A stretch of 64,000 nucleotides of DNA from an uncultured Actinomycetota bacterium. Lineage in GTDB: Bacteria > Actinomycetota > Actinomycetes > JACCUZ01. The stretch is taken from the NCBI GenBank assembly GCA_963807005.1, contig CAWDZK010000006.1:172612-236611 (forward strand). Direction: 5' to 3'. The notes beneath the pieces are model-generated. The model ran no database searches and had not been told where the DNA came from. It saw only the letters and a program-made list of their open reading frames with translations. Every line of letters begins with the position of its first letter. Position 1 is the first letter of the stretch. Position numbers and translations under genes: made by a program. Shown here in pieces: positions 1-64,000 of this stretch.

Positions 1-142
1 CAGACCAGAGCCGTACCGACCAGGAGGACCCATGACCGCCACCGACCACACAGCGACCCGGGCTCAGCACCGCGTGCGGACCTGCTTCTGCTGATCCCAG
101 CGCAGGGGACGACGCCGCGGCACACGGCCTACCGGTACATCC

Positions 143-640
143 TTGCGCGTCACTCGCCTGTCGATGGGCTGGGTGTTCCTGTGGGCGTTCCTCGACAAGA
201 TGTTCGCGCTGGGGTTCGCCACCGGCCGGAACGCCGAGACCGGCGTCGTCGACCGCTTCGGCGACGCGGCCTGGATCAACGGCGGCAGCCCGACCGAGGG
301 CTTCCTCAAGTTCGGCGCGGACGGCCCGTTCCAGGGCTTCTACAACGACATCGCGGGTGCTGCGTGGGCGGACTGGCTGTTCATGCTGGGTCTGCTCGGT
401 ATCGGCACGGCTCTCATGCTGGGCATCGTGATGCGGTTCGCCGCCGCAGCCGGTGCCCTGCTGCTCGTGATGATGTGGAGCGCAGTGCTCCCGCCCGCGA
501 ACAACCCGTTCATGGATGACCACATCATCTACGCGCTGGTGCTCGTCGTCCTCGTCCTCGCCTCGGCCGGTCACACCCTCGGCTTCGGTCGTACCTGGGA
601 GAAGATGGCGATCGTCCAGCGGTACGGCATCCTCAAGTAG
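143..640 (+). CDS. DoxX-family integral membrane protein (quinol-binding subunit family). An in-frame TGA at 92-94 places the start downstream of it; the first ATG is at 143.
   Basis: The 165-aa ORF is hydrophobic with several predicted TM helices (LGLLGIGTALMLGIVMRF, IIYALVLVVLVLASAG) and a DoxX-like composition. Confidence 0.55.
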   Translation: MRVTRLSMGWVFLWAFLDKMFALGFATGRNAETGVVDRFGDAAWINGGSPTEGFLKFGADGPFQGFYNDIAGAAWADWLFMLGLLGIGTALMLGIVMRFAAAAGALLLVMMWSAVLPPANNPFMDDHIIYALVLVVLVLASAGHTLGFGRTWEKMAIVQRYGILK

Positions 641-722
641 CCAGTTGCTTGACGTCCGAGGGCCGGGGCCCGGTGGTCCCGGCCCTTCGCCGTACCCCGG
701 CCGACGACCGAGCGAGATCGGC

Positions 723-2453
723 TCAGGAAGAGGCGGCCGGTACCCGCCAGACCGCGGACGTCCCGCCGTCCGGGCCGGCCTGACGCATCTCGAAGGACCC
801 GCCGAGGGACACGGCCCGCTCGGCCATGTTGCCCAGGCCGCTGCGACGGCCGGAGTCGACGTATCCGACGCCGTCGTCGGTCACGATCAGCACCACCTCG
901 TCGCCGGTGTTGAGGCGGACGACGACCGACGTGGCCTGGGCGTGACGCGCGACGTTGGACAGCGCCTCGCGGAGGACGGCGAGCAGGTGCGGCCGCAGCT
1001 CGGGCCGGATCGCGCTGTCGACCGGTCCCTCGGTGTGCAGCCGGGGGGCGAAGCCCAGCGCCTGGGTCGCGACTGACATTGCCTCGCCGAGCTCGGCCCG
1101 GAGGTCGGAGGACGTCTCCGGCGCGGAGAGCTCGAAGATGGTCCGGCGGATGTCCTTGATCGTGGCGTCGATGTCGTCGACGGCTCCGGTGATCCGGTCG
1201 GTCACCTCAGGTCGTGTCGTCATCCGTGCGGCGTTGTCCAGTGTCAGCCCGACCGCGAACAGCCGCTGGATCACCAGGTCGTGCAGGTCGCGACCGATCC
1301 GGTCCCGGTCCTCGAAGACAGCGAGCCGGCCACGGTCTTCCTGTGCCTGGGCCACCTGCAGGGCCAGCGCCGCCTGTTCCGCGAACGACTCCAGCAGCAC
1401 GATGTCGCTGTCGCGCAGCCCGGAGTCGGGGGCCCACGTCATCAGCAGCATGCCGTCGGCGGGGCCTTCACCGCCCAAGGGGAGCAGCAGCAGGTGATCG
1501 AGCAGGTCAGTGCGCCGCGTCGTGACGAGCCCGAGCTCCGCCAGACCGGCCGCGACGTCGGAGCCGCTGAGCAGGACGGTCCTGCCCTCGTCGAGGACCG
1601 GGGCGGCGAACGACTCCGCGTCCAGCGACAGGGACTCGGCCGGCTTCCTGGCCGCGTCCCCGGAGACGACCTCGATGGCCAGCTGGCCGCCCTCCCGCCG
1701 GAGCAGGACGGCGGCCGAGTGGGCGCCCGCGACCTCCCGCGCCCGGTCGGCGACCAGCTCGAGCGCCTTGGCCTGCTCGACCTGTCCCAGCAGCGCCGCG
1801 GTGATCTCCGCAGCTGCCTCGAGCCAGCGCTGGCGAAGCGCTGACTCCTCGTACAGCCGGGCGTTCTCGATCACCACGCCGGCTGCAGCGGCGAGCGCGA
1901 TCACGATCTCCTGGTCCTCGATGGTGAAGTTCCCACCGGACTTCTTCTCGGTCAGGTAGAGGTTGCCGAAGACCTTGTCCCGGATGCGCACCGGGACACC
2001 GAGGAAGGTGTCCATCGGGGGGTGGTTCGGCGGGAACCCGTAGGACTGAGGGTGGTCCGCCAGCCGCGTCAGCCGGAGCGGCTCGGGGGAGTCGATGATG
2101 ACGCCGAGGATGCCGTGCCCACGGGGCAGGTCGCCGATCGCTTCGCGCTGCTCGTCGGTGAGCCCATGGGTGATGAACTGGCGCAGCCGTCGGTCCGTGC
2201 CGACCTCGATGACGCCGAGCGCGCCGTACCGGGCGTCGGCGAGCTGGCAGGAGACCCGCACGATGCGCTGCAGGACCGAGTCCAGGTCGAGGTCCGCGGC
2301 GATGCCGACGACGGCGTCGAGCAGGACCCGCAACCGCTCCTGACTGTCCAGGACGTCCCCGACGCGCGTCAGCAGCTCAGAGAGCAGCTCGTCCAGCCGG
2401 GCCCGGGCGAGGGGAGGCAACGCAGCGGACGGCCTCGCGTCGCCGCCGGCCAT
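723..2453 (-). CDS. GAF-domain sensor histidine kinase of the DosS/DevS/DosT type (GAF-GAF-HisKA_3-HATPase_c). The ORF tracker extends to 2705; the ATG at 2453 (MAGGDARP) is the preferred start.
   Basis: Two GAF-like segments are followed by HDLVIQRLFAVGLTLD (HisKA_3 H-box) and a C-terminal ATPase (N-box LSNVARHA, G-box DDGVGY..GLGNMAERA). At 577 aa it is the same size as Mycobacterium tuberculosis DevS. Confidence 0.75.
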   Translation of the reverse strand: MAGGDARPSAALPPLARARLDELLSELLTRVGDVLDSQERLRVLLDAVVGIAADLDLDSVLQRIVRVSCQLADARYGALGVIEVGTDRRLRQFITHGLTDEQREAIGDLPRGHGILGVIIDSPEPLRLTRLADHPQSYGFPPNHPPMDTFLGVPVRIRDKVFGNLYLTEKKSGGNFTIEDQEIVIALAAAAGVVIENARLYEESALRQRWLEAAAEITAALLGQVEQAKALELVADRAREVAGAHSAAVLLRREGGQLAIEVVSGDAARKPAESLSLDAESFAAPVLDEGRTVLLSGSDVAAGLAELGLVTTRRTDLLDHLLLLPLGGEGPADGMLLMTWAPDSGLRDSDIVLLESFAEQAALALQVAQAQEDRGRLAVFEDRDRIGRDLHDLVIQRLFAVGLTLDNAARMTTRPEVTDRITGAVDDIDATIKDIRRTIFELSAPETSSDLRAELGEAMSVATQALGFAPRLHTEGPVDSAIRPELRPHLLAVLREALSNVARHAQATSVVVRLNTGDEVVLIVTDDGVGYVDSGRRSGLGNMAERAVSLGGSFEMRQAGPDGGTSAVWRVPAASS

Positions 2454-2590
2454 AGGGACCTCCCGGCCTCGTGAGCTGTCGTGGCTGTCACCGAGCGTAA
2501 TCCGCTGCACCCGCCGGTGTGGGACCAACGGCCCTGACCGGTCGACCTGCGGCCGCCTAGCGTCGGGGACGAGGCAGCGGGAGCTGCCGA

Positions 2591-3043
2591 GTGGAGGTGT
2601 CTGCCGTGTCCGTCCAGGAGCCGACCGACCGCAGGGGGCTGCGTGTCCTGCCCTTCGACGAGTGCCTGCTCCTGCTCCGCAGGGCCGGAGTGGGACGGGT
2701 GGCATTCGTCCATGACGGTGAGCCCGAGGTACTGCCGGTGACGTTCGGGATGGACGGCACCGCGCCGGTCTTCCGCACCTCGTGGGGGTCCAAGTTCGAC
2801 GGGGCCGCCAGCGGCGGTCTGGTGGCCCTCGAGACGGACTGGGTCGACGAGCCGGGCGGGCGAGCGGGCAGCGTCGTGGTCAAGGGCACCGCTGCCGTCG
2901 ACTACGACGAGGACGCGATCGCTCGCTACGAGGCTCTCGGCGTGCCCATCTGGGTGCCGGCCGGGTCGGAGATGTTCTGGGTCCGGGTCCAGCCCGAGAG
3001 CGTCACCGGCCGCGAACTCGTGCTGCCGTCAGCGTCGCGCTAG
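2591..3043 (+). CDS. Pyridoxamine 5'-phosphate oxidase-like (FMN/F420-binding split-barrel) family protein with a GTG start.
   Basis: The 150-aa ORF has the typical PNPOx-like N-terminus (LPFDECLLLLRRAGVGRVAF...EVLPVTF) and is divergent from the kinase gene. Confidence 0.5.
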   Translation: MEVSAVSVQEPTDRRGLRVLPFDECLLLLRRAGVGRVAFVHDGEPEVLPVTFGMDGTAPVFRTSWGSKFDGAASGGLVALETDWVDEPGGRAGSVVVKGTAAVDYDEDAIARYEALGVPIWVPAGSEMFWVRVQPESVTGRELVLPSASR

Positions 3044-3244
3044 GGAACGAGCGCTCCCGGCGGGCTTCTGTCCACGATGGTGGCGGGAGGGACCGGCGCC
3101 GCTTAGGTGGCGTCACGAGGTGCACGGTGGGCGCGGGAAGCGCTGCTCTGTGCCTGTGGTTAGGTCCCTTCCGCCACCTCCATCAGACACCAGCCGGGGC
3201 GCTCTGACCAGGGTCGTTCGGCCCGCGTTGGTGCCGCTCGGCGG

Positions 3245-3757
3245 TCACACGAAGATGATCTGGGCGCCGCTCGTCATCTCGATGAAGTCGGCCGCGCTGA
3301 TGATGTCCTCGACACCGTCGTAGAGGTCGTCCATCGCGAGGTGCTGCATGTCCGCGGACATCCGGCAGGCCCACAGGTGGCCGCCGGAGTCGACGATCTG
3401 CTCGAGGAACTCGGGTACCTCCGGCACGCCGATCTCCGCGATCGACTTCTTCAGCTTCGAGGTCGCCAGCGTGGTCATCCAGGGCAGTCCACCGAGGCCC
3501 TGCGGCATGTGGGTGGCGGTGTTGCCGAGCATGGTGAACTTGAGGTCGGCCATCGTCTTCTTGTTGATCAGCTCGAAGCCCCAGAACGTGAAGAACATGT
3601 GGGTCTCGATGCCCTCGCCGAGTGCGGCGTTGGCCAGCACCAGGCCCGGGTAGGCCATGTCGAGGCTGCCCTTCGAGCAGATGATGGCGAGCTTGCGGCC
3701 GGTCTCCTGCTCGCCGAACTGCGGGACGATCGGTGCGGTGGACGTGGTGCTGGTCAT
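3245..3757 (-). CDS. DsrE/DsrF-like sulfur-relay family protein. The alternative GTG at 3784 would overlap the stop of the upstream gene.
   Basis: The motif KLAIICSKGSLDMAYPGLVLANAALGEG carries the conserved active-site Cys of DsrE-like proteins. An RBS-like GAGGAAGGA precedes the ATG at 3757. Confidence 0.65.
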   Translation of the reverse strand: MTSTTSTAPIVPQFGEQETGRKLAIICSKGSLDMAYPGLVLANAALGEGIETHMFFTFWGFELINKKTMADLKFTMLGNTATHMPQGLGGLPWMTTLATSKLKKSIAEIGVPEVPEFLEQIVDSGGHLWACRMSADMQHLAMDDLYDGVEDIISAADFIEMTSGAQIIFV

Positions 3758-3780
3758 CGCGGGTCCTTCCTCGGTCGCGG

Positions 3781-4101
3781 TCACACGCAGCCGCGCGGCT
3801 TGGGCAGCCCGGCGACGTAGGCCATCTTCTTGGCCGGCTTGACGGGGAAGAGCGCGAACAACGTGCGGGTCGGCACGCCGGCGCCCGTCGTCACCCGACG
3901 GAGCGTCGCGGTCTCGCCGTGCTCGAGGAAGTCCGAGCGCAGGAACGCGAGGATCCGCAGGTGCTCAGGGGTGAGCTCGATCCCGATCTGGTCTGCGAGC
4001 ACCCGGGCCAGGTCCTCGTCCCACTCGTCGTAGGAGGTGAGAAAGCCTTCGGCGTCGACGTGCACGTCGTGCCCGGCAATGGTGGTGACGGTCATGCTCA
4101 T
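3781..4101 (-). CDS. TusE/DsrC/DsvC-family sulfur-relay protein of the single-cysteine (TusE-like) type.
   Basis: The 106-aa protein ends in the family-diagnostic AGLPKPRGCV and has no second Cys about 10 residues upstream. An RBS GGAGG sits 6 nt before the ATG at 4101, which overlaps the SQR stop in ATGA. Confidence 0.75.
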   Translation of the reverse strand: MSMTVTTIAGHDVHVDAEGFLTSYDEWDEDLARVLADQIGIELTPEHLRILAFLRSDFLEHGETATLRRVTTGAGVPTRTLFALFPVKPAKKMAYVAGLPKPRGCV

Positions 4102-5399
4102 GCCTCCGTGTTCTCGGGGTTCTCGAGCTGCTTGCCGGCCATGCTCATGTTGGCCGGCAGGGGTAGCGATCGTCCGGGCAGCAACAGGTTCCAGTAGGCC
4201 CAGCGGAACGCGAGCTTGCCCCAGTGGTTGACCCGGGTCTCCTTCAGCAGCCGGAACGGTCCGACGTGCGGCACCGGGTAGGTACCGGGGAGGGGCTGGG
4301 TGTCGTAGTTGAAGTCCAGCAGCATCGCCCGGCCGTCGCCGGACTCGACGAAGCAGTTGGCGTGGCCGTCGAACTCGTGGGTCATCGGTCGCCCCGCGAT
4401 GTGCTCGAGGAAGTTCTCGACGAAGACGTCGATCGAGAAGTGCGCCACCGACCCCGCCTTGGAGGTGGGGATGTCGGACGCGTCGCCGAGAGCGAAGACG
4501 TCGTCGTACCCGGTCGCCAGGCTGGTACGCCGGTCCACGGGGACGAGGTTGAGCTCGTCCCCCAGCCCGGACTTCGCCACGAACTCGGCACCGAGGTTCG
4601 GGGGGACCGTGATCAGCAGGTCGAACGGAAGGGTGCGGCCGTCGTACGAGCTCAGCGTCCGTGCCTCGGGGTCGACGGCGTCGACGACGAAGTCGGGCTC
4701 GAGCCCGATGCCCCTCGTGGCGAGCAGGTGCCCGAGCCGCTGGGACGCAACAGGTTTGGTGAACGCGCCGTCCAGCGGCGTGACGTAGGTGAGCTCGACG
4801 GCGTCCCGGTGCCCGAGCCGGCGGAACCGGTCGTCGAGCAGGAACGCGAGCTCGAGCGGGGCGACGGGGCACTTGATCGGCATCTCAGCCACGTGGACGA
4901 GGACCCGACCGCCGGTGAAGCCGTTGAGCGCCTCACGCAGGGCGATGCTGCCGTCGATCGTGTAGAAGTCGTGGGCGCTGCGGCGCCAGACCCGGTCGTC
5001 GAGCAGCCCGGGGACCTGCTCGGGACGCGGGGTGACGCCGGTCGCGACCACCAGCTGGTCGTAGTCCAGCCGGGTCCCGTCGACGAGCACCACCTGGTGC
5101 TCGTCGGTGCTCACGTGGTCCACCTCGCCCCGGCGCAGGTCCACGCCGTTGACGAGGCACGCCTCGACAGGGCGCTCCAGCTGCTCCCTCCGGTAGCCGC
5201 CGAACGGCAGGAACAGGTAGCCCGGCTGGTACCGGTGCACGGCCTCCGGCTCCACGACCACGATCTCCCAGCCGGCATCCAGCCGCCGGCGGAGCCGGTT
5301 GGCGACCATGGTTCCTGCGGTGCCCGCCCCGAGCACGAGCACGGTGCGAGCACCAGGGCCCGGTCCCGGGCGGCTTGTCTCGTCAGAACCGTGGGACAT
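4098..5399 (-). CDS. FAD-dependent pyridine nucleotide-disulfide oxidoreductase, sulfide:quinone oxidoreductase (SQR)-like.
   Basis: VLVLGAGTAGTMVANRL is a Rossmann GxGxxG motif. The 433-aa size, the conserved Cys residues, the translational coupling to TusE/DsrE and the 17-nt overlap with the upstream USP all fit an SQR. Confidence 0.7.
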   Translation of the reverse strand: MSHGSDETSRPGPGPGARTVLVLGAGTAGTMVANRLRRRLDAGWEIVVVEPEAVHRYQPGYLFLPFGGYRREQLERPVEACLVNGVDLRRGEVDHVSTDEHQVVLVDGTRLDYDQLVVATGVTPRPEQVPGLLDDRVWRRSAHDFYTIDGSIALREALNGFTGGRVLVHVAEMPIKCPVAPLELAFLLDDRFRRLGHRDAVELTYVTPLDGAFTKPVASQRLGHLLATRGIGLEPDFVVDAVDPEARTLSSYDGRTLPFDLLITVPPNLGAEFVAKSGLGDELNLVPVDRRTSLATGYDDVFALGDASDIPTSKAGSVAHFSIDVFVENFLEHIAGRPMTHEFDGHANCFVESGDGRAMLLDFNYDTQPLPGTYPVPHVGPFRLLKETRVNHWGKLAFRWAYWNLLLPGRSLPLPANMSMAGKQLENPENTEA

Positions 5400-5883
5400 C
5401 AGGCACCTCGATCTGGAGCTCGGACGGGTCGGCGTGGACGGTGACGAGCTGGGGCGCCGGTGGCGGGACCGCCACGACGGGGCACGCGGCGTGTGAGAGC
5501 ACGTAGTGGCTGATCGAGCCGTGCAGTACCCGGCCCAGTCCGCGGTGCTCGTGCGTACCGACGACCAGGACGCAGTCGTCGTCCGCGGCCGCCGCAGCGA
5601 CCAGGGTCGGTCCGGGCGCGCCCTCGATGACTTCCAGCCGCCAGGTCACCGAGCTGTCGTCGCGGTCGAGTCGGGCCGTCCACTGCTCGGCCGCCTTGCG
5701 TGCGGCCTGCTCCTCCTCGTGCCGGATCTCTGCGACCGGCACGTAGGCCGACGCGGCGTCCGGTCGCCAGGTGTGGACCACGCGCAGCGTGCGCCCGGTC
5801 GTCCTGGCGAGGTCCCAGGCCCAGACCAGAGCCTGCGCTGCAGCGTCCGACTCGTCCAGTCCGACGACGATGGTTGCGCTCAT
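5383..5883 (-). CDS. Universal stress protein (UspA family).
   Basis: The 166-aa protein carries the typical UspA ATP-binding C-terminus (VLVVGTHEHRGLGRVLHGSISHYVLSHAACPVVAV) and is first in the operon with SQR. Confidence 0.7.
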   Translation of the reverse strand: MSATIVVGLDESDAAAQALVWAWDLARTTGRTLRVVHTWRPDAASAYVPVAEIRHEEEQAARKAAEQWTARLDRDDSSVTWRLEVIEGAPGPTLVAAAAADDDCVLVVGTHEHRGLGRVLHGSISHYVLSHAACPVVAVPPPAPQLVTVHADPSELQIEVPDVPRF

Positions 5884-6075
5884 GCCACCTTCTCTCCCTC
5901 ACGGCCAGCGTGGTGGCCCGGCGGCACTTGCCGGTACCGACCAAGGGCCCGCGTCCGCAGGACCACCGACCGGGGGCCGGCGACGGACCAAGGGCCTCTT
6001 GCCCGTCGGCGGCGCGGGCGGGAGGGTGGGGGTGGGCCCGGATCGGGTCCGACCCGGAACGTGGAGGAGGCTGCC

Positions 6076-6279
6076 GTGCGCGCAGAGGTCGGCGACCAGA
6101 TCATCATCAGGAGCGCCCACGTCGACGAGCCGGTCCGGGACGGCGAGGTCCTGGAGGTACGGGGACCGGACGGCGGCCCGCCCTACCGGGTGCGGTGGGC
6201 CGACACCGGCCACGACGCGCTGTTCTTCCCCGGGCCGGACGCCACCGTGCACCACCTGCACGAGCCGGGGAAGGGCTGA
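6076..6279 (+). CDS. DUF1918-domain small protein with a GTG start.
   Basis: The 67-aa protein begins VRAEVGDQIIIR...RVRWADTGHDALFFPGPDA. A perfect RBS GGAGGAGG sits 6 nt upstream of GTG 6076, and the long upstream ORF extension is an in-frame artifact. Confidence 0.55.
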   Translation: MRAEVGDQIIIRSAHVDEPVRDGEVLEVRGPDGGPPYRVRWADTGHDALFFPGPDATVHHLHEPGKG

Positions 6280-6343
6280 CGGCTGCCGAGGAACGGGCCG
6301 CGGGCCGGCCCGCCCCTCGACAGCGACTGTTGTCGCGGAGCTG

Positions 6344-7339
6344 TCAGCAGCTCAGCGCGCGGGGCCTCGACCGCGGGCTGGAGCACGTGTCCTGACCGGC
6401 GCCACCGCGGATCTGGTCGACTCCCGGCCCTCCGACGAGGACGTCGTCGCCGCCGCGGCCCTTGATCAGGTCCTCGCCGTAGCCGCCGTAGTACCGGTCC
6501 GCGTCCAGCGACGTCACCTTGTCCCGGAGGTCGTCGGCACCCTTGTTGCCGTACCCGACGTCGCTGCCCGTGTAGCCACGGACGATGTCATCTCCGGGCC
6601 CGCCGGCCATCCGGTCGTCGCCCTGACGCCCGTACAGCCGGTCGTCGTCCGGCCCGCCCTCCAGGGTGTCGTCCCCGTAGCTGCCCCAGAGCGAGTTCAG
6701 CCCGTCCTGGCCCCGCAGGGTGTCGGCCCCGCTGCCGCCGTGGAGGAACTCGACCGTGCCGGCGGTCCGCGGGTCGTCGGCCGGCACGCCGACGTTGTCG
6801 CCGCCGAGGATCAGGTCGTCGCCTGCGTCGCCGTACAGCTTGTCGGTGCCGCCCTGGCCGTCGATGCGGTCGTCGCCGGCGCCGCCGTGGACGACGTCGA
6901 AGCCGGTCGTCACCGCCTCGGCGTTGTCGCTGGTCTTCTGCAGCGAGTTGTCGCCCGCGCAGATGACGTCGTCGCCACCCAGGCCGTCGATGGTGTCGCC
7001 ACCGCCGAGCCCGAGGATGACGTCGTTGCCCGGGGTGCCGGTCAGCGTGTCGGCCTTGTCGGTGCCCAGGATGGTCGGGACCAGGCCGAAGCAGGTGAGC
7101 GGCACGGGAGTTCCCGTCGGGCTGGCGGTCGGAACAGTCGTCGGCGTGCCGGTCGGGCCGCCGGTGGCGGTCGCGGTGCCGGTGCCGTTCGGCGTGGTCG
7201 CGGCGGGCGCGGCGGGCGCGGCGCCGGTGGCGGCGCCGCTGGTCGTGGCCCCGACGAACAGCGCGGCGGTGCCGAGCAGGCCCGCCGCGCCGGTGGCCAG
7301 CAGCGTCGAGCGCAGGGGTGCGAAGGACTGTCGTGACAT
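6344..7339 (-). CDS. Secreted calcium-binding protein with hemolysin-type (RTX, GGxGxD) beta-roll repeats.
   Basis: The signal peptide MSRQSFAPLRSTLLATGAAGLLGTAALFVGA precedes a Thr/Pro/Ala-rich linker and at least 10 nonapeptide repeats (GGGDTIDGL, GGDDVICAG, GAGDDRIDGQGGTDKLYGDAGDDLILGGD...). Confidence 0.6.
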   Translation of the reverse strand: MSRQSFAPLRSTLLATGAAGLLGTAALFVGATTSGAATGAAPAAPAATTPNGTGTATATGGPTGTPTTVPTASPTGTPVPLTCFGLVPTILGTDKADTLTGTPGNDVILGLGGGDTIDGLGGDDVICAGDNSLQKTSDNAEAVTTGFDVVHGGAGDDRIDGQGGTDKLYGDAGDDLILGGDNVGVPADDPRTAGTVEFLHGGSGADTLRGQDGLNSLWGSYGDDTLEGGPDDDRLYGRQGDDRMAGGPGDDIVRGYTGSDVGYGNKGADDLRDKVTSLDADRYYGGYGEDLIKGRGGDDVLVGGPGVDQIRGGAGQDTCSSPRSRPRALSC

Positions 7340-7488
7340 CAGGTGGATCCCCGTCGAGTTGGAGTCGGTACCCCACCAAGGACGGGGTGGGCCAGCGACG
7401 GGTTCGGACGAATGCGGCAGAACGGTCACGCTCGCCGCCGGCGGGACGGATCTGCCGACCGGGCGTACGGCGTGGAAGGCTGACCCGC

Positions 7489-8523
7489 ATGTCCACTCCC
7501 GCGTGGGTCGTCGTCGGCATCGACAACGGCGGCACCAGCAACAACGCCACCGTCCTCGGCCCCGACGGCACCTTCCGGGTCGACCGCCTGGTCGAGGTGC
7601 CGAGCCGGGTCACCGAGGGGCCCGAGGTCGCGGTGGCCGCGATGGTCGAGGCGCTGGACACGGTCCTCGGCGTGACGGGCACCGAGCGCTCGGCGGTCCG
7701 GGCGGTCGGACTGGACACTCCGGGACCGGCCAGCGCCGACGGCGTGATCTCCTCGAAGGGCTCGACGAACTTCTCCTCCCCCGAGTGGTGGGGGTTCGAC
7801 GTCCGGGGCGCGCTGGAACGCCGACTCGGCGTTCCAGTCGTCTACAACAACGACGGGAACGCGGCGGCGTTGTACGCCCACCATGCGCACTTCGGGCCCG
7901 AGGCCGCGCGTCGGTCGTCGGTGTCGGCCGTGGTCGGGACCGGGCTCGGCGGCGGTGTGGTCGAGCGTGGGCAGGTGGTCCGCGGAGCGGCCGGGATGGC
8001 GGGCGAGCTGGGGCACATTCGCATCCCGCTGGACGGCCTGCTCGAAGACGGCCAGCCGGCGCCGCGGTGCAACTGCGGGAACGTCGGCGACGTCGAGAGC
8101 ATCGCGTCGCTGACCGGGATCCTGAAGAACCTGCTGCCGTTCTGGCTGTCCCGGCACCCCGAGCACCACCTCGCCGGGCTCGAGCCGGGGGAGGCGGCCA
8201 AGGCCGTGCGGGGGCTTGCGGTGGCGGGCGACGAGCTGGCGCTGGCGATCTTCGCCCAGCAGGCGGCCGCGCTGGGCCGGCTGTTCACCGTCGCGGCGAA
8301 CTTCACCGACCCGCACGCCTACTTCGTCGGTGGCGGCGTGGTCGAGGCCGAGGCGCACTTCCGCGAGTGGTTCCTCGACCGGGTGCAGGCGGGGACCGAC
8401 CTGCGAGCGGAGCAGCGCCGGATCGCGAGCTTCGCGGTGATCCCGGAGCTGGACATGGCTGGAGCCCGCGGCGCGGCTGTCGCGGCGCTCGCGGTCGCCG
8501 CCCGCCAGTCGTCCGACGACTGA
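7489..8523 (+). CDS. ROK-family protein (sugar kinase or repressor-like, probably a glucokinase or N-acetylglucosamine kinase type).
   Basis: The N-terminal VVGIDNGGTSNNATVLGPDG ATPase motif is present, and CNCGNVGDVES supplies the ROK zinc-binding Cys/His motif. Confidence 0.7.
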   Translation: MSTPAWVVVGIDNGGTSNNATVLGPDGTFRVDRLVEVPSRVTEGPEVAVAAMVEALDTVLGVTGTERSAVRAVGLDTPGPASADGVISSKGSTNFSSPEWWGFDVRGALERRLGVPVVYNNDGNAAALYAHHAHFGPEAARRSSVSAVVGTGLGGGVVERGQVVRGAAGMAGELGHIRIPLDGLLEDGQPAPRCNCGNVGDVESIASLTGILKNLLPFWLSRHPEHHLAGLEPGEAAKAVRGLAVAGDELALAIFAQQAAALGRLFTVAANFTDPHAYFVGGGVVEAEAHFREWFLDRVQAGTDLRAEQRRIASFAVIPELDMAGARGAAVAALAVAARQSSDD

Positions 8524-8698
8524 GGAGCTGCCTCGACGTGCGCACCCGACTGGTCGGCGCCCCGGAGGCGTTGGAGTTCGTCCGTCGCCTCGCCTTCGAC
8601 CCGCCGACCGCAGCCTTCGACGCCGCCTTCTCCAGCAGCTGACCTCCGAGGTGCGACGCTGTCGCCGTGACAGCGCTCCTCCGCACCTCCGGCCGACG

Positions 8699-9394
8699 GT
8701 GACGACCGGCAAGGCGGCCCGCCAGCACCCTGGTGAGTCGCGGTACCCCGCGGCGGCGGCCGTCGTCGTCGCCGTCGCGCTCTACGCACTGCTGCCCAGC
8801 GCCCTGCAGATCGGGCCTCGCTTCCTGGTGCCGGTCCTCGAGGCCGCGCTCTTCGTCCCGCTCCTGGTGGGCAACCCGTCCCGGATGACCCGCCAGACGC
8901 GAGCACTGCGCGTCGCGTCCATCGCACTGATCCTGCTCATCGCCGCCACCAACACCGTCGCGCTCGGGTTGCTGGTGGATGAGCTGGTCCACGGCGCGGC
9001 CAAGGGGGGCGGCGCACTGCTGCTCGGCGCGGCCCAGGTCTGGCTCACGAACGTCATCGTGTTCGCCCTGGCGTTCTGGGAGCTCGACCGTGGCGGCCCG
9101 GTGCTGCGGACCCGCGCCCCACGGGCCGACCTCCCCCCGGCGGACTTCAGGTTCCCGCAGGACGAGGACCACGACGCCGTCGACGAGGTCGCGTCCCGGT
9201 CAGCAGCAAGATCCGACTGGGCCCCCGGGTTCTTGGACTACCTCTACGTCTCGACGACGAACTCCTCCGCGTTCAGCCCCACCGACACCATGCCGCTCTC
9301 GCACCGGGTCAAGCTGCTGATGGCGGTCCAGTCCGTCTCCGCACTGATGCTGTCCGTGCTCGTCATCGCCCGCGGGGTCAGCCTGCTGGGCTGA
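8699..9394 (+). CDS. DUF1345-family membrane protein. The start at GTG 8699 is preferred because the tracker ATG at 8651 lies inside a terminator-like hairpin.
   Basis: Several TM helices are predicted, and the acidic C-terminal region has the DUF1345-like segment FLDYLYVSTTNSSAFSPTDTMP. Confidence 0.45.
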   Translation: MTTGKAARQHPGESRYPAAAAVVVAVALYALLPSALQIGPRFLVPVLEAALFVPLLVGNPSRMTRQTRALRVASIALILLIAATNTVALGLLVDELVHGAAKGGGALLLGAAQVWLTNVIVFALAFWELDRGGPVLRTRAPRADLPPADFRFPQDEDHDAVDEVASRSAARSDWAPGFLDYLYVSTTNSSAFSPTDTMPLSHRVKLLMAVQSVSALMLSVLVIARGVSLLG

Positions 9395-9992
9395 CCGGCT
9401 CCGGCGGCCGGCCGTGCACGCTGACCGCGTACCCGGCCCGCGGCTCCCACGGGTCGCCCTCCCAGGTCGACAGCCGGCGCACCGGCCGGAGCCCGGCTGC
9501 CGCGCACCACTCGTCGTACGCCGCGATGTCGAGCACCGCTCCTGCGGGCGGCAGGTGCGCGCGGTCCAGCCCGAAGCCGGCGACCAGCAGACCCCCGGCC
9601 GCGACGTGCGCGGCGACCCGCGCCACCACGACCGGCTCGGTCCCCTCGGCGACGAGCGGGACGATGTTCCCCGCCATCACCACCACGTCGTACGGCGGAT
9701 CGCCGGCTGCCAGCAGGTCGAGGCTCGCCAGGTCGGCCTGCACCCAGCGCAGCCCCGGAGCGCGTTGCCGGGCGACCTCGAGCATCGACGCGTCGAGGTC
9801 GACACCGGTGCAGTCGTAGCCGAGCTCGGCGAGCCGGATGGCGACCCGGCCGGTCCCGCACCCGGCGTCCAGGATCCGCGACCCGGGCGGCACCAGGGCC
9901 GCGCAGAACGCCGCCTCGCCGTGCACGTCGGCGCCCGTGGCCGCTCGCTCGTCGAAGCGCCGGGCGTAGTCGCGTGCACCGGCACCTCCCAT
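9378..9992 (-). CDS. Class I SAM-dependent methyltransferase.
   Basis: Motif I ILDAGCGTGRVAIRLAELG and post-I DLDASMLEV are present. It is divergent from hglS. Confidence 0.65.
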   Translation of the reverse strand: MGGAGARDYARRFDERAATGADVHGEAAFCAALVPPGSRILDAGCGTGRVAIRLAELGYDCTGVDLDASMLEVARQRAPGLRWVQADLASLDLLAAGDPPYDVVVMAGNIVPLVAEGTEPVVVARVAAHVAAGGLLVAGFGLDRAHLPPAGAVLDIAAYDEWCAAAGLRPVRRLSTWEGDPWEPRAGYAVSVHGRPPEPVSPAG

Positions 9993-10027
9993 GGCGTCAC
10001 TCCACCTGGTCACGACAGACTCCCTCC

Positions 10028-11362
10028 ATGACGAGGTACACGGCGACGGGTCTGCGGGCGGAGTTCGCCTGGCGGCTGTCGGCGATGTACGGCGGCGAGG
10101 TTCCGGCCTACACCACGCTCGTCGAGGTCGCCCACCAGGTGAATGCCGAGGTCCTCGAGCGCGAGGGTAGTGCCGCGGAGCGGTTGGGCAGCATCAGCCG
10201 GGTCACCGCCGAGCGGCACGGCGCCATCCGGGTCGGCACGCCCGACGAGCTGGCCCAGGTCGGCCTCCTGTTCGCCGCCATGGGGATGCACCCGGTCGGT
10301 TGCTACGACCTGCGCGACGCCGACCCGGCGCCGCTCCCCGTCGTCTCGACCGCGTTCCGCCCGGTCGACCGCGACGAGCTGGCGGCCAACCCCTTCCGGG
10401 TCTTCACCTCGGTGCTGGTCCCGGAGGACCGTCGCTTCTTCGACGCCGACCTCGAGGGCCGGGTCCGCGCCTTCCTCGACTCGCGCACCCTGTTCCCGCC
10501 CGAGCTGCTCGCCCTCGCCGACCGCGCGGTCTCCGAGGGCGGGCTCGACGAGGCCGCCGGTCACCGGTTCCTCGAGCTGGCGACCGCGGCCTTCGCGCTC
10601 TCACCCGACCCGATCGACCGTGGCTGGTACGACGAGCTGTCCGCGGTGTCGGGTGTCGCTGCCGACATCGCGGGAGTGGCGTCGACGCATGTCAACCACC
10701 TCACGCCCCGGGTGCTCGACATCGACCTGCTCTACGACCGGATGCAGGAGCGCGGGGTGACGATGATCGACGAGGTGCAGGGACCACCCCGGTGGGACGG
10801 CCCGGACGTGCTGCTCCGGCAGACCTCGTTCCGGGCGCTGGCCGAGCCCCGTCCGATGCGCGCCCCGGACGGCACCGTCGCACCCGGTGCGCTCCGGGTC
10901 CGGTTCGGCGAGGTGGAGGCCCGGGGCATCGCCCTGACTCCGGCGGGTCGGGACGTCGTCGACCCGCTGCCCGCCGACCCGCGGGCCTGGTCCGCCGTGG
11001 TGCCCAGGACGGAACGCGAGCTGGCCCGCGCCGGGCTGGCGTGGTTCACCGCCCGGACGACCGACGCCGGCCTGGCCTTCGCCGCGGCCGGCCGGACCGC
11101 GCCGACGGACCGCGACGCCCTGGTCGACGAGGGCTGGGTCGCGCTGGAGCCGGTCGTGTACGAGGACTTCCTCCCGAGGTCGGCGGCCGGCATCTTCCGC
11201 TCCAACCTGACCGCCGACGGGAGCGCGGACCGGTCACGGGAGGGCGTCGTCCGGGACGCCGCCTGGCTGGCCGACGTCCTGCAGCGGGACGTGCACGACC
11301 CGATGGCCCTGTACGCGGCCGAGGTCGAGGCGTCCTGGGCTGCGGTGCGGGCGCAGCTGTGA
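10028..11362 (+). CDS. hglS: 2-oxoadipate dioxygenase/decarboxylase (HglS/YdcJ, DUF1338).
   Basis: The blocks LSAMYGGEVPAYTTLVEV, ERHGAIRVGTPDEL, MGMHPVGCYDL and STAFRP match the conserved YdcJ/HglS family signature as recalled. A lysine-catabolic enzyme is encoded immediately downstream. Confidence 0.6.
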   Translation: MTRYTATGLRAEFAWRLSAMYGGEVPAYTTLVEVAHQVNAEVLEREGSAAERLGSISRVTAERHGAIRVGTPDELAQVGLLFAAMGMHPVGCYDLRDADPAPLPVVSTAFRPVDRDELAANPFRVFTSVLVPEDRRFFDADLEGRVRAFLDSRTLFPPELLALADRAVSEGGLDEAAGHRFLELATAAFALSPDPIDRGWYDELSAVSGVAADIAGVASTHVNHLTPRVLDIDLLYDRMQERGVTMIDEVQGPPRWDGPDVLLRQTSFRALAEPRPMRAPDGTVAPGALRVRFGEVEARGIALTPAGRDVVDPLPADPRAWSAVVPRTERELARAGLAWFTARTTDAGLAFAAAGRTAPTDRDALVDEGWVALEPVVYEDFLPRSAAGIFRSNLTADGSADRSREGVVRDAAWLADVLQRDVHDPMALYAAEVEASWAAVRAQL

Positions 11363-12741
11363 CCCCCGACCTCGCCGCACTGTCGTCCGCCCTGCCCGCA
11401 GAGGCGGTGCTCGGCCCGGACGACGGGCTGGCGTACGGCCGGCCGTGGCGCGGGGACGCCGGCCGGCCGGCCTGGGTGGCACTGCCGGCCGACGTCGAGC
11501 AGCTGCGCGAGGTCGTGCGCTGGGCGGTCCGGCAGCGGGCGCCGTTCGTGGTCCAGGGCGCGAACACCGGCCTGGTCGGCGCCTCGGTCCCGGGCGGCTC
11601 CGGCTCGACCGGAGTACTGAGCACGTCGCGGCTCACCACCCCGGTGCACGTGCACGTCGCCGACCGTGCCGTCACCGCCGGCGCCGGAGTCCTGCTCTCG
11701 TCGGTGGCAGCGGCGGTGACGCCGCACGGGCTGGAGCTGCCGCTCGACCTGTCCTCCGACCCGTCGGTGGGCGGTCTGGTCGCGACCAACGCCGGCGGCG
11801 CCCGGGTGCTCCGGCACGGCGACGTACGCCGGCGGCTGCTGGGCCTGCAGGTGGTGCTCGCCGACGACGACGCAACCGTCGTCGGCGACCTGCGCCCCCT
11901 GCGCAAGAAGAACGACGACCTGCGCCTCGCGGACCTCGCGATCGGCTCGGCCGGCCTGCTCGGCGTCGTGACGGCCGCGACCCTGGAGCTGGCGGAGCTC
12001 CCCGCCGCGCGGGTGACCGCCCTGGTCGTGCCGGCCGGTCCGCTCCTGGACGTGTGCACGTCGCTGGAGCGTTCGCTGGGGTCCGCGCTCGGCGCTCTCG
12101 AGCTGCTGTCCGGCACCGCGCTGCGTCTGACGGTCGACGGGGTGGACGCCGTGGCAGACCCGTTCCCCGGCCGGGAGCCGGCCGAGGTCCTGCTGCTCGA
12201 GGTCGAGGGCGAAGGGGCGCGGGAGCGGCTGCTCGCCGCCCTCGAGGACCTCGGCGACCAGCTCGCGGACGCCGCGCTCATGCCGCGGGAGCGGGCCTGG
12301 GGGCTGCGGCACGCGGTCAGTGAGGCGCTGGCCCGGGCCGGCACGGTTCTCGGTCTCGACGTGGCGGTCCCGCGGTCGGCGCTTCCCGCGGTGCGCGCCG
12401 AGGTCGGAGACGTCGTACGCCGTGAGGCACCCGGTGCGACGCTGGCCGACTTCGGCCATGTGGGCGACGGCGGGCTGCACCTCAACGTCGTGCTCCCGCC
12501 GGGAGTGGACGGGACGACGCTGCGCAGCGCCGTGTACGACGTGGTGCTGCGGCACGGCGGCTCGTTCTCCGCCGAGCACGGTCTCGGCCCCGCCAACGTC
12601 GACCGCTGGCGGCAGCAGGCCGGTCCGGGTGCCCTGGCCGCCCTGGCCGCGGTGAAACGTGCCGTCGACCCGTACGGTCTGCTGGGAACGGAGGCGCTGC
12701 GCGCGGCGCTCACGACATCGACCCCGGAAGGCCTGCGATGA
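11359..12741 (+). CDS. FAD-linked oxidase, probably a D-2-hydroxyglutarate dehydrogenase (GlcD-like), with a GTG start overlapping the hglS stop.
   Basis: A PCMH-type FAD-binding domain (VVQGANTGLVGASVP) sits N-terminally and an FAD-oxidase C-terminal domain (FGHVGDGGLHLNV) follows. The GTGA overlap couples it translationally to hglS. Confidence 0.65.
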   Translation: MTPDLAALSSALPAEAVLGPDDGLAYGRPWRGDAGRPAWVALPADVEQLREVVRWAVRQRAPFVVQGANTGLVGASVPGGSGSTGVLSTSRLTTPVHVHVADRAVTAGAGVLLSSVAAAVTPHGLELPLDLSSDPSVGGLVATNAGGARVLRHGDVRRRLLGLQVVLADDDATVVGDLRPLRKKNDDLRLADLAIGSAGLLGVVTAATLELAELPAARVTALVVPAGPLLDVCTSLERSLGSALGALELLSGTALRLTVDGVDAVADPFPGREPAEVLLLEVEGEGARERLLAALEDLGDQLADAALMPRERAWGLRHAVSEALARAGTVLGLDVAVPRSALPAVRAEVGDVVRREAPGATLADFGHVGDGGLHLNVVLPPGVDGTTLRSAVYDVVLRHGGSFSAEHGLGPANVDRWRQQAGPGALAALAAVKRAVDPYGLLGTEALRAALTTSTPEGLR

Positions 12742-14273
12742 CCAGCACCACGATGCCCACCGCCGACGAGCTGCGTGCGCTCGCCCGTCGCTCGCTGGTC
12801 CGATGCGGTGTCGACGAGTCGCGCCTCGCGGGCGACCACACCTCCCGGACTCCCGTGCTCGGGACCGACCTGGTGCCGGTGGCCTGGTCGTCGCCCGAGG
12901 ACGTCGACCGGGCCGTCGCCGCGGCGCACGAGGCCTTCCTCCAGTGGCGGGTCACCCCCGCTCCGGTCCGCGGCGCGCTGGTGAAGCGGCTCGGCGAGCT
13001 GCTGCGGGAGCACCTCGACGACCTCGCCGACCTGGTCTCGCTGGAGGTCGGGAAGATCCGCTCGGAGGCGCGCGGCGAGGTGCAGGAGATGGTCGACATC
13101 TGCGACTTCGCGGTCGGCTTGTCCCGCCAGCTCTACGGCCGCACCATGCCGTCCGAGCGGCCGGGGCACCGGCTCGCCGAGACCTGGCACCCCCTCGGGG
13201 TCGTCGGCGTCATCTCCGCCTTCAACTTCCCGGTCGCGGTCTGGTCCTGGAACACCGCCGTCGCGCTGGTCTGCGGGGACCCGGTCGTGTGGAAACCGTC
13301 CGAGCTGACCCCGTTGACCGCGCTCGCCTGCACCGCGCTGCTCGACCGGGCGTCGGCAGACGTCGGCGCGCCGGCCGGTCTCGGCCAGCTGGTCCTCGGT
13401 GACGCCTCGGTGGCCGAGCGGCTGGTCGACCACCCGCAGGTACCGCTGGTCAGCGCCACCGGGTCGGTCCGGATGGGACGGGCAGTGGGGCCGCGGGTGG
13501 CCGCACGGTTCGGGCAGAGCCTGCTCGAGCTCGGCGGCAACAACGCCACGGTCGTCACGGCGTCGGCCGACCTCGACCTCGCGGTCCGCGGGATCGTCTT
13601 CGCCGGCGCGGGCACAGCCGGGCAGCGGTGCACCACCCTGCGGCGGCTCGTGGTCCACGAGTCGGTGGCCGACGACCTGCTGGACCGCGTCGTCTCGGCG
13701 TACCGGCGGCTGCCGGTCGGGAACCCGTTCGACAGCGCCACCCTGGTCGGCCCGCTGGTCAACGAGAAGGCGCACGACGCACTGCAGGCCGCCCTCGACG
13801 ACGTGCGCGCCGCCGGCGGCGAGGTGCTCGTCGGCGGTGACCGGGTGCTCGCCGAGGTCGCGCCGGACGCCTACTACGTCGCGCCCGCGGTGGCCCGGTC
13901 CCTGGACCAGGGCGAGGTCGTCCGGCGCGAGACGTTCGCCCCGCTGCTGCACGTGCTGACCTATGCGGACCTGGACGAGGCGATCGCCCTGCAGAACGGC
14001 GTTCCGCAGGGGCTGTCGTCCTCGATCTTCACCGCCGACCAGGTCGAGGCCGAGCGCTTCCTGGCGGCCGACGGTGCCGACTGCGGCATCGTGAACGTCA
14101 ACATCGGCACGTCGGGTGCGGAGATCGGCGGTGCCTTCGGGGGGCAGAAGGAGACCGGCGGCGGGCGCGAGTCCGGGTCGGACTCGTGGAAGGCCTACAT
14201 GCGCCGAGCCACGAACACGGTCAACTACAGCGGTGCACTGCCGCTGGCCCAGGGGGTCGACTTCTCGGTCTGA
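12738..14273 (+). CDS. Aldehyde dehydrogenase of the alpha-aminoadipic semialdehyde / piperideine-6-carboxylate dehydrogenase type (ALDH7-like).
   Basis: The 511-aa protein has ALDH catalytic motifs (ELGGNN, FAGAGTAGQRCT with the catalytic Cys). Its ATGA overlaps the previous gene. Confidence 0.7.
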   Translation: MTSTTMPTADELRALARRSLVRCGVDESRLAGDHTSRTPVLGTDLVPVAWSSPEDVDRAVAAAHEAFLQWRVTPAPVRGALVKRLGELLREHLDDLADLVSLEVGKIRSEARGEVQEMVDICDFAVGLSRQLYGRTMPSERPGHRLAETWHPLGVVGVISAFNFPVAVWSWNTAVALVCGDPVVWKPSELTPLTALACTALLDRASADVGAPAGLGQLVLGDASVAERLVDHPQVPLVSATGSVRMGRAVGPRVAARFGQSLLELGGNNATVVTASADLDLAVRGIVFAGAGTAGQRCTTLRRLVVHESVADDLLDRVVSAYRRLPVGNPFDSATLVGPLVNEKAHDALQAALDDVRAAGGEVLVGGDRVLAEVAPDAYYVAPAVARSLDQGEVVRRETFAPLLHVLTYADLDEAIALQNGVPQGLSSSIFTADQVEAERFLAADGADCGIVNVNIGTSGAEIGGAFGGQKETGGGRESGSDSWKAYMRRATNTVNYSGALPLAQGVDFSV

Positions 14274-14285
14274 CCGGCGACCCGC

Positions 14286-14737
14286 TCAGGATCGGCTGAC
14301 GCCCCGCGAGACCGGTGCCGGCACTCCCGCCTTGAGCAGGCCGATCGGCGGCACGTCGCAGTACGACGCCGCGTAGTCGCCGGCGCGGACCTGGAACCTC
14401 TCGTGCCAGAACCCGGGCATCGGCTCGGTACCGAACCAGGGCCGCCACGCCTCGGCGTGCCGTTCGCCCCGGGTGCGCGCCGCCCGGTCGAGGTGCTCCG
14501 CCGACCGCCAGTACTGCACGGTCACGCCGCGCCGGCCCCCGTGCCGGTGGTGCCCGAGCAGGCCGGTCCGAGCGTCCTTCTCCAGCTCTTCGAGGACCCG
14601 GGCCAGGCGGGCGAGGCGCCGGCGCACACGGCGCGCGGCGATCGGGTCGGTCGGCGAGGCGCCGAGCAGCAGGACCACGAAGGCGCCGTCGACATGAGCG
14701 GTCCAGGGGCCGTCCAGGTCGTTCACGGGGTCTCCCA
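14286..14737 (-). CDS. DUF4188-domain protein with a GTG start.
   Basis: The N-terminus VNDLDGPWTAHVDGAFVVLLLG is typical of this family. An RBS GGAGGTGGGAG lies upstream of GTG 14737, and the longer tracker ORF is an extension. Confidence 0.45.
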
Positions 14738-14975
14738 CCTCCGACCCGTCCGGGCATGTTGGCCCGACGGTAGCCCCGGTCAGGACGGGACCAACAGGTG
14801 CGAAAGGACCGGTTCCCGCCCCTCCCGACCGACCCGGGGGGGTGCTCATCCACTGGATACCGCGAGATGGCGGTAACAGGAGCGTCACGAGTGGGCATCA
14901 GTTCTGCGCGTCAGGGACCAAGGTACCGCGGATCGGCGGTAGTTTCCGCGGCACCCGACACCGAGGGAGTGGAGC

Positions 14976-16739
14976 ATGACGCGAACGACCAGAACGGCCC
15001 GAGGACTGGCCCTGGTGGCCGCCGTGGCACTGTCCGTGGCTGCCTGCGGCGGTGGGAGCGGCGGCGGGGGTACGCCCGGGGCCGCCGGCTCCGGCGAGCC
15101 GGTGGACGGGGGGACGCTGACCTTCCTCACCTTGCAGGACCAGCTCCAGCACCTCGACCCGCAGCGCAACTACACCGGCGAGGACCTGGCGTTCGCCAGC
15201 GGGTACCTGCAGCGCACGCTGACGGCGTACAAGTACAGCCCGGACGGCACGCTGGCGACCGAGCTGACCCCGGACCTCGCCACCGACACCGGGCAGGCCT
15301 CGGACGGCGCGAAGACCTGGACGTTCACGCTCAAGGACGGCGTGACGTTCGAGGACGGCTCGCCGATCACGTGCGCCGACGTGAAGTACGGCGTCTCGCG
15401 CACCTTCGCGACCGACATCATCACCGACGGCCCGACCTACGCGATCTCGATGCTCGACGTCCCCACCGACAAGGACGGGAACTCCGTCTACAAGGGTCCC
15501 TATGCGACCAAGGGCAACGACACCGCCGCCTTCGACAAGGCGGTCGAGTGCACGGACGACAAGACCGTGGTGTTCCACCTGAAGGCGCCGGTCGGCGACT
15601 TCAACTACACCGTCACGCTGCTGTCGTTCAGCCCGGTGCCCAAGGCCTCGGACACCGGCGAGCGGTACGACGACAACCCGGTGTCCAGCGGTCCGTACAA
15701 GATCGAGAGCTACGACAAGGGCAGCCAGCTCACGCTGGTCCGCAACGAGAACTGGTCGAAGGAGACCGACGACTACCGCGGCGCGCACCCGGACAAGATC
15801 GTGGTGAAGTTCGGCCTCGAGACCCAGGTCATCGACCAGCGGCTGATCCAGGACTCGGGTGAGGACCAGAAGGCGCTCACCTTCGGTGACACCATCGACC
15901 CGTCCAACCTGTCGACGGTGTTCGGCTCCGACCGCTTCGCGAGCCGGCGCACGAACGAGCTGGACCCGTTCGTGCGGTACATCGCGGTGAACACCCAGAA
16001 GGTGCCCAACCTGGACCAGCGCAAGGCGATCGCCGTCGCGCTCGACCGGGCGCAGCTGCGCACGGTGGCAGGCGGTGAGTTCGCGGGCGACCTCGCCGAC
16101 GGTGTGGTCAAGCCGAACCTGCCGGCCGACTATGCGCCGTCAGGGATGTGGGACTCGCTGCTGGGCCAGAAGGTGCCGGACACCGGCGACCCGGAGGCGG
16201 CGAAGGCGCTGATCGCGCAGTCCGGTGAGCCGATGAAGACCCTGCAGTACGACTACCCGCAGACCCCGGCCAACGACAAGGGGGCCGCGGCCCTGGTCGG
16301 CTCGCTCGGCAAGGCGGGGATCAAGGTGCGCCCCAACCCGATCGAGGCCGGGCAGTTCTACGGCATCGTCCTCGACCCGGCCAAGGAGGGCGACCTCGTC
16401 CTCGCCGGGTGGGGACCGGACTGGTCGAACGCCTCGACGGTCATCCCGGAGCTGTTCACCCCGACCGGCGGTTTCGACCTCTCGCACGGCAACGACAAGG
16501 CCTTCAACCAGAAGGCGGCCGACGCGAAGGCGATGACGGACCGGGCGGCCCAGGCCGAGGTGTGGAAGGAGCTCAACAAGGAGGCGATGGCCCAGGTGTG
16601 GGTCATCCCCACCAGGTTCGGGCGGGACCAGCGGGTGATCGGCTCCAAGGTGGGGTCGGGCTCGGGCAAGGACGGCCAGATGTACCTCTGGGCGCCCTTC
16701 GGGTCCTGGCCGTACGGCGACCTCTACGTGCGGTCCTGA
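14976..16739 (+). CDS. ABC transporter substrate-binding lipoprotein of family 5 (peptide/nickel/opine type).
   Basis: A signal peptide and lipobox LSVAAC lead into a 587-aa family-5 SBP fold. No permease or ATPase genes are adjacent. Confidence 0.75.
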   Translation: MTRTTRTARGLALVAAVALSVAACGGGSGGGGTPGAAGSGEPVDGGTLTFLTLQDQLQHLDPQRNYTGEDLAFASGYLQRTLTAYKYSPDGTLATELTPDLATDTGQASDGAKTWTFTLKDGVTFEDGSPITCADVKYGVSRTFATDIITDGPTYAISMLDVPTDKDGNSVYKGPYATKGNDTAAFDKAVECTDDKTVVFHLKAPVGDFNYTVTLLSFSPVPKASDTGERYDDNPVSSGPYKIESYDKGSQLTLVRNENWSKETDDYRGAHPDKIVVKFGLETQVIDQRLIQDSGEDQKALTFGDTIDPSNLSTVFGSDRFASRRTNELDPFVRYIAVNTQKVPNLDQRKAIAVALDRAQLRTVAGGEFAGDLADGVVKPNLPADYAPSGMWDSLLGQKVPDTGDPEAAKALIAQSGEPMKTLQYDYPQTPANDKGAAALVGSLGKAGIKVRPNPIEAGQFYGIVLDPAKEGDLVLAGWGPDWSNASTVIPELFTPTGGFDLSHGNDKAFNQKAADAKAMTDRAAQAEVWKELNKEAMAQVWVIPTRFGRDQRVIGSKVGSGSGKDGQMYLWAPFGSWPYGDLYVRS

Positions 16740-16754
16740 CGGCTCGCCCGGTAC

Positions 16755-16822
16755 CCGTCCGCCGCCCTGGCCCGGCGGACGGGCACCGGGGAGGGGCAGG
16801 GGCGTGCCAGCCCCTGCCCCTC
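16755..16822. terminator. Two tandem GC-rich hairpins between convergent genes, acting as a bidirectional intrinsic-terminator-like element.
   Basis: Hairpin 1 pairs CCGTCCGCCG with CGGCGGACGG (16755-16782). Hairpin 2 pairs GAGGGGCAGGGGC with GCCCCTGCCCCTC around a 6-nt loop (16791-16822). Confidence 0.5.
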
Positions 16823-16857
16823 GGTAGGTCGCGGTCGGGGCAGGGTGCGGCGCCGGG

Positions 16858-17349
16858 TCACCAGGGGCCGGTGGTGAGCGAGCCGCGGCCGGCGGGCCCG
16901 GCGCCGCCGCCGTCGCTCACCAGGGCGATCGCCGTGGCGCGCAGCCGGTCCAGCTCGGCCGCCAGGGTGCCGTCGACGTCGTGCCCGGCCCGGGCCAGGA
17001 GCCGCTGCACGGCCCGCCCGGCCGCGGCGGACGTCTTGACCACGTCCTGGGCCGCCGAGGTCGTGCGCAGCAGGTGCGACCGGCCGTCCTGCGGGTGCGG
17101 GATGCGCTCCACCAGGCCGGCCCGGACCAGCTCGTTGATCCGGTTCCGCAGCGTCGTGGACGGGACCCCCATCACCGCCTGCAGGTCCGAGGGGGTGACC
17201 GGCTGGTGCCGGTGCAGCACCATCAGCGTGCCGCTCTGGAACGCGGGGACGCCTCGCCGCTCCAGCTCCTGGTCGAACAGCTGGCTGACCCACGCGTTGG
17301 TGATCGCGAGCTCGAGCGCGAAGGGCAGCCGGGGGCTGCGGGAGGCCAT
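16858..17349 (-). CDS. MarR-family transcriptional regulator.
   Basis: The 163-aa protein has a winged-HTH region (LMVLHRHQPVTPSDLQAVMGVPSTTLRNRINELVRAGLVER). Confidence 0.75.
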   Translation of the reverse strand: MASRSPRLPFALELAITNAWVSQLFDQELERRGVPAFQSGTLMVLHRHQPVTPSDLQAVMGVPSTTLRNRINELVRAGLVERIPHPQDGRSHLLRTTSAAQDVVKTSAAAGRAVQRLLARAGHDVDGTLAAELDRLRATAIALVSDGGGAGPAGRGSLTTGPW

Positions 17350-17393
17350 GCGCCGATGCTACGGGTCGACAACGCGCGGTTCCGGCAGGCCGC

Positions 17394-18605
17394 TCAGCGC
17401 TCGAGCAGCACGGCGACACCCTGGCCGACCCCGATGCACATGGTCGCAACCGCCCGTCGCTGGTCGCGGTGCGCCAGCTCGTGTGCGGCGGTGAGGACCA
17501 GCCGCGCCCCGCTCATGCCGAGCGGGTGACCGAGAGCGATCGCGCCGCCGTTCGGGTTGACGTGCTCGGCGTCGTCGGGCAGACCGAGGTCGCGCAGCAC
17601 CGCGAGGGCCTGGGCGGCGAACGCCTCGTTGAGCTCGACCAGGTCGAGCTCGCCGACCGTGAGGCCGGTGCGCTCCAGCAGCCGCCGGGTCGCCGGGACC
17701 GGTCCGAGTCCCATGACGCGTGGGGGTACGCCGGCGGTGGCGGCGCCGGTGACCCGGGCCAGCGGTGTCAGGCCGTACCGCTCGACCGCGCGGCCGGACG
17801 CGACCAGCAGAGCGGCGGCGCCGTCGTTGATGCCGGAGGAGTTGCCCGCGGTGACGCTGCCACCGTCGCGGAACGCCGCGCGCAGGCCACCCAGTGCCGC
17901 CAGCGTCGTCGGCCGCGGGTGCTCGTCGGTGTCCACCACGGTCCCCTCGCCGCGCCGGGCGGGGACGGTGACCGCGACGATCTCCTCCGCCAGGCGACCC
18001 GAGGCCTGCGCCTTCGCGGTCCGCTCCTGGGACCGCAGGGCGAAGGCGTCCTGGTCGGCGCGGGAGATGCTGCGCTCCTCGGCGACGTTCTCGGCGGTCT
18101 GGCCCATCGAGTCGGTCCCGTAGAGCCGCTCCATCACCGGGTTGACGAACCTCCACCCGAGCGTCGTGTCGTGCATGGTCACGTCGCGGCCGTACGGCGC
18201 CGTGGCCTTGCTCATGACGAACGGTGCCCGGCTCATGCTCTCGACGCCGCCCGCGACCACGAGGTCGGCCTCACCGGCCCGCACCGCACGTGCGGCGATC
18301 GCGACCGCGTCGGCGCCCGAGCCGCACAGTCGGTTCACCGTGCTGCCGGACACCGTGTCGGGCAGGCCGGCCAGCAGCAGGGCCATCCTGGCGACGTTGC
18401 GGTTGTCCTCGCCCGCCTGGTTGGCGCAGCCGAGGACGACGTCGTCGACGGCGGACCAGTCGACCGAGGGCAGCCGGTGCGTCAGCTCCCGCAGGACGTG
18501 GGCGGCGAGGTCGTCGGGCCGGACGGCCGCCAGTGCGCCGCCGTACCGCCCGACGGGGGTGCGCACCCCGTCGACGAGGAACGCCTCGCCCGGTGAGGTG
18601 GTCAT
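17394..18605 (-). CDS. paaJ: Thiolase (3-oxoadipyl-CoA / beta-ketoadipyl-CoA thiolase, acetyl-CoA C-acyltransferase).
   Basis: Thiolase active-site regions are present (VNRLCGSG; C-terminal CIGVGQG). It lies in the paa cluster, overlapping paaI by 4 nt. Confidence 0.65.
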
Positions 18606-19053
18606 GCCTCTCCCTCCAGCGGCACCAGGGTGCCGGCGATCGTCCGGCTGCGCCCGCGCAGCTCGGCCACCACCGTGCCGTCGGCGCGGCGGACCGACAC
18701 GTCGTAGATGCCGCTGCGACCGGCGCGGTGTCGTTCCTCGGCCACCGCGGTGAGCTCGTCGCCGGCACGGACGGGGGCGACGAACGCGATGTCGCAGCCG
18801 GCCGCGACGGTGCTGCGCCCGTAGCTGTTGCAGGCGAGCGCGAAGGCGGTGTCGGCGAGCAGGAAGACGTAGCCCCCGTGCGCGATGTCATGGCCGTTGA
18901 CCATGTCCGGCCGGACCGTCATGGCGGCGGTGGCCCGCCCGGGGGCGACCTCGACCAGGCTCACCCCCGCGGCGGCAGACGCCTTGTCGTCGGCGAGCAT
19001 CGCCTGCGCGCTCCGCCGGGCGATCTCGTCCGGGTCGGTCAGTGGCGGCACGG
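18602..19053 (-). CDS. paaI: Hotdog-fold phenylacetyl-CoA thioesterase (PaaI family). The start is uncertain, GTG 19053 or ATG 19117.
   Basis: The hotdog fold and the PaaI-like motif [25 protein letters not shown] are present. The gene is adjacent and divergent to paaABCDE. Confidence 0.55.
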
Positions 19054-19107
19054 CGGCCACCCTAGGTGGGCCGCCCGGGCGGCGCCGGGGCGGTCCCCCG
19101 TGACCGA

Positions 19108-19151
19108 GATGTGACACACGACGCGCCGCTGCGATGGACGTGTGTCACATC
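19108..19151. promoter_or_regulatory. A 12-bp perfect inverted repeat separated by 20 bp in the divergent paaI/paaA control region, a candidate operator.
   Basis: The arms GATGTGACACAC (19108-19119) and GTGTGTCACATC (19140-19151) are exact reverse complements. Confidence 0.45.
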
Positions 19152-19169
19152 GGTGCCTAGACTCGGAGG

Positions 19170-20147
19170 GTGGACGACACCCTGACCAGCGCAGGCGCGG
19201 CGGACGAGACCGCCCGGCAGCGCGAGTTCGACGCGCTGATCGCGGCAGACGAGCGGATCGAGCCGCGGGACTGGATGCCCGAGGGCTACCGCAAGACGCT
19301 GATCCGCCAGATCGCCCAGCACGCGCACTCCGAGATCATCGGCATGCAGCCCGAGGGCAACTGGCTGACCCGGGCGCCGAGCCTGCGCCGCAAGGCGATC
19401 CTGCTCGCCAAGGTCCAGGACGAGGCGGGGCACGGGCTCTACCTCTACTCCGCCGCCGAGACGCTCGGCATCGACCGGGCCGAGCTGCTCGACCTGCTGC
19501 ACGCCGGCCGCCAGCGGTACTCCTCGATCTTCAACTACCCGACCCTCACCTGGGCGGACATGGGTGCCATCGGCTGGCTCGTCGACGGCGCCGCGATCGT
19601 CAACCAGGTGCCGATCTGCCGGTGCTCCTACGGCCCGTACGCGCGGGCCATGGTGCGGATCTGCAAGGAGGAGTCGTTCCACCAGCGGCAGGGCTTCGAG
19701 ATCCTGAACACGCTCTCGCACGGCACTCCCGCCCAGAAGGAGATGGCCCAGGACGCGGTCGACCGCTGGTGGTGGCCGTCGCTGATGATGTTCGGGCCGC
19801 CGGACGACGAGTCGCCGAACTCCGCCCAGTCGATGGCGTGGGGCATCAAGCGGTTCAGCAACGACGAGCTCCGGCAGAAGTTCGTCGACATGACGGTGCC
19901 GCAGGCCGAGGTGCTCGGGCTCACGCTGCCCGACCCGGACCTGCGCTTCGACGAGGAGACCGGGCAGCACGTGTTCGGCCCGATCGACTGGTCGGAGTTC
20001 TTCGCCGTGCTCAAGGGCGACGGCCCGTGCAACCAACAACGCATCGAGCACCGGCGCAGGGCCCACGAGGAGGGTGCCTGGGTGCGCGAGGCCGCCACGG
20101 CGTACGCCGCGAAGCGGGCCGCCAGGCCGACGGCCGGTGCCGCGTGA
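19170..20147 (+). CDS. paaA: 1,2-phenylacetyl-CoA epoxidase subunit A.
   Basis: It is a ferritin-like di-iron monooxygenase subunit, with RBS GGAGGG before GTG 19170, and it is first in the paaABCDE string. Confidence 0.8.
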
Positions 20148-20515
20148 GCGAGTCGCTCACCGCGGCGGGCGGCCACGGCGCGGTGCCGACCGCAGGGGTT
20201 CCCGCCGGCCACCAGGACGAGACCCCCGCCTCCCGCGCGGACTGGCCGCTCTGGGAGGTGTTCGTCCGGTCCCGTCGCGGGCTGAACCACCAGCACGTCG
20301 GCAGCCTGCACGCACCGGACGCCGCGATGGCGCTGCGCAACGCCCGCGACATCTACACCCGCCGCTCCGAGGGCGTCTCGCTCTGGGTGGTCCCGGCCGC
20401 GGCGATCGTGGCGTCCAGCCCGGACGAGAAGGACTCGTTCTTCGACCCGGCAGGGGACAAGGCCTACCGGCACCCCACGTTCTACGAGATCCCGGCCGAG
20501 GTGCAGCACCTGTGA
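20144..20515 (+). CDS. paaB: 1,2-phenylacetyl-CoA epoxidase subunit B.
   Basis: The 123-aa protein has a GTGA overlap with paaA and the conserved motif [10 protein letters not shown]. Confidence 0.75.
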
Positions 20516-21303
20516 ACCCCGCATCGTCGGCTCTCGACGGCCCGCCGGGGCTGCCGGCCCTCGCGACCTATGCCCTGCGCCTCGGCGACGACGCGCTCGT
20601 CCTCTCGCACCGGCTCGCCGAGTGGGTGACCTACGCGCCGCAGCTCGAGGAGGACGTCGCCCTCGGCAACATCGGCCTGGACCTGTTGGGCCAGGCACGC
20701 ACCCTGCTGGGCTACGCCGGTGACGTCGAGGGCGCCGGCCGCACCGAGGACGACCTCGCCTACCTGCGCGACGAGCGCCAGTTCCTCAACGTGCACCTGG
20801 TGGAGCTGCCCAACGAGGACTTCGCCGTGTCGATGGCGCGGCAGCTCTTCTTCTCGACCTACCAGCTGGCCCTGTACGAGGCGCTGACCGCAAGTGCCGA
20901 CGAGACGCTGTCGGGGGTGGCGGGCAAGGCGGTCAAGGAGGTCGACTACCACCGCGACCACGCCACCCAGTGGGTTCTGCGACTCGGTGACGGCACCGCC
21001 GAGTCGCACCACCGGATGCAGGCCGCGGTCGAGCGGGTCTGGCCGTACGTCGACGAGCTGTTCGGCACCGACGAGCTGGAGCAGCGACTGGTGGCAGACG
21101 GCATCGCGGTCGACGCCCCGGGGCTGCGCGCCGGCTGGGACGCCTACGTCGGCGGCGTGCTGGCCGAGGCGACCCTGACCCGGCCCGAGGCAGTGCGCAC
21201 CCCTCCCGGCGGCGGCCGTCGCGGCATCCACACCGAGGCGCTGGGCTTCCTGCTGGCCGAGATGCAGCACCTGCACCGCGCCCACCCCGGAGCGACCTGG
21301 TGA
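20512..21303 (+). CDS. paaC: 1,2-phenylacetyl-CoA epoxidase subunit C.
   Basis: The 263-aa ferritin-like subunit has a GTGA overlap with paaB. Confidence 0.75.
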   Translation: MNPASSALDGPPGLPALATYALRLGDDALVLSHRLAEWVTYAPQLEEDVALGNIGLDLLGQARTLLGYAGDVEGAGRTEDDLAYLRDERQFLNVHLVELPNEDFAVSMARQLFFSTYQLALYEALTASADETLSGVAGKAVKEVDYHRDHATQWVLRLGDGTAESHHRMQAAVERVWPYVDELFGTDELEQRLVADGIAVDAPGLRAGWDAYVGGVLAEATLTRPEAVRTPPGGGRRGIHTEALGFLLAEMQHLHRAHPGATW

Positions 21304-21803
21304 GCGCGCCGACCGGGCAGCGCGCCGCCACCGTCGACGACGCCCGGCGGGCCGCGAGCGACGTGCTGGACCCGGAGGTCCCGGTGCTCACCATCGCCGA
21401 CCTCGGCGTCCTGCGCGACGTGGAGGTCCTCGACGACGGCACCGCGGTCGTCACGGTGACCCCGACGTACTCCGGCTGCCCGGCGATGGACGTCATCCGG
21501 CACGACGTCGAGCAGGCGGTGCGGCGGGCCGGGTTCGCTCAGGTCGAGGTGCGCACAGTGCTGGCACCGGCCTGGACGACCGACTGGATGACCGACGAAG
21601 GGCGGCGGGCCCTGGCCGACTACGGCATCGCGCCGCCGGCGGTCCGTGGCGCAGGGCCGGTCGCTGTCGCCCTGTCCGTGCGCTGCCCCCGGTGCGGCAG
21701 CCCGCGCACCCGCGAGACCAGCAGGTTCGGCTCCACGGCGTGCAAGTCGCTCTGGGTCTGCGAGGAGTGCCGCGAGCCGTTCGACCACTTCAAGGCGATC
21801 TGA
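21300..21803 (+). CDS. paaD: Phenylacetate-CoA oxygenase subunit PaaD (FeS-assembly SUF-like).
   Basis: The 167-aa protein has C-terminal Cys motifs (CPRCGS...CEEC) and a GTGA overlap with paaC. Confidence 0.75.
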   Translation: MSAPTGQRAATVDDARRAASDVLDPEVPVLTIADLGVLRDVEVLDDGTAVVTVTPTYSGCPAMDVIRHDVEQAVRRAGFAQVEVRTVLAPAWTTDWMTDEGRRALADYGIAPPAVRGAGPVAVALSVRCPRCGSPRTRETSRFGSTACKSLWVCEECREPFDHFKAI

Positions 21804-22927
21804 TGGCCACCGACCTCACCGCCGCGACGGCGACCGTCGTCGACACCGGACGCCGGCACGGCACGTTCCACCCGCTGCGGGTCGCCGCGGTCGAGCCGCT
21901 GACCGACGACGCCGTCGCCATCACCTTCGCCGTCCCGGACGACCTGCGGGAGGCCTACGCCTTCGACGCCGGCCAGCACCTCACCCTGCGCACCCGGGTG
22001 GACGGGGAGGAGGTCCGGCGCAACTACTCGATCTGCGCGCCCGCCACCGAGGGCCGGCTGCGGATCGGCGTGAAGCGGCTGGACGGCGGTGCGTTCTCCA
22101 CCCACGCGACCTCGACGCTGCAGGTCGGCGACGAGGTCGAGGTGATGACGCCCACCGGCAGGTTCACCCCGCGACTGGACCCGGCGCAGGCCCGGCACTA
22201 CGGCGCCATCGCCGCCGGCAGCGGCATCACGCCGGTGCTGTCGATCGTCGCGACCGCGCTCGCGACGGAGCCGGCCAGCACGGTGACGCTGGTCTACGGC
22301 AACCGCACGGTCGCATCGGTGATGTTCCTCGAGGAGCTGGCCGACCTCAAGGACCGCTATCCGGACCGGTTCGAGCTGCTGCACGTGCTCTCCCGCGAGT
22401 CGCAGGAGGCTGAGCTCCTCAGCGGGAGGCTGGACCCGCCACGACTGCGCCGGCTGCTCACGGCCCTGGTGTCGCCGGGCTCGGTCGACGAGTGGTTCCT
22501 GTGCGGCCCGTTCGCGATGGTCGAGGGAGCCCGCGAGGTGCTCGCCGAGATGGGCGTCGGCTCGGAGCACGTCCACACCGAGCTCTTCCACGTCGAGGGC
22601 GAGGCGCCGCGCGAGTCCGCCTCACCTGAGGAGGTGCGCGCCGCGGGAACCAGCAGCGTCGTCGTCACCCTCGACGGCAGGGCCTCCACCGTCCAGGTGC
22701 CGCGCACGGGGGAGCGGATCCTCGATGCCGTCCTGGCGGTCCGGGCCGACGCGCCGTACGCCTGCAAGGGCGGGGTGTGCGGCACCTGCCGCGCGAAGGT
22801 CGTGTCCGGCGAGGTGACGATGGCGCGCAACTACGCCCTCGACCCCGAGGAGATGGCCGCCGGCTTCGTCCTGGCCTGTCAGTCGGTGCCGGTGTCGGAG
22901 GACGTCGAGCTCGACTTCGACGCCTGA
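21803..22927 (+). CDS. paaE: Phenylacetate-CoA oxygenase reductase subunit (ferredoxin-NADP reductase plus 2Fe-2S ferredoxin).
   Basis: It has an FNR-like FAD/NAD-binding region and a C-terminal plant-type ferredoxin (CKGGVCGTC...C). ATG 21803 overlaps the paaD stop. Confidence 0.8.
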   Translation: MATDLTAATATVVDTGRRHGTFHPLRVAAVEPLTDDAVAITFAVPDDLREAYAFDAGQHLTLRTRVDGEEVRRNYSICAPATEGRLRIGVKRLDGGAFSTHATSTLQVGDEVEVMTPTGRFTPRLDPAQARHYGAIAAGSGITPVLSIVATALATEPASTVTLVYGNRTVASVMFLEELADLKDRYPDRFELLHVLSRESQEAELLSGRLDPPRLRRLLTALVSPGSVDEWFLCGPFAMVEGAREVLAEMGVGSEHVHTELFHVEGEAPRESASPEEVRAAGTSSVVVTLDGRASTVQVPRTGERILDAVLAVRADAPYACKGGVCGTCRAKVVSGEVTMARNYALDPEEMAAGFVLACQSVPVSEDVELDFDA

Positions 22928-23092
22928 CCGTCCTGTGCCCGCGGCGGCTCCGGGTCCGCGGGGCGCTGGTCGTCGGGTGCCGGCCGGGGGCTCGCCGTGA
23001 TCGTGGTCCGTCGTATGGGCATGTTCGGGCCTTCGACCCGGCCGGCGGCGTCGGATGCACCTGTCTCGCCCCGTGACTGAGAGAGTGTCCGC

Positions 23093-23551
23093 ATGCGTGT
23101 GTCAGCCCGGGTCGACTATGCCGTGCGAGCGCTGGTCCAGCTCGCCTCCGACAGTGCGGTCGAGCCGGTCAAGGCCGAGCACCTGGCCACCGCCCAGCAG
23201 ATCCCGCTCAAGTTCCTGCTGGAGATCCTCCGCCAGCTCAAGCAGCACAAGCTGCTGGTCAGCCGGCGCGGACCCGAGGGCGGCTACCGGCTGGCCCGGC
23301 CCGCGTCCGAGATCGCCATCGCCGACGTGATCCGCGCGGTCGAGGGACCGCTGGCCACCGTCCGGGACACCAGCCCCGCGTCGCTGGCCTACGACGGCCC
23401 GACCGAGCCGCTGCGCACGGTCTGGATCGCCGTGCGTGGCGCCCTGCGGCACGTGCTGGAGGACGTCACGCTGCAGGACGTGCTCACCGGTCGGCTGCCG
23501 AAGCACGTCGTGTCGATGGCCGAGGCGTACGGCGTCGACGAGCGGCCCTAG
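23093..23551 (+). CDS. Rrf2-family transcriptional regulator of the non-Fe-S type.
   Basis: The N-terminal HTH MRVSARVDYAVRALVQLA is present, and the three-Cys cluster-binding motif is absent. Confidence 0.75.
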   Translation: MRVSARVDYAVRALVQLASDSAVEPVKAEHLATAQQIPLKFLLEILRQLKQHKLLVSRRGPEGGYRLARPASEIAIADVIRAVEGPLATVRDTSPASLAYDGPTEPLRTVWIAVRGALRHVLEDVTLQDVLTGRLPKHVVSMAEAYGVDERP

Positions 23552-24090
23552 CGGCTGCTCAGGTCGCGGGGTGCGGTCGGACGGGACGACCGCAGGGCCT
23601 CCGCCTCGAGCGTGCAGGCCGCGTGCAGCAGCGACAGCTCGTCGTCCCGGTGGCCGGCGCCGTGCAGCAGCCCGTCGACCAGCTCGGCCGCCGACCCGGT
23701 GACCAGCTCGGCGCGCACCCGTGCGGCCGCCAGACCGTCCGCTTGCCGGCTGCGGTCCGGCTGCGCCTGCAGGACCCGCAGCTCGGCGTCCACCGCGCGG
23801 CCGGCGAGCTCGAGCCGACCCAGCAGCGAGCGGACGTCGCCGACCGGCACGTCCAGGACGGCGGCGGCGTCGAGGGCGCGCCGCGCTCCGCCGAGCGAGC
23901 GGTCCAGCTCGCGGCGCAGCCGGGCCACCTCCGCGCCGGGACCGACCCCGTGCGCCCGGGCCCGCAGTGTCGCCGCGTCGCGCAGGGCGCCCAGCCGGCT
24001 GCGCAGCGTCCGGACCGCGCTGCGGACCACCAGGACGACGACGCAGGAGCTGAAGGCGAGGGTGGCCAGGACGGCCATGAGGGTGCCCAT
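23548..24090 (-). CDS. Hypothetical N-terminally membrane-anchored protein.
   Basis: The 180-aa protein has a single TM (MGTLMAVLATLAFSSCVVVLVV) and an Ala/Arg-rich helical remainder. It is real only if it is not a GC artifact; it overlaps the Rrf2 stop. Confidence 0.3.
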   Translation of the reverse strand: MGTLMAVLATLAFSSCVVVLVVRSAVRTLRSRLGALRDAATLRARAHGVGPGAEVARLRRELDRSLGGARRALDAAAVLDVPVGDVRSLLGRLELAGRAVDAELRVLQAQPDRSRQADGLAAARVRAELVTGSAAELVDGLLHGAGHRDDELSLLHAACTLEAEALRSSRPTAPRDLSSR

Positions 24091-24224
24091 GGGTGCGACC
24101 CTACGTCGGGGTGGAGCCCCGACGCGGAGCGGACGGCGAACCCGGGACGCGGGCCGGCCCCGGTCGTGGAGGATCCGGGGCCGGTGGCTCGCGAGGAGCG
24201 GTGGGTGGGCGGTGTCCTGCGACC

Positions 24225-25193
24225 TCAGCCGGCCGCGTGCTGTGCCGGGATGGTGCCCAGCTTGCCGGCCTGGAAGTCCTCGAACGCCTGCCGCAGCTCG
24301 GTCTCCTCGTTCATGACGAACGGGCCGTACCAGGCCACCGGCTCGCGGATCGGGCGCCCACCGAGGACGAGCACGTCGAGCGACGGGCTGCGCGACTCCT
24401 GACGGTCGCCGGCCCGCACGGTCACGGTGTCCCCGGCGCCGAGCACCGCCAGCTGGCCGGCCCGCAGCGGCCGGCCCTCGGCGCCGACCGTTCCCGCGCC
24501 GCCGAGGGCGTAGACCAGCGCGTTGTACGAGGTGTCCCACGGCAGCGTGAGCCCGGCGCCGGCCTCCAGGGTGGCGTGGGCGAGCGTGATCGGGGTGTAC
24601 GTCGAGCCGGGTCCGGAGACCGCGACGCCGGGCAGCGACCCGGCGATGAGGCGGACCAGCGCGCCGCCGTCGGGGGAGGACAGCAGGCCGACCTTCGCGC
24701 CCCGGATGTCCTGGTAGCGCGGCGCCGCCCACTTCTGCGCGCGGGGGAGGTTGACCCAGAGCTGGAAGCCGTGGAACAGCCCGCCGCTCACCACGAGAGC
24801 CTCGGGCGGGGTCTCGATGTGCAGGATGCCGGAGCCGGCCGTCATCCACTGGGTGTCGCCGTTGGTGATCAGGCCGCCGCCACCGTTGGAGTCCTGGTGG
24901 GCCATCTCGCCGTCGATCATGTAGGTGACGGTCTCGAAGCCGCGGTGCGGGTGCCACGACGTGCCCTTGGGCTCGCCGGGCGCGTACTCGACCTCGCCCA
25001 TCTGGTCGAGGTGCACGAACGGGTCGAGGTCGGCCAGGTCGACGCCCGCGAAGGCGCGGCGGACGGGGAACCCCTCGCCCTCGAAGCCGCGGGGCGCGGT
25101 GCTGACCGAGCGGACCGGGCGGTCCCGGCCGGAGGGGTCCGCGGCGGGGACACGGGGGAGGGCGAGGACGTCGTCGACGGTGACGGCTGGCAT
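24225..25193 (-). CDS. Pirin-family protein (quercetin 2,3-dioxygenase-like bicupin).
   Basis: The HPHRGFETVTYMIDGEMAH metal-binding cupin motif is present in a 322-aa protein. Confidence 0.8.
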   Translation of the reverse strand: MPAVTVDDVLALPRVPAADPSGRDRPVRSVSTAPRGFEGEGFPVRRAFAGVDLADLDPFVHLDQMGEVEYAPGEPKGTSWHPHRGFETVTYMIDGEMAHQDSNGGGGLITNGDTQWMTAGSGILHIETPPEALVVSGGLFHGFQLWVNLPRAQKWAAPRYQDIRGAKVGLLSSPDGGALVRLIAGSLPGVAVSGPGSTYTPITLAHATLEAGAGLTLPWDTSYNALVYALGGAGTVGAEGRPLRAGQLAVLGAGDTVTVRAGDRQESRSPSLDVLVLGGRPIREPVAWYGPFVMNEETELRQAFEDFQAGKLGTIPAQHAAG

Positions 25194-25276
25194 GCCCCCT
25201 CCAACGCTCGGACCGCGGTCGCGATTCCGGCCACCCGCGCGGGGCGCGCCGGCCGCACGGATGAGAGCGTGGCACG

Positions 25277-26104
25277 GTGGTCGACCCGGTGGAAGGACGC
25301 GACGGCGCCGTCCCAGATGTCGTCGGGGTCGTCCTGGCCGCCGGGGCCGGGACCCGGCTCCGGCCGCTGACCGACGTGCGGCCCAAGGCGCTGTGCACGG
25401 TCGGCGGGCGCAGCCTGCTTGACCTGGCGCTGGCGCGGGTCGCCCCGCACGTCAGCCGTACCGCCGTGAACGCCCACCACCACGCCGACCAGCTGCGGGC
25501 GGCGCTCCACGGGGACGTCCACCTCGAGGTGGAGTCGCCGGTCGCGCTGGGGACAGCCGGTGCGCTGGGCAACCTGCGGGGCTGGCTGGCCGGGGCGGCG
25601 GTGCTGCTCACCAACGCCGACGCCTACTACGGCCGGGCGGGGGTCGTGGCCGAGCTGGTCGCCGGCTGGGACGGCGAGCGGCCCCGGCTGCTCTGCGCGC
25701 CGGACGGGGTCCCCGGCGTGCTCGACGGTCGCCGCTACGTCGGCACCGCGCTGCTGCCGTGGTGGTCGGTCCGGGACCTGCGGCCCGTGCCGTCCGGCCT
25801 GTACGAGGTGTCCTGGCGGGACCTGCACGAGGCCGGGCGGCTGGACCTCGTCGTCCGGGACGACGGCGACCTCGCGGCGGTCGACTGCGGGACCCCGGCT
25901 GACTACCTGCGGGCCAACATGCTCGCCAGCGGCGGCCGGTCCGTGGTCGAGCCCGGGGCCGACGTGCGGGGCGAGCTGGTGCGCTCGGTCGTCTGGGCCG
26001 GGGAGCGGGTGGCGCCCGGGGAGCGCCTGGTGGACGTCGTACGCGCTGCCGGGGTCACCCTCCAGCCGCTCCGCACAGCGCAGGCGGACACGTCCCCGGG
26101 GTGA
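25277..26104 (+). CDS. Nucleotidyltransferase (sugar-phosphate NTP-transferase family).
   Basis: The VVLAAGAGTRLRPLTDVRPKAL G-rich NTP-transferase signature is present. Confidence 0.6.
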   Translation: MVDPVEGRDGAVPDVVGVVLAAGAGTRLRPLTDVRPKALCTVGGRSLLDLALARVAPHVSRTAVNAHHHADQLRAALHGDVHLEVESPVALGTAGALGNLRGWLAGAAVLLTNADAYYGRAGVVAELVAGWDGERPRLLCAPDGVPGVLDGRRYVGTALLPWWSVRDLRPVPSGLYEVSWRDLHEAGRLDLVVRDDGDLAAVDCGTPADYLRANMLASGGRSVVEPGADVRGELVRSVVWAGERVAPGERLVDVVRAAGVTLQPLRTAQADTSPG

Positions 26105-26122
26105 ATGACACGGCTGTCATTC
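26103..26122. promoter_or_regulatory. An AT-rich 8-4-8 palindrome GAATGACA-cggc-TGTCATTC, a candidate operator upstream of the DUF3263 gene.
   Basis: The arms are perfect reverse complements. It is an unusually AT-rich motif in a roughly 72% GC context, 70 bp upstream of ATG 26192. Confidence 0.4.
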
Positions 26123-26191
26123 GACCCGTACGATGATGCCGCTGGTCCGCACGCGCGGTCAGCAGCGTGCCGACCCGTCGCGAGGAGAGTT

Positions 26192-26488
26192 ATGGACGCC
26201 GCCAACGCCTTCCGGCCCACCGACTCCGGTGCCGCGGCGACGCTGGCCGAGCGCGACCAGCAGATCCTCGCCTTCGAGCGGCAGTGGTGGAAGTACGCCG
26301 GCGCCAAGGAGCAGGCGATCCGCGAGCTGTTCGACATGTCGGCCACCCGGTACTACCAGGTGCTCAACGCGCTGATCGACCGCCCCGAGGCCCTCGCTGT
26401 CGACCCGATGCTGGTCAAGCGGCTGCGCCGGCTGCGGTCTGCCCGCCAGCGGGCCCGGTCGGCCCGGCGGCTCGGCATCGAGGTCTGA
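26192..26488 (+). CDS. DUF3263-domain protein.
   Basis: The 98-aa protein has RBS AGGAGA before ATG 26192 and the conserved segment ERQWWKYAGAKEQAIRELFDMSATRYYQVLN. Confidence 0.6.
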   Translation: MDAANAFRPTDSGAAATLAERDQQILAFERQWWKYAGAKEQAIRELFDMSATRYYQVLNALIDRPEALAVDPMLVKRLRRLRSARQRARSARRLGIEV

Positions 26489-26549
26489 GCATCTCCCCGC
26501 TCGCCGCCTCGCCCGTCCTCCGGTGAAGGCGCTAGCGTCGGACCCCGTC

Positions 26550-27170
26550 ATGAGCGCGCCCCAGCCCCAGCCCCGCCGCCGTCGCGGCGCCCACCGCACC
26601 GGCCGCAGCGTCGTCGCGGCGGTCCTGCCGTCCGCGCTGGCCGTCCTCGCCGTGGCCTCGTTGATCACGTCGCTGGCCGTCTGGCGCGGCGAGGACCCCG
26701 CCCAGCCCAGCGCCGCGGCCTCGACCTCCTCGGCTGACGCGACCCGCGAGGCGCTGAGCCAGGCGCCCACGACGCCCGCCGCGAGCACCCCGGCCCGGCC
26801 GGCCGGGAGCAGCGCGGCGGCCAGCGCTTCGAAGGCACCGGCCACGTCGGCCACGTCGGCACCGTCGGCCACGTCGGCACCGTCCGCCGTCGACTTCTCG
26901 GTCGAGGTCGTCGTCCTCAACCAGACCAGCCGGTCCGGCCTGGCCGGACAGGTCGCCACCCGGCTGCGCGGCCGGGGCTGGACCGTCCCGGCGGTGGGCA
27001 ACTTCCGCGGCGTCGTGCCGGCGACCACGGTCTACTACCCCGCCGGCCAGGAGGACGCCGCCCAGGCCGCCGCCGAGAGCCTGCCCACCACGCCGCGGGT
27101 CCGCCCGCGGTTCGGCAACCTGTCGACCAGCCGGCTCACGGTGGTCGTCACCGACGGCTACCCGGGCTGA
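26550..27170 (+). CDS. LytR C-terminal (LytR_C) domain-containing membrane-anchored protein.
   Basis: An N-terminal TM, a low-complexity Ala/Ser/Thr/Pro linker and a C-terminal LytR_C-like domain (VVVLNQTSRSGLAGQVATRLRGRGW) are present. Confidence 0.5.
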   Translation: MSAPQPQPRRRRGAHRTGRSVVAAVLPSALAVLAVASLITSLAVWRGEDPAQPSAAASTSSADATREALSQAPTTPAASTPARPAGSSAAASASKAPATSATSAPSATSAPSAVDFSVEVVVLNQTSRSGLAGQVATRLRGRGWTVPAVGNFRGVVPATTVYYPAGQEDAAQAAAESLPTTPRVRPRFGNLSTSRLTVVVTDGYPG

Positions 27171-27178
27171 CGAGCGCC

Positions 27179-28000
27179 ATGAGCGCGCTGCCGGAGCCCA
27201 CCTCCGACGCCGGCCGCGCCGGGCTGGCCGCCCTCCTCGCCGAGCCCGCGGCGGCGCTGCTCGGGCTGGACTTCGACGGCACCCTCGCACCGATCGTGCC
27301 GGACCCGGATTCCGCGCGCGCGCACCCCGGCGTACCCGGTGTCCTGTCCCGGCTGGCCGGGCAGGGCGTGCGGATCGCGCTGGTCACCGGACGTCCCGCC
27401 GGCAAGGCGGTGGAGTACGCCGGCATCGCCGCCGTCCAGGGGCTGGTCGTGCTGGGCCACTACGGGCTGGAGCGGTGGGAGGGCGGCCAGCTCACGATTC
27501 CGGACGGGCTGGACGCGGTCGACGAGCTACGCCGCCGGCTGCCGTCGCTGCTCGCTGACGTCGGTGCGCCGGAGGGCACGTTCGTCGAGGACAAGGGCGC
27601 CGCGCTCGCGGTGCACACCCGGCGTACGGACGACCCAGCCGGCACGTTCGAGTCGTTGCGGGCACCGCTGTCCGGACTGGCCGACGAGGTCGGGCTCGTC
27701 GTCGAGCCGGGCCGGTTCGTCCTGGAGCTGCGGCCCGCGGGCGGTGACAAGGGCGACGCGGTGCGCGGTCTGGCCGGCGAGCGGCCGACGTCCGCGGTCG
27801 TGTTCGTCGGAGACGACCTCGGCGACCTCGCTGCCTACGACGCCATCGACCTGCTCCGGACCCAGGGCACGCCGGGCCTGCTGGTGTGCAGCGGCTCGAC
27901 CGAGGTCACCGCGCTGGCGGAGCGCGCCGACCTGGTCGTGGACGGCCCCGACGGGGTGGTCGATCTGCTCGGCGCCGTCGCGGACGCGCTGGGCGGCTGA
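27179..28000 (+). CDS. otsB: Trehalose-6-phosphate phosphatase.
   Basis: It is a HAD-IIB phosphatase with LLGLDFDGTLAPIV (motif I DxDGT), and otsA is encoded nearby. Confidence 0.75.
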   Translation: MSALPEPTSDAGRAGLAALLAEPAAALLGLDFDGTLAPIVPDPDSARAHPGVPGVLSRLAGQGVRIALVTGRPAGKAVEYAGIAAVQGLVVLGHYGLERWEGGQLTIPDGLDAVDELRRRLPSLLADVGAPEGTFVEDKGAALAVHTRRTDDPAGTFESLRAPLSGLADEVGLVVEPGRFVLELRPAGGDKGDAVRGLAGERPTSAVVFVGDDLGDLAAYDAIDLLRTQGTPGLLVCSGSTEVTALAERADLVVDGPDGVVDLLGAVADALGG

Positions 28001-28093
28001 CCAGAGCCGGTCCGGAGCCGCACGTTCAACGCGTCCGGCTCCCCATCGCGTCCTGCAGGTGGAGGATGCAGATCGGGACCCGAGGGAGCGGTC

Positions 28094-28633
28094 ATGGCGG
28101 TGCGCGAGCGGCCGGAGGCGGCGTTCCACGAGTTCGTGGCCGCCCGCTCTGCCAGCCTGTTCCGCACCGCCCTGCTCATGGTCGGTGACCATCAGCTGGC
28201 CCAGGACCTGCTGCAGGAGTCCCTGGTCAAGACCTACGTCGCGTGGCCCCGGCTGCGTGACGTGGCCAACGTCGAGGCGTACGCCCGCCGGGTCGTCGTG
28301 ACGACGTCGATCTCCTGGCGCCGGCGCCGGTCGTTCCACGAGCGCCCGGTCGACCCGCTGCCCGAGCGCGCCGTGGCGGACCTCGCCGAGTCGGTCGCCG
28401 GCCGGCTCGACCTGTGGCCGCTGGTGCAGGCACTGCCCCCGAAGCAGCGAGCGGCGGTGGTGCTGCGCTACTGCGAGGACCTCTCCGAGGCGCAGACGGC
28501 CGAGCTGATGGGCTGCTCGGTCGGTGCCGTGAAGAAGAACGCCTCGGTCGGGCTGGCCAAGCTGCGCGACCGGATGGGTGCGCGGCTCGCGTTGCCCGCC
28601 ACCACCTCGGACGAGTCGGCGGTGACGTCATGA
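28094..28633 (+). CDS. ECF-type RNA polymerase sigma factor (sigma-70 regions 2 and 4).
   Basis: Region 2 (DLLQESLVKTYVAW) and region 4 HTH (LSEAQTAELMGCSVGAVKKNASVGLAKLR) are present. Confidence 0.8.
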   Translation: MAVRERPEAAFHEFVAARSASLFRTALLMVGDHQLAQDLLQESLVKTYVAWPRLRDVANVEAYARRVVVTTSISWRRRRSFHERPVDPLPERAVADLAESVAGRLDLWPLVQALPPKQRAAVVLRYCEDLSEAQTAELMGCSVGAVKKNASVGLAKLRDRMGARLALPATTSDESAVTS

Positions 28634-29895
28634 CCACCTCGCTGCGTGACCTCGGCGCTCGCGCCGGCGCCGTCCCCGTGCCGCAGCTGGACGTGGCCGC
28701 CCTGGTCGCGGCCGGCGAGGCGCGGCTGCGCCGTCGGCGTGCGACAGCGGTGGCCGCGGTCGCGGCCGTCGTGGCGGTCGTGGTGTCGGCCTCCGTGCTG
28801 CTGGCGCCAGGGTCGAAGCAGGCGGCGCCGCCGCCGTCCGGTGGCGGCACCACGAAGGCGACGGGCGACACCGTCGAGACCAGCCTGGCCCCGCGCCTGC
28901 TGACCTACGCGGTCGGCTCGGTGATCCACTGGGGGGACCGGACTGTCGACGTCCGCGAGCAGATCCCGGGCCGATCGCGGCCGTGGCTGGGCTTCCTCGA
29001 GCCGACAGACGACGGTGTGGTGTTCATCTCCGGGCCGAGGCTGCGGAACGGGGGCGTCGCCTACGACGAGCCGGTCCCGGTGTGGTTCACCGACGGCTCG
29101 ACGCCGGTCCGGATCGGGACGACGTCCGGCAGCGGTGTACGCGGCTACCTCGTCGCCCCTTCGGCCTCGGGATCGACGGTGGCCTGGCGCGAGGACTACT
29201 ACCGCGGGGTCCTCGTCGTCTACGACACCGCTCGGATGCGCGAGGTCGCTCGCTTCGGGGACGAGAACTCCTACATCCTCAACGAGGTGTACGACGACGA
29301 GGTCTACTGGACCTCCGACGGTTCGTGCGGGACCGATGACACCCGCACCGGGTCGCTCACCCGGTGCGAGCCGGGCGCGAAGCTGATGCGCTTCGACGTC
29401 GGTTCGCAGCTGCAGACCGAGGTCACCTGGGACGAGTACGTGGCGGACCGGCGCAGCCGGCCCGGGCTGCTCACCGGCCCGGACCACCGCCCTCCCGGGT
29501 GCATCAGCTGCGTCATCAGTCCCGACGGTCTCTACCGCTCCCACTCGTTCGTGCGGCGCGGCAGCCGCCTCGTGCTCGGCGCCGACTACGGCCTCCGGAT
29601 CCATGCGCTACCGGCGTCGGACAGATCGATCACCGTCGCCCTGACCGGCACGCCGGTGAACCTTCGACTGCCGCGGGGCTACGAGGACGCGGAGCGGTGG
29701 GTGCTCACCCAGTGGCTCGACGCCGACCACGTCGTCCTCTGGGCGGACGGCGAGCCGGCGGGGGTGACTGACCGCGGCAAGACGGTCGAGCTGCTGATCT
29801 GCCAGCTGTCCACCGGTGACTGCCGGGTCGCGGCCGGCCCGGACCAGGCCGACGGCCTGTTCACGCCGCCGGGCCCGGCAGGGATCAAGGGCTGA
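28630..29895 (+). CDS. Hypothetical single-pass membrane protein, co-transcribed with the ECF sigma as a putative anti-sigma or regulatory partner.
   Basis: An ATGA overlap with the sigma gene, an N-terminal cytoplasmic segment, a TM (AVAAVAAVVAVVVSASVLLA) and a large extracytoplasmic domain with several Cys residues are present. Confidence 0.5.
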   Translation: MTTSLRDLGARAGAVPVPQLDVAALVAAGEARLRRRRATAVAAVAAVVAVVVSASVLLAPGSKQAAPPPSGGGTTKATGDTVETSLAPRLLTYAVGSVIHWGDRTVDVREQIPGRSRPWLGFLEPTDDGVVFISGPRLRNGGVAYDEPVPVWFTDGSTPVRIGTTSGSGVRGYLVAPSASGSTVAWREDYYRGVLVVYDTARMREVARFGDENSYILNEVYDDEVYWTSDGSCGTDDTRTGSLTRCEPGAKLMRFDVGSQLQTEVTWDEYVADRRSRPGLLTGPDHRPPGCISCVISPDGLYRSHSFVRRGSRLVLGADYGLRIHALPASDRSITVALTGTPVNLRLPRGYEDAERWVLTQWLDADHVVLWADGEPAGVTDRGKTVELLICQLSTGDCRVAAGPDQADGLFTPPGPAGIKG

Positions 29896-29907
29896 GTCCC
29901 GACGTCA

Positions 29908-31344
29908 TCAGTCGAGGGCGGCCACCTGGTCGGCGAGCCATCGGCTCGGTGGCAGCCGGGACGACACGTCCGCGAGCCGCTTCGTCCGCGCCGACCGCTC
30001 GTCCGGGTCCATCGACAGCGCCCGGTCCAGGGCGTCGGCCGTCCCGGAGACGTCGAACGGGCTGACCAGCAGGGCGTCGTCGCCGAACTCGTCGGCGACG
30101 CCCGCCTCGGTCGAGAGCACGACGACGCACCCTTCCTCCGACAGCACCGGCACCTCCTTGGCGACGAGGTTCATGCCGTCGCGGACCGGGTTGACCAGGA
30201 GCACGTCCCCCACCCGGTACAGGGCCAGCGAGCGCGCGTAGTCGTCGGTGACGTCGAGCACGATCGGGCGCCAGTCGTCGGTACCGAACTCGTCCTCGAT
30301 CTCGACTGCCAGCCGTTGCACCTGCGCGGTGTACTCCCGGTACTCCGGGAGGTCGTGCCGGCTGGGGTAGGCGGACGCCAGGTGAGTGACCTTCCCGCGC
30401 CAGTGCGGGTACCGGCGCAGCAGCTCGCGGTAGGCCAGCAGGCCGCGTCCGATGTTCTTGCTCAGCTCGGTGCGGTCGACCCGCACGATCGCCTTCCGGT
30501 CCCCGAGCTTGCGGCGCAGGGACGCCAGCCGCATCTCCACGTCGTCGGCGTGGGCGCGCTCGCGCAAGGCATCGGCGTCGACCCCGAGCGGGTGCACACC
30601 GAGCCGGGTGGTGTGCCCCTCGTAGGTCACCGACCGCTCGTCGGTCTGCGCGCCGAGCACGTCGGCGCAGCACTCCGCGAAGGCCCGGGCCCAGCGCGGC
30701 GAGTGGAACCCGGCGTGGTCGGCGCCGAGCATGCCCAGCAGCGTGTCGCGCGCGACCGAGGTCGGCAGCACCCGGAAGTAGTCGGACGGCGCCCACGGCG
30801 TGTGCGAGAAGTGCGCGATCCGCAGGTCGGGGCGCAGGTCCCGCAGCAGCCGGGGGAGCAGCGTCAGGTGGTAGTCCTGCACCAGGACCTTCGCGCCCTC
30901 GGCAGCGTCGTCGGCGAGGGCCTGGGCGAACGCGGCGTTGTAGGTCTCGTACGACGCCCACTCGCGGCGGAAGCCGGCGTCGAAGGCCGGTGCGGTCGGT
31001 ATCGCGTAGAGCAGGTGGTGCACGAACCACAGGGTGGAGTTCGCGACGGCGTTGTACGCGCGCTGGAACGTCGCCGGGTCGATGTCGAGCATCCGCACCG
31101 CGGCGCCGCCGGTGTCGTGCCCGTCGCGGTCGAGGCGGCCGTCCGGCGCGCGGCGGGCGGCGGCCCGGTCACCGTCGTTCAGCGCGGCGCACACCCAGAC
31201 GACGTCGTCGCTGCCCAGGCTGGACAGCCCGGAGACCAGCCCGCCGCCGCCCCGGCTCGCCTCGAGGGAGCCGTCGTCGCGCTCGGAGAACGACAGCGGG
31301 CCACGGTTGGAGGCCACGAGCAGGGGGGCGGAGCCGGAAGTCAT
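29908..31344 (-). CDS. otsA: Alpha,alpha-trehalose-phosphate synthase (UDP-forming).
   Basis: It belongs to the GT20 family with N-terminus LLVASNRGPLSF. The start was trimmed to ATG 31344 from the longer tracker ORF. Confidence 0.85.
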   Translation of the reverse strand: MTSGSAPLLVASNRGPLSFSERDDGSLEASRGGGGLVSGLSSLGSDDVVWVCAALNDGDRAAARRAPDGRLDRDGHDTGGAAVRMLDIDPATFQRAYNAVANSTLWFVHHLLYAIPTAPAFDAGFRREWASYETYNAAFAQALADDAAEGAKVLVQDYHLTLLPRLLRDLRPDLRIAHFSHTPWAPSDYFRVLPTSVARDTLLGMLGADHAGFHSPRWARAFAECCADVLGAQTDERSVTYEGHTTRLGVHPLGVDADALRERAHADDVEMRLASLRRKLGDRKAIVRVDRTELSKNIGRGLLAYRELLRRYPHWRGKVTHLASAYPSRHDLPEYREYTAQVQRLAVEIEDEFGTDDWRPIVLDVTDDYARSLALYRVGDVLLVNPVRDGMNLVAKEVPVLSEEGCVVVLSTEAGVADEFGDDALLVSPFDVSGTADALDRALSMDPDERSARTKRLADVSSRLPPSRWLADQVAALD

Positions 31345-31373
31345 GGGGCGCACCTTCCCGCCCGCCGGGGTGC

Positions 31374-31790
31374 TCAAGCAACCCGACGGGAGAGGTATCC
31401 CCCGTCGGCCAGCCCGGCCCGCACCTCGAAGACGTTGTGCGACCACGCGTCCCGGCCGCGCAGCCACGACCAGAGTGCGGCAACCCCGTACATCGGCAGC
31501 AGGACCGGGCCGAGGCAGCACGCGTACTGCGTGGCGTGCCGGGCCTCGTGCACGAGCAGCCTCGGGCGGCGGCGGAGCACGTCCTCGTCACCACGGACGA
31601 GGACCACGTTCCCGACGGTGAACGCCGGGGCCGGCACCGGCAGCCGGAAGCCGAGCGCGAGCACCAGGCCGTCCGGCCCGCTCCGGAACCGGGTCCGGCC
31701 GGCCACCCCCAGGGCCAGCCCGAGCGGGGTCGACAGGTTGACCATGTTGACCACCTGCCGGACCCGCCACCGCCGCTCCACGCCCACCAT
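31374..31790 (-). CDS. Hypothetical small protein with an HExxH motif (possible minimal metallopeptidase or DUF).
   Basis: The 139-aa protein contains LLVHEARHATQYAC. Its start at ATG 31790 abuts a G-rich tract. Confidence 0.4.
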   Translation of the reverse strand: MVGVERRWRVRQVVNMVNLSTPLGLALGVAGRTRFRSGPDGLVLALGFRLPVPAPAFTVGNVVLVRGDEDVLRRRPRLLVHEARHATQYACCLGPVLLPMYGVAALWSWLRGRDAWSHNVFEVRAGLADGGYLSRRVA

Positions 31791-31800
31791 GATCCCCCGC

Positions 31801-31840
31801 CCGCACCCCCACCCCCCATCCCTCACCCCCACTACCCCGC
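31801..31840 (-). repeat. G-rich tract on the minus strand with G-quadruplex-forming potential (GGGGTAGTGGGGGTGAGGGATGGGGGGTGGGGGTGCGG).
   Basis: It is read directly from the sequence, with at least 5 G-runs of 3 or more within 40 nt, immediately upstream of the minus-strand gene start at 31790. Confidence 0.5.
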
Positions 31841-31878
31841 CGAGTGGTGGGTTGCGCAGGGGATCCGCGGCATTCCGG

Positions 31879-31974
31879 GTGCGCAACCCACCACTCGCGG
31901 GGACGGCGGGGTGCGCAACCCACCACTCGCGGGGACGGCGGGGTGCGCAACCCACCACTCGCGGGGACGGCGTC
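31879..31974. repeat. A 32-bp direct tandem repeat in 3 copies (GTGCGCAACCCACCACTCGCGGGGACGGCGGG), with an upstream inverted copy at 31842-31858 forming a 17-bp-stem hairpin with copy 1.
   Basis: The copies sit at 31879-31910, 31911-31942 and 31943-~31972 (the last diverges at its 3' end). The inverted arm GAGTGGTGGGTTGCGCA is the reverse complement of TGCGCAACCCACCACTC. Confidence 0.7.
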
Positions 31975-32043
31975 TCAGCGCGCGGGACCGGGTGTCCGGT
32001 GGGTGGGCGGTCGACCTAGACTCGCCCGTACAACTGAAGACCG

Positions 32044-32177
32044 CTCATCCAGAGGGGCAGAGGGAACGGCCCGACGAAGCCCCGGCAACCGCACCGCGCA
32101 GCGCTGGTTCCGGCGCCCGCGGTCACGGTGCCAACTCCGACCCGTGACGGCCCGACGGCCGGCCCGGGACAGATGAG
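32044..32177 (+). ncRNA. SAM-I (S-box) riboswitch, probably a translational OFF type.
   Basis: CUCAUCcAGAGgGGCaGAGGGAacGGCCCGAcGAAgCCCcGGCAACC ... GGUGCCAAcUCC ... aGAUGAG matches the conserved S-box core (P1, kink-turn, P2, J3/4, P4). The 3' P1 strand GAUGAGG overlaps the SD GAGGAAGGA of the downstream reading frame. Confidence 0.75.
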
Positions 32178-32189
32178 GAAGGAACCTCG

Positions 32190-32264
32190 ATGACCACCGG
32201 TGCTGTCGCCCCGCTCCCGCCCCCGCTGCCACGGCAGCGTCCCTCACCGCCCCCGCTCCCGTGA
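32190..32264 (+). CDS. Putative proline-rich leader peptide or upstream ORF (MTTGAVAPLPPPLPRQRPSPPPLP).
   Basis: ATG 32190 lies 5 nt after the strong SD GAGGAAGGA, and the 24 codons end in a stop that overlaps (GTGA) the GTG start of the thrC-like gene. The structural gene has no SD of its own. Confidence 0.35.
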   Translation: MTTGAVAPLPPPLPRQRPSPPPLP

Positions 32265-33493
32265 CGCCCGACCTGGGGCCGGCGCGCCACCTGTCCTGCC
32301 GGGAGTGCGGCGCCAGCACGCCCCTGGGCCCGTTCTACGCCTGCGGCGAGTGCTTCGGGCCGCTGGAGGTGGCCTACGAGTTCGGCGCCGTCACCCGCGC
32401 CTCGATCGAGGCCGGACCGCGCAACATCTGGCGCTACCAGGACCTGCTGCCGGTGCCGTCGACGGTCCGGGACACCCCGAACCTCGAGCCCGGCGGCACC
32501 CCCCTGGTCCGGGCGCACCGCCTCGGGGCTGCGCTGGGCATGCGCGCCCTCTGGGTCAAGGACGACAGCGCCAACCCCACCCACTCGTTCAAGGACCGGG
32601 TGGTCGGGGTCGCGCTGGCGGCCGCCCGCGAGCTCGGGTTCACCGTGCTGGCCTGCCCGTCGACCGGCAACCTGGCCAACGCCACCGCTGCGGCGGCGGC
32701 GCGCGCCGGGATCCGGTCGGTCGTGCTGGTCCCCGCCGACCTGGAACAGCAGAAGATCGTGACGACCGCCGTGTACGGCGGCACGCTGGTCGCCGTCGAG
32801 GGGACCTACGACGACGTGAACCGGGTGGCCTCCGAGCTGGCCGGCGAGCACGAGGACTGGGCGTTCGTGAACGTCAACGTCCGCCCCTACTACGCCGAGG
32901 GGTCCAAGACGCTCGGCTACGAGGTGGCGGAAGGCCTCGGCTGGCGGCTGCCGGAGCAGGTCGTCATCCCGGTCGCGTCCGGCTCGCAGCTGACCAAGGT
33001 GGACAAGGCCTTCCGCGAGCTGGTGTCACTGGACCTGGTCGACGACTCGCCGTACCGCATCTACGGCGCGCAGGCGACCGGCTGCTCCCCGGTGTCCCAG
33101 GCCTTCAAGGCCGGCCACGACGTCGTGCGTCCGGTGAAGCCGTCGACGATCGCGAAGTCGCTGGCGATCGGCAACCCCGCCGACGGGCCGTACGTCCTGG
33201 ACACCTGCCGGCGGACCGGAGGCCTGGTCGAGGACGTCACCGACGAGGAGGTCGTCGAGGGCATCCGGCTGCTGGCCCGCACCGAGGGCATCTTCGCCGA
33301 GACGGCGGGCGGGGTGACCGTGGCCACGCTGCAGAAGCTGCTCGCTGCCGGCCAGCTCGACCCGGACGCCGACACGGTCGTCTTCAACACCGGCGATGGG
33401 CTCAAGACGCTGGACGCGGTCGCCCCGCACGTCGGGCCGGCCGCGACCATCCCGGCCTCCGCCGACGCCTTCACGGCGGCCGGTCTGGCCTGA
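32261..33493 (+). CDS. Threonine synthase-like PLP-dependent enzyme (fold type II) with an N-terminal zinc ribbon. It is controlled by the SAM riboswitch and so is probably a methionine-pathway (MetM-like) enzyme rather than a housekeeping ThrC.
   Basis: An N-terminal CxxC...CxxC (CRECG...CGEC) precedes the PLP-lysine region THSFKDRV. The 410-aa protein sits directly downstream of the S-box. Confidence 0.75.
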   Translation: MTPDLGPARHLSCRECGASTPLGPFYACGECFGPLEVAYEFGAVTRASIEAGPRNIWRYQDLLPVPSTVRDTPNLEPGGTPLVRAHRLGAALGMRALWVKDDSANPTHSFKDRVVGVALAAARELGFTVLACPSTGNLANATAAAAARAGIRSVVLVPADLEQQKIVTTAVYGGTLVAVEGTYDDVNRVASELAGEHEDWAFVNVNVRPYYAEGSKTLGYEVAEGLGWRLPEQVVIPVASGSQLTKVDKAFRELVSLDLVDDSPYRIYGAQATGCSPVSQAFKAGHDVVRPVKPSTIAKSLAIGNPADGPYVLDTCRRTGGLVEDVTDEEVVEGIRLLARTEGIFAETAGGVTVATLQKLLAAGQLDPDADTVVFNTGDGLKTLDAVAPHVGPAATIPASADAFTAAGLA

Positions 33494-33729
33494 CACGGCC
33501 GGTATGACCGGGTTGGCGTGATCCGGGGACGCGCTCGCCGAGGTCACGAACCGATGTCGGTGAACTGCTGACGCGGGGCGGCGGCGCTCACTACGCTGCC
33601 GCTCGGTCGAGCCTCGAGAGCAACCGCACTTGCGCACGCGAGAACCCCAACCCTGCCGGGTCGGGTCGAGCACGACCCGGGTCCCGCGCGGTGCGTGACC
33701 TGTCGGCCCAGCACAGCAGGAGACGCACG

Positions 33730-33930
33730 ATGGCTCAGGGCTCCGTCAAGTGGTTCAACAGCGAGAAGGGCTACGGCTTCATCGCTGTCGACGGTGGCGC
33801 GGACGTGTTCGTCCACTACAGCGCGATCCAGATGGACGGCTACCGCTCGCTCGAAGAGGGGCAGCGCGTGGAGTTCGAGATCACGCAGGGGCAGAAGGGT
33901 CCGCAGGCCGACTCGGTCCGCGCCGTCTGA
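33730..33930 (+). CDS. cspA: Cold-shock protein (CspA family).
   Basis: [18 protein letters not shown] with RNP1/RNP2 motifs, an RBS AGGAGA and a long upstream 5' UTR of roughly 235 nt are present. Confidence 0.85.
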
Positions 33931-34045
33931 CCCCGACCACCAGGTTCGACCGGCCCGGCCCCCACGCGGGGGCCGGGCCGGCGTGCGTCTGGGAACGGTT
34001 GACAGACCGTCGCTGCCGGAGTCGTGTCAACCGGGAGGCCCGGAC

Positions 34046-34639
34046 GTGCGAGTACGAGGTATGCCGACCGACCGAGCGGCCGCGACAGCGGCCCTCGCCA
34101 CGAGGCGCGGCGCCGACCCGGCAGTCGAGGACGACCGTCTTCCGGTGGGCGCCACGCAGACCTTCGACGGCTTCTACCGGCGTGAGCTTCCGCGCCTGGT
34201 GACGTTCGCGGCCGCGCTGGCCGGGGCGGCCGCGGCCGACGATGTCGCCCAGGAGGCGATGCTCGCCGCCTACCGCCGGTGGGAGGTCGTCTCCCAGCTC
34301 GACCTGCCCGCCGCGTGGGTCCGTCGGGTCTGCGCCAACACCGCGACCTCGCTGCTGCGCCGCCGCGGCGCCGAGGCCCGGGCCCTGATGCGCCTGGGTG
34401 CCCGGAGGCAACAGCCGTTCGAGGTGCCCCCGGAGCCGGACAACTTCTGGTGCGAGGTCCGCCGGCTGCCGCGACGACAGGCACAAGCGGTCGCACTGGC
34501 GTACGTCTACGGCCTCGGGGTGAAGGACATCGCCGCCACCCTCGGCGTCGCCGACGGCACGGTGAAGGCCCACCTCTCCCGCGGCCGCGCCACCCTCGCG
34601 GCGCGCCTCTTCCGGACAGCTGAGGAGCAGGACGCATGA
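34046..34639 (+). CDS. ECF-type RNA polymerase sigma factor. The start is GTG 34046 or ATG 34061.
   Basis: Region 2 (FDGFYRRELPRLVTFAAAL...AQEAMLAAYRRWE) and region 4 (LPRRQAQAVALAYVYGLGVKDIAATLGVADGTVKAHLSRGR) are present. Confidence 0.7.
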   Translation: MRVRGMPTDRAAATAALATRRGADPAVEDDRLPVGATQTFDGFYRRELPRLVTFAAALAGAAAADDVAQEAMLAAYRRWEVVSQLDLPAAWVRRVCANTATSLLRRRGAEARALMRLGARRQQPFEVPPEPDNFWCEVRRLPRRQAQAVALAYVYGLGVKDIAATLGVADGTVKAHLSRGRATLAARLFRTAEEQDA

Positions 34640-35445
34640 GTCTCGACGAGCTCGCCAGGACCGCGACCGAGCAGCTGTACGCGTCGGCGACCCGCGGCCT
34701 CGACCCGGCCGACATGCAGGCGCGGCTGCACCGCGGCCGCCGCCGCCGCGCCGGCGCCTGGACGGCGACAGCGGCCCTGCTCGTGGCCCTGCTGGCCGGC
34801 CTGCTCGCCGCCACCCCGTGGAACCGGCCGCCGGTGCCGGCGGACCGGGGCGGGCAGCTGCAGGTCGAGAACGTCGCTGCGTGCCGGCAGCCGGCAGTCA
34901 CCTGCCTGGGCAACCGGCGGATCCGGGTCGCGACCGACATCCCTGTCACGGTCACGGTCCCGTCGACCTTCGCGCTGCAGGTCTTCGTCGTCCCGCAGGG
35001 GCTGGAGCTGTACCGGCGGGACGTGGACCGGGCCGGTGTCACGGTGATCGAGAACGCCCGCCCGGTCCGCTACGACGGCAGCTGGCGGCGCGATCCCGCA
35101 GCGGGGCGCACCGCAGCGAGCATGGCGCACTGGCTGGCCGGGCGGCCCTTCCTGCAGGGGACCCGGGTCACGTCCCGCCGGGTCGGCGGACGCACCGCGT
35201 GGCACGTCACGGGCACCTTCCGGCCCGGCGCTGCCCTTCCCGCAAGCAAGAACCAGAGCGACGTGGCCCCGACGTTCGCGCGGGGTGCCTTCACCAGTGG
35301 CGTCACCCCGGACCTCCCCGGCACCTTCACCCTGGTCGACCAGCCGCGCGGCGGGGTCACGGTCATCTGGTCCTGGACCTACGGCGGTGACCGGTCGTTG
35401 CTGCCGGGCAACCGGGTGATGGTGCAGGCGCTGCTCCGGGGCTGA
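34636..35445 (+). CDS. Hypothetical single-pass membrane protein, co-transcribed with the ECF sigma as a putative anti-sigma partner.
   Basis: An ATGA overlap with the sigma gene, a cytoplasmic N-terminal segment, one TM (AWTATAALLVALLAGLLAA) and an extracytoplasmic domain are present. Confidence 0.45.
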   Translation: MSLDELARTATEQLYASATRGLDPADMQARLHRGRRRRAGAWTATAALLVALLAGLLAATPWNRPPVPADRGGQLQVENVAACRQPAVTCLGNRRIRVATDIPVTVTVPSTFALQVFVVPQGLELYRRDVDRAGVTVIENARPVRYDGSWRRDPAAGRTAASMAHWLAGRPFLQGTRVTSRRVGGRTAWHVTGTFRPGAALPASKNQSDVAPTFARGAFTSGVTPDLPGTFTLVDQPRGGVTVIWSWTYGGDRSLLPGNRVMVQALLRG

Positions 35446-35483
35446 GCGCCGCGCCTCTGCTCCGGCCGGAGCCTCCTGGCGGC

Positions 35484-37296
<1,813 letters not shown>

Positions 37297-37472
37297 GTCC
37301 GTCCGCACCAGCACGACCGGCACCACCTGCACGGCCGGCACGTCCCGACGGGCGGTCCCCTCCACGGGGGCCGCCCGTCGGTGTGTCCGGACCACGCGCG
37401 AGATACCGCCGATCGGCTCCAGTCCGCCGGGTTGCTAGGTTGTCCCGGCCCACGCAGACACGGGAGAGCCGC

Positions 37473-38708
37473 ATGACTGAGCCGTACGACCACTTCCTCG
37501 ACGCCTACGCGCGGCTGGTGGTGCGGGTCGGGGTGAACGTCCAGCCGGGACAGCGGGTGGTCATCACCGGGGCGGTCGAGCATGCGCCGGTCGCCCGGGC
37601 ACTGGCCGCCGAGGCGTACCGGGTCGGCGCCAGCCTGGTCACGGTCGAGTACGACGACCAGCACGTGAAGCGGGCGGCGGCCGAGCTCGCTCCCGAGGAG
37701 TCGCTGGGCAGGGTGCTGCCGCACGAGGTCGAGGGCGTGCGCGCCTGGCGCGAGGACCGGCCGGCGATCATCTCGCTGACGGGCAACCCGAACCCCACGA
37801 TCATGGATGGCCTCGACCCGGACCGCCTGGTGAAGATGCAGCCGGTCGAGCTGATGCGCGAGGCCATGCCGATCATCGCCACCAACACCGTCGCCTGGAC
37901 GGTGGTGGCGGCCCCGAACGCCGGCTGGGCCCAGAGCGTGCTCGGGACGCCCGACGTCGAGCGGCTGTGGCAGGCGGTCGCGATCGCCACCCGGCTCGAC
38001 CAGGCGGACCCGATCCAGTCGTGGCGTGACCACCTCGGCAAGCTCGCACTGCGCCGCGACATGCTCAACGCCCGCGGCTTCGACCGGATCCGCTACCGCG
38101 GCCCGGGGACCGACCTCACCGTCGGTCTGCCGCCGACCGCCAGCTGGATGGGGGGCGCGACGACGAACGCCGACGGCACCGAGTTCGTCCCCAACCTGCC
38201 CACCGAGGAGGTGTTCATCTCCCCGGACTGGCGACGCGCCGACGGGTTCGCGCGCACGACGGCGCCGTTCTTCCTGCCCGGCGTGAACGTCCTGGTGGAG
38301 GGCCTCGAGCTGGAGCTCGCCGACGGCACCGTCAAGGGCGCGAGGGCCAGCCGGGGTGAGCAGGTCGTGCACGCCCAGATGGACAGCGTCCCCGGCGCCC
38401 GGCACCTCGGCGAGATCGCCGTCGTCGACGGCGACTCCGCGGTGCGGCGGACCGACCTGACCTACGGCAACATGCTCTACGACGAGAACATCGGCTCGCA
38501 CGTGGCCTGGGGCAACGGCTTCCCCACCAGCTTCGCCGGAGGTCTGGAGGCGACCCCCGAGCAGCTCCGGGAGGCGGGGATGAACTCCTCGCCCACCCAC
38601 GTCGACGTGGTGGTCGGCAGCCCGGACGTCGAGATCGACGGCATCCAGGCGGACGGCACCGCCGTCCCGGTGACCCGAGGCGACGTCTTCGTCCTGTCCG
38701 AGGCCTGA
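37473..38708 (+). CDS. Aminopeptidase of the M29 family (AmpS/PepS/aminopeptidase T-like).
   Basis: The 411-aa protein has RBS GGGAGAG and conserved M29 segments (NIGSHVAWGNGFP, HVDVVVGSPDVEIDG). Confidence 0.7.
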   Translation: MTEPYDHFLDAYARLVVRVGVNVQPGQRVVITGAVEHAPVARALAAEAYRVGASLVTVEYDDQHVKRAAAELAPEESLGRVLPHEVEGVRAWREDRPAIISLTGNPNPTIMDGLDPDRLVKMQPVELMREAMPIIATNTVAWTVVAAPNAGWAQSVLGTPDVERLWQAVAIATRLDQADPIQSWRDHLGKLALRRDMLNARGFDRIRYRGPGTDLTVGLPPTASWMGGATTNADGTEFVPNLPTEEVFISPDWRRADGFARTTAPFFLPGVNVLVEGLELELADGTVKGARASRGEQVVHAQMDSVPGARHLGEIAVVDGDSAVRRTDLTYGNMLYDENIGSHVAWGNGFPTSFAGGLEATPEQLREAGMNSSPTHVDVVVGSPDVEIDGIQADGTAVPVTRGDVFVLSEA

Positions 38709-38770
38709 GCCCGGCCGCACCGGAAGTCGATCACAAGTCGGCTGCAAGGGGTGTTCCTAGCCTGCTCCGC

Positions 38771-48605: not shown

Positions 48606-48866
48606 ATGGCGATCCTGGTCGACACGCCCATCTGGCCCTTCCGCGGCCGGCTCTGGTGCCACCTGGTGAGCGACACGTCGTATGACGAGCTGCACGTGCT
48701 GGCGGGGCAGCTGGGCATCCCCCGGCGCGGCTTTCAGGGGGACCACTACGACCTGCCCGCCGAGATGCGCGACGCGGCCATCGCCCTGGGGGCGGTGCCC
48801 GTCTCCGGCCGCGAGCTCATCACCCGGCTGCGCGAGTCCGGTCTGCGCCGCCCGCACCGGCACTAG
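48606..48866 (+). CDS. DUF4031-domain protein.
   Basis: The 86-aa protein MAILVDTPIWPFRGRLWCHLVSDTSYDELHVLAGQLGIPRRGFQGDHYDLP matches the conserved DUF4031 pattern, with RBS GAGGATCGGGGG. Confidence 0.55.
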   Translation: MAILVDTPIWPFRGRLWCHLVSDTSYDELHVLAGQLGIPRRGFQGDHYDLPAEMRDAAIALGAVPVSGRELITRLRESGLRRPHRH

Positions 48867-48906
48867 TCAACGGCACCCGATGGCCGGGCCGCCATCCAGA
48901 GGCCGG

Positions 48907-49401
48907 TCACCGACCGCCGGCGTCGAACGGCGGCGGGCCGAGGATCTCGATGCCGCCGGCCCGCTCTGCGGCCGCGCGCACCCGGTCGAAGTCGACCCGC
49001 CGCTCGGTCGTGTCGGTCAGCGGCTCACTGGCCTCGAAGTAGAACTCCTCGCAGGTGCCCGGCGTGTGCAGCGTCAGGATCGTGGCCGTGGGCGAGACCA
49101 CCATGAAGGCGTGCGGGACGCCGCGGGGGGCGAGGACGAGCGCGCCGGCATCGGCCCGGTACTCGACCCCGTCGAGGTGCACGAGGATCTCGCCGGCGAC
49201 GACGTACAGCGACTCGTCCGCCGGGTGTGTGTGCAGCGGGGTGCGCTTGCCGCCGTCCATCACGTCGGTGAACAGCAGGTAGGCGCCGCCGGTGTCCTCG
49301 GCCCGGGCCAGCCAGGTGTGCTCCCCGCCGCCGTGGAACCAGCGCCGCTCGGCTTCGTCGGCGCGGTGGACGAACGGGCTGAGCGTGGGCGCGACTGGCA
49401 T
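48907..49401 (-). CDS. Cupin-domain protein.
   Basis: The HTHPADESLYVVAGEILVHLDG cupin motif is present. Confidence 0.6.
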   Translation of the reverse strand: MPVAPTLSPFVHRADEAERRWFHGGGEHTWLARAEDTGGAYLLFTDVMDGGKRTPLHTHPADESLYVVAGEILVHLDGVEYRADAGALVLAPRGVPHAFMVVSPTATILTLHTPGTCEEFYFEASEPLTDTTERRVDFDRVRAAAERAGGIEILGPPPFDAGGR

Positions 49402-49459
49402 GACGACTCCGGAAGGCTTCGTGGTACTGATGTACCACGAAGGACACTGGCGTACCGTG

Positions 49460-50110
49460 ATGGGCGTGTCAAGCCCCTACGTCGAGTCCGGCCGGTCGGC
49501 CCAGAAGCGACGGACCAGGGACGCCCTGGTCGAGGCCGCTCGGGAGCTCGTCGCGGAGGGCCTGGACGCCACGGTGGAGCGGGCGGCGGAGCGGGCAGCG
49601 GTGTCCCGGACCACCGCCTACCGGTACTTCCCGAACCAGCGTGCGCTGCTGCTGTCGGCCCACCCCGAGACCGGCGCCGCAAGCCTGCTGGGCACCGATC
49701 CGCCGGAGGCCGTGTCCGAGCGCCTGGACGCCGTCATCGACCGCTTCACCGCCCTGGTCGTGGACACCGAGGCCGCCCAACGAGCCATGCTGCGCCTCTC
49801 GCTCGACCCCCGGCCGGCCGACCAGGCGCCGCTGCCGCTCCGGCAGGGCCGGGCGATCGGGTGGATCGCCGAGGCGCTGCACCCGCTGGTCGACGAGCTG
49901 GGCGAGCGCGAGGTCGACCGGCTGGTGCTGGCGATCCGCAGTGCCACCGGCATCGAGGCCCTGGTCTGGCTGACCGACGTCGGCGGGCTCTCCGCGAGCG
50001 AGGCCGCCGAGGTGATGCGGTGGTCGGCCCGCTCCCTGCTGCACGCGGCCCGGGCGCAGTCGCCGCCCCCGGTCAGCCCCCGGCGCCGAGGTCGTGCAGC
50101 TCGGCGGTGA
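49460..50110 (+). CDS. TetR/AcrR-family transcriptional regulator.
   Basis: An N-terminal HTH (TRDALVEAARELVAEGLDATVERAAERAAVSRTTAYRYFPNQ) is present. Confidence 0.65.
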   Translation: MGVSSPYVESGRSAQKRRTRDALVEAARELVAEGLDATVERAAERAAVSRTTAYRYFPNQRALLLSAHPETGAASLLGTDPPEAVSERLDAVIDRFTALVVDTEAAQRAMLRLSLDPRPADQAPLPLRQGRAIGWIAEALHPLVDELGEREVDRLVLAIRSATGIEALVWLTDVGGLSASEAAEVMRWSARSLLHAARAQSPPPVSPRRRGRAARR

Positions 50111-50714
50111 CGTTCACCCGGGCTGGCTCCTCCCACTGCCGGCGGCCGAGCTCGGTGCGGAACAGCGTCGGCCGGTCGAGCAGGCGGCGCAGCACCCCGG
50201 CCCGGCCGGCGGCAAACGTCGCGTCGTCGACGTGGGCGTACTCGCGGCGGACGCCCTCGACGTACGACGAGTAGCGCAGCTCGCCGGCGGCGAGGACGGC
50301 AAGGTCGGCGTCGCACAGCACCGCGCCGTCGGCGTCGTCGGGCTCGACGTCGTGCGTGGCCGTGAGCCGCACCAACCGGGCGACCTCCTCGACCCGGTCC
50401 GGGTCGAGGTCGAGCGCACTGAGCGCCGTGGTCGCCAGGTCGGCGCTGCGCTGTTCGTTGTCGGGGGCGGCCGGGTCGTAGACCGCGTCGTGGAACCACG
50501 CCGCCAGCCGGACGGTGTCCGCGTCCGCCGCCTCGGCCGCGAGGCCGCCGACGCGCGCCAGCACCTCGTCGAGGTGGGCCAGGTCGTGGTACGCGCGGTG
50601 CGGCTCGGCCCACCGGCCGAGCAGTGCGGCCCCCGCGCCGGCGACGTCGCCACGCGCGCCGACCCTGCGGCACAGCTCGATCCAGTCCACGGCGAGGTGT
50701 CGCATCGGGGACAC
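50073..50714 (-). CDS. HD-domain-like metal-dependent phosphohydrolase.
   Basis: H..HDLAH...(D)AAWFHDAVYD is an HD-motif arrangement. The start overlaps the HelD stop region (50714/50716). Confidence 0.5.
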   Translation of the reverse strand: MSPMRHLAVDWIELCRRVGARGDVAGAGAALLGRWAEPHRAYHDLAHLDEVLARVGGLAAEAADADTVRLAAWFHDAVYDPAAPDNEQRSADLATTALSALDLDPDRVEEVARLVRLTATHDVEPDDADGAVLCDADLAVLAAGELRYSSYVEGVRREYAHVDDATFAAGRAGVLRRLLDRPTLFRTELGRRQWEEPARVNVTAELHDLGAGG

Positions 50715-50715
50715 C

Positions 50716-52785
50716 TCAGGCCGCCAGCTCGTCGGGCAACGGCCGGGAGTGCACGACGGTCAGGCCCGACACCGCGCGGGTGAGCACCACGTAGAGCCGG
50801 CGCAGGCCCTGCCAGGTCGACGGCTCCCCCTCGACGATCGCGGCCGGCTCCACCACCAGCACGTGGTCGTACTCCAGGCCCTTTGCCAGCGACGCCGGGA
50901 CCAGGACCACCCGGGCGTCGGTGTCGTGCCGGCCGAGGACGTCGTGCGGGACGCCGAGGACCTCCGACAACGCGCCGACGCCTGCGTCGGCGACCACGAC
51001 CCCGACCGACCCCGGATCGGCCAGCACCCGGTCCAGCTCGGTGGCCACGGCCGCGGCCACGTCCTGTGCACCGACGACGTCGAGGCGCCCGTCGTTCTCG
51101 CGCACGGACTCCGGTGCGTCCACGCCGGGCGCGATGTGCGGCAGCAGCCGGGCGGCGAACTCGATCACGGCCGCGGGAACGCGGTAGCCGCGGGAGAGCA
51201 CCTCGACGTGGGCGTCCGGCTTGCCGAGGTGCTCGAGGGTCCGGTCCCAGCCCGAGGTGGCCCAGGGCGTGGTGCCCTGCGCGATGTCACCGAGCACGGT
51301 GGCGGCGGCGGTCGAGCACCGTCGCCCGACGGCGCGCAGCTGCATCGGCGAGAGGTCCTGGGCCTCGTCCAGCACGACGTGGCCGAGGCTCGGCACGCGC
51401 TCGACGAGGTCGGCGGCCTCGTCGACCAGGACGGCGTCGGCCAGCGACCACCGTGCGCTCTTCGGGCCACGAGCCGGCCTCGGCCAGAGCAGCGTGGCCT
51501 GCTCCTCGGCGGTCAGCACGCCGTCTGCCGCGGCGGCCAGCGCCTCGGCGTCCGAGAGCAGGCGCAGCACGACGCGCACCGGGTCGACCGCCGGCCACAG
51601 CCGGGCCACCGCGGAGCGAACGGGGGCGCTGCGGGCCACGGTGTCCTGGACCCGGTCGTCGGGGGACTCGCCGGCCGCCTCCATCTTGGTGAGCACCGCG
51701 TGCGCCAGCCGCTGGGCGAGCATCGCGCGCGCGGCGCCGTACCGGACGTCGCGGGAACGCAGCTCGGCCACGATCTCGGCCAGCTCGTACGTCGGCACCC
51801 GCCAGCGGCGCGAGCCGGTCGTGACGACCACCGGCTCGGTCGGCTCGGCCAGGCCGGCGTGCACGGCGTTGTCGATGACCCTGGCCATCCGCGGGTCGCC
51901 CTTGAGGGTCGCGACGGCCGGGGGGTCCTCGACCCGTACGTCCACCCGCTCCCCGACCAGCTGGTCGAGGGTGAGCTGGCGCACCTCGACCTCGCCGAGG
52001 GCCGGCAGCACCGCAGAGATGTAGCGGAGGAACGTGGTGTTCGGGCCGACGACGAGGACGCCGCCGCGCCGCAGCCGGTCGCGGTGGGTGTACAGCAGGT
52101 AGGCCGCGCGGTGCAGCCCGACGGCGGTCTTGCCGGTGCCCGGGGCGCCCTGCACGCAGATCGTCTCGCTCACGTCGGCCCGCACGATGACGTCCTGCTC
52201 CGGCTGGATCGTGGCGACGATGTCGCGCATCGGACCCACCCGGGGCCGCTCGATCTCGGCGGCGAGGATCCGGCTCCTGCCGGTGCGCTCGCCGGAGTCG
52301 AGCAGGTGCTCGTCCTCGTACGCCGTGATCCGCCCGCGGTCGTAGCCGAACCGGCGCCGGAGGGCGACGTGCATCGGCTCGGTGCGGGTGGCCCGGTAGA
52401 ACGGCGTCGACACCTCCGCGCGCCAGTCCACGACGACCGGGTCGCCCTGGTCGTCGTGCACGTGCCGGCGGCCGATGTAGAAACGCTCGTCCCCGTGCTC
52501 GGCGGTCGGGTCGAGGTCGAGCCGGCCGAAGAACAGCGGCGTCTCGGGGTCGTCGGTCAGTGCCTGCACCCGCCGGTACAGCGAGGAGGCCAGGTAGGCC
52601 TCCGACACGGCGTCGCCGCCGCGGGCGTCGAGCGCCAGCGTGGTGGCGCGCATCGCCGCGAGGTCGGCGCGGGCCGCGGCCAGGTGGGCCTGCTCCGCGG
52701 CGAGCGCGGGGTCGGTGGTCGGTTCGTTGCTCGGGCGGATGGGGTCGGTCGTCGGCTCCGGTTCGGTGGGCAGTCCGGCGGACAT
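50716..52785 (-). CDS. helD: HelD-like (helicase IV/UvrD-like) RNA-polymerase-associated SF1 helicase.
   Basis: The N-terminal HelD-specific region ([22 protein letters not shown]), Walker [11 protein letters not shown] and UvrD-like C-terminal motifs ([13 protein letters not shown]) are present. Confidence 0.7.
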
Positions 52786-53047
52786 GCGGCGGCACGCCTC
52801 TCGTCTCGTCGGCAGCACGCGGCTGCCGAGGTCGTCGCTCGGCTCGTCGTGGGAAGGGGGGCGCAGCAGCGTACTGCTCCGACCGGGTCGGCGGGTAGCC
52901 GGTTCTGCACCGCCGCGGACGACGCGACGTCGTCACCCCGAGCGCCAGGGGGCCGGCGAGGAAATTGCTCGATGTCGCCTCTTGTCAGGGCTGGCGAGCG
53001 AGGCGCAAGGTGCAGGGGCCCCCGCCCCCATCCACCCAGGAGGACGC

Positions 53048-54832
53048 ATGCGCGTGATCCGCTCAGCCCTCGTCGCGGTGGCCGTCGGAGCGATGACCCT
53101 CGCTCCCGGCCTGGCCGCCGCCGCACCCAGCCCCGTCGACTCCGAGGTGACGGTCGGCAGCGACGACCGCTACTTCTCGCACAACAAGCAGAACGAGCCC
53201 GGTGTCGCCGTCAACCCGGTCAACCCGATGCAGGTGGCGGCCGGTGCCAACGACAACATCGACATGGAGCAGTGCAACGCGGGCGACCCGAAGACCTGCC
53301 CGTTCACCGCGGGGGTCGGGGTGTCCGGGATCCAGCTGTCGACCAACGGCGGCGCGTCCTGGACCCAGCCGACCTACCAGGGCTGGTCGGCCCGCACGCC
53401 GAGCTGCCGGCCGGCGCCGGGCACCAGTCCCGGCTGCCAGCCCGCCGTGGGCCCGATCGGGACCCTGCCCAGGTACTACGAGAACGGCCTGGTCTCCAAC
53501 GGCGACCCGGAGCTGGTGTTCGGCCCGGTCCCCGACGGCCACGGCGGCTTCACCTGGAGCGGCCAGCGGCTCTACTACGCCAACATCGCGACGAAGTTCC
53601 CAGGGCAGGAACCGTTCAAGGGTGACGCCGCGATCGCGGTGTCGCGCAGCGACGACTTCGCGGCGACCTGGAAGGACCCGGTCATCGTCACCAAGCAGAA
53701 CAGCGCGCTGTTCAGCGACAAGGAGCAGATCTGGGCCGACAACGTGTCGCGAAGCCCGTACTTCGGCAACGTCTACGTGTGCAACGTGGGGTTCCGCGGC
53801 AACTCCGGTGCGGAGCCGGTGCTGTTCGCCCGCTCCACCGACGGCGGCGACACCTGGTCGACCCGGCAGCTGACGCCGGCGACCAACAACAGCCAGACCG
53901 GTGGTCGCCAGGGCTGCGCGGTCCGCACGGACAGCAAGGGCGTGGTCTACGTCGTGTGGAGCGGCTACGACAAGCAGCGCGCCACGGGCGTCTTCTACCA
54001 GGCAAGGTCCTTCAACGGCGGTGCCAACTTCGAGCGGCCCCGGGCGATCGTGGACACGGCGGGCATCGGGCAGTTCGACCCCGTGCAGGGCCGCTTCACC
54101 ATCGACGGCGTCGCGGGCGCACGCACCGACGTGTTCCCGAGCATCGACATCGCCAACGGCGCGCCCACCGGCTCGGACGCCACCGATGTGGTCGTGGTCG
54201 GCTGGTCGGACGACCGGGCCGGGCAGGACAACGAGAAGGCCTACCTGATCCGGTCGACCAACGGTGGCCAGAGCTACACCGCGCCCAGGGTGGTCTCCAC
54301 CGCGGGCGACCGCGCCAACCAGCCGGCGGTCGCGATCTCGCCTAACGGCACCGACGTGTACGTCGTCTACAACGCGTACGGGGTGCCGTGGCAGGGCACG
54401 ACCGGTTCTCCCCGCCCGATGCGTGGCGTCGTGACGCATGTCGCGTCCGGCGGTACCGGCGCGGTGACCGAGCTGCACCGCGGAGCGGTGGGCGACGCCC
54501 GGGGGTCCAGCGCCAACGGGCTGACGGCAGAGTTCCTCGGCGACTACAACTACGCCTTCGCCACCCGTGCCGCCGGCGTCGCCGTCTGGAACGACGTCCG
54601 CGACGCCGCCGACTGCCCGCTGGTCGACGCCTACCGGCAGGCCATCGCCAACGCGGTCGCGAGCGGTGCGATCGGGCCGGTGGAGGTCGAGGAGCAGGAG
54701 GACCGCGACGCGGCGGTCGAGGCGGCCGCGACCCTTCCGGGGGAACGGCCGTCACCCAACATCGACTGCCCGCAGGGCGGAACGGTCGCCTTCGGCAACA
54801 CCAGCATCTACGGAGGGACCTACACGCCGTAA
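53048..54832 (+). CDS. Secreted BNR/Asp-box repeat protein (exo-alpha-sialidase or glycoside-hydrolase-like beta-propeller).
   Basis: A signal peptide ([27 protein letters not shown]) and at least 4 Asp-box motifs ([37 protein letters not shown]) are present. Confidence 0.7.
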
Positions 54833-54909
54833 CCGGCTCGACGAGCGCCCGGACGGAAATTCCGTCCGGGCGCTTGCCGTGTCGTGCGGCGCCAGGTACC
54901 TTGTGACGC

Positions 54910-55293
54910 ATGGAACCGGCGGTCGCGAACGTCGCCACCCAGCTCCGGCGGGGGGTCCTGGAGCACTGCGTCCTCGCGGTGCTGGCCCGGTCGCCGGAGT
55001 ACGCGTTCGAGCTGGTCCGCCGGCTGTCCGAGGTCGACGGGCTGGTCACCAGCGAGGGCACGATCTACCCGTTGCTCTCCCGGCTGCGTCGTGACGGCCT
55101 GGTCGTCACGACGTGGCAGCCCTCGGATGCGGGTCCCCCGCGCAAGTACTACGACCTGACCGACGCCGGTCGGCGCGCACTGGACGCGTTCGCGGCGGAA
55201 TGGGCCACGTTCACCGACGGCGTCGACGACCTGCTCCGGCAGGCTGCCGCCGACCGCAGGAGAGGAGCACGAGGTGACCGACGTGACAGCTGA
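54910..55293 (+). CDS. PadR-family transcriptional regulator.
   Basis: A winged HTH (LEHCVLAVLARSPEYAFELVRRLSE...EGTIYPLLSRLRRDGLV) is present. Confidence 0.8.
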   Translation: MEPAVANVATQLRRGVLEHCVLAVLARSPEYAFELVRRLSEVDGLVTSEGTIYPLLSRLRRDGLVVTTWQPSDAGPPRKYYDLTDAGRRALDAFAAEWATFTDGVDDLLRQAAADRRRGARGDRRDS

Positions 55294-55954
55294 CCGGAAC
55301 GCCGATCCCGTCGACCAGCCGCTGGTCCGGGACTACCTGACCCGGCTGGAGGACGCCTGCCGTGCGCTGCCGCCGGACCGTCGGGCGGAGGTGCTGGCCG
55401 ACGTCCGCGAGCACGTCCGCCAGGCGGTGGTTGCCGAGCAGGAGGCCGGGAGCAGCCCCGAGGTGGCCGTGCGCACCGCGCTCGACCGCCTCGGTCCGCC
55501 GGAGGAGATCGCCCGCGCCGACGCCGACGACGCCGTGCCGCCCAGGTCCGATCGCGCGCCTGGGGCGATGCAGCGCTACGGCGACCCGGTCGCCGTCGTC
55601 CTGCTGCTCTTCGGCGGCTTCCTGCTCGGCGTCGGCTGGCTGGTCGGGGTCGTGCTCCTCTGGGCCTCGGACAGCTGGCGGACGCGGGAGAAGGTTCTCG
55701 GCACGCTGGTCTGGCCGTTCGGGTACGCCGGCGTGCTGATCCTCGGGGGCGCAGCCGCCCTGACCGGCGGTGAGGTCTGCACCACCGTCGAGACGTCGGG
55801 CGGTGTCGGCTCGACCACCTGCACCGGTGGGCCGCCGTACCCGGCCTGGGTCGGGATCATCCTGGTGCTGGTGGTCCTGGCTGCACCCGCCGTGATGGCC
55901 ACGCTGCTCTGGCGCCGGCGGTCCGCGGTCCTGGCCGAGCGCGGCCTGGGCTGA
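55274..55954 (+). CDS. PadR-associated membrane protein (DUF1700/HAAS-like sensor partner).
   Basis: It overlaps the PadR gene. An N-terminal soluble helical domain (YLTRLEDACRALPPDRRAEVLADVREHV) is followed by multiple TMs. Confidence 0.55.
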   Translation: MTDVTADRNADPVDQPLVRDYLTRLEDACRALPPDRRAEVLADVREHVRQAVVAEQEAGSSPEVAVRTALDRLGPPEEIARADADDAVPPRSDRAPGAMQRYGDPVAVVLLLFGGFLLGVGWLVGVVLLWASDSWRTREKVLGTLVWPFGYAGVLILGGAAALTGGEVCTTVETSGGVGSTTCTGGPPYPAWVGIILVLVVLAAPAVMATLLWRRRSAVLAERGLG

Positions 55955-56192
55955 GCCGGCGACTGGCGTACCCGGGTCACCGGTCCTCGTCCGGCGACCG
56001 TGGCCGCCCGCGGGACGGCTGTCAGTTGATGTCGTCGAACCGCTGCCCGAACTCCACGAACGGAAGATTCCGGACGTCGTCGTGGACACGTCGCGGCAGG
56101 TGGGCCTTGGACCGCTACCGGATCGTGGCGGTCACCGGGTCAGCGTGAAGCAGACAGGTGCGGGACGCGGGCCGAAGGTCCATGCTCTCCCC

Positions 56193-59069
56193 ATGAGCTG
56201 TCCCGGGTGCGGGGCGGTCTGCGGCGGGGCCGCCAGGTTCTGCGAGCAGTGCGGGCTCCCGTTGCCGTCGACCTGCCCTGGCTGCGGCAGGCCTCGAGTC
56301 GCTGCCGCGCGGTTCTGCGCCGACTGCGGCACACCCCTCTCACCGGCGACGCAGGTGCTCGCGCCCGGCTCGGACCAGCACCTGGCCGTGGACTGGCCGG
56401 TCAGTGCTCACGTGGCCGAGCGGCGCCTGGTGTCGGTGCTGTTCGCCGACCTGGTCGGCTTCACCCAGCTGTCCGAGTCGCGCGACCCCGAGGACGTGCG
56501 CGAGCTCCTCAGCCGCTACTTCGACGTCTGCCGCGCGGTCGTGGTCCGCCACGGCGGAGTCGTGGAGAAGTTCATCGGCGATGCGGTGATGGCCGTCTGG
56601 GGTGCGCCGGTCGCCAACGAGGACGACGCGGAGCGGGCGGTGCGCGCGGCGCTGGAGCTCGTTGCCGCGGTCGGCGCGATGGGGGAGGACCTCGGTGCTC
56701 CTGACCTGCGCCTGCGTGCCGGGGTCCTCACCGGTGAAGCGGCGGTCAACCTCGGCGCCAACGGCCAGGGCCTGGTGGCGGGCGACCTCGTGAACACGGC
56801 GAGCCGGGTCCAGGCGGTGGCGGCACCGGGCGCGGTGCTCGTCGGGGAGGCGACGCGCCGTGCCACCGACGCCGCCGTGCGCTACGAGCCGGCCGGGACC
56901 CACGTGCTCAAGGGAAAGGCCGAGCCGCTGCCGCTGTACCGCGCCCTGCAGGTGGTGGCCACCCGCAGCGGTGCGCAGCGGGTCGAAGGCCTGGAGGCGC
57001 CGTTCGTCGGCCGGGACCGCGAGCTGCGCATGCTCAAAGACCTCTTCCACGCCAGCGCCGACCGCAGCACCTCGCAGCTGGCGACTGTCACTGGCATCGC
57101 CGGCATCGGGAAGTCCCGGCTGTCCTGGGAGTTCGAGAAGTATCTCGACGGTCTCGCCGGCGACGTGCTGTGGCACCGCGGTCGCTGCCTGTCCTACGGG
57201 GACGGTGTCACCTACTGGGCGCTGGCCGACATGATGCGGATGCGGATCGGTGTGGTCGAAGGTGAGCCGTCCGACGCCGTCTCGGCCAAGCTCTCGAATG
57301 CTGTCGCCCGGTACGTCTCGGACGCCGCCGAGCGCCGGTGGGTCGAGCCGCGGCTGGGTCAGCTACTGGGAGTGGACGACCGGGTCACCTCCGCACAGGA
57401 CGACCTGTTCGCCGCCTGGCGGCTGTTCGTGGAGCGGATGTCCGATGTCGCACCTGTGATCCTGGTCTTCGAGGACCTGCACTGGGCCGACTCCTCGATG
57501 CTCGACTTCGTCGACTACCTGCTCGAGTGGTCGCGCGGCCACTCGATCTTCGTCCTGGGTCTCACCCGCCCCGAGCTGGTGGAGCGGCGGCCCACCTGGG
57601 GGGCGGGCCGCAGGAACTTCAGCTCGCTCTCCTTGGACCCGCTGGCCCCGGCCGCCATGGAACAGCTGTTGGCCGGTCTGGTGCCTGGTCTTCCCGACCC
57701 GGTGGCCCAGACGATCCTCTCCAGGGCCGAGGGAATCCCGTTGTACGCCGTCGAGACGGTGCGCATGCTGATCGACCAGGGGCTGCTCGAGCAGGCGGAC
57801 GGCGGCTACCGGCCGACCGGACCGATCGTCGACCTCAAGGTGCCCGAGACGCTGCACGGCCTGATTGCCGCAAGGCTGGACGGACTCACACCCACCGAAC
57901 GTGACTTGGTCGAGGACGCCGCCGTGCTGGGCAAGTCCTTCACGCCGATGGCGCTGGCGGCGGTCACGGGTCTGTCGCTCGACCAGCTGCAGCCGTTGCT
58001 CCTGGCCCTGGTGCGCCGTGAGGTGCTGACCTTGACCAGTGACCCGCGGTCGCCCGAGCGTGGGCAGTACGAGTTCGTCCAGGACCTGTTGCGCCGGGTG
58101 GCCTACGAGACCTTGTCCCGGCACGACCGGCGGGCGAAGCACCTGGCCGTGGCCGGCCAGCTCGAGGCCGAGCAGGACGCCGACTACGACGTCGTGGAGC
58201 TGATCGCGGCGCACCTGGTCGCTGCCATGCAGGCGGTCCCCGATGCCCCGGACGCGGCGGAGACCCGTCGTCGGGCCCGAGAGATGTTGCTGCGAGCGGC
58301 CGACCGAGCCGCGTCGTTGGCGGCGCCCGCCGAGTCACTGCGCTATCTCGCCCAGGCCCTCGAGCTGACCGATGACGTGCTCGGACGGGCCAGGTTGGGG
58401 GAGCGAGCCGGGCAGGCCGCCGCAACGGCGGGGCGGATGGACGACGCCCACGCCCACATGACCCGAGCCATTGCCGGCTTCGAGTCGCAGGGCGAGGTCC
58501 ATGCCGCGGCCCGGGTCTCCGCGCGGCTGGCCGAGGTCGACTTCTACACCGACCGGTTGTCCGCGGCCGTGGCCCGGATGGACGGCGCACTGCGCGTGCT
58601 CGCGTCCGACCCGGTGGATGCCGACATCGCTGCTGCCCGGGCGCAGATGGGACGCCTGCTGTTCTGGGTCGGGCGCTCCGAGGACGCGGCGGCGCACCTC
58701 GAGGTCGCCCTGACCGCCGCCGAGCGGCTCGGTCTGAAGGAGACCTTGGCGCAGGCCCTCAACACCAAGAGCATCGTCCTGCTCGCGCGGCGGCGCCCGA
58801 CCGAGTCGGACGCCCTGCTGGAGAAGGCGCTGAGCGTGGCACTGGCTGACGACCTGCACGAGGCTGCCCTGCGGGCCTACTTCAACCTGGCCGAGCGCAA
58901 GGGGGACACCGGCCAGATCGACGACGCGATCGAGATGTACCGGGTCGGCCTGGCCCTGGCGCGGCGGGTCGGCGACACGTTCTACGACCGGCGATGCGGG
59001 CGGGCACCATCACGCCCCTTCTCGTCGTGGGTAGATGGGACGAGGCACTGGCTGTGGCCGAGGCCGTGA
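56193..59069 (+). CDS. Multidomain signalling protein with a double zinc ribbon, a class III adenylate/guanylate cyclase, an AAA/STAND NTPase and TPR repeats. Its 3' end appears frameshifted twice, and the reading frame continues to about 59286.
   Basis: The CPGCG..C..C x2 ribbons are followed by the cyclase core (LVSVLFADLVGFT...FIGDAVMAVWGAP), Walker A GIAGIGKSRL and C-terminal TPR-like helices. The C-terminal continuation is found in the other two frames (58994..59242 and 59035..59286). Confidence 0.65.
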   Translation: MSCPGCGAVCGGAARFCEQCGLPLPSTCPGCGRPRVAAARFCADCGTPLSPATQVLAPGSDQHLAVDWPVSAHVAERRLVSVLFADLVGFTQLSESRDPEDVRELLSRYFDVCRAVVVRHGGVVEKFIGDAVMAVWGAPVANEDDAERAVRAALELVAAVGAMGEDLGAPDLRLRAGVLTGEAAVNLGANGQGLVAGDLVNTASRVQAVAAPGAVLVGEATRRATDAAVRYEPAGTHVLKGKAEPLPLYRALQVVATRSGAQRVEGLEAPFVGRDRELRMLKDLFHASADRSTSQLATVTGIAGIGKSRLSWEFEKYLDGLAGDVLWHRGRCLSYGDGVTYWALADMMRMRIGVVEGEPSDAVSAKLSNAVARYVSDAAERRWVEPRLGQLLGVDDRVTSAQDDLFAAWRLFVERMSDVAPVILVFEDLHWADSSMLDFVDYLLEWSRGHSIFVLGLTRPELVERRPTWGAGRRNFSSLSLDPLAPAAMEQLLAGLVPGLPDPVAQTILSRAEGIPLYAVETVRMLIDQGLLEQADGGYRPTGPIVDLKVPETLHGLIAARLDGLTPTERDLVEDAAVLGKSFTPMALAAVTGLSLDQLQPLLLALVRREVLTLTSDPRSPERGQYEFVQDLLRRVAYETLSRHDRRAKHLAVAGQLEAEQDADYDVVELIAAHLVAAMQAVPDAPDAAETRRRAREMLLRAADRAASLAAPAESLRYLAQALELTDDVLGRARLGERAGQAAATAGRMDDAHAHMTRAIAGFESQGEVHAAARVSARLAEVDFYTDRLSAAVARMDGALRVLASDPVDADIAAARAQMGRLLFWVGRSEDAAAHLEVALTAAERLGLKETLAQALNTKSIVLLARRRPTESDALLEKALSVALADDLHEAALRAYFNLAERKGDTGQIDDAIEMYRVGLALARRVGDTFYDRRCGRAPSRPFSSWVDGTRHWLWPRP

Positions 59070-59290
59070 CACGCGACGCGCGTCGGGTCGACCACGTCTA
59101 CGGCGGCGATCACCGGGCGGAGCTGGCGGGCATGTGCTCGACGCGGGGCGACCTGACGAGGTGGGCGCCCTGCTCGCCCAGGCGCAGCCGGTGTTCGTGG
59201 CGCTGTCGGCGAAGCCGGCGCTGGACCGGCTGGAGCGGGTGACGCCGAGCCCCGGCTCCCCCGTGCTGCCCATGCCCGCGGGCTGACGGC

Positions 59291-60943
59291 TCAGCTCGGG
59301 TCGAGGGTGGGCAGGTCGTCGGAGTCGACGATCCGGTAGGCGTAGCCCTGCTCGGCGAGGAACCGCTGCCGGTGCGCGGCGAAGTCCTGGTCGACCGTGT
59401 CGCGAGCGGTGACGGCGTAGAACCGGGCGGTGCGCCCGTCCGCCTTCGGTCGCAGCACCCGGCCGAGCCGCTGCGCCTCCTCCTGCCGTGAGCCGAAGGT
59501 GCCCGACACCTGGATCGCCACCGCTGCCTCGGGCAGGTCGATGGAGAAGTTGGCCACCTTGGACACGACCAGCAGCGACACCTCGCCGGTGCGGAACGCC
59601 TGGAACAGCCGCTCCCGTTCCTTGACGGTCGTGTCGCCCTTGATGACCGGGGCGTCCAGCCGCTCGCCGAGGTCGTCGAGCTGGTCGAGGTACTGACCGA
59701 TGACGAGCACCTGGTCGGATCGGTGCCGCTCGACCAGCTGCTCGACCACCCGCGTCTTCGACGGCGTGCAGGAGGCGAACCGGTACCGCTCCTCCGGCTC
59801 CGCTGTCGCGTACGCGAGCCGCTCCGAGTCGGTGAGCGTCACCCGCACCTCGACGCAGTCGGCCGGCGCGATCCAGCCCTGCGCCTCGATGTCCTTCCAC
59901 GGGGCGTCGTAGCGCTTGGGACCGATCAGGGAGAACACGTCGCCCTCGCGGCCGTCCTCGCGCACCAGCGTCGCGGTCAGGCCGAGCCGGCGTCGCGCCT
60001 GCAGGTCTGCGGTCATCCGGAAGATCGGCGCGGGCAGCAGGTGCACCTCGTCGTAGACGACCAGGCCCCAGTCGCGCGCGTCGAGCAGCTCGAGGTGGGT
60101 GTAGACGCCCTTCCGGCGGGTCGTCATCACCTGGTACGTCGCGATGGTGACCGGCCGGACCTCCTTGCGGGCACCGGAGTACTCGCCGATCTCCTCGTCG
60201 GTGAGCGAGGTCCGCTTGAGCAGCTCGTGCCGCCACTGCCGGGCGGACACCGTGTTGGTGACCAGGATCAGCGTGGTCGCGCCCGCCTGCGCCATCGCGG
60301 CCGCACCGACGATCGTCTTGCCGGCCCCGCACGGAAGCACCACGACGCCGGAGCCGCCGTGCCAGAAGCCGTCGACCGCCTCCTGCTGGTAGGCCCGCAT
60401 GGCCCAGCCGTCCTCGCGCAGCGAGATCGCGTGCGCCTCGCCGTCGACGTACCCGGCGAGGTCCTCGGCCGGCCAGCCGAGCTTCAGCAGCACCTGCTTG
60501 AGGTGGCCCCGCTCCGAGGGGTGCACCACCACCGTGTCCGGGTCGACCCGGGTGCCGACCAGCGGGCTGACCTTCTTGGACCGCACGACCTCCTCGAGCA
60601 CCGCCCGGTCGGTGGTGATGAGGACCAGCCCGTGCACCGGGTGCTTCTCCAGCCGCAGCCTTCCGTAGCGGGCCATCGTGTCCGCGACGTCGACCAGCAG
60701 CGCGTGCGGCACGGCGTAGCGCGAGTAGCGCAGCAGGACGTCGACGACCTGCTCCGCGTCGTGGCCGGCCGCGCGGGCGTTCCAGAGGCCGAGCGGGGTG
60801 AGCCGGTAGGTGTGCACGTGCTCGGGGGAGCGCTCCAGCTCGGCGAACGGCGCGATCGCCCGGCGGCAGTCACCGGACAGCTCGTGGTCGACCTCGAGCA
60901 GGAGGGTCTTGTCGGACTGCACGATCAGGGGGCCATCAGTCAT
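59291..60943 (-). CDS. XPB/ERCC3(Ssl2)-type SF2 DNA helicase.
   Basis: Walker A VLPCGAGKT, DEAH-box variant VYDEVH and an XPB-like N-terminal damage-recognition domain are present in a 550-aa protein. Confidence 0.8.
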   Translation of the reverse strand: MTDGPLIVQSDKTLLLEVDHELSGDCRRAIAPFAELERSPEHVHTYRLTPLGLWNARAAGHDAEQVVDVLLRYSRYAVPHALLVDVADTMARYGRLRLEKHPVHGLVLITTDRAVLEEVVRSKKVSPLVGTRVDPDTVVVHPSERGHLKQVLLKLGWPAEDLAGYVDGEAHAISLREDGWAMRAYQQEAVDGFWHGGSGVVVLPCGAGKTIVGAAAMAQAGATTLILVTNTVSARQWRHELLKRTSLTDEEIGEYSGARKEVRPVTIATYQVMTTRRKGVYTHLELLDARDWGLVVYDEVHLLPAPIFRMTADLQARRRLGLTATLVREDGREGDVFSLIGPKRYDAPWKDIEAQGWIAPADCVEVRVTLTDSERLAYATAEPEERYRFASCTPSKTRVVEQLVERHRSDQVLVIGQYLDQLDDLGERLDAPVIKGDTTVKERERLFQAFRTGEVSLLVVSKVANFSIDLPEAAVAIQVSGTFGSRQEEAQRLGRVLRPKADGRTARFYAVTARDTVDQDFAAHRQRFLAEQGYAYRIVDSDDLPTLDPS

Positions 60944-61045
60944 TCCGGGCCCCCCGCGGAGGTACGAGCGCAGCGAGCGGCTTCCTGGCGTGGTCGGTCA
61001 CCGGGCCATTGTCCGTCATCCCGGCGCGCCCGCCGGCCGGGCCGG

Positions 61046-64000
61046 TCAGGGCTCGACGTAGAGCCCGAGGACCTCGATCCGCACCGCCACCGGCCCGCCT
61101 CGCCCGGCGAGCTGGAGGCGCCCGCCCCGGCCGACCGGGACGATCACCTCGTTCGTGGCTGCCAGACCGCGGTAGGCGACCAGGACGGGACGCCGCAGGC
61201 ACCGCAGCTCATCCAGGCCGGCGTGACAGACCGCCACCGGTGAACGCCGCCGGCCGGGGTCGGCCGTCACCCGCAGCCGGACCGCCACCGGATGCTGGGC
61301 CCGCAGCGCCCTGGGCAGGCGCCAGGTCGTCGCGGCCGCGGCCGGGACCGGCACGGTGGCGGTCGCACCGGCGGGCACCAGCACCGGGCCACTGGCGTCG
61401 GTGACGAACCAGCCGACGACGTCCAGCCGGACCCGGGCCGCCGCACCGCCCGCGTGCAGCATGATCCCGCCGGGGCCGAGCTCGACGACGGTGAAGGCCG
61501 CGCTCGCGCGCCGCGGGACGGTGTCCAGCACGGGGTGCTCCCGGCAGAGGGACCTGCGCGAACCCGCCGGGCAGACCGACAGGGTGGCGGTGCGGGCCCG
61601 GCCGACCCCGACCAGGTTCACGGCGACGGCCGTCGCGCTCGGGGGCGCGGCCAGGTCGACGTCCAGGGTGCGGCCCCTGCGCAGGGTCGTGGTCTTGAGC
61701 ACCCGCCGGGCCCGGTCCAGCGGCCGGAGCGTGGCGCCCGGCGGCTCGACGACGTGGGTCGCGGTGGGCGACCGCGCCCCGGTGAAGGCCTTCGTGGCGG
61801 GGCGGTACCGCGCCGTCAGCACGTGCGTGCCGACGCCGAGGTTGCGCATCGTCCTGGTGGCGACCCCGTCCACCAGTGGCACCCATCGCCCTCGGCGGTC
61901 CGGCCCGTCGAAGAACCGCACCCTGCCGGTCGGGAGACCCGAGCCGCTGCGCACCGTGGCCTCGAGCTGCACGCGGTCGCGCCCGTACGACGGGGACGGT
62001 GCCACGGTCAGCGCCACCGTCGTCGCGCGGCGGGAGGCACCTCCCTGGACGGCCTGAGCCACCACCTCGACGGCGCGCGTGGCCCGGCTGCTGCCGCCGC
62101 CGTTCGTCGCCGTGAGGGTCACGGTGTAGGTCCCCGGTGCGGTGTAGACGTGCTGCGCGGACGCGGTGGTGGCCGGCGCGGAGCCGTCGCCGAAGTCCCA
62201 CTGCCACGAGGTCGCGGCCGGCGTGGAGGTGTCGGTGACGGTGACCGTCAGCGGGGCCGGACCGGTTGCCGGCGACGTAGAGAACGACGCGACCGGCGGC
62301 GTCACGGGCGGCACGACGGCGTGGCCGACCGGTGGGGAGGTGCTGCCGGCGAGCAGGGCGGTGCCCGGGGTGAACGCTGCCGTCAGGCTGTGGTCCCCCA
62401 CCGCCAGGGCGGTCGTCGTGAGCGAGGCGGCCGCACCGGACAGGCTCACGGGGGAGCCGAGCGGGGCGCCGCCGTCGAGGAACGTCACCGTGCCGGACGG
62501 GACGGGCAGGCCGGGGCCCGTCGTCACCGTCGAGGTCAGGGTCACCGGCTCGCCCGGTGCTGTGCCGGCGCTGGACTGCTCCAGCGTCGTCGACGTCGCT
62601 GCCGGGGTCACCACGACGGTCTGCTTCGCGGTGACCGTGCCGGCCTGGTAGGTCGCCGACAGCTCCACCACATGGCTGCCGGGGGTGGTGTAGGTGTGGC
62701 TCCGTGCCGAGCCGGTCGCGGTCGGGCTGCCGTCGCCGAAGTCCCAGCGCAGGCTGCTCGGTCCTCCGGTGGACGTGCTGCTGAACTGCACGGTGAGTGG
62801 CAGCGGGCCGGACGTCGCGCTGGTGGTGAACTGGGCCACCTGGGCGGCGCGCGGACAGTCGCTGCCGCCGAGGCAGCCGTGCAGGTAGGTCCAGGGGCTG
62901 GTGTCCTGGTCGCTGGCGAGCACCATCAGCCCGGTCTGGCCGTCGACCGGGTCCCGGGTGGACGTCGCGTCGTTGATCGCCGGGTGGTCGTTGCTCTTGA
63001 TGAACAGCTCGCCCTTGGTCGCGCTGCCGAAGTCGAGCGTGTCCAGCGGCGCCACCCGCCGGTACACGTTGCCGCCTCCCACGTTGCTGAAGAGCACCTG
63101 GGCCTGCTGGTGCTCCTCGTCGATGACCAGGGTCGGCCGGGTCATCGCATGGCCGACGTTCGAGACGTTGCGGTGCGCGGTGTTGCCGGGGTTGCGCCAG
63201 CTGCCCGAGGGCGTGCGCTCCAGGATCGCGATCAGGGGGTCGGCGGAGTTCTTGGGTGTCGCGTCGTTCCGGCTGCTCTTCACCGCGGCCAGCACCCGGC
63301 CGTCCGACGTGCTGCGCACGCTGATGTGGTTGTCGCTCACCAGTGGGCCCGCCCAGGCGGTCTCGACGTCGCTCTTTGTGCCCCATCCGCCGTTCCTGTT
63401 GTCGGGGTTGGCCGCGAAGTAGAACCCGCCGTGGTCGGCGTTCCACAGGACGCCGACGCCGGAGCCGAGCGGGGTGACCACCGCGACGTCGTCCTGGCCG
63501 CTCGTCGCTCCCGGCGTCCCCGCCTGCGGCTTCTGGCCGGACGACAGGTCCAGCGGTTGCGGCACCGAGAAGCTCGTGCCGCGGCTGGTCGAGGACATCG
63601 TCCACACCGCGTCGGACTGGGTGTAGGCGACCCAGATGCGGCTCCCCTGCTTGGTCAGGGTGGCGAACCGCACGCCGACGGCGCCGGTGTCGTACTGGCT
63701 CTCCCGCGTGTACGTGGGGGAACTTCCGCCCGCGAAGGCGAGCCGGAAGACCCGCACCGGTGCGCTCGCACCGGCATCCGAGGACACGACGTAGACGTCG
63801 TTGCCGTCCTGCAGCGTGTCCATGTGCGCGTTCGCGCGGGTGTCGACCTCGACGCCCGTCGACGTCCAGTCCTGGCCGTCCAGCCGGTGCACCAGCCAGC
63901 GACCCGACGACCCGGAGTCGGGCCGGAACATGATGCTCCACCAGTGGCCGGCGTGGAACCACAGCTTGCTCTGGGTGTGCAGCGAGGTCGCGTCGGTGGG
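61046..64000 (-). CDS. Large secreted multidomain protein, truncated at the window edge, with 2 PKD domains, at least 2 bacterial Ig-like domains and a duplicated C-terminal module.
   Basis: PKD signatures WDFGDGS...HTYTTPGSHVVEL and WQWDFGDGSAPA...HVYTAPGTYTVTLTATN are present, with Ig-like TVTFLDGGAPLGSPVSLSG... The ORF stays open to the window end (3' on the plus strand), so the 5' end of the gene is outside the window. Confidence 0.6.
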   Translation of the reverse strand, partial: PTDATSLHTQSKLWFHAGHWWSIMFRPDSGSSGRWLVHRLDGQDWTSTGVEVDTRANAHMDTLQDGNDVYVVSSDAGASAPVRVFRLAFAGGSSPTYTRESQYDTGAVGVRFATLTKQGSRIWVAYTQSDAVWTMSSTSRGTSFSVPQPLDLSSGQKPQAGTPGATSGQDDVAVVTPLGSGVGVLWNADHGGFYFAANPDNRNGGWGTKSDVETAWAGPLVSDNHISVRSTSDGRVLAAVKSSRNDATPKNSADPLIAILERTPSGSWRNPGNTAHRNVSNVGHAMTRPTLVIDEEHQQAQVLFSNVGGGNVYRRVAPLDTLDFGSATKGELFIKSNDHPAINDATSTRDPVDGQTGLMVLASDQDTSPWTYLHGCLGGSDCPRAAQVAQFTTSATSGPLPLTVQFSSTSTGGPSSLRWDFGDGSPTATGSARSHTYTTPGSHVVELSATYQAGTVTAKQTVVVTPAATSTTLEQSSAGTAPGEPVTLTSTVTTGPGLPVPSGTVTFLDGGAPLGSPVSLSGAAASLTTTALAVGDHSLTAAFTPGTALLAGSTSPPVGHAVVPPVTPPVASFSTSPATGPAPLTVTVTDTSTPAATSWQWDFGDGSAPATTASAQHVYTAPGTYTVTLTATNGGGSSRATRAVEVVAQAVQGGASRRATTVALTVAPSPSYGRDRVQLEATVRSGSGLPTGRVRFFDGPDRRGRWVPLVDGVATRTMRNLGVGTHVLTARYRPATKAFTGARSPTATHVVEPPGATLRPLDRARRVLKTTTLRRGRTLDVDLAAPPSATAVAVNLVGVGRARTATLSVCPAGSRRSLCREHPVLDTVPRRASAAFTVVELGPGGIMLHAGGAAARVRLDVVGWFVTDASGPVLVPAGATATVPVPAAAATTWRLPRALRAQHPVAVRLRVTADPGRRRSPVAVCHAGLDELRCLRRPVLVAYRGLAATNEVIVPVGRGGRLQLAGRGGPVAVRIEVLGLYVEP

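Follow-up and report, generated by a model that had tools for sequence, protein, structure and literature searches.

The locus described here raises the question of whether the sulfane sulfur formed by an SQR flavoprotein leaves the enzyme as free polysulfide or is passed on to protein carriers encoded beside it. It lies near one end of a 64,000-nucleotide stretch of DNA from an uncultured Actinomycetota bacterium (hereafter the window), in which an earlier note had proposed a translationally coupled four-gene operon: a universal stress protein (USP) gene followed by genes for an SQR, a single-Cys TusE/DsrC-type protein and a DsrE-like protein, together forming a sulfide/persulfide relay. All four open reading frames were recovered on the minus strand at the positions listed in Table 1, and with the families named in that note (Usp 95.1, Pyr_redox_2 59.6, DsrC 99.9 and DrsE_2 106.2 bits).

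Table 1. The operon and its surroundings; positions are counted from the first nucleotide of the window
Feature	Position	Strand	Remarks
DosS/DosT-type sensor kinase (GAF-GAF-HisKA_3-HATPase_c)	723-2491	-	Haem-type GAF-A; Pfam domains
Palindromic DosR-like box	2521-2534		Lies where the kinase and PPOX genes diverge; GGGACCAACGGCC / GGGCCGTTGGTCC, a match on either strand
PPOX-class (pyridoxamine 5'-phosphate oxidase-like) protein	2606-3043	+	PF12900, 76.7 bits
Intergenic region between the convergent operon and PPOX gene	3044-3244		Long nested hairpin from inverted repeats
DrsE_2 (DsrE2/DsrE4-like) gene	3245-3757	-	170 aa; 179 aa with GTG 3784; PF13686, 106.2 bits
Single-Cys DsrC/TusE-family gene	3781-4101	-	106 aa from ATG 4101; 104 aa from ATG 4095, likelier
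Type III SQR gene (Cys form)	4098-5399	-	433 aa; NF049943, 570.8 bits
USP gene	5383-5883	-	166 aa; first in operon; PF00582, 95.1 bits
Three direct DosR-like boxes (GGCCCTTGGTCSGT and one variant)	5936-5997	-	Putative operon operator, 50-115 nt ahead of the USP start

The sequence bears out the 17-nt overlap claimed for the USP and SQR genes, with the USP stop codon TGA at 5385-5383 and the SQR start at ATG 5399. This ATG is preceded by a Shine-Dalgarno GAGGTG and is the sole in-frame start upstream of the conserved R18-T19; its placement within the codons for the USP C-terminus (EVPDVPRF and stop) is conserved in two related loci (L003 and L004). The remaining two junctions had been described as an ATGA overlap and as a stop directly abutting a start. 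The former exists (ATG 4101, TGA 4100-4098); however, GGAGG stands 1 nt before this ATG as against 7 nt before ATG 4095, and a length of 104 aa is found in homologues as well as in the gene call at ENA, so that the start 6 nt downstream, 2 nt past the SQR stop, is the likelier one for the DsrC-like gene. Likewise, the DsrC-like stop is overlapped by GTG 3784 of the DsrE2-like frame (GTGTGA), but a better start is found 27 nt downstream at ATG 3757, with GGAAGGA ahead of it, which leaves a 23-nt gap and gives the length seen in gene calls. The four genes are tightly packed whichever starts are used. Beyond the operon, the hairpin of the intergenic region has an MFE of -106.7 kcal/mol (z = -4.1); the region gave no Rfam match and contains no canonical terminator, and the hairpin could possibly terminate transcription from both sides, of the PPOX gene as well as of the operon, without a T-tract.

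Judged by profile comparison and structural modeling, the flavoprotein is a type III SQR and not an NDH-2 or a CoA-disulfide reductase. In Pfam it is matched only by the generic Pyr_redox_2 model, while it exceeds the cutoff (525) of the NCBIfam type III model over positions 2-406 of 406. It contains an FAD motif, G24-x-G26-x-x-G29, with all three glycines invariant, and its catalytic residues Cys177 (MPIKCPVAP) and Cys349 (GHANCFVE) are present in 81/81 homologues, among which Cys81 is not conserved. Its best matches among solved proteins are SQRs in which both catalytic cysteines align, corresponding to C201 and C379 in the case of human SQOR (match 3e-35, ~24% identity). In type III SQRs the two catalytic cysteines have been described as the only conserved pair (PMC13047784, PMC10989961). 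Foldseek comparison of the AF2 model likewise places it nearest human SQOR (TM 0.81-0.88), ahead of type I SQRs (0.73) and NDH-2 (0.62). The model is poor around Cys349 (pLDDT <50 at 347-396) and again at 413-433; the C-terminal region, where amphipathic helices for monotopic membrane binding would be expected in a type III SQR, contains the conserved N391, H392, K395, Y402 and W403, with a helix predicted at 398-406 between the two poorly modeled stretches. The assignment of the FAD enzyme to the SQRs in the earlier note is thus upheld and narrowed to type III. As to the selenoprotein subtype, residue 177 is encoded by a Cys codon and no in-frame TGA occurs in the window SQR gene or in 80 genome homologues. 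A single metagenomic contig reads MPIK-TGA-PVAP, with TGA at the position of Cys177.

The product of the second gene of the conserved unit belongs to the DsrC family, as a PF04358 search had been expected to show, and also passes TIGR03342 (74.6 bits, cutoff 53.5). It ends in the reported AGLPKPRGCV, with the penultimate Cys105 as its sole cysteine, and alignment to solved DsrCs places a Tyr at the CysB position, ten residues before CysA, in agreement with the second Cys having been reported as missing. The label TusE-like holds for this cysteine pattern, but the TusE equivalog NF008562 is failed (64.4 bits versus a cutoff of 191), and the protein resembles DsrCs (A. fulgidus DsrC, 6.7e-16) more closely than the one sulfurtransferase of solved structure. 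All 74 complete homologues retain the terminal Cys, with no Cys at the CysB position in the C-termini of the SQR-linked ones; among the best 150 DsrC-like cluster representatives, 107 retain the terminal Cys and just 7 of these have Cys-X10-Cys. No dsrAB-like gene recurs among the 81 locus neighborhoods, nor does any biosynthetic gene such as a Tus gene (TusB/C) or MnmA.

The last gene encodes a DsrE-type protein, although of the PF13686 family (gathering threshold 25) and not the classical DsrE family that had been supposed (PF02635, 25.6 bits). It fails the DsrE2 equivalog NF047629 (97 bits versus a cutoff of 210), and its best solved relative is the DsrE2B structure PDB 2QS7 (2e-11). The cysteine of IICSKGS, previously taken for the active-site residue, is present (Cys27) but clade-specific, being replaced by V, A, M or I in 10 intact homologues and absent from solved relatives. 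The invariant cysteine is instead Cys131 (HLWACRMS), which is kept in all intact homologues and aligns with the conserved Cys of the solved DsrE2B/DsrE3A proteins 2QS7, 3MC3 and 3PNX. No tusA, shdr or dsr genes were found near the DsrE2-like gene. In the account given in PMC4175335, DsrE2B of Metallosphaera cuprina, the only DsrE2-type protein assayed, showed no reaction with any of six sulfur compounds, and neither DsrE3A nor TusA passed sulfur to it, a result that speaks against the carrier role proposed below.

Comparison across genomes indicates that the conserved unit is one of three genes and not, as first described, of four. In 75 of the 77 evaluable loci of other genomes, the DsrC-like and then the DsrE2-like gene lie directly downstream of SQR on the same strand, with median gaps of 27.5 and 22 nt. 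This order persists down to 48% SQR identity and is found in at least eight phyla (Actinomycetota, Acidobacteriota, Gemmatimonadota, Thermodesulfobacteriota, Myxococcota, Chloroflexota, Verrucomicrobiota, Deinococcota and Proteobacteria), far beyond what chance would produce; the relay had been presented as an incompletely characterized feature of Actinobacteria, where it does occur, but the module is both wider and already reported. By contrast, only 4 of 81 loci have a USP gene ahead of SQR; the USP is a lineage-specific add-on that accompanies a DosR-like regulon.

Natural fusions point in the same direction. SQR-DsrC fusions form a cluster of 263 proteins in Mobiluncus, where each locus contains two tandem pairs of such a fusion with a DrsE_2 gene, and another is encoded in one proteobacterial MAG (L069). 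DUF1641-DsrC fusions, which are common, immediately follow SQR in four further loci (L057, L059, L064 and L065); 41 of the best 150 DsrC-like cluster representatives are at least 250 aa long, and the four long ones that were checked (~270-330 aa) are DUF1641-DsrC fusions. Overall, about 10 related loci have DUF1641 either as a gene placed between those for SQR and the DsrC-like protein or as a domain joined to the latter. Other recurrent neighbors of the triad are rhodanese (in only ~9 related loci), sigma-54 activators, ArsR and OsmC. The two kinds of fusion suggest physical coupling of SQR with the carriers, and gene order and domain architecture give strong backing to a functional link between SQR and both of them.

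We propose that a type III SQR, associated with the membrane and facing the cytoplasm, is encoded here together with two dedicated protein sulfur carriers, a reading that we favor, with some reserve, as the best explanation of the whole. Going by family membership, H2S would be oxidized at the Cys177/Cys349 redox center, with electrons passing via FAD to (mena)quinone. The resulting sulfane sulfur on SQR could be taken up by the DsrC-like protein, on the penultimate Cys of its flexible C-terminal arm, and next be exchanged with Cys131 of the DsrE2-like protein, probably a trimer; by these carrier steps it would exit SQR as a protein persulfide and not as free polysulfide. In the characterized relays sulfur flows from the DsrE-type to the DsrC-type protein, opposite to the order proposed here, which is hence tentative. 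No obvious signal peptide is seen on the SQR, DsrC-like or DsrE2-like protein, and no candidate sink for the sulfur, whether a persulfide dioxygenase, a rhodanese or a sulfite exporter, was found encoded within 19 kb to the right or, to the left, in L001. Sulfide-adapted cells of Methylacidiphilum express a homologous operon at a modestly higher level (1.7-fold; PMC10205796).

The conserved association of SQR with the two carriers can also be read in other ways. The carriers might build or repair the SQR redox center (the bridging sulfur of a Cys-S-S-S-Cys state, or an over-sulfurated enzyme), with SQR itself still releasing polysulfide or elemental sulfur. Methylacidiphilum, with its type III SQR-carrier-DsrE2 operon, did still make elemental sulfur (PMC10205796), the nearest solved relative, human SQOR, is described as having an essential trisulfide cofactor, and one-to-one synteny and fusion would suit a maintenance partner as well as an acceptor. 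A stoichiometric fusion plus a second carrier would, however, be unexpected for a maintenance factor, and nothing indicates trisulfide use by type III SQRs, which leads us to regard this reading as unlikely. Alternatively, the flavoprotein might be a quinone-linked oxidoreductase acting not on free sulfide but on a persulfide or mixed disulfide of the DsrC-like arm, maybe reductively under hypoxia: DsrC-family arms are protein-bound substrates of DsrAB and DsrK in Dsr systems, the tethering of DsrC to SQR resembles a substrate-carrier domain, and the operon appears to lie in a hypoxia-type regulon. We give this possibility little credence, as menaquinol is, by textbook potentials, too weakly reducing to act on persulfide or polysulfide, and the single Cys of the carrier allows no intramolecular trisulfide or disulfide. 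Moreover, the characterized type III SQRs, in the work that PMC10205796 cites, oxidize free sulfide with quinones.

By analogy with TusBCD-TusE, the carrier pair might instead supply the biosynthesis of thio-cofactors, Fe-S clusters or thionucleosides, and SQR would scavenge sulfide as the point of entry. The single-Cys pattern of the DsrC-like protein would fit such a role, and DsrE-type and DsrC-type proteins do cooperate in tRNA thiolation; the failed TusE cutoff and the lack of recurring biosynthetic genes in the 81 neighborhoods, where the recurring extras are those named above, nevertheless render it very improbable. Finally, the generic Pfam match and weak N-terminal matches to CoADR and NDH-2 models could be taken as signs of an NDH-2 or a CoA-disulfide/persulfide reductase that has nothing to do with its neighbors. 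We can hardly credit this, given the score against NF049943, CoADR models that reach 17-26 bits against cutoffs above 450, the ranking of the SQR fold above NDH-2, the invariant SQR cysteines, and neighbors that are conserved and even fused.

Returning to the favored reading of an SQR with dedicated carriers, its genomic setting offers a hint about regulation. The three direct boxes ahead of the USP gene (5936-5949, 5965-5978 and 5983-5996) resemble what we take to be the mycobacterial DosR consensus. The motif GGGNCCTWSGKCC has 10 matches in L001 against 1.57 expected, a count reached in 0/200 shuffles, and over the whole 64-kb window it is not enriched (9 versus 6.6 expected); the boxes occupy the USP-SQR, PPOX/kinase and regulator/USP promoters, and related ones are found upstream in other loci (L002-L004, L008 and L023). 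The GAF-A domain of the kinase matches DosT (2VZW, 7.6e-50) and DevS (2W3D, 8e-44), and a DevR-like response regulator (3C3W, 1.6e-73 versus 6e-44 for the next family) is encoded at L001:15285-15965, just outside the window and 9.9-10.6 kb from the operon 3' end. In 10 further loci from actinobacteria the PPOX gene and the kinase gene together adjoin the triad. PPOX genes are typical companions in dormancy regulons. From these motifs and neighboring genes we infer that the triad is probably co-transcribed behind the USP gene, under DosS/DosT-DevR-type control through the DosR-like boxes, and such control would entail expression under hypoxia or gas (NO/CO/H2S) stress. What is new here is the presence of DosR-like boxes on an SQR-carrier operon, beside DosS/DosT- and DevR-type regulators.

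We know of no protein acceptor for any SQR, and the locus suggests one. As a more speculative extension, for which we claim only modest odds, type III SQRs might be the first with a dedicated protein acceptor, passing sulfur from the DsrC-like arm to a DsrE2/DsrE4-like trimer and wired in this lineage to a haem-based DosS/DosT-DevR system. The swinging arm, whether a separate protein or joined to the C-terminus of SQR or to a DUF1641 quinone-channel scaffold, would draw sulfane sulfur out of SQR on the cytoplasmic side. If true, sulfide sensing and sulfide removal would form a closed circuit inside a dormancy regulon, a reading prompted by the binding of H2S by DosS of M. tuberculosis (PMC9062744).

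The carriers recall the DsrEFH-DsrC and TusBCD-TusE systems in combining a one-Cys protein of the DsrE fold with a DsrC-fold protein that bears its Cys on a flexible C-terminal arm. In those systems persulfide passes between the DsrE-fold and DsrC-fold partners; unlike them, the window locus has a single PF13686 protein in place of a heterohexamer, a DsrC-type protein without CysB that scores below the TusE equivalog cutoff, and SQR in place of DsrAB or MnmA as partner. Human SQOR, a type II SQR and the closest solved structure, shares both catalytic Cys and the flavoprotein fold, probably monotopic here too, at only ~24% identity, and hands sulfane sulfur to small molecules, whereas a protein acceptor is suggested here. 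With the M. tuberculosis DosS/DosT-DosR regulon the locus shares a haem GAF-A kinase, a DevR orthologue, USP, nitroreductase and PPOX genes, and, putatively, palindromic GGGnCC...GGnCCC boxes, regulation being read in the window from motifs; to our knowledge the mycobacterial regulon includes no SQR/carrier operon. DUF1641 proteins are scaffolds that bind quinone-reducing enzymes (Ndh-Ncp/YjlD-YjlC, Huc, ForCE; PMC13524794; PDB 9a63), and in the related loci the partner is likewise a quinone-reducing flavoprotein of the NDH-2 superfamily, although the window locus has no DUF1641 gene and PMC13524794 describes no SQR-DUF1641 complex.

The DsrE4 group, with Mcup_1724 of M. cuprina as prototype, is defined in archaea as 'encoded downstream of SQR' (Liu et al. 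2014, PMC4175335; Tanabe et al. 2024, PMC11094781). The comparison with the window DsrE2-like gene is one of position downstream of SQR, here with a DsrC-like gene intervening; what these two sources say of DsrE4 includes no mention of a DsrC-family partner. A verrucomicrobial MAG locus (L054) has DsrC-like and DsrE2-like genes after SQR. In Methylacidiphilum fumariolicum SolV the operon MFUM_v2_0219-0221 encodes a type III SQR, a 'TusA-homologous' carrier and a putative DsrE2 (Schmitz et al. 2023, PMC10205796). It lacks the USP and the DosR-type context, and its middle gene, compared by description only, is presented as TusA-like; it has the same three-gene order, with the type III SQR first and the DsrE2-like gene last. 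The type III SQR-carrier-DsrE2 operon is thus already known, and the triad of the window is a further case of a barely studied kind.

The four ORFs between positions 3245 and 5883 all lie on the minus strand in the same direction and match Usp (95.1 bits), Pyr_redox_2 (59.6 bits), DsrC (99.9 bits) and DrsE_2 (PF13686, 106.2 bits) in Pfam, confirming the four-gene operon described in the earlier note; the classical DsrE model (PF02635) scores only 25.6 bits on the last product. The reported 17-nt overlap between the USP and SQR genes is likewise upheld by the junction itself, where the USP stop (5385-5383) falls inside the SQR ORF that opens with the ATG at 5399. This ATG is the sole in-frame start 5' of residues R18-T19, which agree with the N-terminus MKRTV of the nearest USP-less homologue (L002); it is preceded by the Shine-Dalgarno sequence GAGGTG, and its embedding in the USP C-terminus EVPDVPRF-stop is kept in two related loci (L003 and L004). 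The third-position GC of SQR codons 1-19 (5343-5399) is 0.61, versus 0.94 in the remainder of the gene. A start at GTG 5342, called from this low value, was rejected in view of the R18-T19 match and the conserved ATG. The N-terminal extension occurs only in relatives whose USP gene overlaps the SQR start and looks like a recent feature that arose when USP joined the operon. At the next junction the ATGA overlap is indeed present, but the DsrC-like start is likely ATG 4095, 2 nt past the SQR stop, given that GGAGG lies 7 nt before it versus 1 nt before the overlapping ATG, and that both the homologues and the public gene call have 104 aa. An overlapping GTG could similarly let the DsrE2-like start abut the DsrC-like stop, as had been claimed, but ATG 3757, with GGAAGGA in front, yields the 170-aa product called elsewhere. 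The genes are tightly packed whichever starts are used.

A scan of species-representative genomes recovered 80 loci with SQR homologues (48-84% identity), whose neighbor families were defined by all-versus-all ORF clustering and Pfam-annotated contigs. A same-strand DsrC-like gene follows SQR in 75 of these and a DsrE2-like gene comes next in 72, with median intergenic gaps of 27.5 and 22 nt in the triad loci; of the five exceptions, three are cut by contig ends and two, both from Ca. Saccharicenans, truly lack the carrier genes. Beyond the triad, recurring gene families reach about 11 loci at most. As USP precedes SQR in four loci only, it is not part of the core, and the conserved unit is one of three genes. 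Nor is the module specific to Actinobacteria, as had been implied: the loci span Actinomycetota, Acidobacteriota, Gemmatimonadota, Thermodesulfobacteriota, Myxococcota, Chloroflexota, Verrucomicrobiota, Deinococcota and Proteobacteria. A sigma-54-dependent activator is encoded 5' of the triad in about 10 non-actinobacterial loci and a rhodanese 3' of it in about 9 loci. Cultured bearers include Salinispora arenicola, Aquipuribacter, Actinoplanes, Actinotalea and Nocardioides. The S. arenicola locus (L082) is devoid of a DosR-type context and has an OsmC-like gene directly 3' and a divergent ArsR/SmtB-type regulator, which bears a weak likeness to BigR (44 bits against a cutoff of 155).

Assignment of the FAD enzyme to SQR was borne out by several lines of evidence. 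Against the NCBIfam type III SQR model it scores 570.8 bits along the entire model, above the cutoff of 525, and CoA-disulfide reductase models reach only 17-26 bits. Among solved structures, human SQOR (3e-35), flavocytochrome c sulfide dehydrogenases and type I/V SQRs are closest to it. Cys177 (MPIKCPVAP) and Cys349 (GHANCFVE) align to the human catalytic C201 and C379 and are invariant in 81 homologues, and Cys81 is not conserved, a pattern that agrees with the two cysteines reported for type III SQRs (PMC13047784, PMC10989961). An AlphaFold2 model (pLDDT 76, pTM 0.80) is nearest to human SQOR (TM 0.81-0.88), followed by type I SQR (0.73) and NDH-2 (0.62). Hence, the possibility that the flavoprotein is an NDH-2 or CoADR is effectively excluded. 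The name of the type III model says "selenoprotein subtype", yet NCBI gives it to Cys forms such as that of Salinispora, on which it is misleading; neither the SQR gene of the window nor those of 80 homologues contain an in-frame TGA. One metagenomic contig (L086, Ga0075331_1011709) encodes MPIK-TGA-PVAP, in which the TGA coincides precisely with the codon of Cys177. This single contig-edge case from one metagenome scan, in which a sequencing error is possible, is consistent with a selenocysteine form in line with the NCBIfam name.

The DsrC-like protein passes TIGR03342 (74.6 bits, cutoff 53.5) and fails the TusE equivalog (64.4 bits, cutoff 191); solved DsrCs (1e-12 to 7e-16) are nearer to it than the one sulfurtransferase with a solved structure (5.5e-7), and the CysB position of the DsrCs is occupied by Tyr. 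The DsrE2-like protein fails the DsrE2 equivalog (97 versus 210 bits), and its nearest structure is DsrE2B (2QS7). A conserved cysteine is present in its alignments, as anticipated, but it is Cys131 in HLWACRMS (Cys140 counting from the GTG), which lines up with the cysteines of 2QS7, 3MC3 and 3PNX and is retained in every intact homologue. The Cys of IICSKGS, earlier taken for the active site, is replaced by V, A, M or I in ten intact homologues and has no counterpart in the solved relatives.

With the DsrC-like protein as query, a full HMMER scan returned 1126 cluster representatives (E<=1e-3). Among the best 150 of these, 107 keep the terminal Cys, only 7 of the 107 show Cys-X10-Cys, the hallmark of true DsrC, and 41 are at least 250 aa long. 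Pfam analysis of ten representatives revealed two kinds of fusion: DUF1641+DsrC, in all four checked representatives of ~270-330 aa, and SQR+DsrC, in both representatives of 562 and 581 aa. The same scan yielded P0245 (541 aa) and P0272 (249 aa), which are made up of DsrC domains in tandem, five in the former (Pfam 412 bits) and two in the latter (233 bits). The 562-aa protein represents a 263-sequence cluster whose named members, on up to 58 contigs, are from Mobiluncus, a genus of anaerobes found in the human vaginal tract. The N-terminal portion of the 562-aa protein covers the same type III SQR model from end to end (449.7 bits), and the C-terminal portion hits TIGR03342. In the Mobiluncus loci the fusion gene is paired with a DrsE_2 gene, and two such pairs stand in tandem with a glycerol-3-phosphate dehydrogenase gene between them. 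An independent SQR-DsrC fusion is seen in one of the genome loci (L069), and the DUF1641-DsrC fusion directly follows SQR in four (L057, L059, L064 and L065), a position held by a separate DUF1641 gene in others. Proteins of the DUF1641 family serve as scaffolds: they bind enzymes that reduce quinone, and they channel quinone (PMC13524794; PDB 9a63). A further apparent SQR-DsrC fusion, P0241 (71% identity), departs from the SQR frame after DFNYDTEPLTG and was for that reason discarded as a frameshift artefact. No other available evidence speaks as strongly as these fusions, taken together, for a physical action of the DsrC-like domain on SQR.

Going by family membership, SQR would oxidize sulfide at Cys177/Cys349 and pass the electrons to quinone. 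We propose that, on the cytoplasmic side, the Cys on the C-terminal arm of the DsrC-like protein could then remove the sulfane sulfur from SQR and exchange it with Cys131 of the DsrE2-like protein. Whether the active site of type III SQRs faces the cytoplasm or the periplasm is disputed between two 2026 papers. No obvious signal peptide is found in SQR or either carrier, and the near-obligatory linkage of SQR to such carriers, extending even to fusion, speaks for a cytoplasm-facing site, at least in this clade.

Less likely readings are that the carriers maintain the redox center of SQR, that the flavoprotein acts on carrier-bound sulfur, or that the carriers supply biosynthetic sulfur. Genes for a persulfide dioxygenase, rhodanese or exporter are missing nearby, both from L001, the public contig containing the window, and from the 19 kb right of the operon, a stretch that holds no further sulfur genes. 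If the carriers do accept the product of SQR, sulfide detoxification would yield a protein persulfide and not free polysulfide, which would alter the way reactive sulfur species, the storage of sulfur and its downstream oxidation are modeled. The question is directly testable with the Mobiluncus fusion WP_282922255.1 and in the culturable S. arenicola, Actinotalea and Nocardioides.

The operon also shows a distinctive regulatory context. GAF-A of the neighboring kinase matches the heme domains of DosT (7.6e-50) and DevS, and just past the left edge of the window L001 encodes a regulator matching DevR (1.6e-73), along with another USP, nitroreductase, PPOX genes and acetyl-CoA hydrolase. Three direct copies of GGCCCTTGGTCSGT lie 5' of USP, at 5936-5997. 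In the 17-kb L001 the motif derived from them, GGGNCCTWSGKCC, has 10 matches where 1.57 would be expected (0 of 200 shuffles), with hits at the USP-SQR promoter and the divergent PPOX/kinase (2521-2534) and regulator/USP promoters; it is not enriched across the whole 64-kb window. Related boxes are seen 5' of the operon in L002-L004, L008 and L023, and a DosS-like kinase adjoins the triad in 11 actinobacterial loci, 10 of them with PPOX. DosS of M. tuberculosis binds H2S (PMC9062744), which offers one rationale for a DosR-type wiring; such putative wiring would extend this link to a dedicated sulfide-oxidizing output.

A 165-aa multi-pass membrane protein encoded near the left edge of the window has no significant Pfam or NCBIfam match, and a DoxX identity was dropped as the only Pfam match had E = 0.1; its gene may belong to the same regulon, given a DosR-like box ~200 nt upstream in L001. 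An Rfam scan of 2500-6500 gave chance-level matches only, and a scan for sigma-70 promoters and intrinsic terminators found none, as expected in a 70% GC actinobacterium. The spacer between the convergent PPOX and DsrE2-like genes folds into a long nested hairpin (MFE -106.7 kcal/mol, z = -4.1) with neither a T-tract nor an Rfam match; a bidirectional terminator is one possibility among others.

Coordinates of features in the window and, where stated, in related loci
Feature	Position	Strand	Remarks
165-aa membrane protein gene	143-640	+	
DosS-like kinase gene	723-2491	-	
PPOX gene	2606-3043	+	
Convergent spacer	3044-3244		200 nt
Hairpin arms	3056-3070/3184-3198 and 3079-3094/3163-3178		in spacer 3044-3244
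DsrE2-like gene	3245-3757	-	
DsrC-like gene	3781-4095/4101	-	two candidate starts
SQR gene	4098-5399	-	
USP gene	5383-5883	-	
Small DUF1918 gene	6076-6279	+	divergent from USP, box-containing spacer in common
331-aa RTX-type calcium-binding repeat protein gene	6344-7339	-	HemolysinCabind 120 bits; beyond DUF1918
Divergent ArsR/SmtB-type regulator and OsmC-like genes, L082	6091-6399 and 9102-9503	- and +	S. arenicola triad
MPIK-TGA-PVAP, L086	1-29	-	
Tandem fusion + DrsE_2 pairs, L087/L088	2295-8284		Mobiluncus

The outline of the earlier interpretation stands, apart from its choice of active-site Cys, its inclusion of USP in the core and its implied novelty and Actinobacteria-specificity. The literature covered, mostly outside subscription journals, holds no study of the SQR/DsrC-like/DsrE2-like triad, nor does any paper in it treat the single-Cys DsrC-like partner, the fusions or the DosR link. 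Comparable systems have nonetheless been reported. Methylacidiphilum has the same kind of operon, with a type III SQR, a carrier and DsrE2, and still produced elemental sulfur, with an induction of only 1.7-fold (PMC10205796). Two further sources (PMC4175335, PMC11094781) concern archaea, in which proteins "encoded downstream of SQR" are defined as the DsrE4 group and proposed to function in reactive-sulfur detoxification; when the DsrE2-like protein served as query in a protein search aimed at placing it relative to DsrE4, close actinobacterial relatives alone were returned. According to PMC4175335, the sole DsrE2-type protein assayed reacted with nothing. The locus is a further case of this known but uncharacterized kind, with a lineage-specific regulatory twist.

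Follow-up and report, generated by a model that had tools for sequence, protein, structure and literature searches.

A SAM-I riboswitch precedes a putative actinomycete metM gene whose apparent proline-rich upstream ORF probably stems from one missing base

The locus lies within a 64-kb window, by which we mean the whole stretch of DNA that was analysed. It comprises a riboswitch-containing leader, a short proline-rich reading frame and a gene for a threonine synthase-like enzyme, and it is followed by a cold-shock gene. The features are as follows.

32017 to 32022, plus strand: -10-like hexamer TAGACT, putative leader promoter, recognised by the spacing of TAnnnT to an ACAAC motif
32030 to 32038, plus strand: conserved 5' motif of the leader, ACAACUGAA, a few nucleotides 5' of P1 and shared by 102 of 137 related leaders
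32042 to 32179, plus strand: SAM-I (S-box) riboswitch aptamer, from the RF00162 score and the RNAalifold consensus
32175 to 32183, plus strand: Shine-Dalgarno sequence (SD) GAGGAAGGA, its first three nucleotides shared with the 3' strand of P1
32185 to 32188, plus strand: CCUC, an anti-SD-like motif between SD and start codon, in 105 of 137 leaders
32190 to 32192, plus strand: ATG, the true start of metM, in frame in relatives and the start of sister-strain protein P0001
32190 to 32264, plus strand: apparent 24-codon 'uORF', made of metM codons 1 to 7 and then the Ala/Pro linker out of frame to a chance TGA
32209 to 32210, plus strand: frameshift site, where one T is missing (third base of codon 7, GCT), from a base-by-base comparison with sister contig L161
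32261 to 33493, plus strand: remainder of metM (GTG, 410 codons, stop), matching PF00291 and TIGR00260 and identical to residues 25-434 of P0001
32297 to 32353, plus strand: N-terminal Cys4 zinc ribbon (CxxC...CxxC), CRECGASTPLGPFYACGEC, the motif occurring in 158 of 160 related loci
32591 to 32593, plus strand: codon of the PLP-binding lysine in NPTHSFKDR, a motif found in 160 of 160 related loci
33730 to 33930, plus strand: cold-shock protein gene (CSD PF00313, 106.5 bits)

The presence of an S-box aptamer upstream of the enzyme gene had been proposed from the letters of the DNA, and a scan with the Rfam model RF00162 bore this out. The plus-strand match spans the full model (positions 1-108 of 108) and scores 57.9 bits (E 8.6e-11), against a gathering score of 44.4 bits. 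P1 is formed by CUCAUC (32044-32049) and GAUGAG (32172-32177), and the conserved SAM-I core is represented by AGAGGGGC, GAGGGA, GGUGCCAA and AGAUGAG. For 60 homologous leaders, RNAalifold arrives at the four-way junction of this class, with P1, P2a/b, P3 and P4. Most of its pairs are invariant and only three show compensatory changes, so that the junction is supported by conservation more than by covariation. Likewise, the CGG of the P2 loop is complementary to the CCG of J3/4, but both are invariant in the alignment, which leaves no covariation signal. The riboswitch is kept upstream in essentially all relatives, and the leaders of all 10 relatives that were tested score 65-87 bits. Judged by its sequence and consensus fold, the predicted aptamer is a genuine SAM-I riboswitch.

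Where the window departs from the textbook SAM-I riboswitch is the expression platform. In place of the classical terminator/antiterminator arrangement of Firmicutes, the SD begins within the P1 3' strand, with no terminator behind it; indeed, no terminator-like site was detected between 31700 and 33800. Switching of a translational style is usual for SAM-I riboswitches in high-GC Actinobacteria. A purine-rich SD directly abuts GAUGRG in all 137 leaders. In the window only 3 of the 9 bases of the SD belong to P1, so that the overlap is partial, and the ATG comes next, at 32190. Since P1 overlaps the SD and no terminator follows, translational control, as originally predicted, is the likely output of the switch. 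Neither the minimum free energy structure (MFE) of the window leader nor constrained ensembles of 13 leaders with P1 on or off revealed a consistent SD-sequestering structure. The P1 on/off ensembles likewise gave no consistent pattern of start-codon occlusion, and RNAalifold predicted no structure outside the aptamer in the 60 leaders. Because folding yielded no consistent pattern, occlusion of the SD by P1 is something that we only infer. The CCUC between SD and start codon is able to pair with GAGG at 32175-32178, and this pairing excludes P1. In the MFE structure of the window, UCAUC also forms a second helix with the GAUGA located at the start codon; this helix was rejected as a general feature, as the second GAUGA is not conserved.

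At the 5' end of the leader, ACAACUGAA is probably located at or near the transcription start. Of the 102 leaders that have the conserved ACAAC motif, 44 show a TAnnnT hexamer 13 nt ahead of it. We infer from this spacing that a promoter may lie just upstream of the leader, with TAGACT as its putative -10 element; a scan for the sigma-70 consensus returned no promoter match for the leader.

The original prediction held that the SD serves an independent, proline-rich and EF-P-dependent uORF, which would couple ribosomes to an enzyme ORF starting at GTG 32261. A 24-codon ORF is indeed present in the letters. Its translation is MTTGAVAPLPPPLPRQRPSPPPLP followed by a stop, it contains two PPP motifs, and its TGA overlaps the GTG of the 410-codon ORF within the GTGA at 32261-32264. 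However, it is not a separate gene but the enzyme's own frame minus one T. The seven residues at its start, MTTGAVA, are those with which the enzyme itself begins, and they form its conserved N-terminus. In 150 of 153 related loci (78 of 80 genome loci and 72 of 73 metagenome loci), the start codon that follows the SD opens a frame that leads into the enzyme gene without a stop. Of the three exceptions, two (L062 and L138) reflect a start codon mis-picked by the heuristic, which was confirmed for L062 and is assumed for L138. The third, L011, carries a frameshift of its own, further downstream, inside the zinc ribbon of the same gene. A separate upstream ORF was found in none of the 153 loci, and so the proposed leader peptide is not conserved in related species. 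As predicted, no purine-rich SD precedes GTG 32261. This codon is Val25 of the intact protein, which makes the GTGA overlap fortuitous, and the enzyme starts instead at the upstream ATG 32190, which has its own SD and is in frame in the relatives and in the sister strain.

The sequence compared base by base is a 383-kb sister contig (L161) that is 99.66% identical over the central 21.3 kb, has the same gene order and differs at the frameshift site by one T. It reads GTCGC-T-CCCGC where the window has GTCGCCCCGC, the T-containing form of the site being GTCGCTCCCGC. With the T in place, P0001 is a single 434-aa protein with the N-terminus MTTGAVAPAPAPAATAASLTAPAPVTPDLG, and its residues 25-434 are 100% identical to the 410 residues encoded in the window. 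The linker codons GCT CCC GCT CCC GCC CCC... become GCC CCG CTC CCG CCC CCG... when the T is missing, and it is this shift of a GCN CCN Ala-Pro linker by one base that produces the PLPPPLP reading. Of the 85 substitutions between the strains that are assignable to coding sequence, 50 fall on third codon positions, which identifies the window and the sister as true strains of one species. On this comparison of sequences, the proline-rich 'uORF' is a by-product of a single-base deletion and not an evolved regulatory peptide. Third-position GC content does not discriminate between the frames of the 75-nt region, as 19 of 24 third positions are G or C in both (hand count). When ORFs of relatives were compared with the window by tblastn, only the 5' end of metM was flagged consistently, other flags being specific to individual relatives; the possibility of a window riddled with frameshifts was rejected on these grounds. 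Programmed -1 frameshifting was also rejected, as a slippery heptamer is absent, conservation is lacking and the sister strain has no need of it.

Taken as a whole, we consider it highly probable (roughly 90%) that this is an ordinary actinobacterial metM leader, and that the 'uORF' arises from one missing T. Whether the deletion is an error in the assembly consensus or a very recent, strain-specific mutation is a choice between about equally likely options.

If the consensus is at fault, the T would be present in the organism, metM would be intact at 434 codons and no uORF would exist in vivo. We give this close to an even chance. It is consistent with the intact frames of the sister contig and of 150 of the 153 relatives, and with the otherwise perfect conservation of the enzyme, for which window and sister differ by one synonymous change. 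Furthermore, Flye-style contig names in the sister assembly suggest long reads, and L011, a MAG of the same type, is frameshifted in the essential zinc ribbon, which indicates that such assemblies contain indel errors. However, the missing base lies outside any homopolymer in the sister sequence (GC-T-CCC). Moreover, only three isolated 1-nt indels separate the strains in 54 kb and the two besides that in metM are intergenic, whereas random errors would be expected mostly in coding sequence. Such a distribution looks as if it had passed through selection and slightly favours a real mutation.

A real, recent deletion may have been tolerated, in which case 24 codons would be translated up to the UGA and re-initiation at the GUG would yield MetM minus a dispensable linker. 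The GTGA overlap falls immediately ahead of the residues where conservation begins (PDLGPARHLSC), and among relatives the N-terminal linker is hypervariable, both in its sequence and in its length, which is as little as 5-8 residues in some; both observations fit this possibility, as does the indel pattern. Microdiversity of the species is real as well: a third allele turned up in short Logan contigs, which were all that a search with OtsB retrieved and which do not reach metM. The species is also contained in the sequencing runs ERR12037365 and ERR12037361. Against this, GTG 32261 lacks an SD and the two PPP motifs would slow ribosomes on the leader, so that little product would be made. The deletion was found in no other sequence, and there is no database record of the 410-aa product, nor of the upstream 138-aa gene or of OtsA. 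The loci from the metagenome scan that include the 5' end are at most 90% identical, one 93% match starts at residue 80, and nothing closer in the scan spans this end of the gene. Overall, a tolerated deletion seems rather unlikely.

Less probable again is a deletion that inactivates metM, leaving a nascent pseudogene in a strain that obtains methionine by another route or by uptake. The sequence evidence for a tolerated deletion applies equally here, and gene loss commonly begins with a frameshift at the 5' end; there is also no metO nearby. Nevertheless, no further lesion is present in the 1230 nt of metM and the riboswitch is identical to that of the sister, although the divergence of the two strains is too small to judge decay.

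With regard to the enzyme itself, the product matches PALP (PF00291) at 243 bits and, judged by its sequence, it is a zinc-ribbon, ThrC-homologous fold-type II PLP enzyme. The SFKDR lysine at 32591-32593 is what we take to be the Schiff-base lysine, as is general for fold-type II PLP enzymes. A genuine threonine synthase, with a riboswitch tying threonine synthesis to SAM, would agree with the TIGR00260 (thrC) score of 276.8 bits (cut-off 167.1), with the database names, all of which read 'threonine synthase', and with the best PDB matches, which are ThrC (E 1e-43 to 1e-50). However, the closest equivalog, NF006050, was missed (285.9 versus 303), and passing one model while missing the other does not separate MetM from ThrC. 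The gene context of the orthologues was examined as well. In 33 of 80 genome loci, a ThiS-family, MetO-like gene (91-97 aa, ending in IPAVAGG) lies 0-100 nt downstream, and the orthologues with this translationally linked carrier directly downstream are 73-82% identical to the window enzyme. This linkage marks the enzyme as a putative MetM, a homocysteine synthase that uses O-phosphohomoserine, and it upholds the original view of a role in the methionine pathway rather than in threonine synthesis. The SAM riboswitch upstream in essentially all relatives points the same way, and MetM is often, even routinely, misannotated as threonine synthase according to bioRxiv 10.1101/2024.10.14.618325. A role as ThrC is thus very improbable.

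The absence of an adjacent sulfur carrier gene, noted at the outset, was confirmed: an HMM built from 33 MetO-like proteins found no ThiS/MetO-like gene in the 64-kb window, and no Mec or MoeZ gene was found there either. Consequently, the MetM function at this locus rests on orthology to MetO-linked genes. The Pfam-annotated gene tables of the sister contig, which overlap the window from about 8.5 to 64 kb with a gap of about 1.4 kb, likewise contain no member of the ThiS, JAMM or ThiF Pfam families. The conserved gene order is metM-[metO]-csp, with the cold-shock gene as the conserved downstream neighbour, and metO is not adjacent to metM in the closest clade (L001-L012) or in the Lentzea/Saccharothrix group.

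Among the closest known systems is the metM-metO locus of Streptomyces albulus, which is said to have been described by Hasebe et al. in 2024 (Appl Environ Microbiol 90:e01247-24). As in the window, a SAM riboswitch lies upstream of S. albulus metM, which encodes a ThrC-homologous PLP enzyme, as stated in PMC12172450. The pathway role is the conversion of OPHS to homocysteine. Orthologues of the window gene share the ThiS-type carrier immediately downstream. In contrast, no metO lies in the 64 kb of the window, and the 5' end of its metM is frameshifted. A SAM-I riboswitch before metM is thus an arrangement already known, and the window gene is one more probable MetM annotated 'threonine synthase'. 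The CysM-CysO-Mec system of Mycobacterium tuberculosis also pairs a fold-type II PLP enzyme with an O-phospho amino acid and takes sulfur from the thiocarboxylate of a ThiS/MoaD-like protein, but CysM belongs to a subfamily that is not ThrC-like, makes another product, and none of the genes of this system is in the window. The GapMind text (bioRxiv 10.1101/2024.10.14.618325) names Mec and MoeZ as factors shared with MetO, which they serve in maturation and activation.

The least credible of all the explanations is an evolved, conserved proline-rich leader ORF through which SAM sensing and stalling that depends on EF-P would be coupled to synthesis of the enzyme. All that speaks for it comes from the window itself, namely the SD, the ATG, the 24 codons that include PPP twice and the GTGA overlap. 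Against it stand the lack of a separate ORF in every related locus, the one continuous ORF of the 99.7%-identical strain and an N-terminus, MTTGAVA, that belongs to the enzyme. The conditions for refutation given with the original prediction, namely a lack of conservation and an in-frame upstream start that has an SD, thus already refute it. The short PPP-containing ORF, whose stop overlaps the start of the main ORF as GUGA, does resemble coupled leader ORFs and polyproline arrest peptides, but those are defined by conservation as separate ORFs, whereas this one exists in a single sequence and comes from a 1-nt deletion.

For the ordinary metM leader that we favour, the following course of events can be envisaged. 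A promoter just upstream would give a transcript that begins near ACAACUGAA and folds into the canonical SAM-I aptamer. Binding of SAM would lock P1, in which GAUGAG takes the first three bases of GAGGAAGGA, while the rest of GAGGAAGGA would sit where the aptamer fold ends, and ATG 32190 is 7 nt away. Fewer ribosomes would then load and less enzyme would be made, as the geometry, the conservation and the missing terminator suggest. Translation from ATG 32190 would produce a ThrC-family PLP enzyme of about 434 aa that has a Cys4 zinc ribbon and, at its N-terminus, an Ala/Pro/Thr linker that is short and variable. As a MetM, going by the literature on the family, it would make homocysteine from O-phosphohomoserine with a thiocarboxylated carrier. 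The T missing from codon 7 causes the linker to be read as PLPPPLP until the chance TGA that overlaps Val25 (GTG). Should the T be truly deleted, the SAM-controlled start would drive a new 24-codon ORF, and MetM would be made only via termination-reinitiation at GUGA or rare -1 slippage in the C-rich tract. Although this is unlikely, it would offer a natural snapshot of a 5' frameshift that both creates a translationally coupled leader ORF and is rescued by it.

Our findings suggest that a polyproline coupled 'uORF' can arise when one base is gained or lost in an Ala/Pro linker that is rich in GC, and that calls of this type need a comparative check before a mechanism is built upon them. They also raise the question of which sulfur donor serves the many actinomycete metM genes without an adjacent metO, such as those of the window clade and the Lentzea/Saccharothrix group. 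Lastly, ACAACUGAA and CCUC, motifs that are conserved but unexplained, could help in working out which expression platform the translational SAM-I switches of Actinobacteria use.

The original prediction placed a proline-rich, EF-P-sensitive and translationally coupled upstream ORF between a SAM-I riboswitch and a ThrC-like enzyme, and all the features that it described are literally present in the window:

32044-32049 and 32172-32177, + strand: P1 helix of the riboswitch (CUCAUC paired with GAUGAG)
32175-32183, + strand: Shine-Dalgarno sequence (SD) GAGGAAGGA, read from the sequence, 3' of and overlapping the 3' strand of P1
32190, + strand: ATG following the SD
32190-32264, + strand: 24-codon ORF, from the ORF list
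32261-33493, + strand: 410-codon ORF starting with GTG, from the ORF list, in another frame than the 24-codon ORF
32297-32353, + strand: Cys4 motif CRECGASTPLGPFYACGEC in the enzyme ORF

The two ORFs overlap as GTGA. We compared this region with 80 genome loci (72-94% protein identity; Actinomycetes MAGs, Lentzea, Saccharothrix, Umezawaea, Jiangella, Nocardioides and others) and 80 metagenome loci. The start codon that comes first after the SD lies in the enzyme's frame, with no stop codon between, in 78 of the 80 genome loci and in 72 of the 73 usable metagenome loci. The exceptions are L062, where the heuristic was confirmed to have picked a wrong start codon, L138, where the same is assumed, and the MAG locus L011, which has a frameshift of its own further downstream. 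The N-termini of the relatives read MT(T/P)GA(V/L)A and are joined to PDLGPARHLSCRECG by a short Ala/Pro/Thr/Ser linker that is hypervariable. The apparent upstream ORF opens with MTTGAVA as the enzymes of the relatives do and then departs, while the enzyme frame of the window is open back to 32177, where it reads ...PAPAPAATAASLTAPAPVTPDLG.

A protein search identified P0001, a protein of 434 aa with the N-terminus MTTGAVAPAPAPAATAASLTAPAPVTPDLGPARHLSC that is 100% identical over all 410 residues. It is encoded on a contig of the same species (ENA ERZ25039498, contig_17153, 383 kb) whose genes are ordered as in the window. Where this sister contig has GTCGC-T-CCCGC, the window has GTCGCCCCGC: it is one T short between 32209 and 32210, at the third position of codon 7. 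The true frame, GCT CCC GCT CCC GCC CCC GCT GCC ACG..., encodes APAPAPAAT..., whereas the shifted frame, GCC CCG CTC CCG CCC CCG CTG CCA..., encodes APLPPPLP... and stops at a TGA that overlaps Val25 (GTG) by chance. Judged from these alignments, the 24-codon ORF is the enzyme's own 5' end read out of frame. Because a one-nucleotide shift of an Ala/Pro linker yields them, the proline runs and the GTGA overlap are by-products. The coupled upstream ORF is thus refuted by the criteria that accompanied the original prediction: it is not conserved, and the enzyme has an upstream in-frame start.

The riboswitch itself was confirmed. In this 64 kb of DNA with a G+C content of 74%, RF00162 (SAM-I) is the sole Rfam family, matched at 32042-32179 on the + strand over the whole model with 57.9 bits (E 8.6e-11), as compared to a gathering score of 44.4. 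The predicted overlap of P1 and SD also held, as GAUGAG at 32172-32177 runs into the SD. Since no terminator-like site was found in 31700-33800, the data best support translational control, with the ribosome-binding site presumably masked in a P1-dependent manner. P1 contains only 3 of the 9 SD bases, and no consistent SD-sequestering structure was obtained in folding calculations.

SAM-I core motifs are located upstream of metM in nearly all fetched loci, with RF00162 scores of 65-87 bits in 10 out of 10 relatives tested, and consensus folding of 60 aligned leaders recovered the canonical P1-P4 junction. The 3' strand of P1, GAUGRG, abuts a purine-rich SD in all 137 anchorable leaders, with a start codon 12-27 nt further on. 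Between SD and start codon, an anti-SD-like CCUC (32185-32188 in the window) is kept in 105 of these 137 leaders; in the window it is able to pair with GAGG at 32175-32178, which excludes P1. Just 5' of P1, ACAACUGAA (32030-32038) is kept in 102 of the 137 leaders from several actinomycete families, 44 of which have TAnnnT 13 nt further upstream (TAGACT, 32017-32022, in the window). These two elements are probably the -10 box of the promoter and the start site of transcription, although ACAACUGAA may also act at the RNA level.

The divergent intergenic region between a gene for an unknown protein of 138 aa (31374-31790, - strand) and the metM leader contains three perfect tandem copies of the 32-nt unit GGGTGCGCAACCCACCACTCGCGGGGACGGCG (31877-31972) and an inverted partial copy (31827-31858). 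The 18-nt core has 4 matches in the window, all at 31827-31972, with 0.01 expected. The repeats are shared with the sister strain, and the stretch is missing from the 84%-identical loci L001-L012.

The 410-codon ORF encodes a fold-type II PLP enzyme (PF00291, 243 bits; TIGR00260 thrC, 276.8 bits) with an SFKDR lysine motif, and threonine synthases in the PDB match it at E 1e-43 to 1e-50. A gene for 91-97 aa ending in ...IPAVAGG starts 0-100 nt after the metM stop codon, often with an ATGA overlap, in 33 of the 80 genome loci; these are from Jiangellaceae, Nocardioidaceae and Streptosporangiaceae-like MAGs, and their enzymes are 73-82% identical to that of the window. The product of the small gene belongs to the ThiS family (PF02597, 48-55 bits). 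The same arrangement is seen in metM-metO of Streptomyces albulus, where MetM, a ThrC homologue "often misannotated" as threonine synthase, is described as converting O-phosphohomoserine to homocysteine with the MetO thiocarboxylate (bioRxiv 10.1101/2024.10.14.618325), and where a SAM riboswitch is reported upstream of metM (PMC12172450). Because these orthologues carry the ThiS-type gene downstream, as in S. albulus, the window gene is best read as metM, in line with the methionine-pathway role originally proposed, and the "threonine synthase" names of all database relatives are probably wrong.

As originally noted, no metO is adjacent: an HMM built from 33 MetO-like proteins had no match in either the window or the flanking regions of the clade closest to it. 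Likewise, the Pfam tables of the sister contig, covering ~8.5-64 kb of the window with a gap of ~1.4 kb, list no ThiS, JAMM or ThiF gene, and the window contains no second PALP/ThrC gene. Synteny of metM-metO-(csp) is widespread among related loci (L013-L015, L019, L030, L031, L035, L041, L044-L058, L061, L063, L068, L070, L071, L073, L076-L079). Riboswitch-metM without adjacent metO is found in the window's clade (L001-L012, L016, L021) and in the Pseudonocardiaceae Lentzea, Saccharothrix, Umezawaea and Actinokineospora. The neighbours are, in order, otsB, an ECF sigma pair, otsA, a small unknown gene, riboswitch-metM, csp, an ECF sigma pair, groEL and an M29 peptidase gene. Each pair (28040-29900 and 33990-35480) consists of an ECF sigma gene followed by an unknown gene, possibly for an anti-sigma factor. 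These segments, insertions of ~1.9 kb and ~1.5 kb relative to L001-L012, are common to the sister strain and flank the otsA-metM-csp block.

Window and sister contig are 99.66% identical over 21.3 kb and 99.8-99.9% over two further stretches. They differ by 101 substitutions in ~54 kb; 85 of these can be placed in coding sequence, 50 of them at third codon positions. The two are true strains of one species, of which a Logan contig holds a third allele. Upstream of a sharp breakpoint at 8545/8546, window positions 1-8545 have no detectable similarity to the sister contig (1-3570 of its piece L162), while identity is 99.9% downstream, which points either to a segment specific to the strain or to a join made in assembly. 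At 59090-59094, inside a guanylate-cyclase/AAA/TPR gene encoding 1137 aa in the sister strain, ~479 nt are absent from the window, and several indels of 1-2 nt surround the junction (58990-59130), reflecting either a repeat-mediated deletion or an assembly collapse.

The missing T has about even odds of being an assembly artefact or a real mutation. An artefact is suggested by the sister assembly, which looks like a long-read metagenome assembly, and by the finding that protein searches returned no second sequence with the deletion. Furthermore, in the similar long-read MAG L011, a frameshift at ~6040-6060 that is clearly deleterious disrupts the part of metM coding for the zinc ribbon (…RECGATT, after which the frame is lost), which illustrates the indel problems of such assemblies. 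Conversely, the strains differ by three isolated single-base indels in all, of which the two outside metM are intergenic, besides one in-frame 3-nt indel and the ~479-nt deletion with its small surrounding indels. This pattern looks as if filtered by selection and speaks mildly for a deletion that is real and tolerated. What is left is metM under the control of a SAM-I riboswitch, an arrangement already known, disturbed in this one sequence by a frameshift of a single base. Were the deletion real, the reinitiation mechanism originally proposed could rescue expression of the enzyme, but as a chance event in a single strain and not as a designed regulator.
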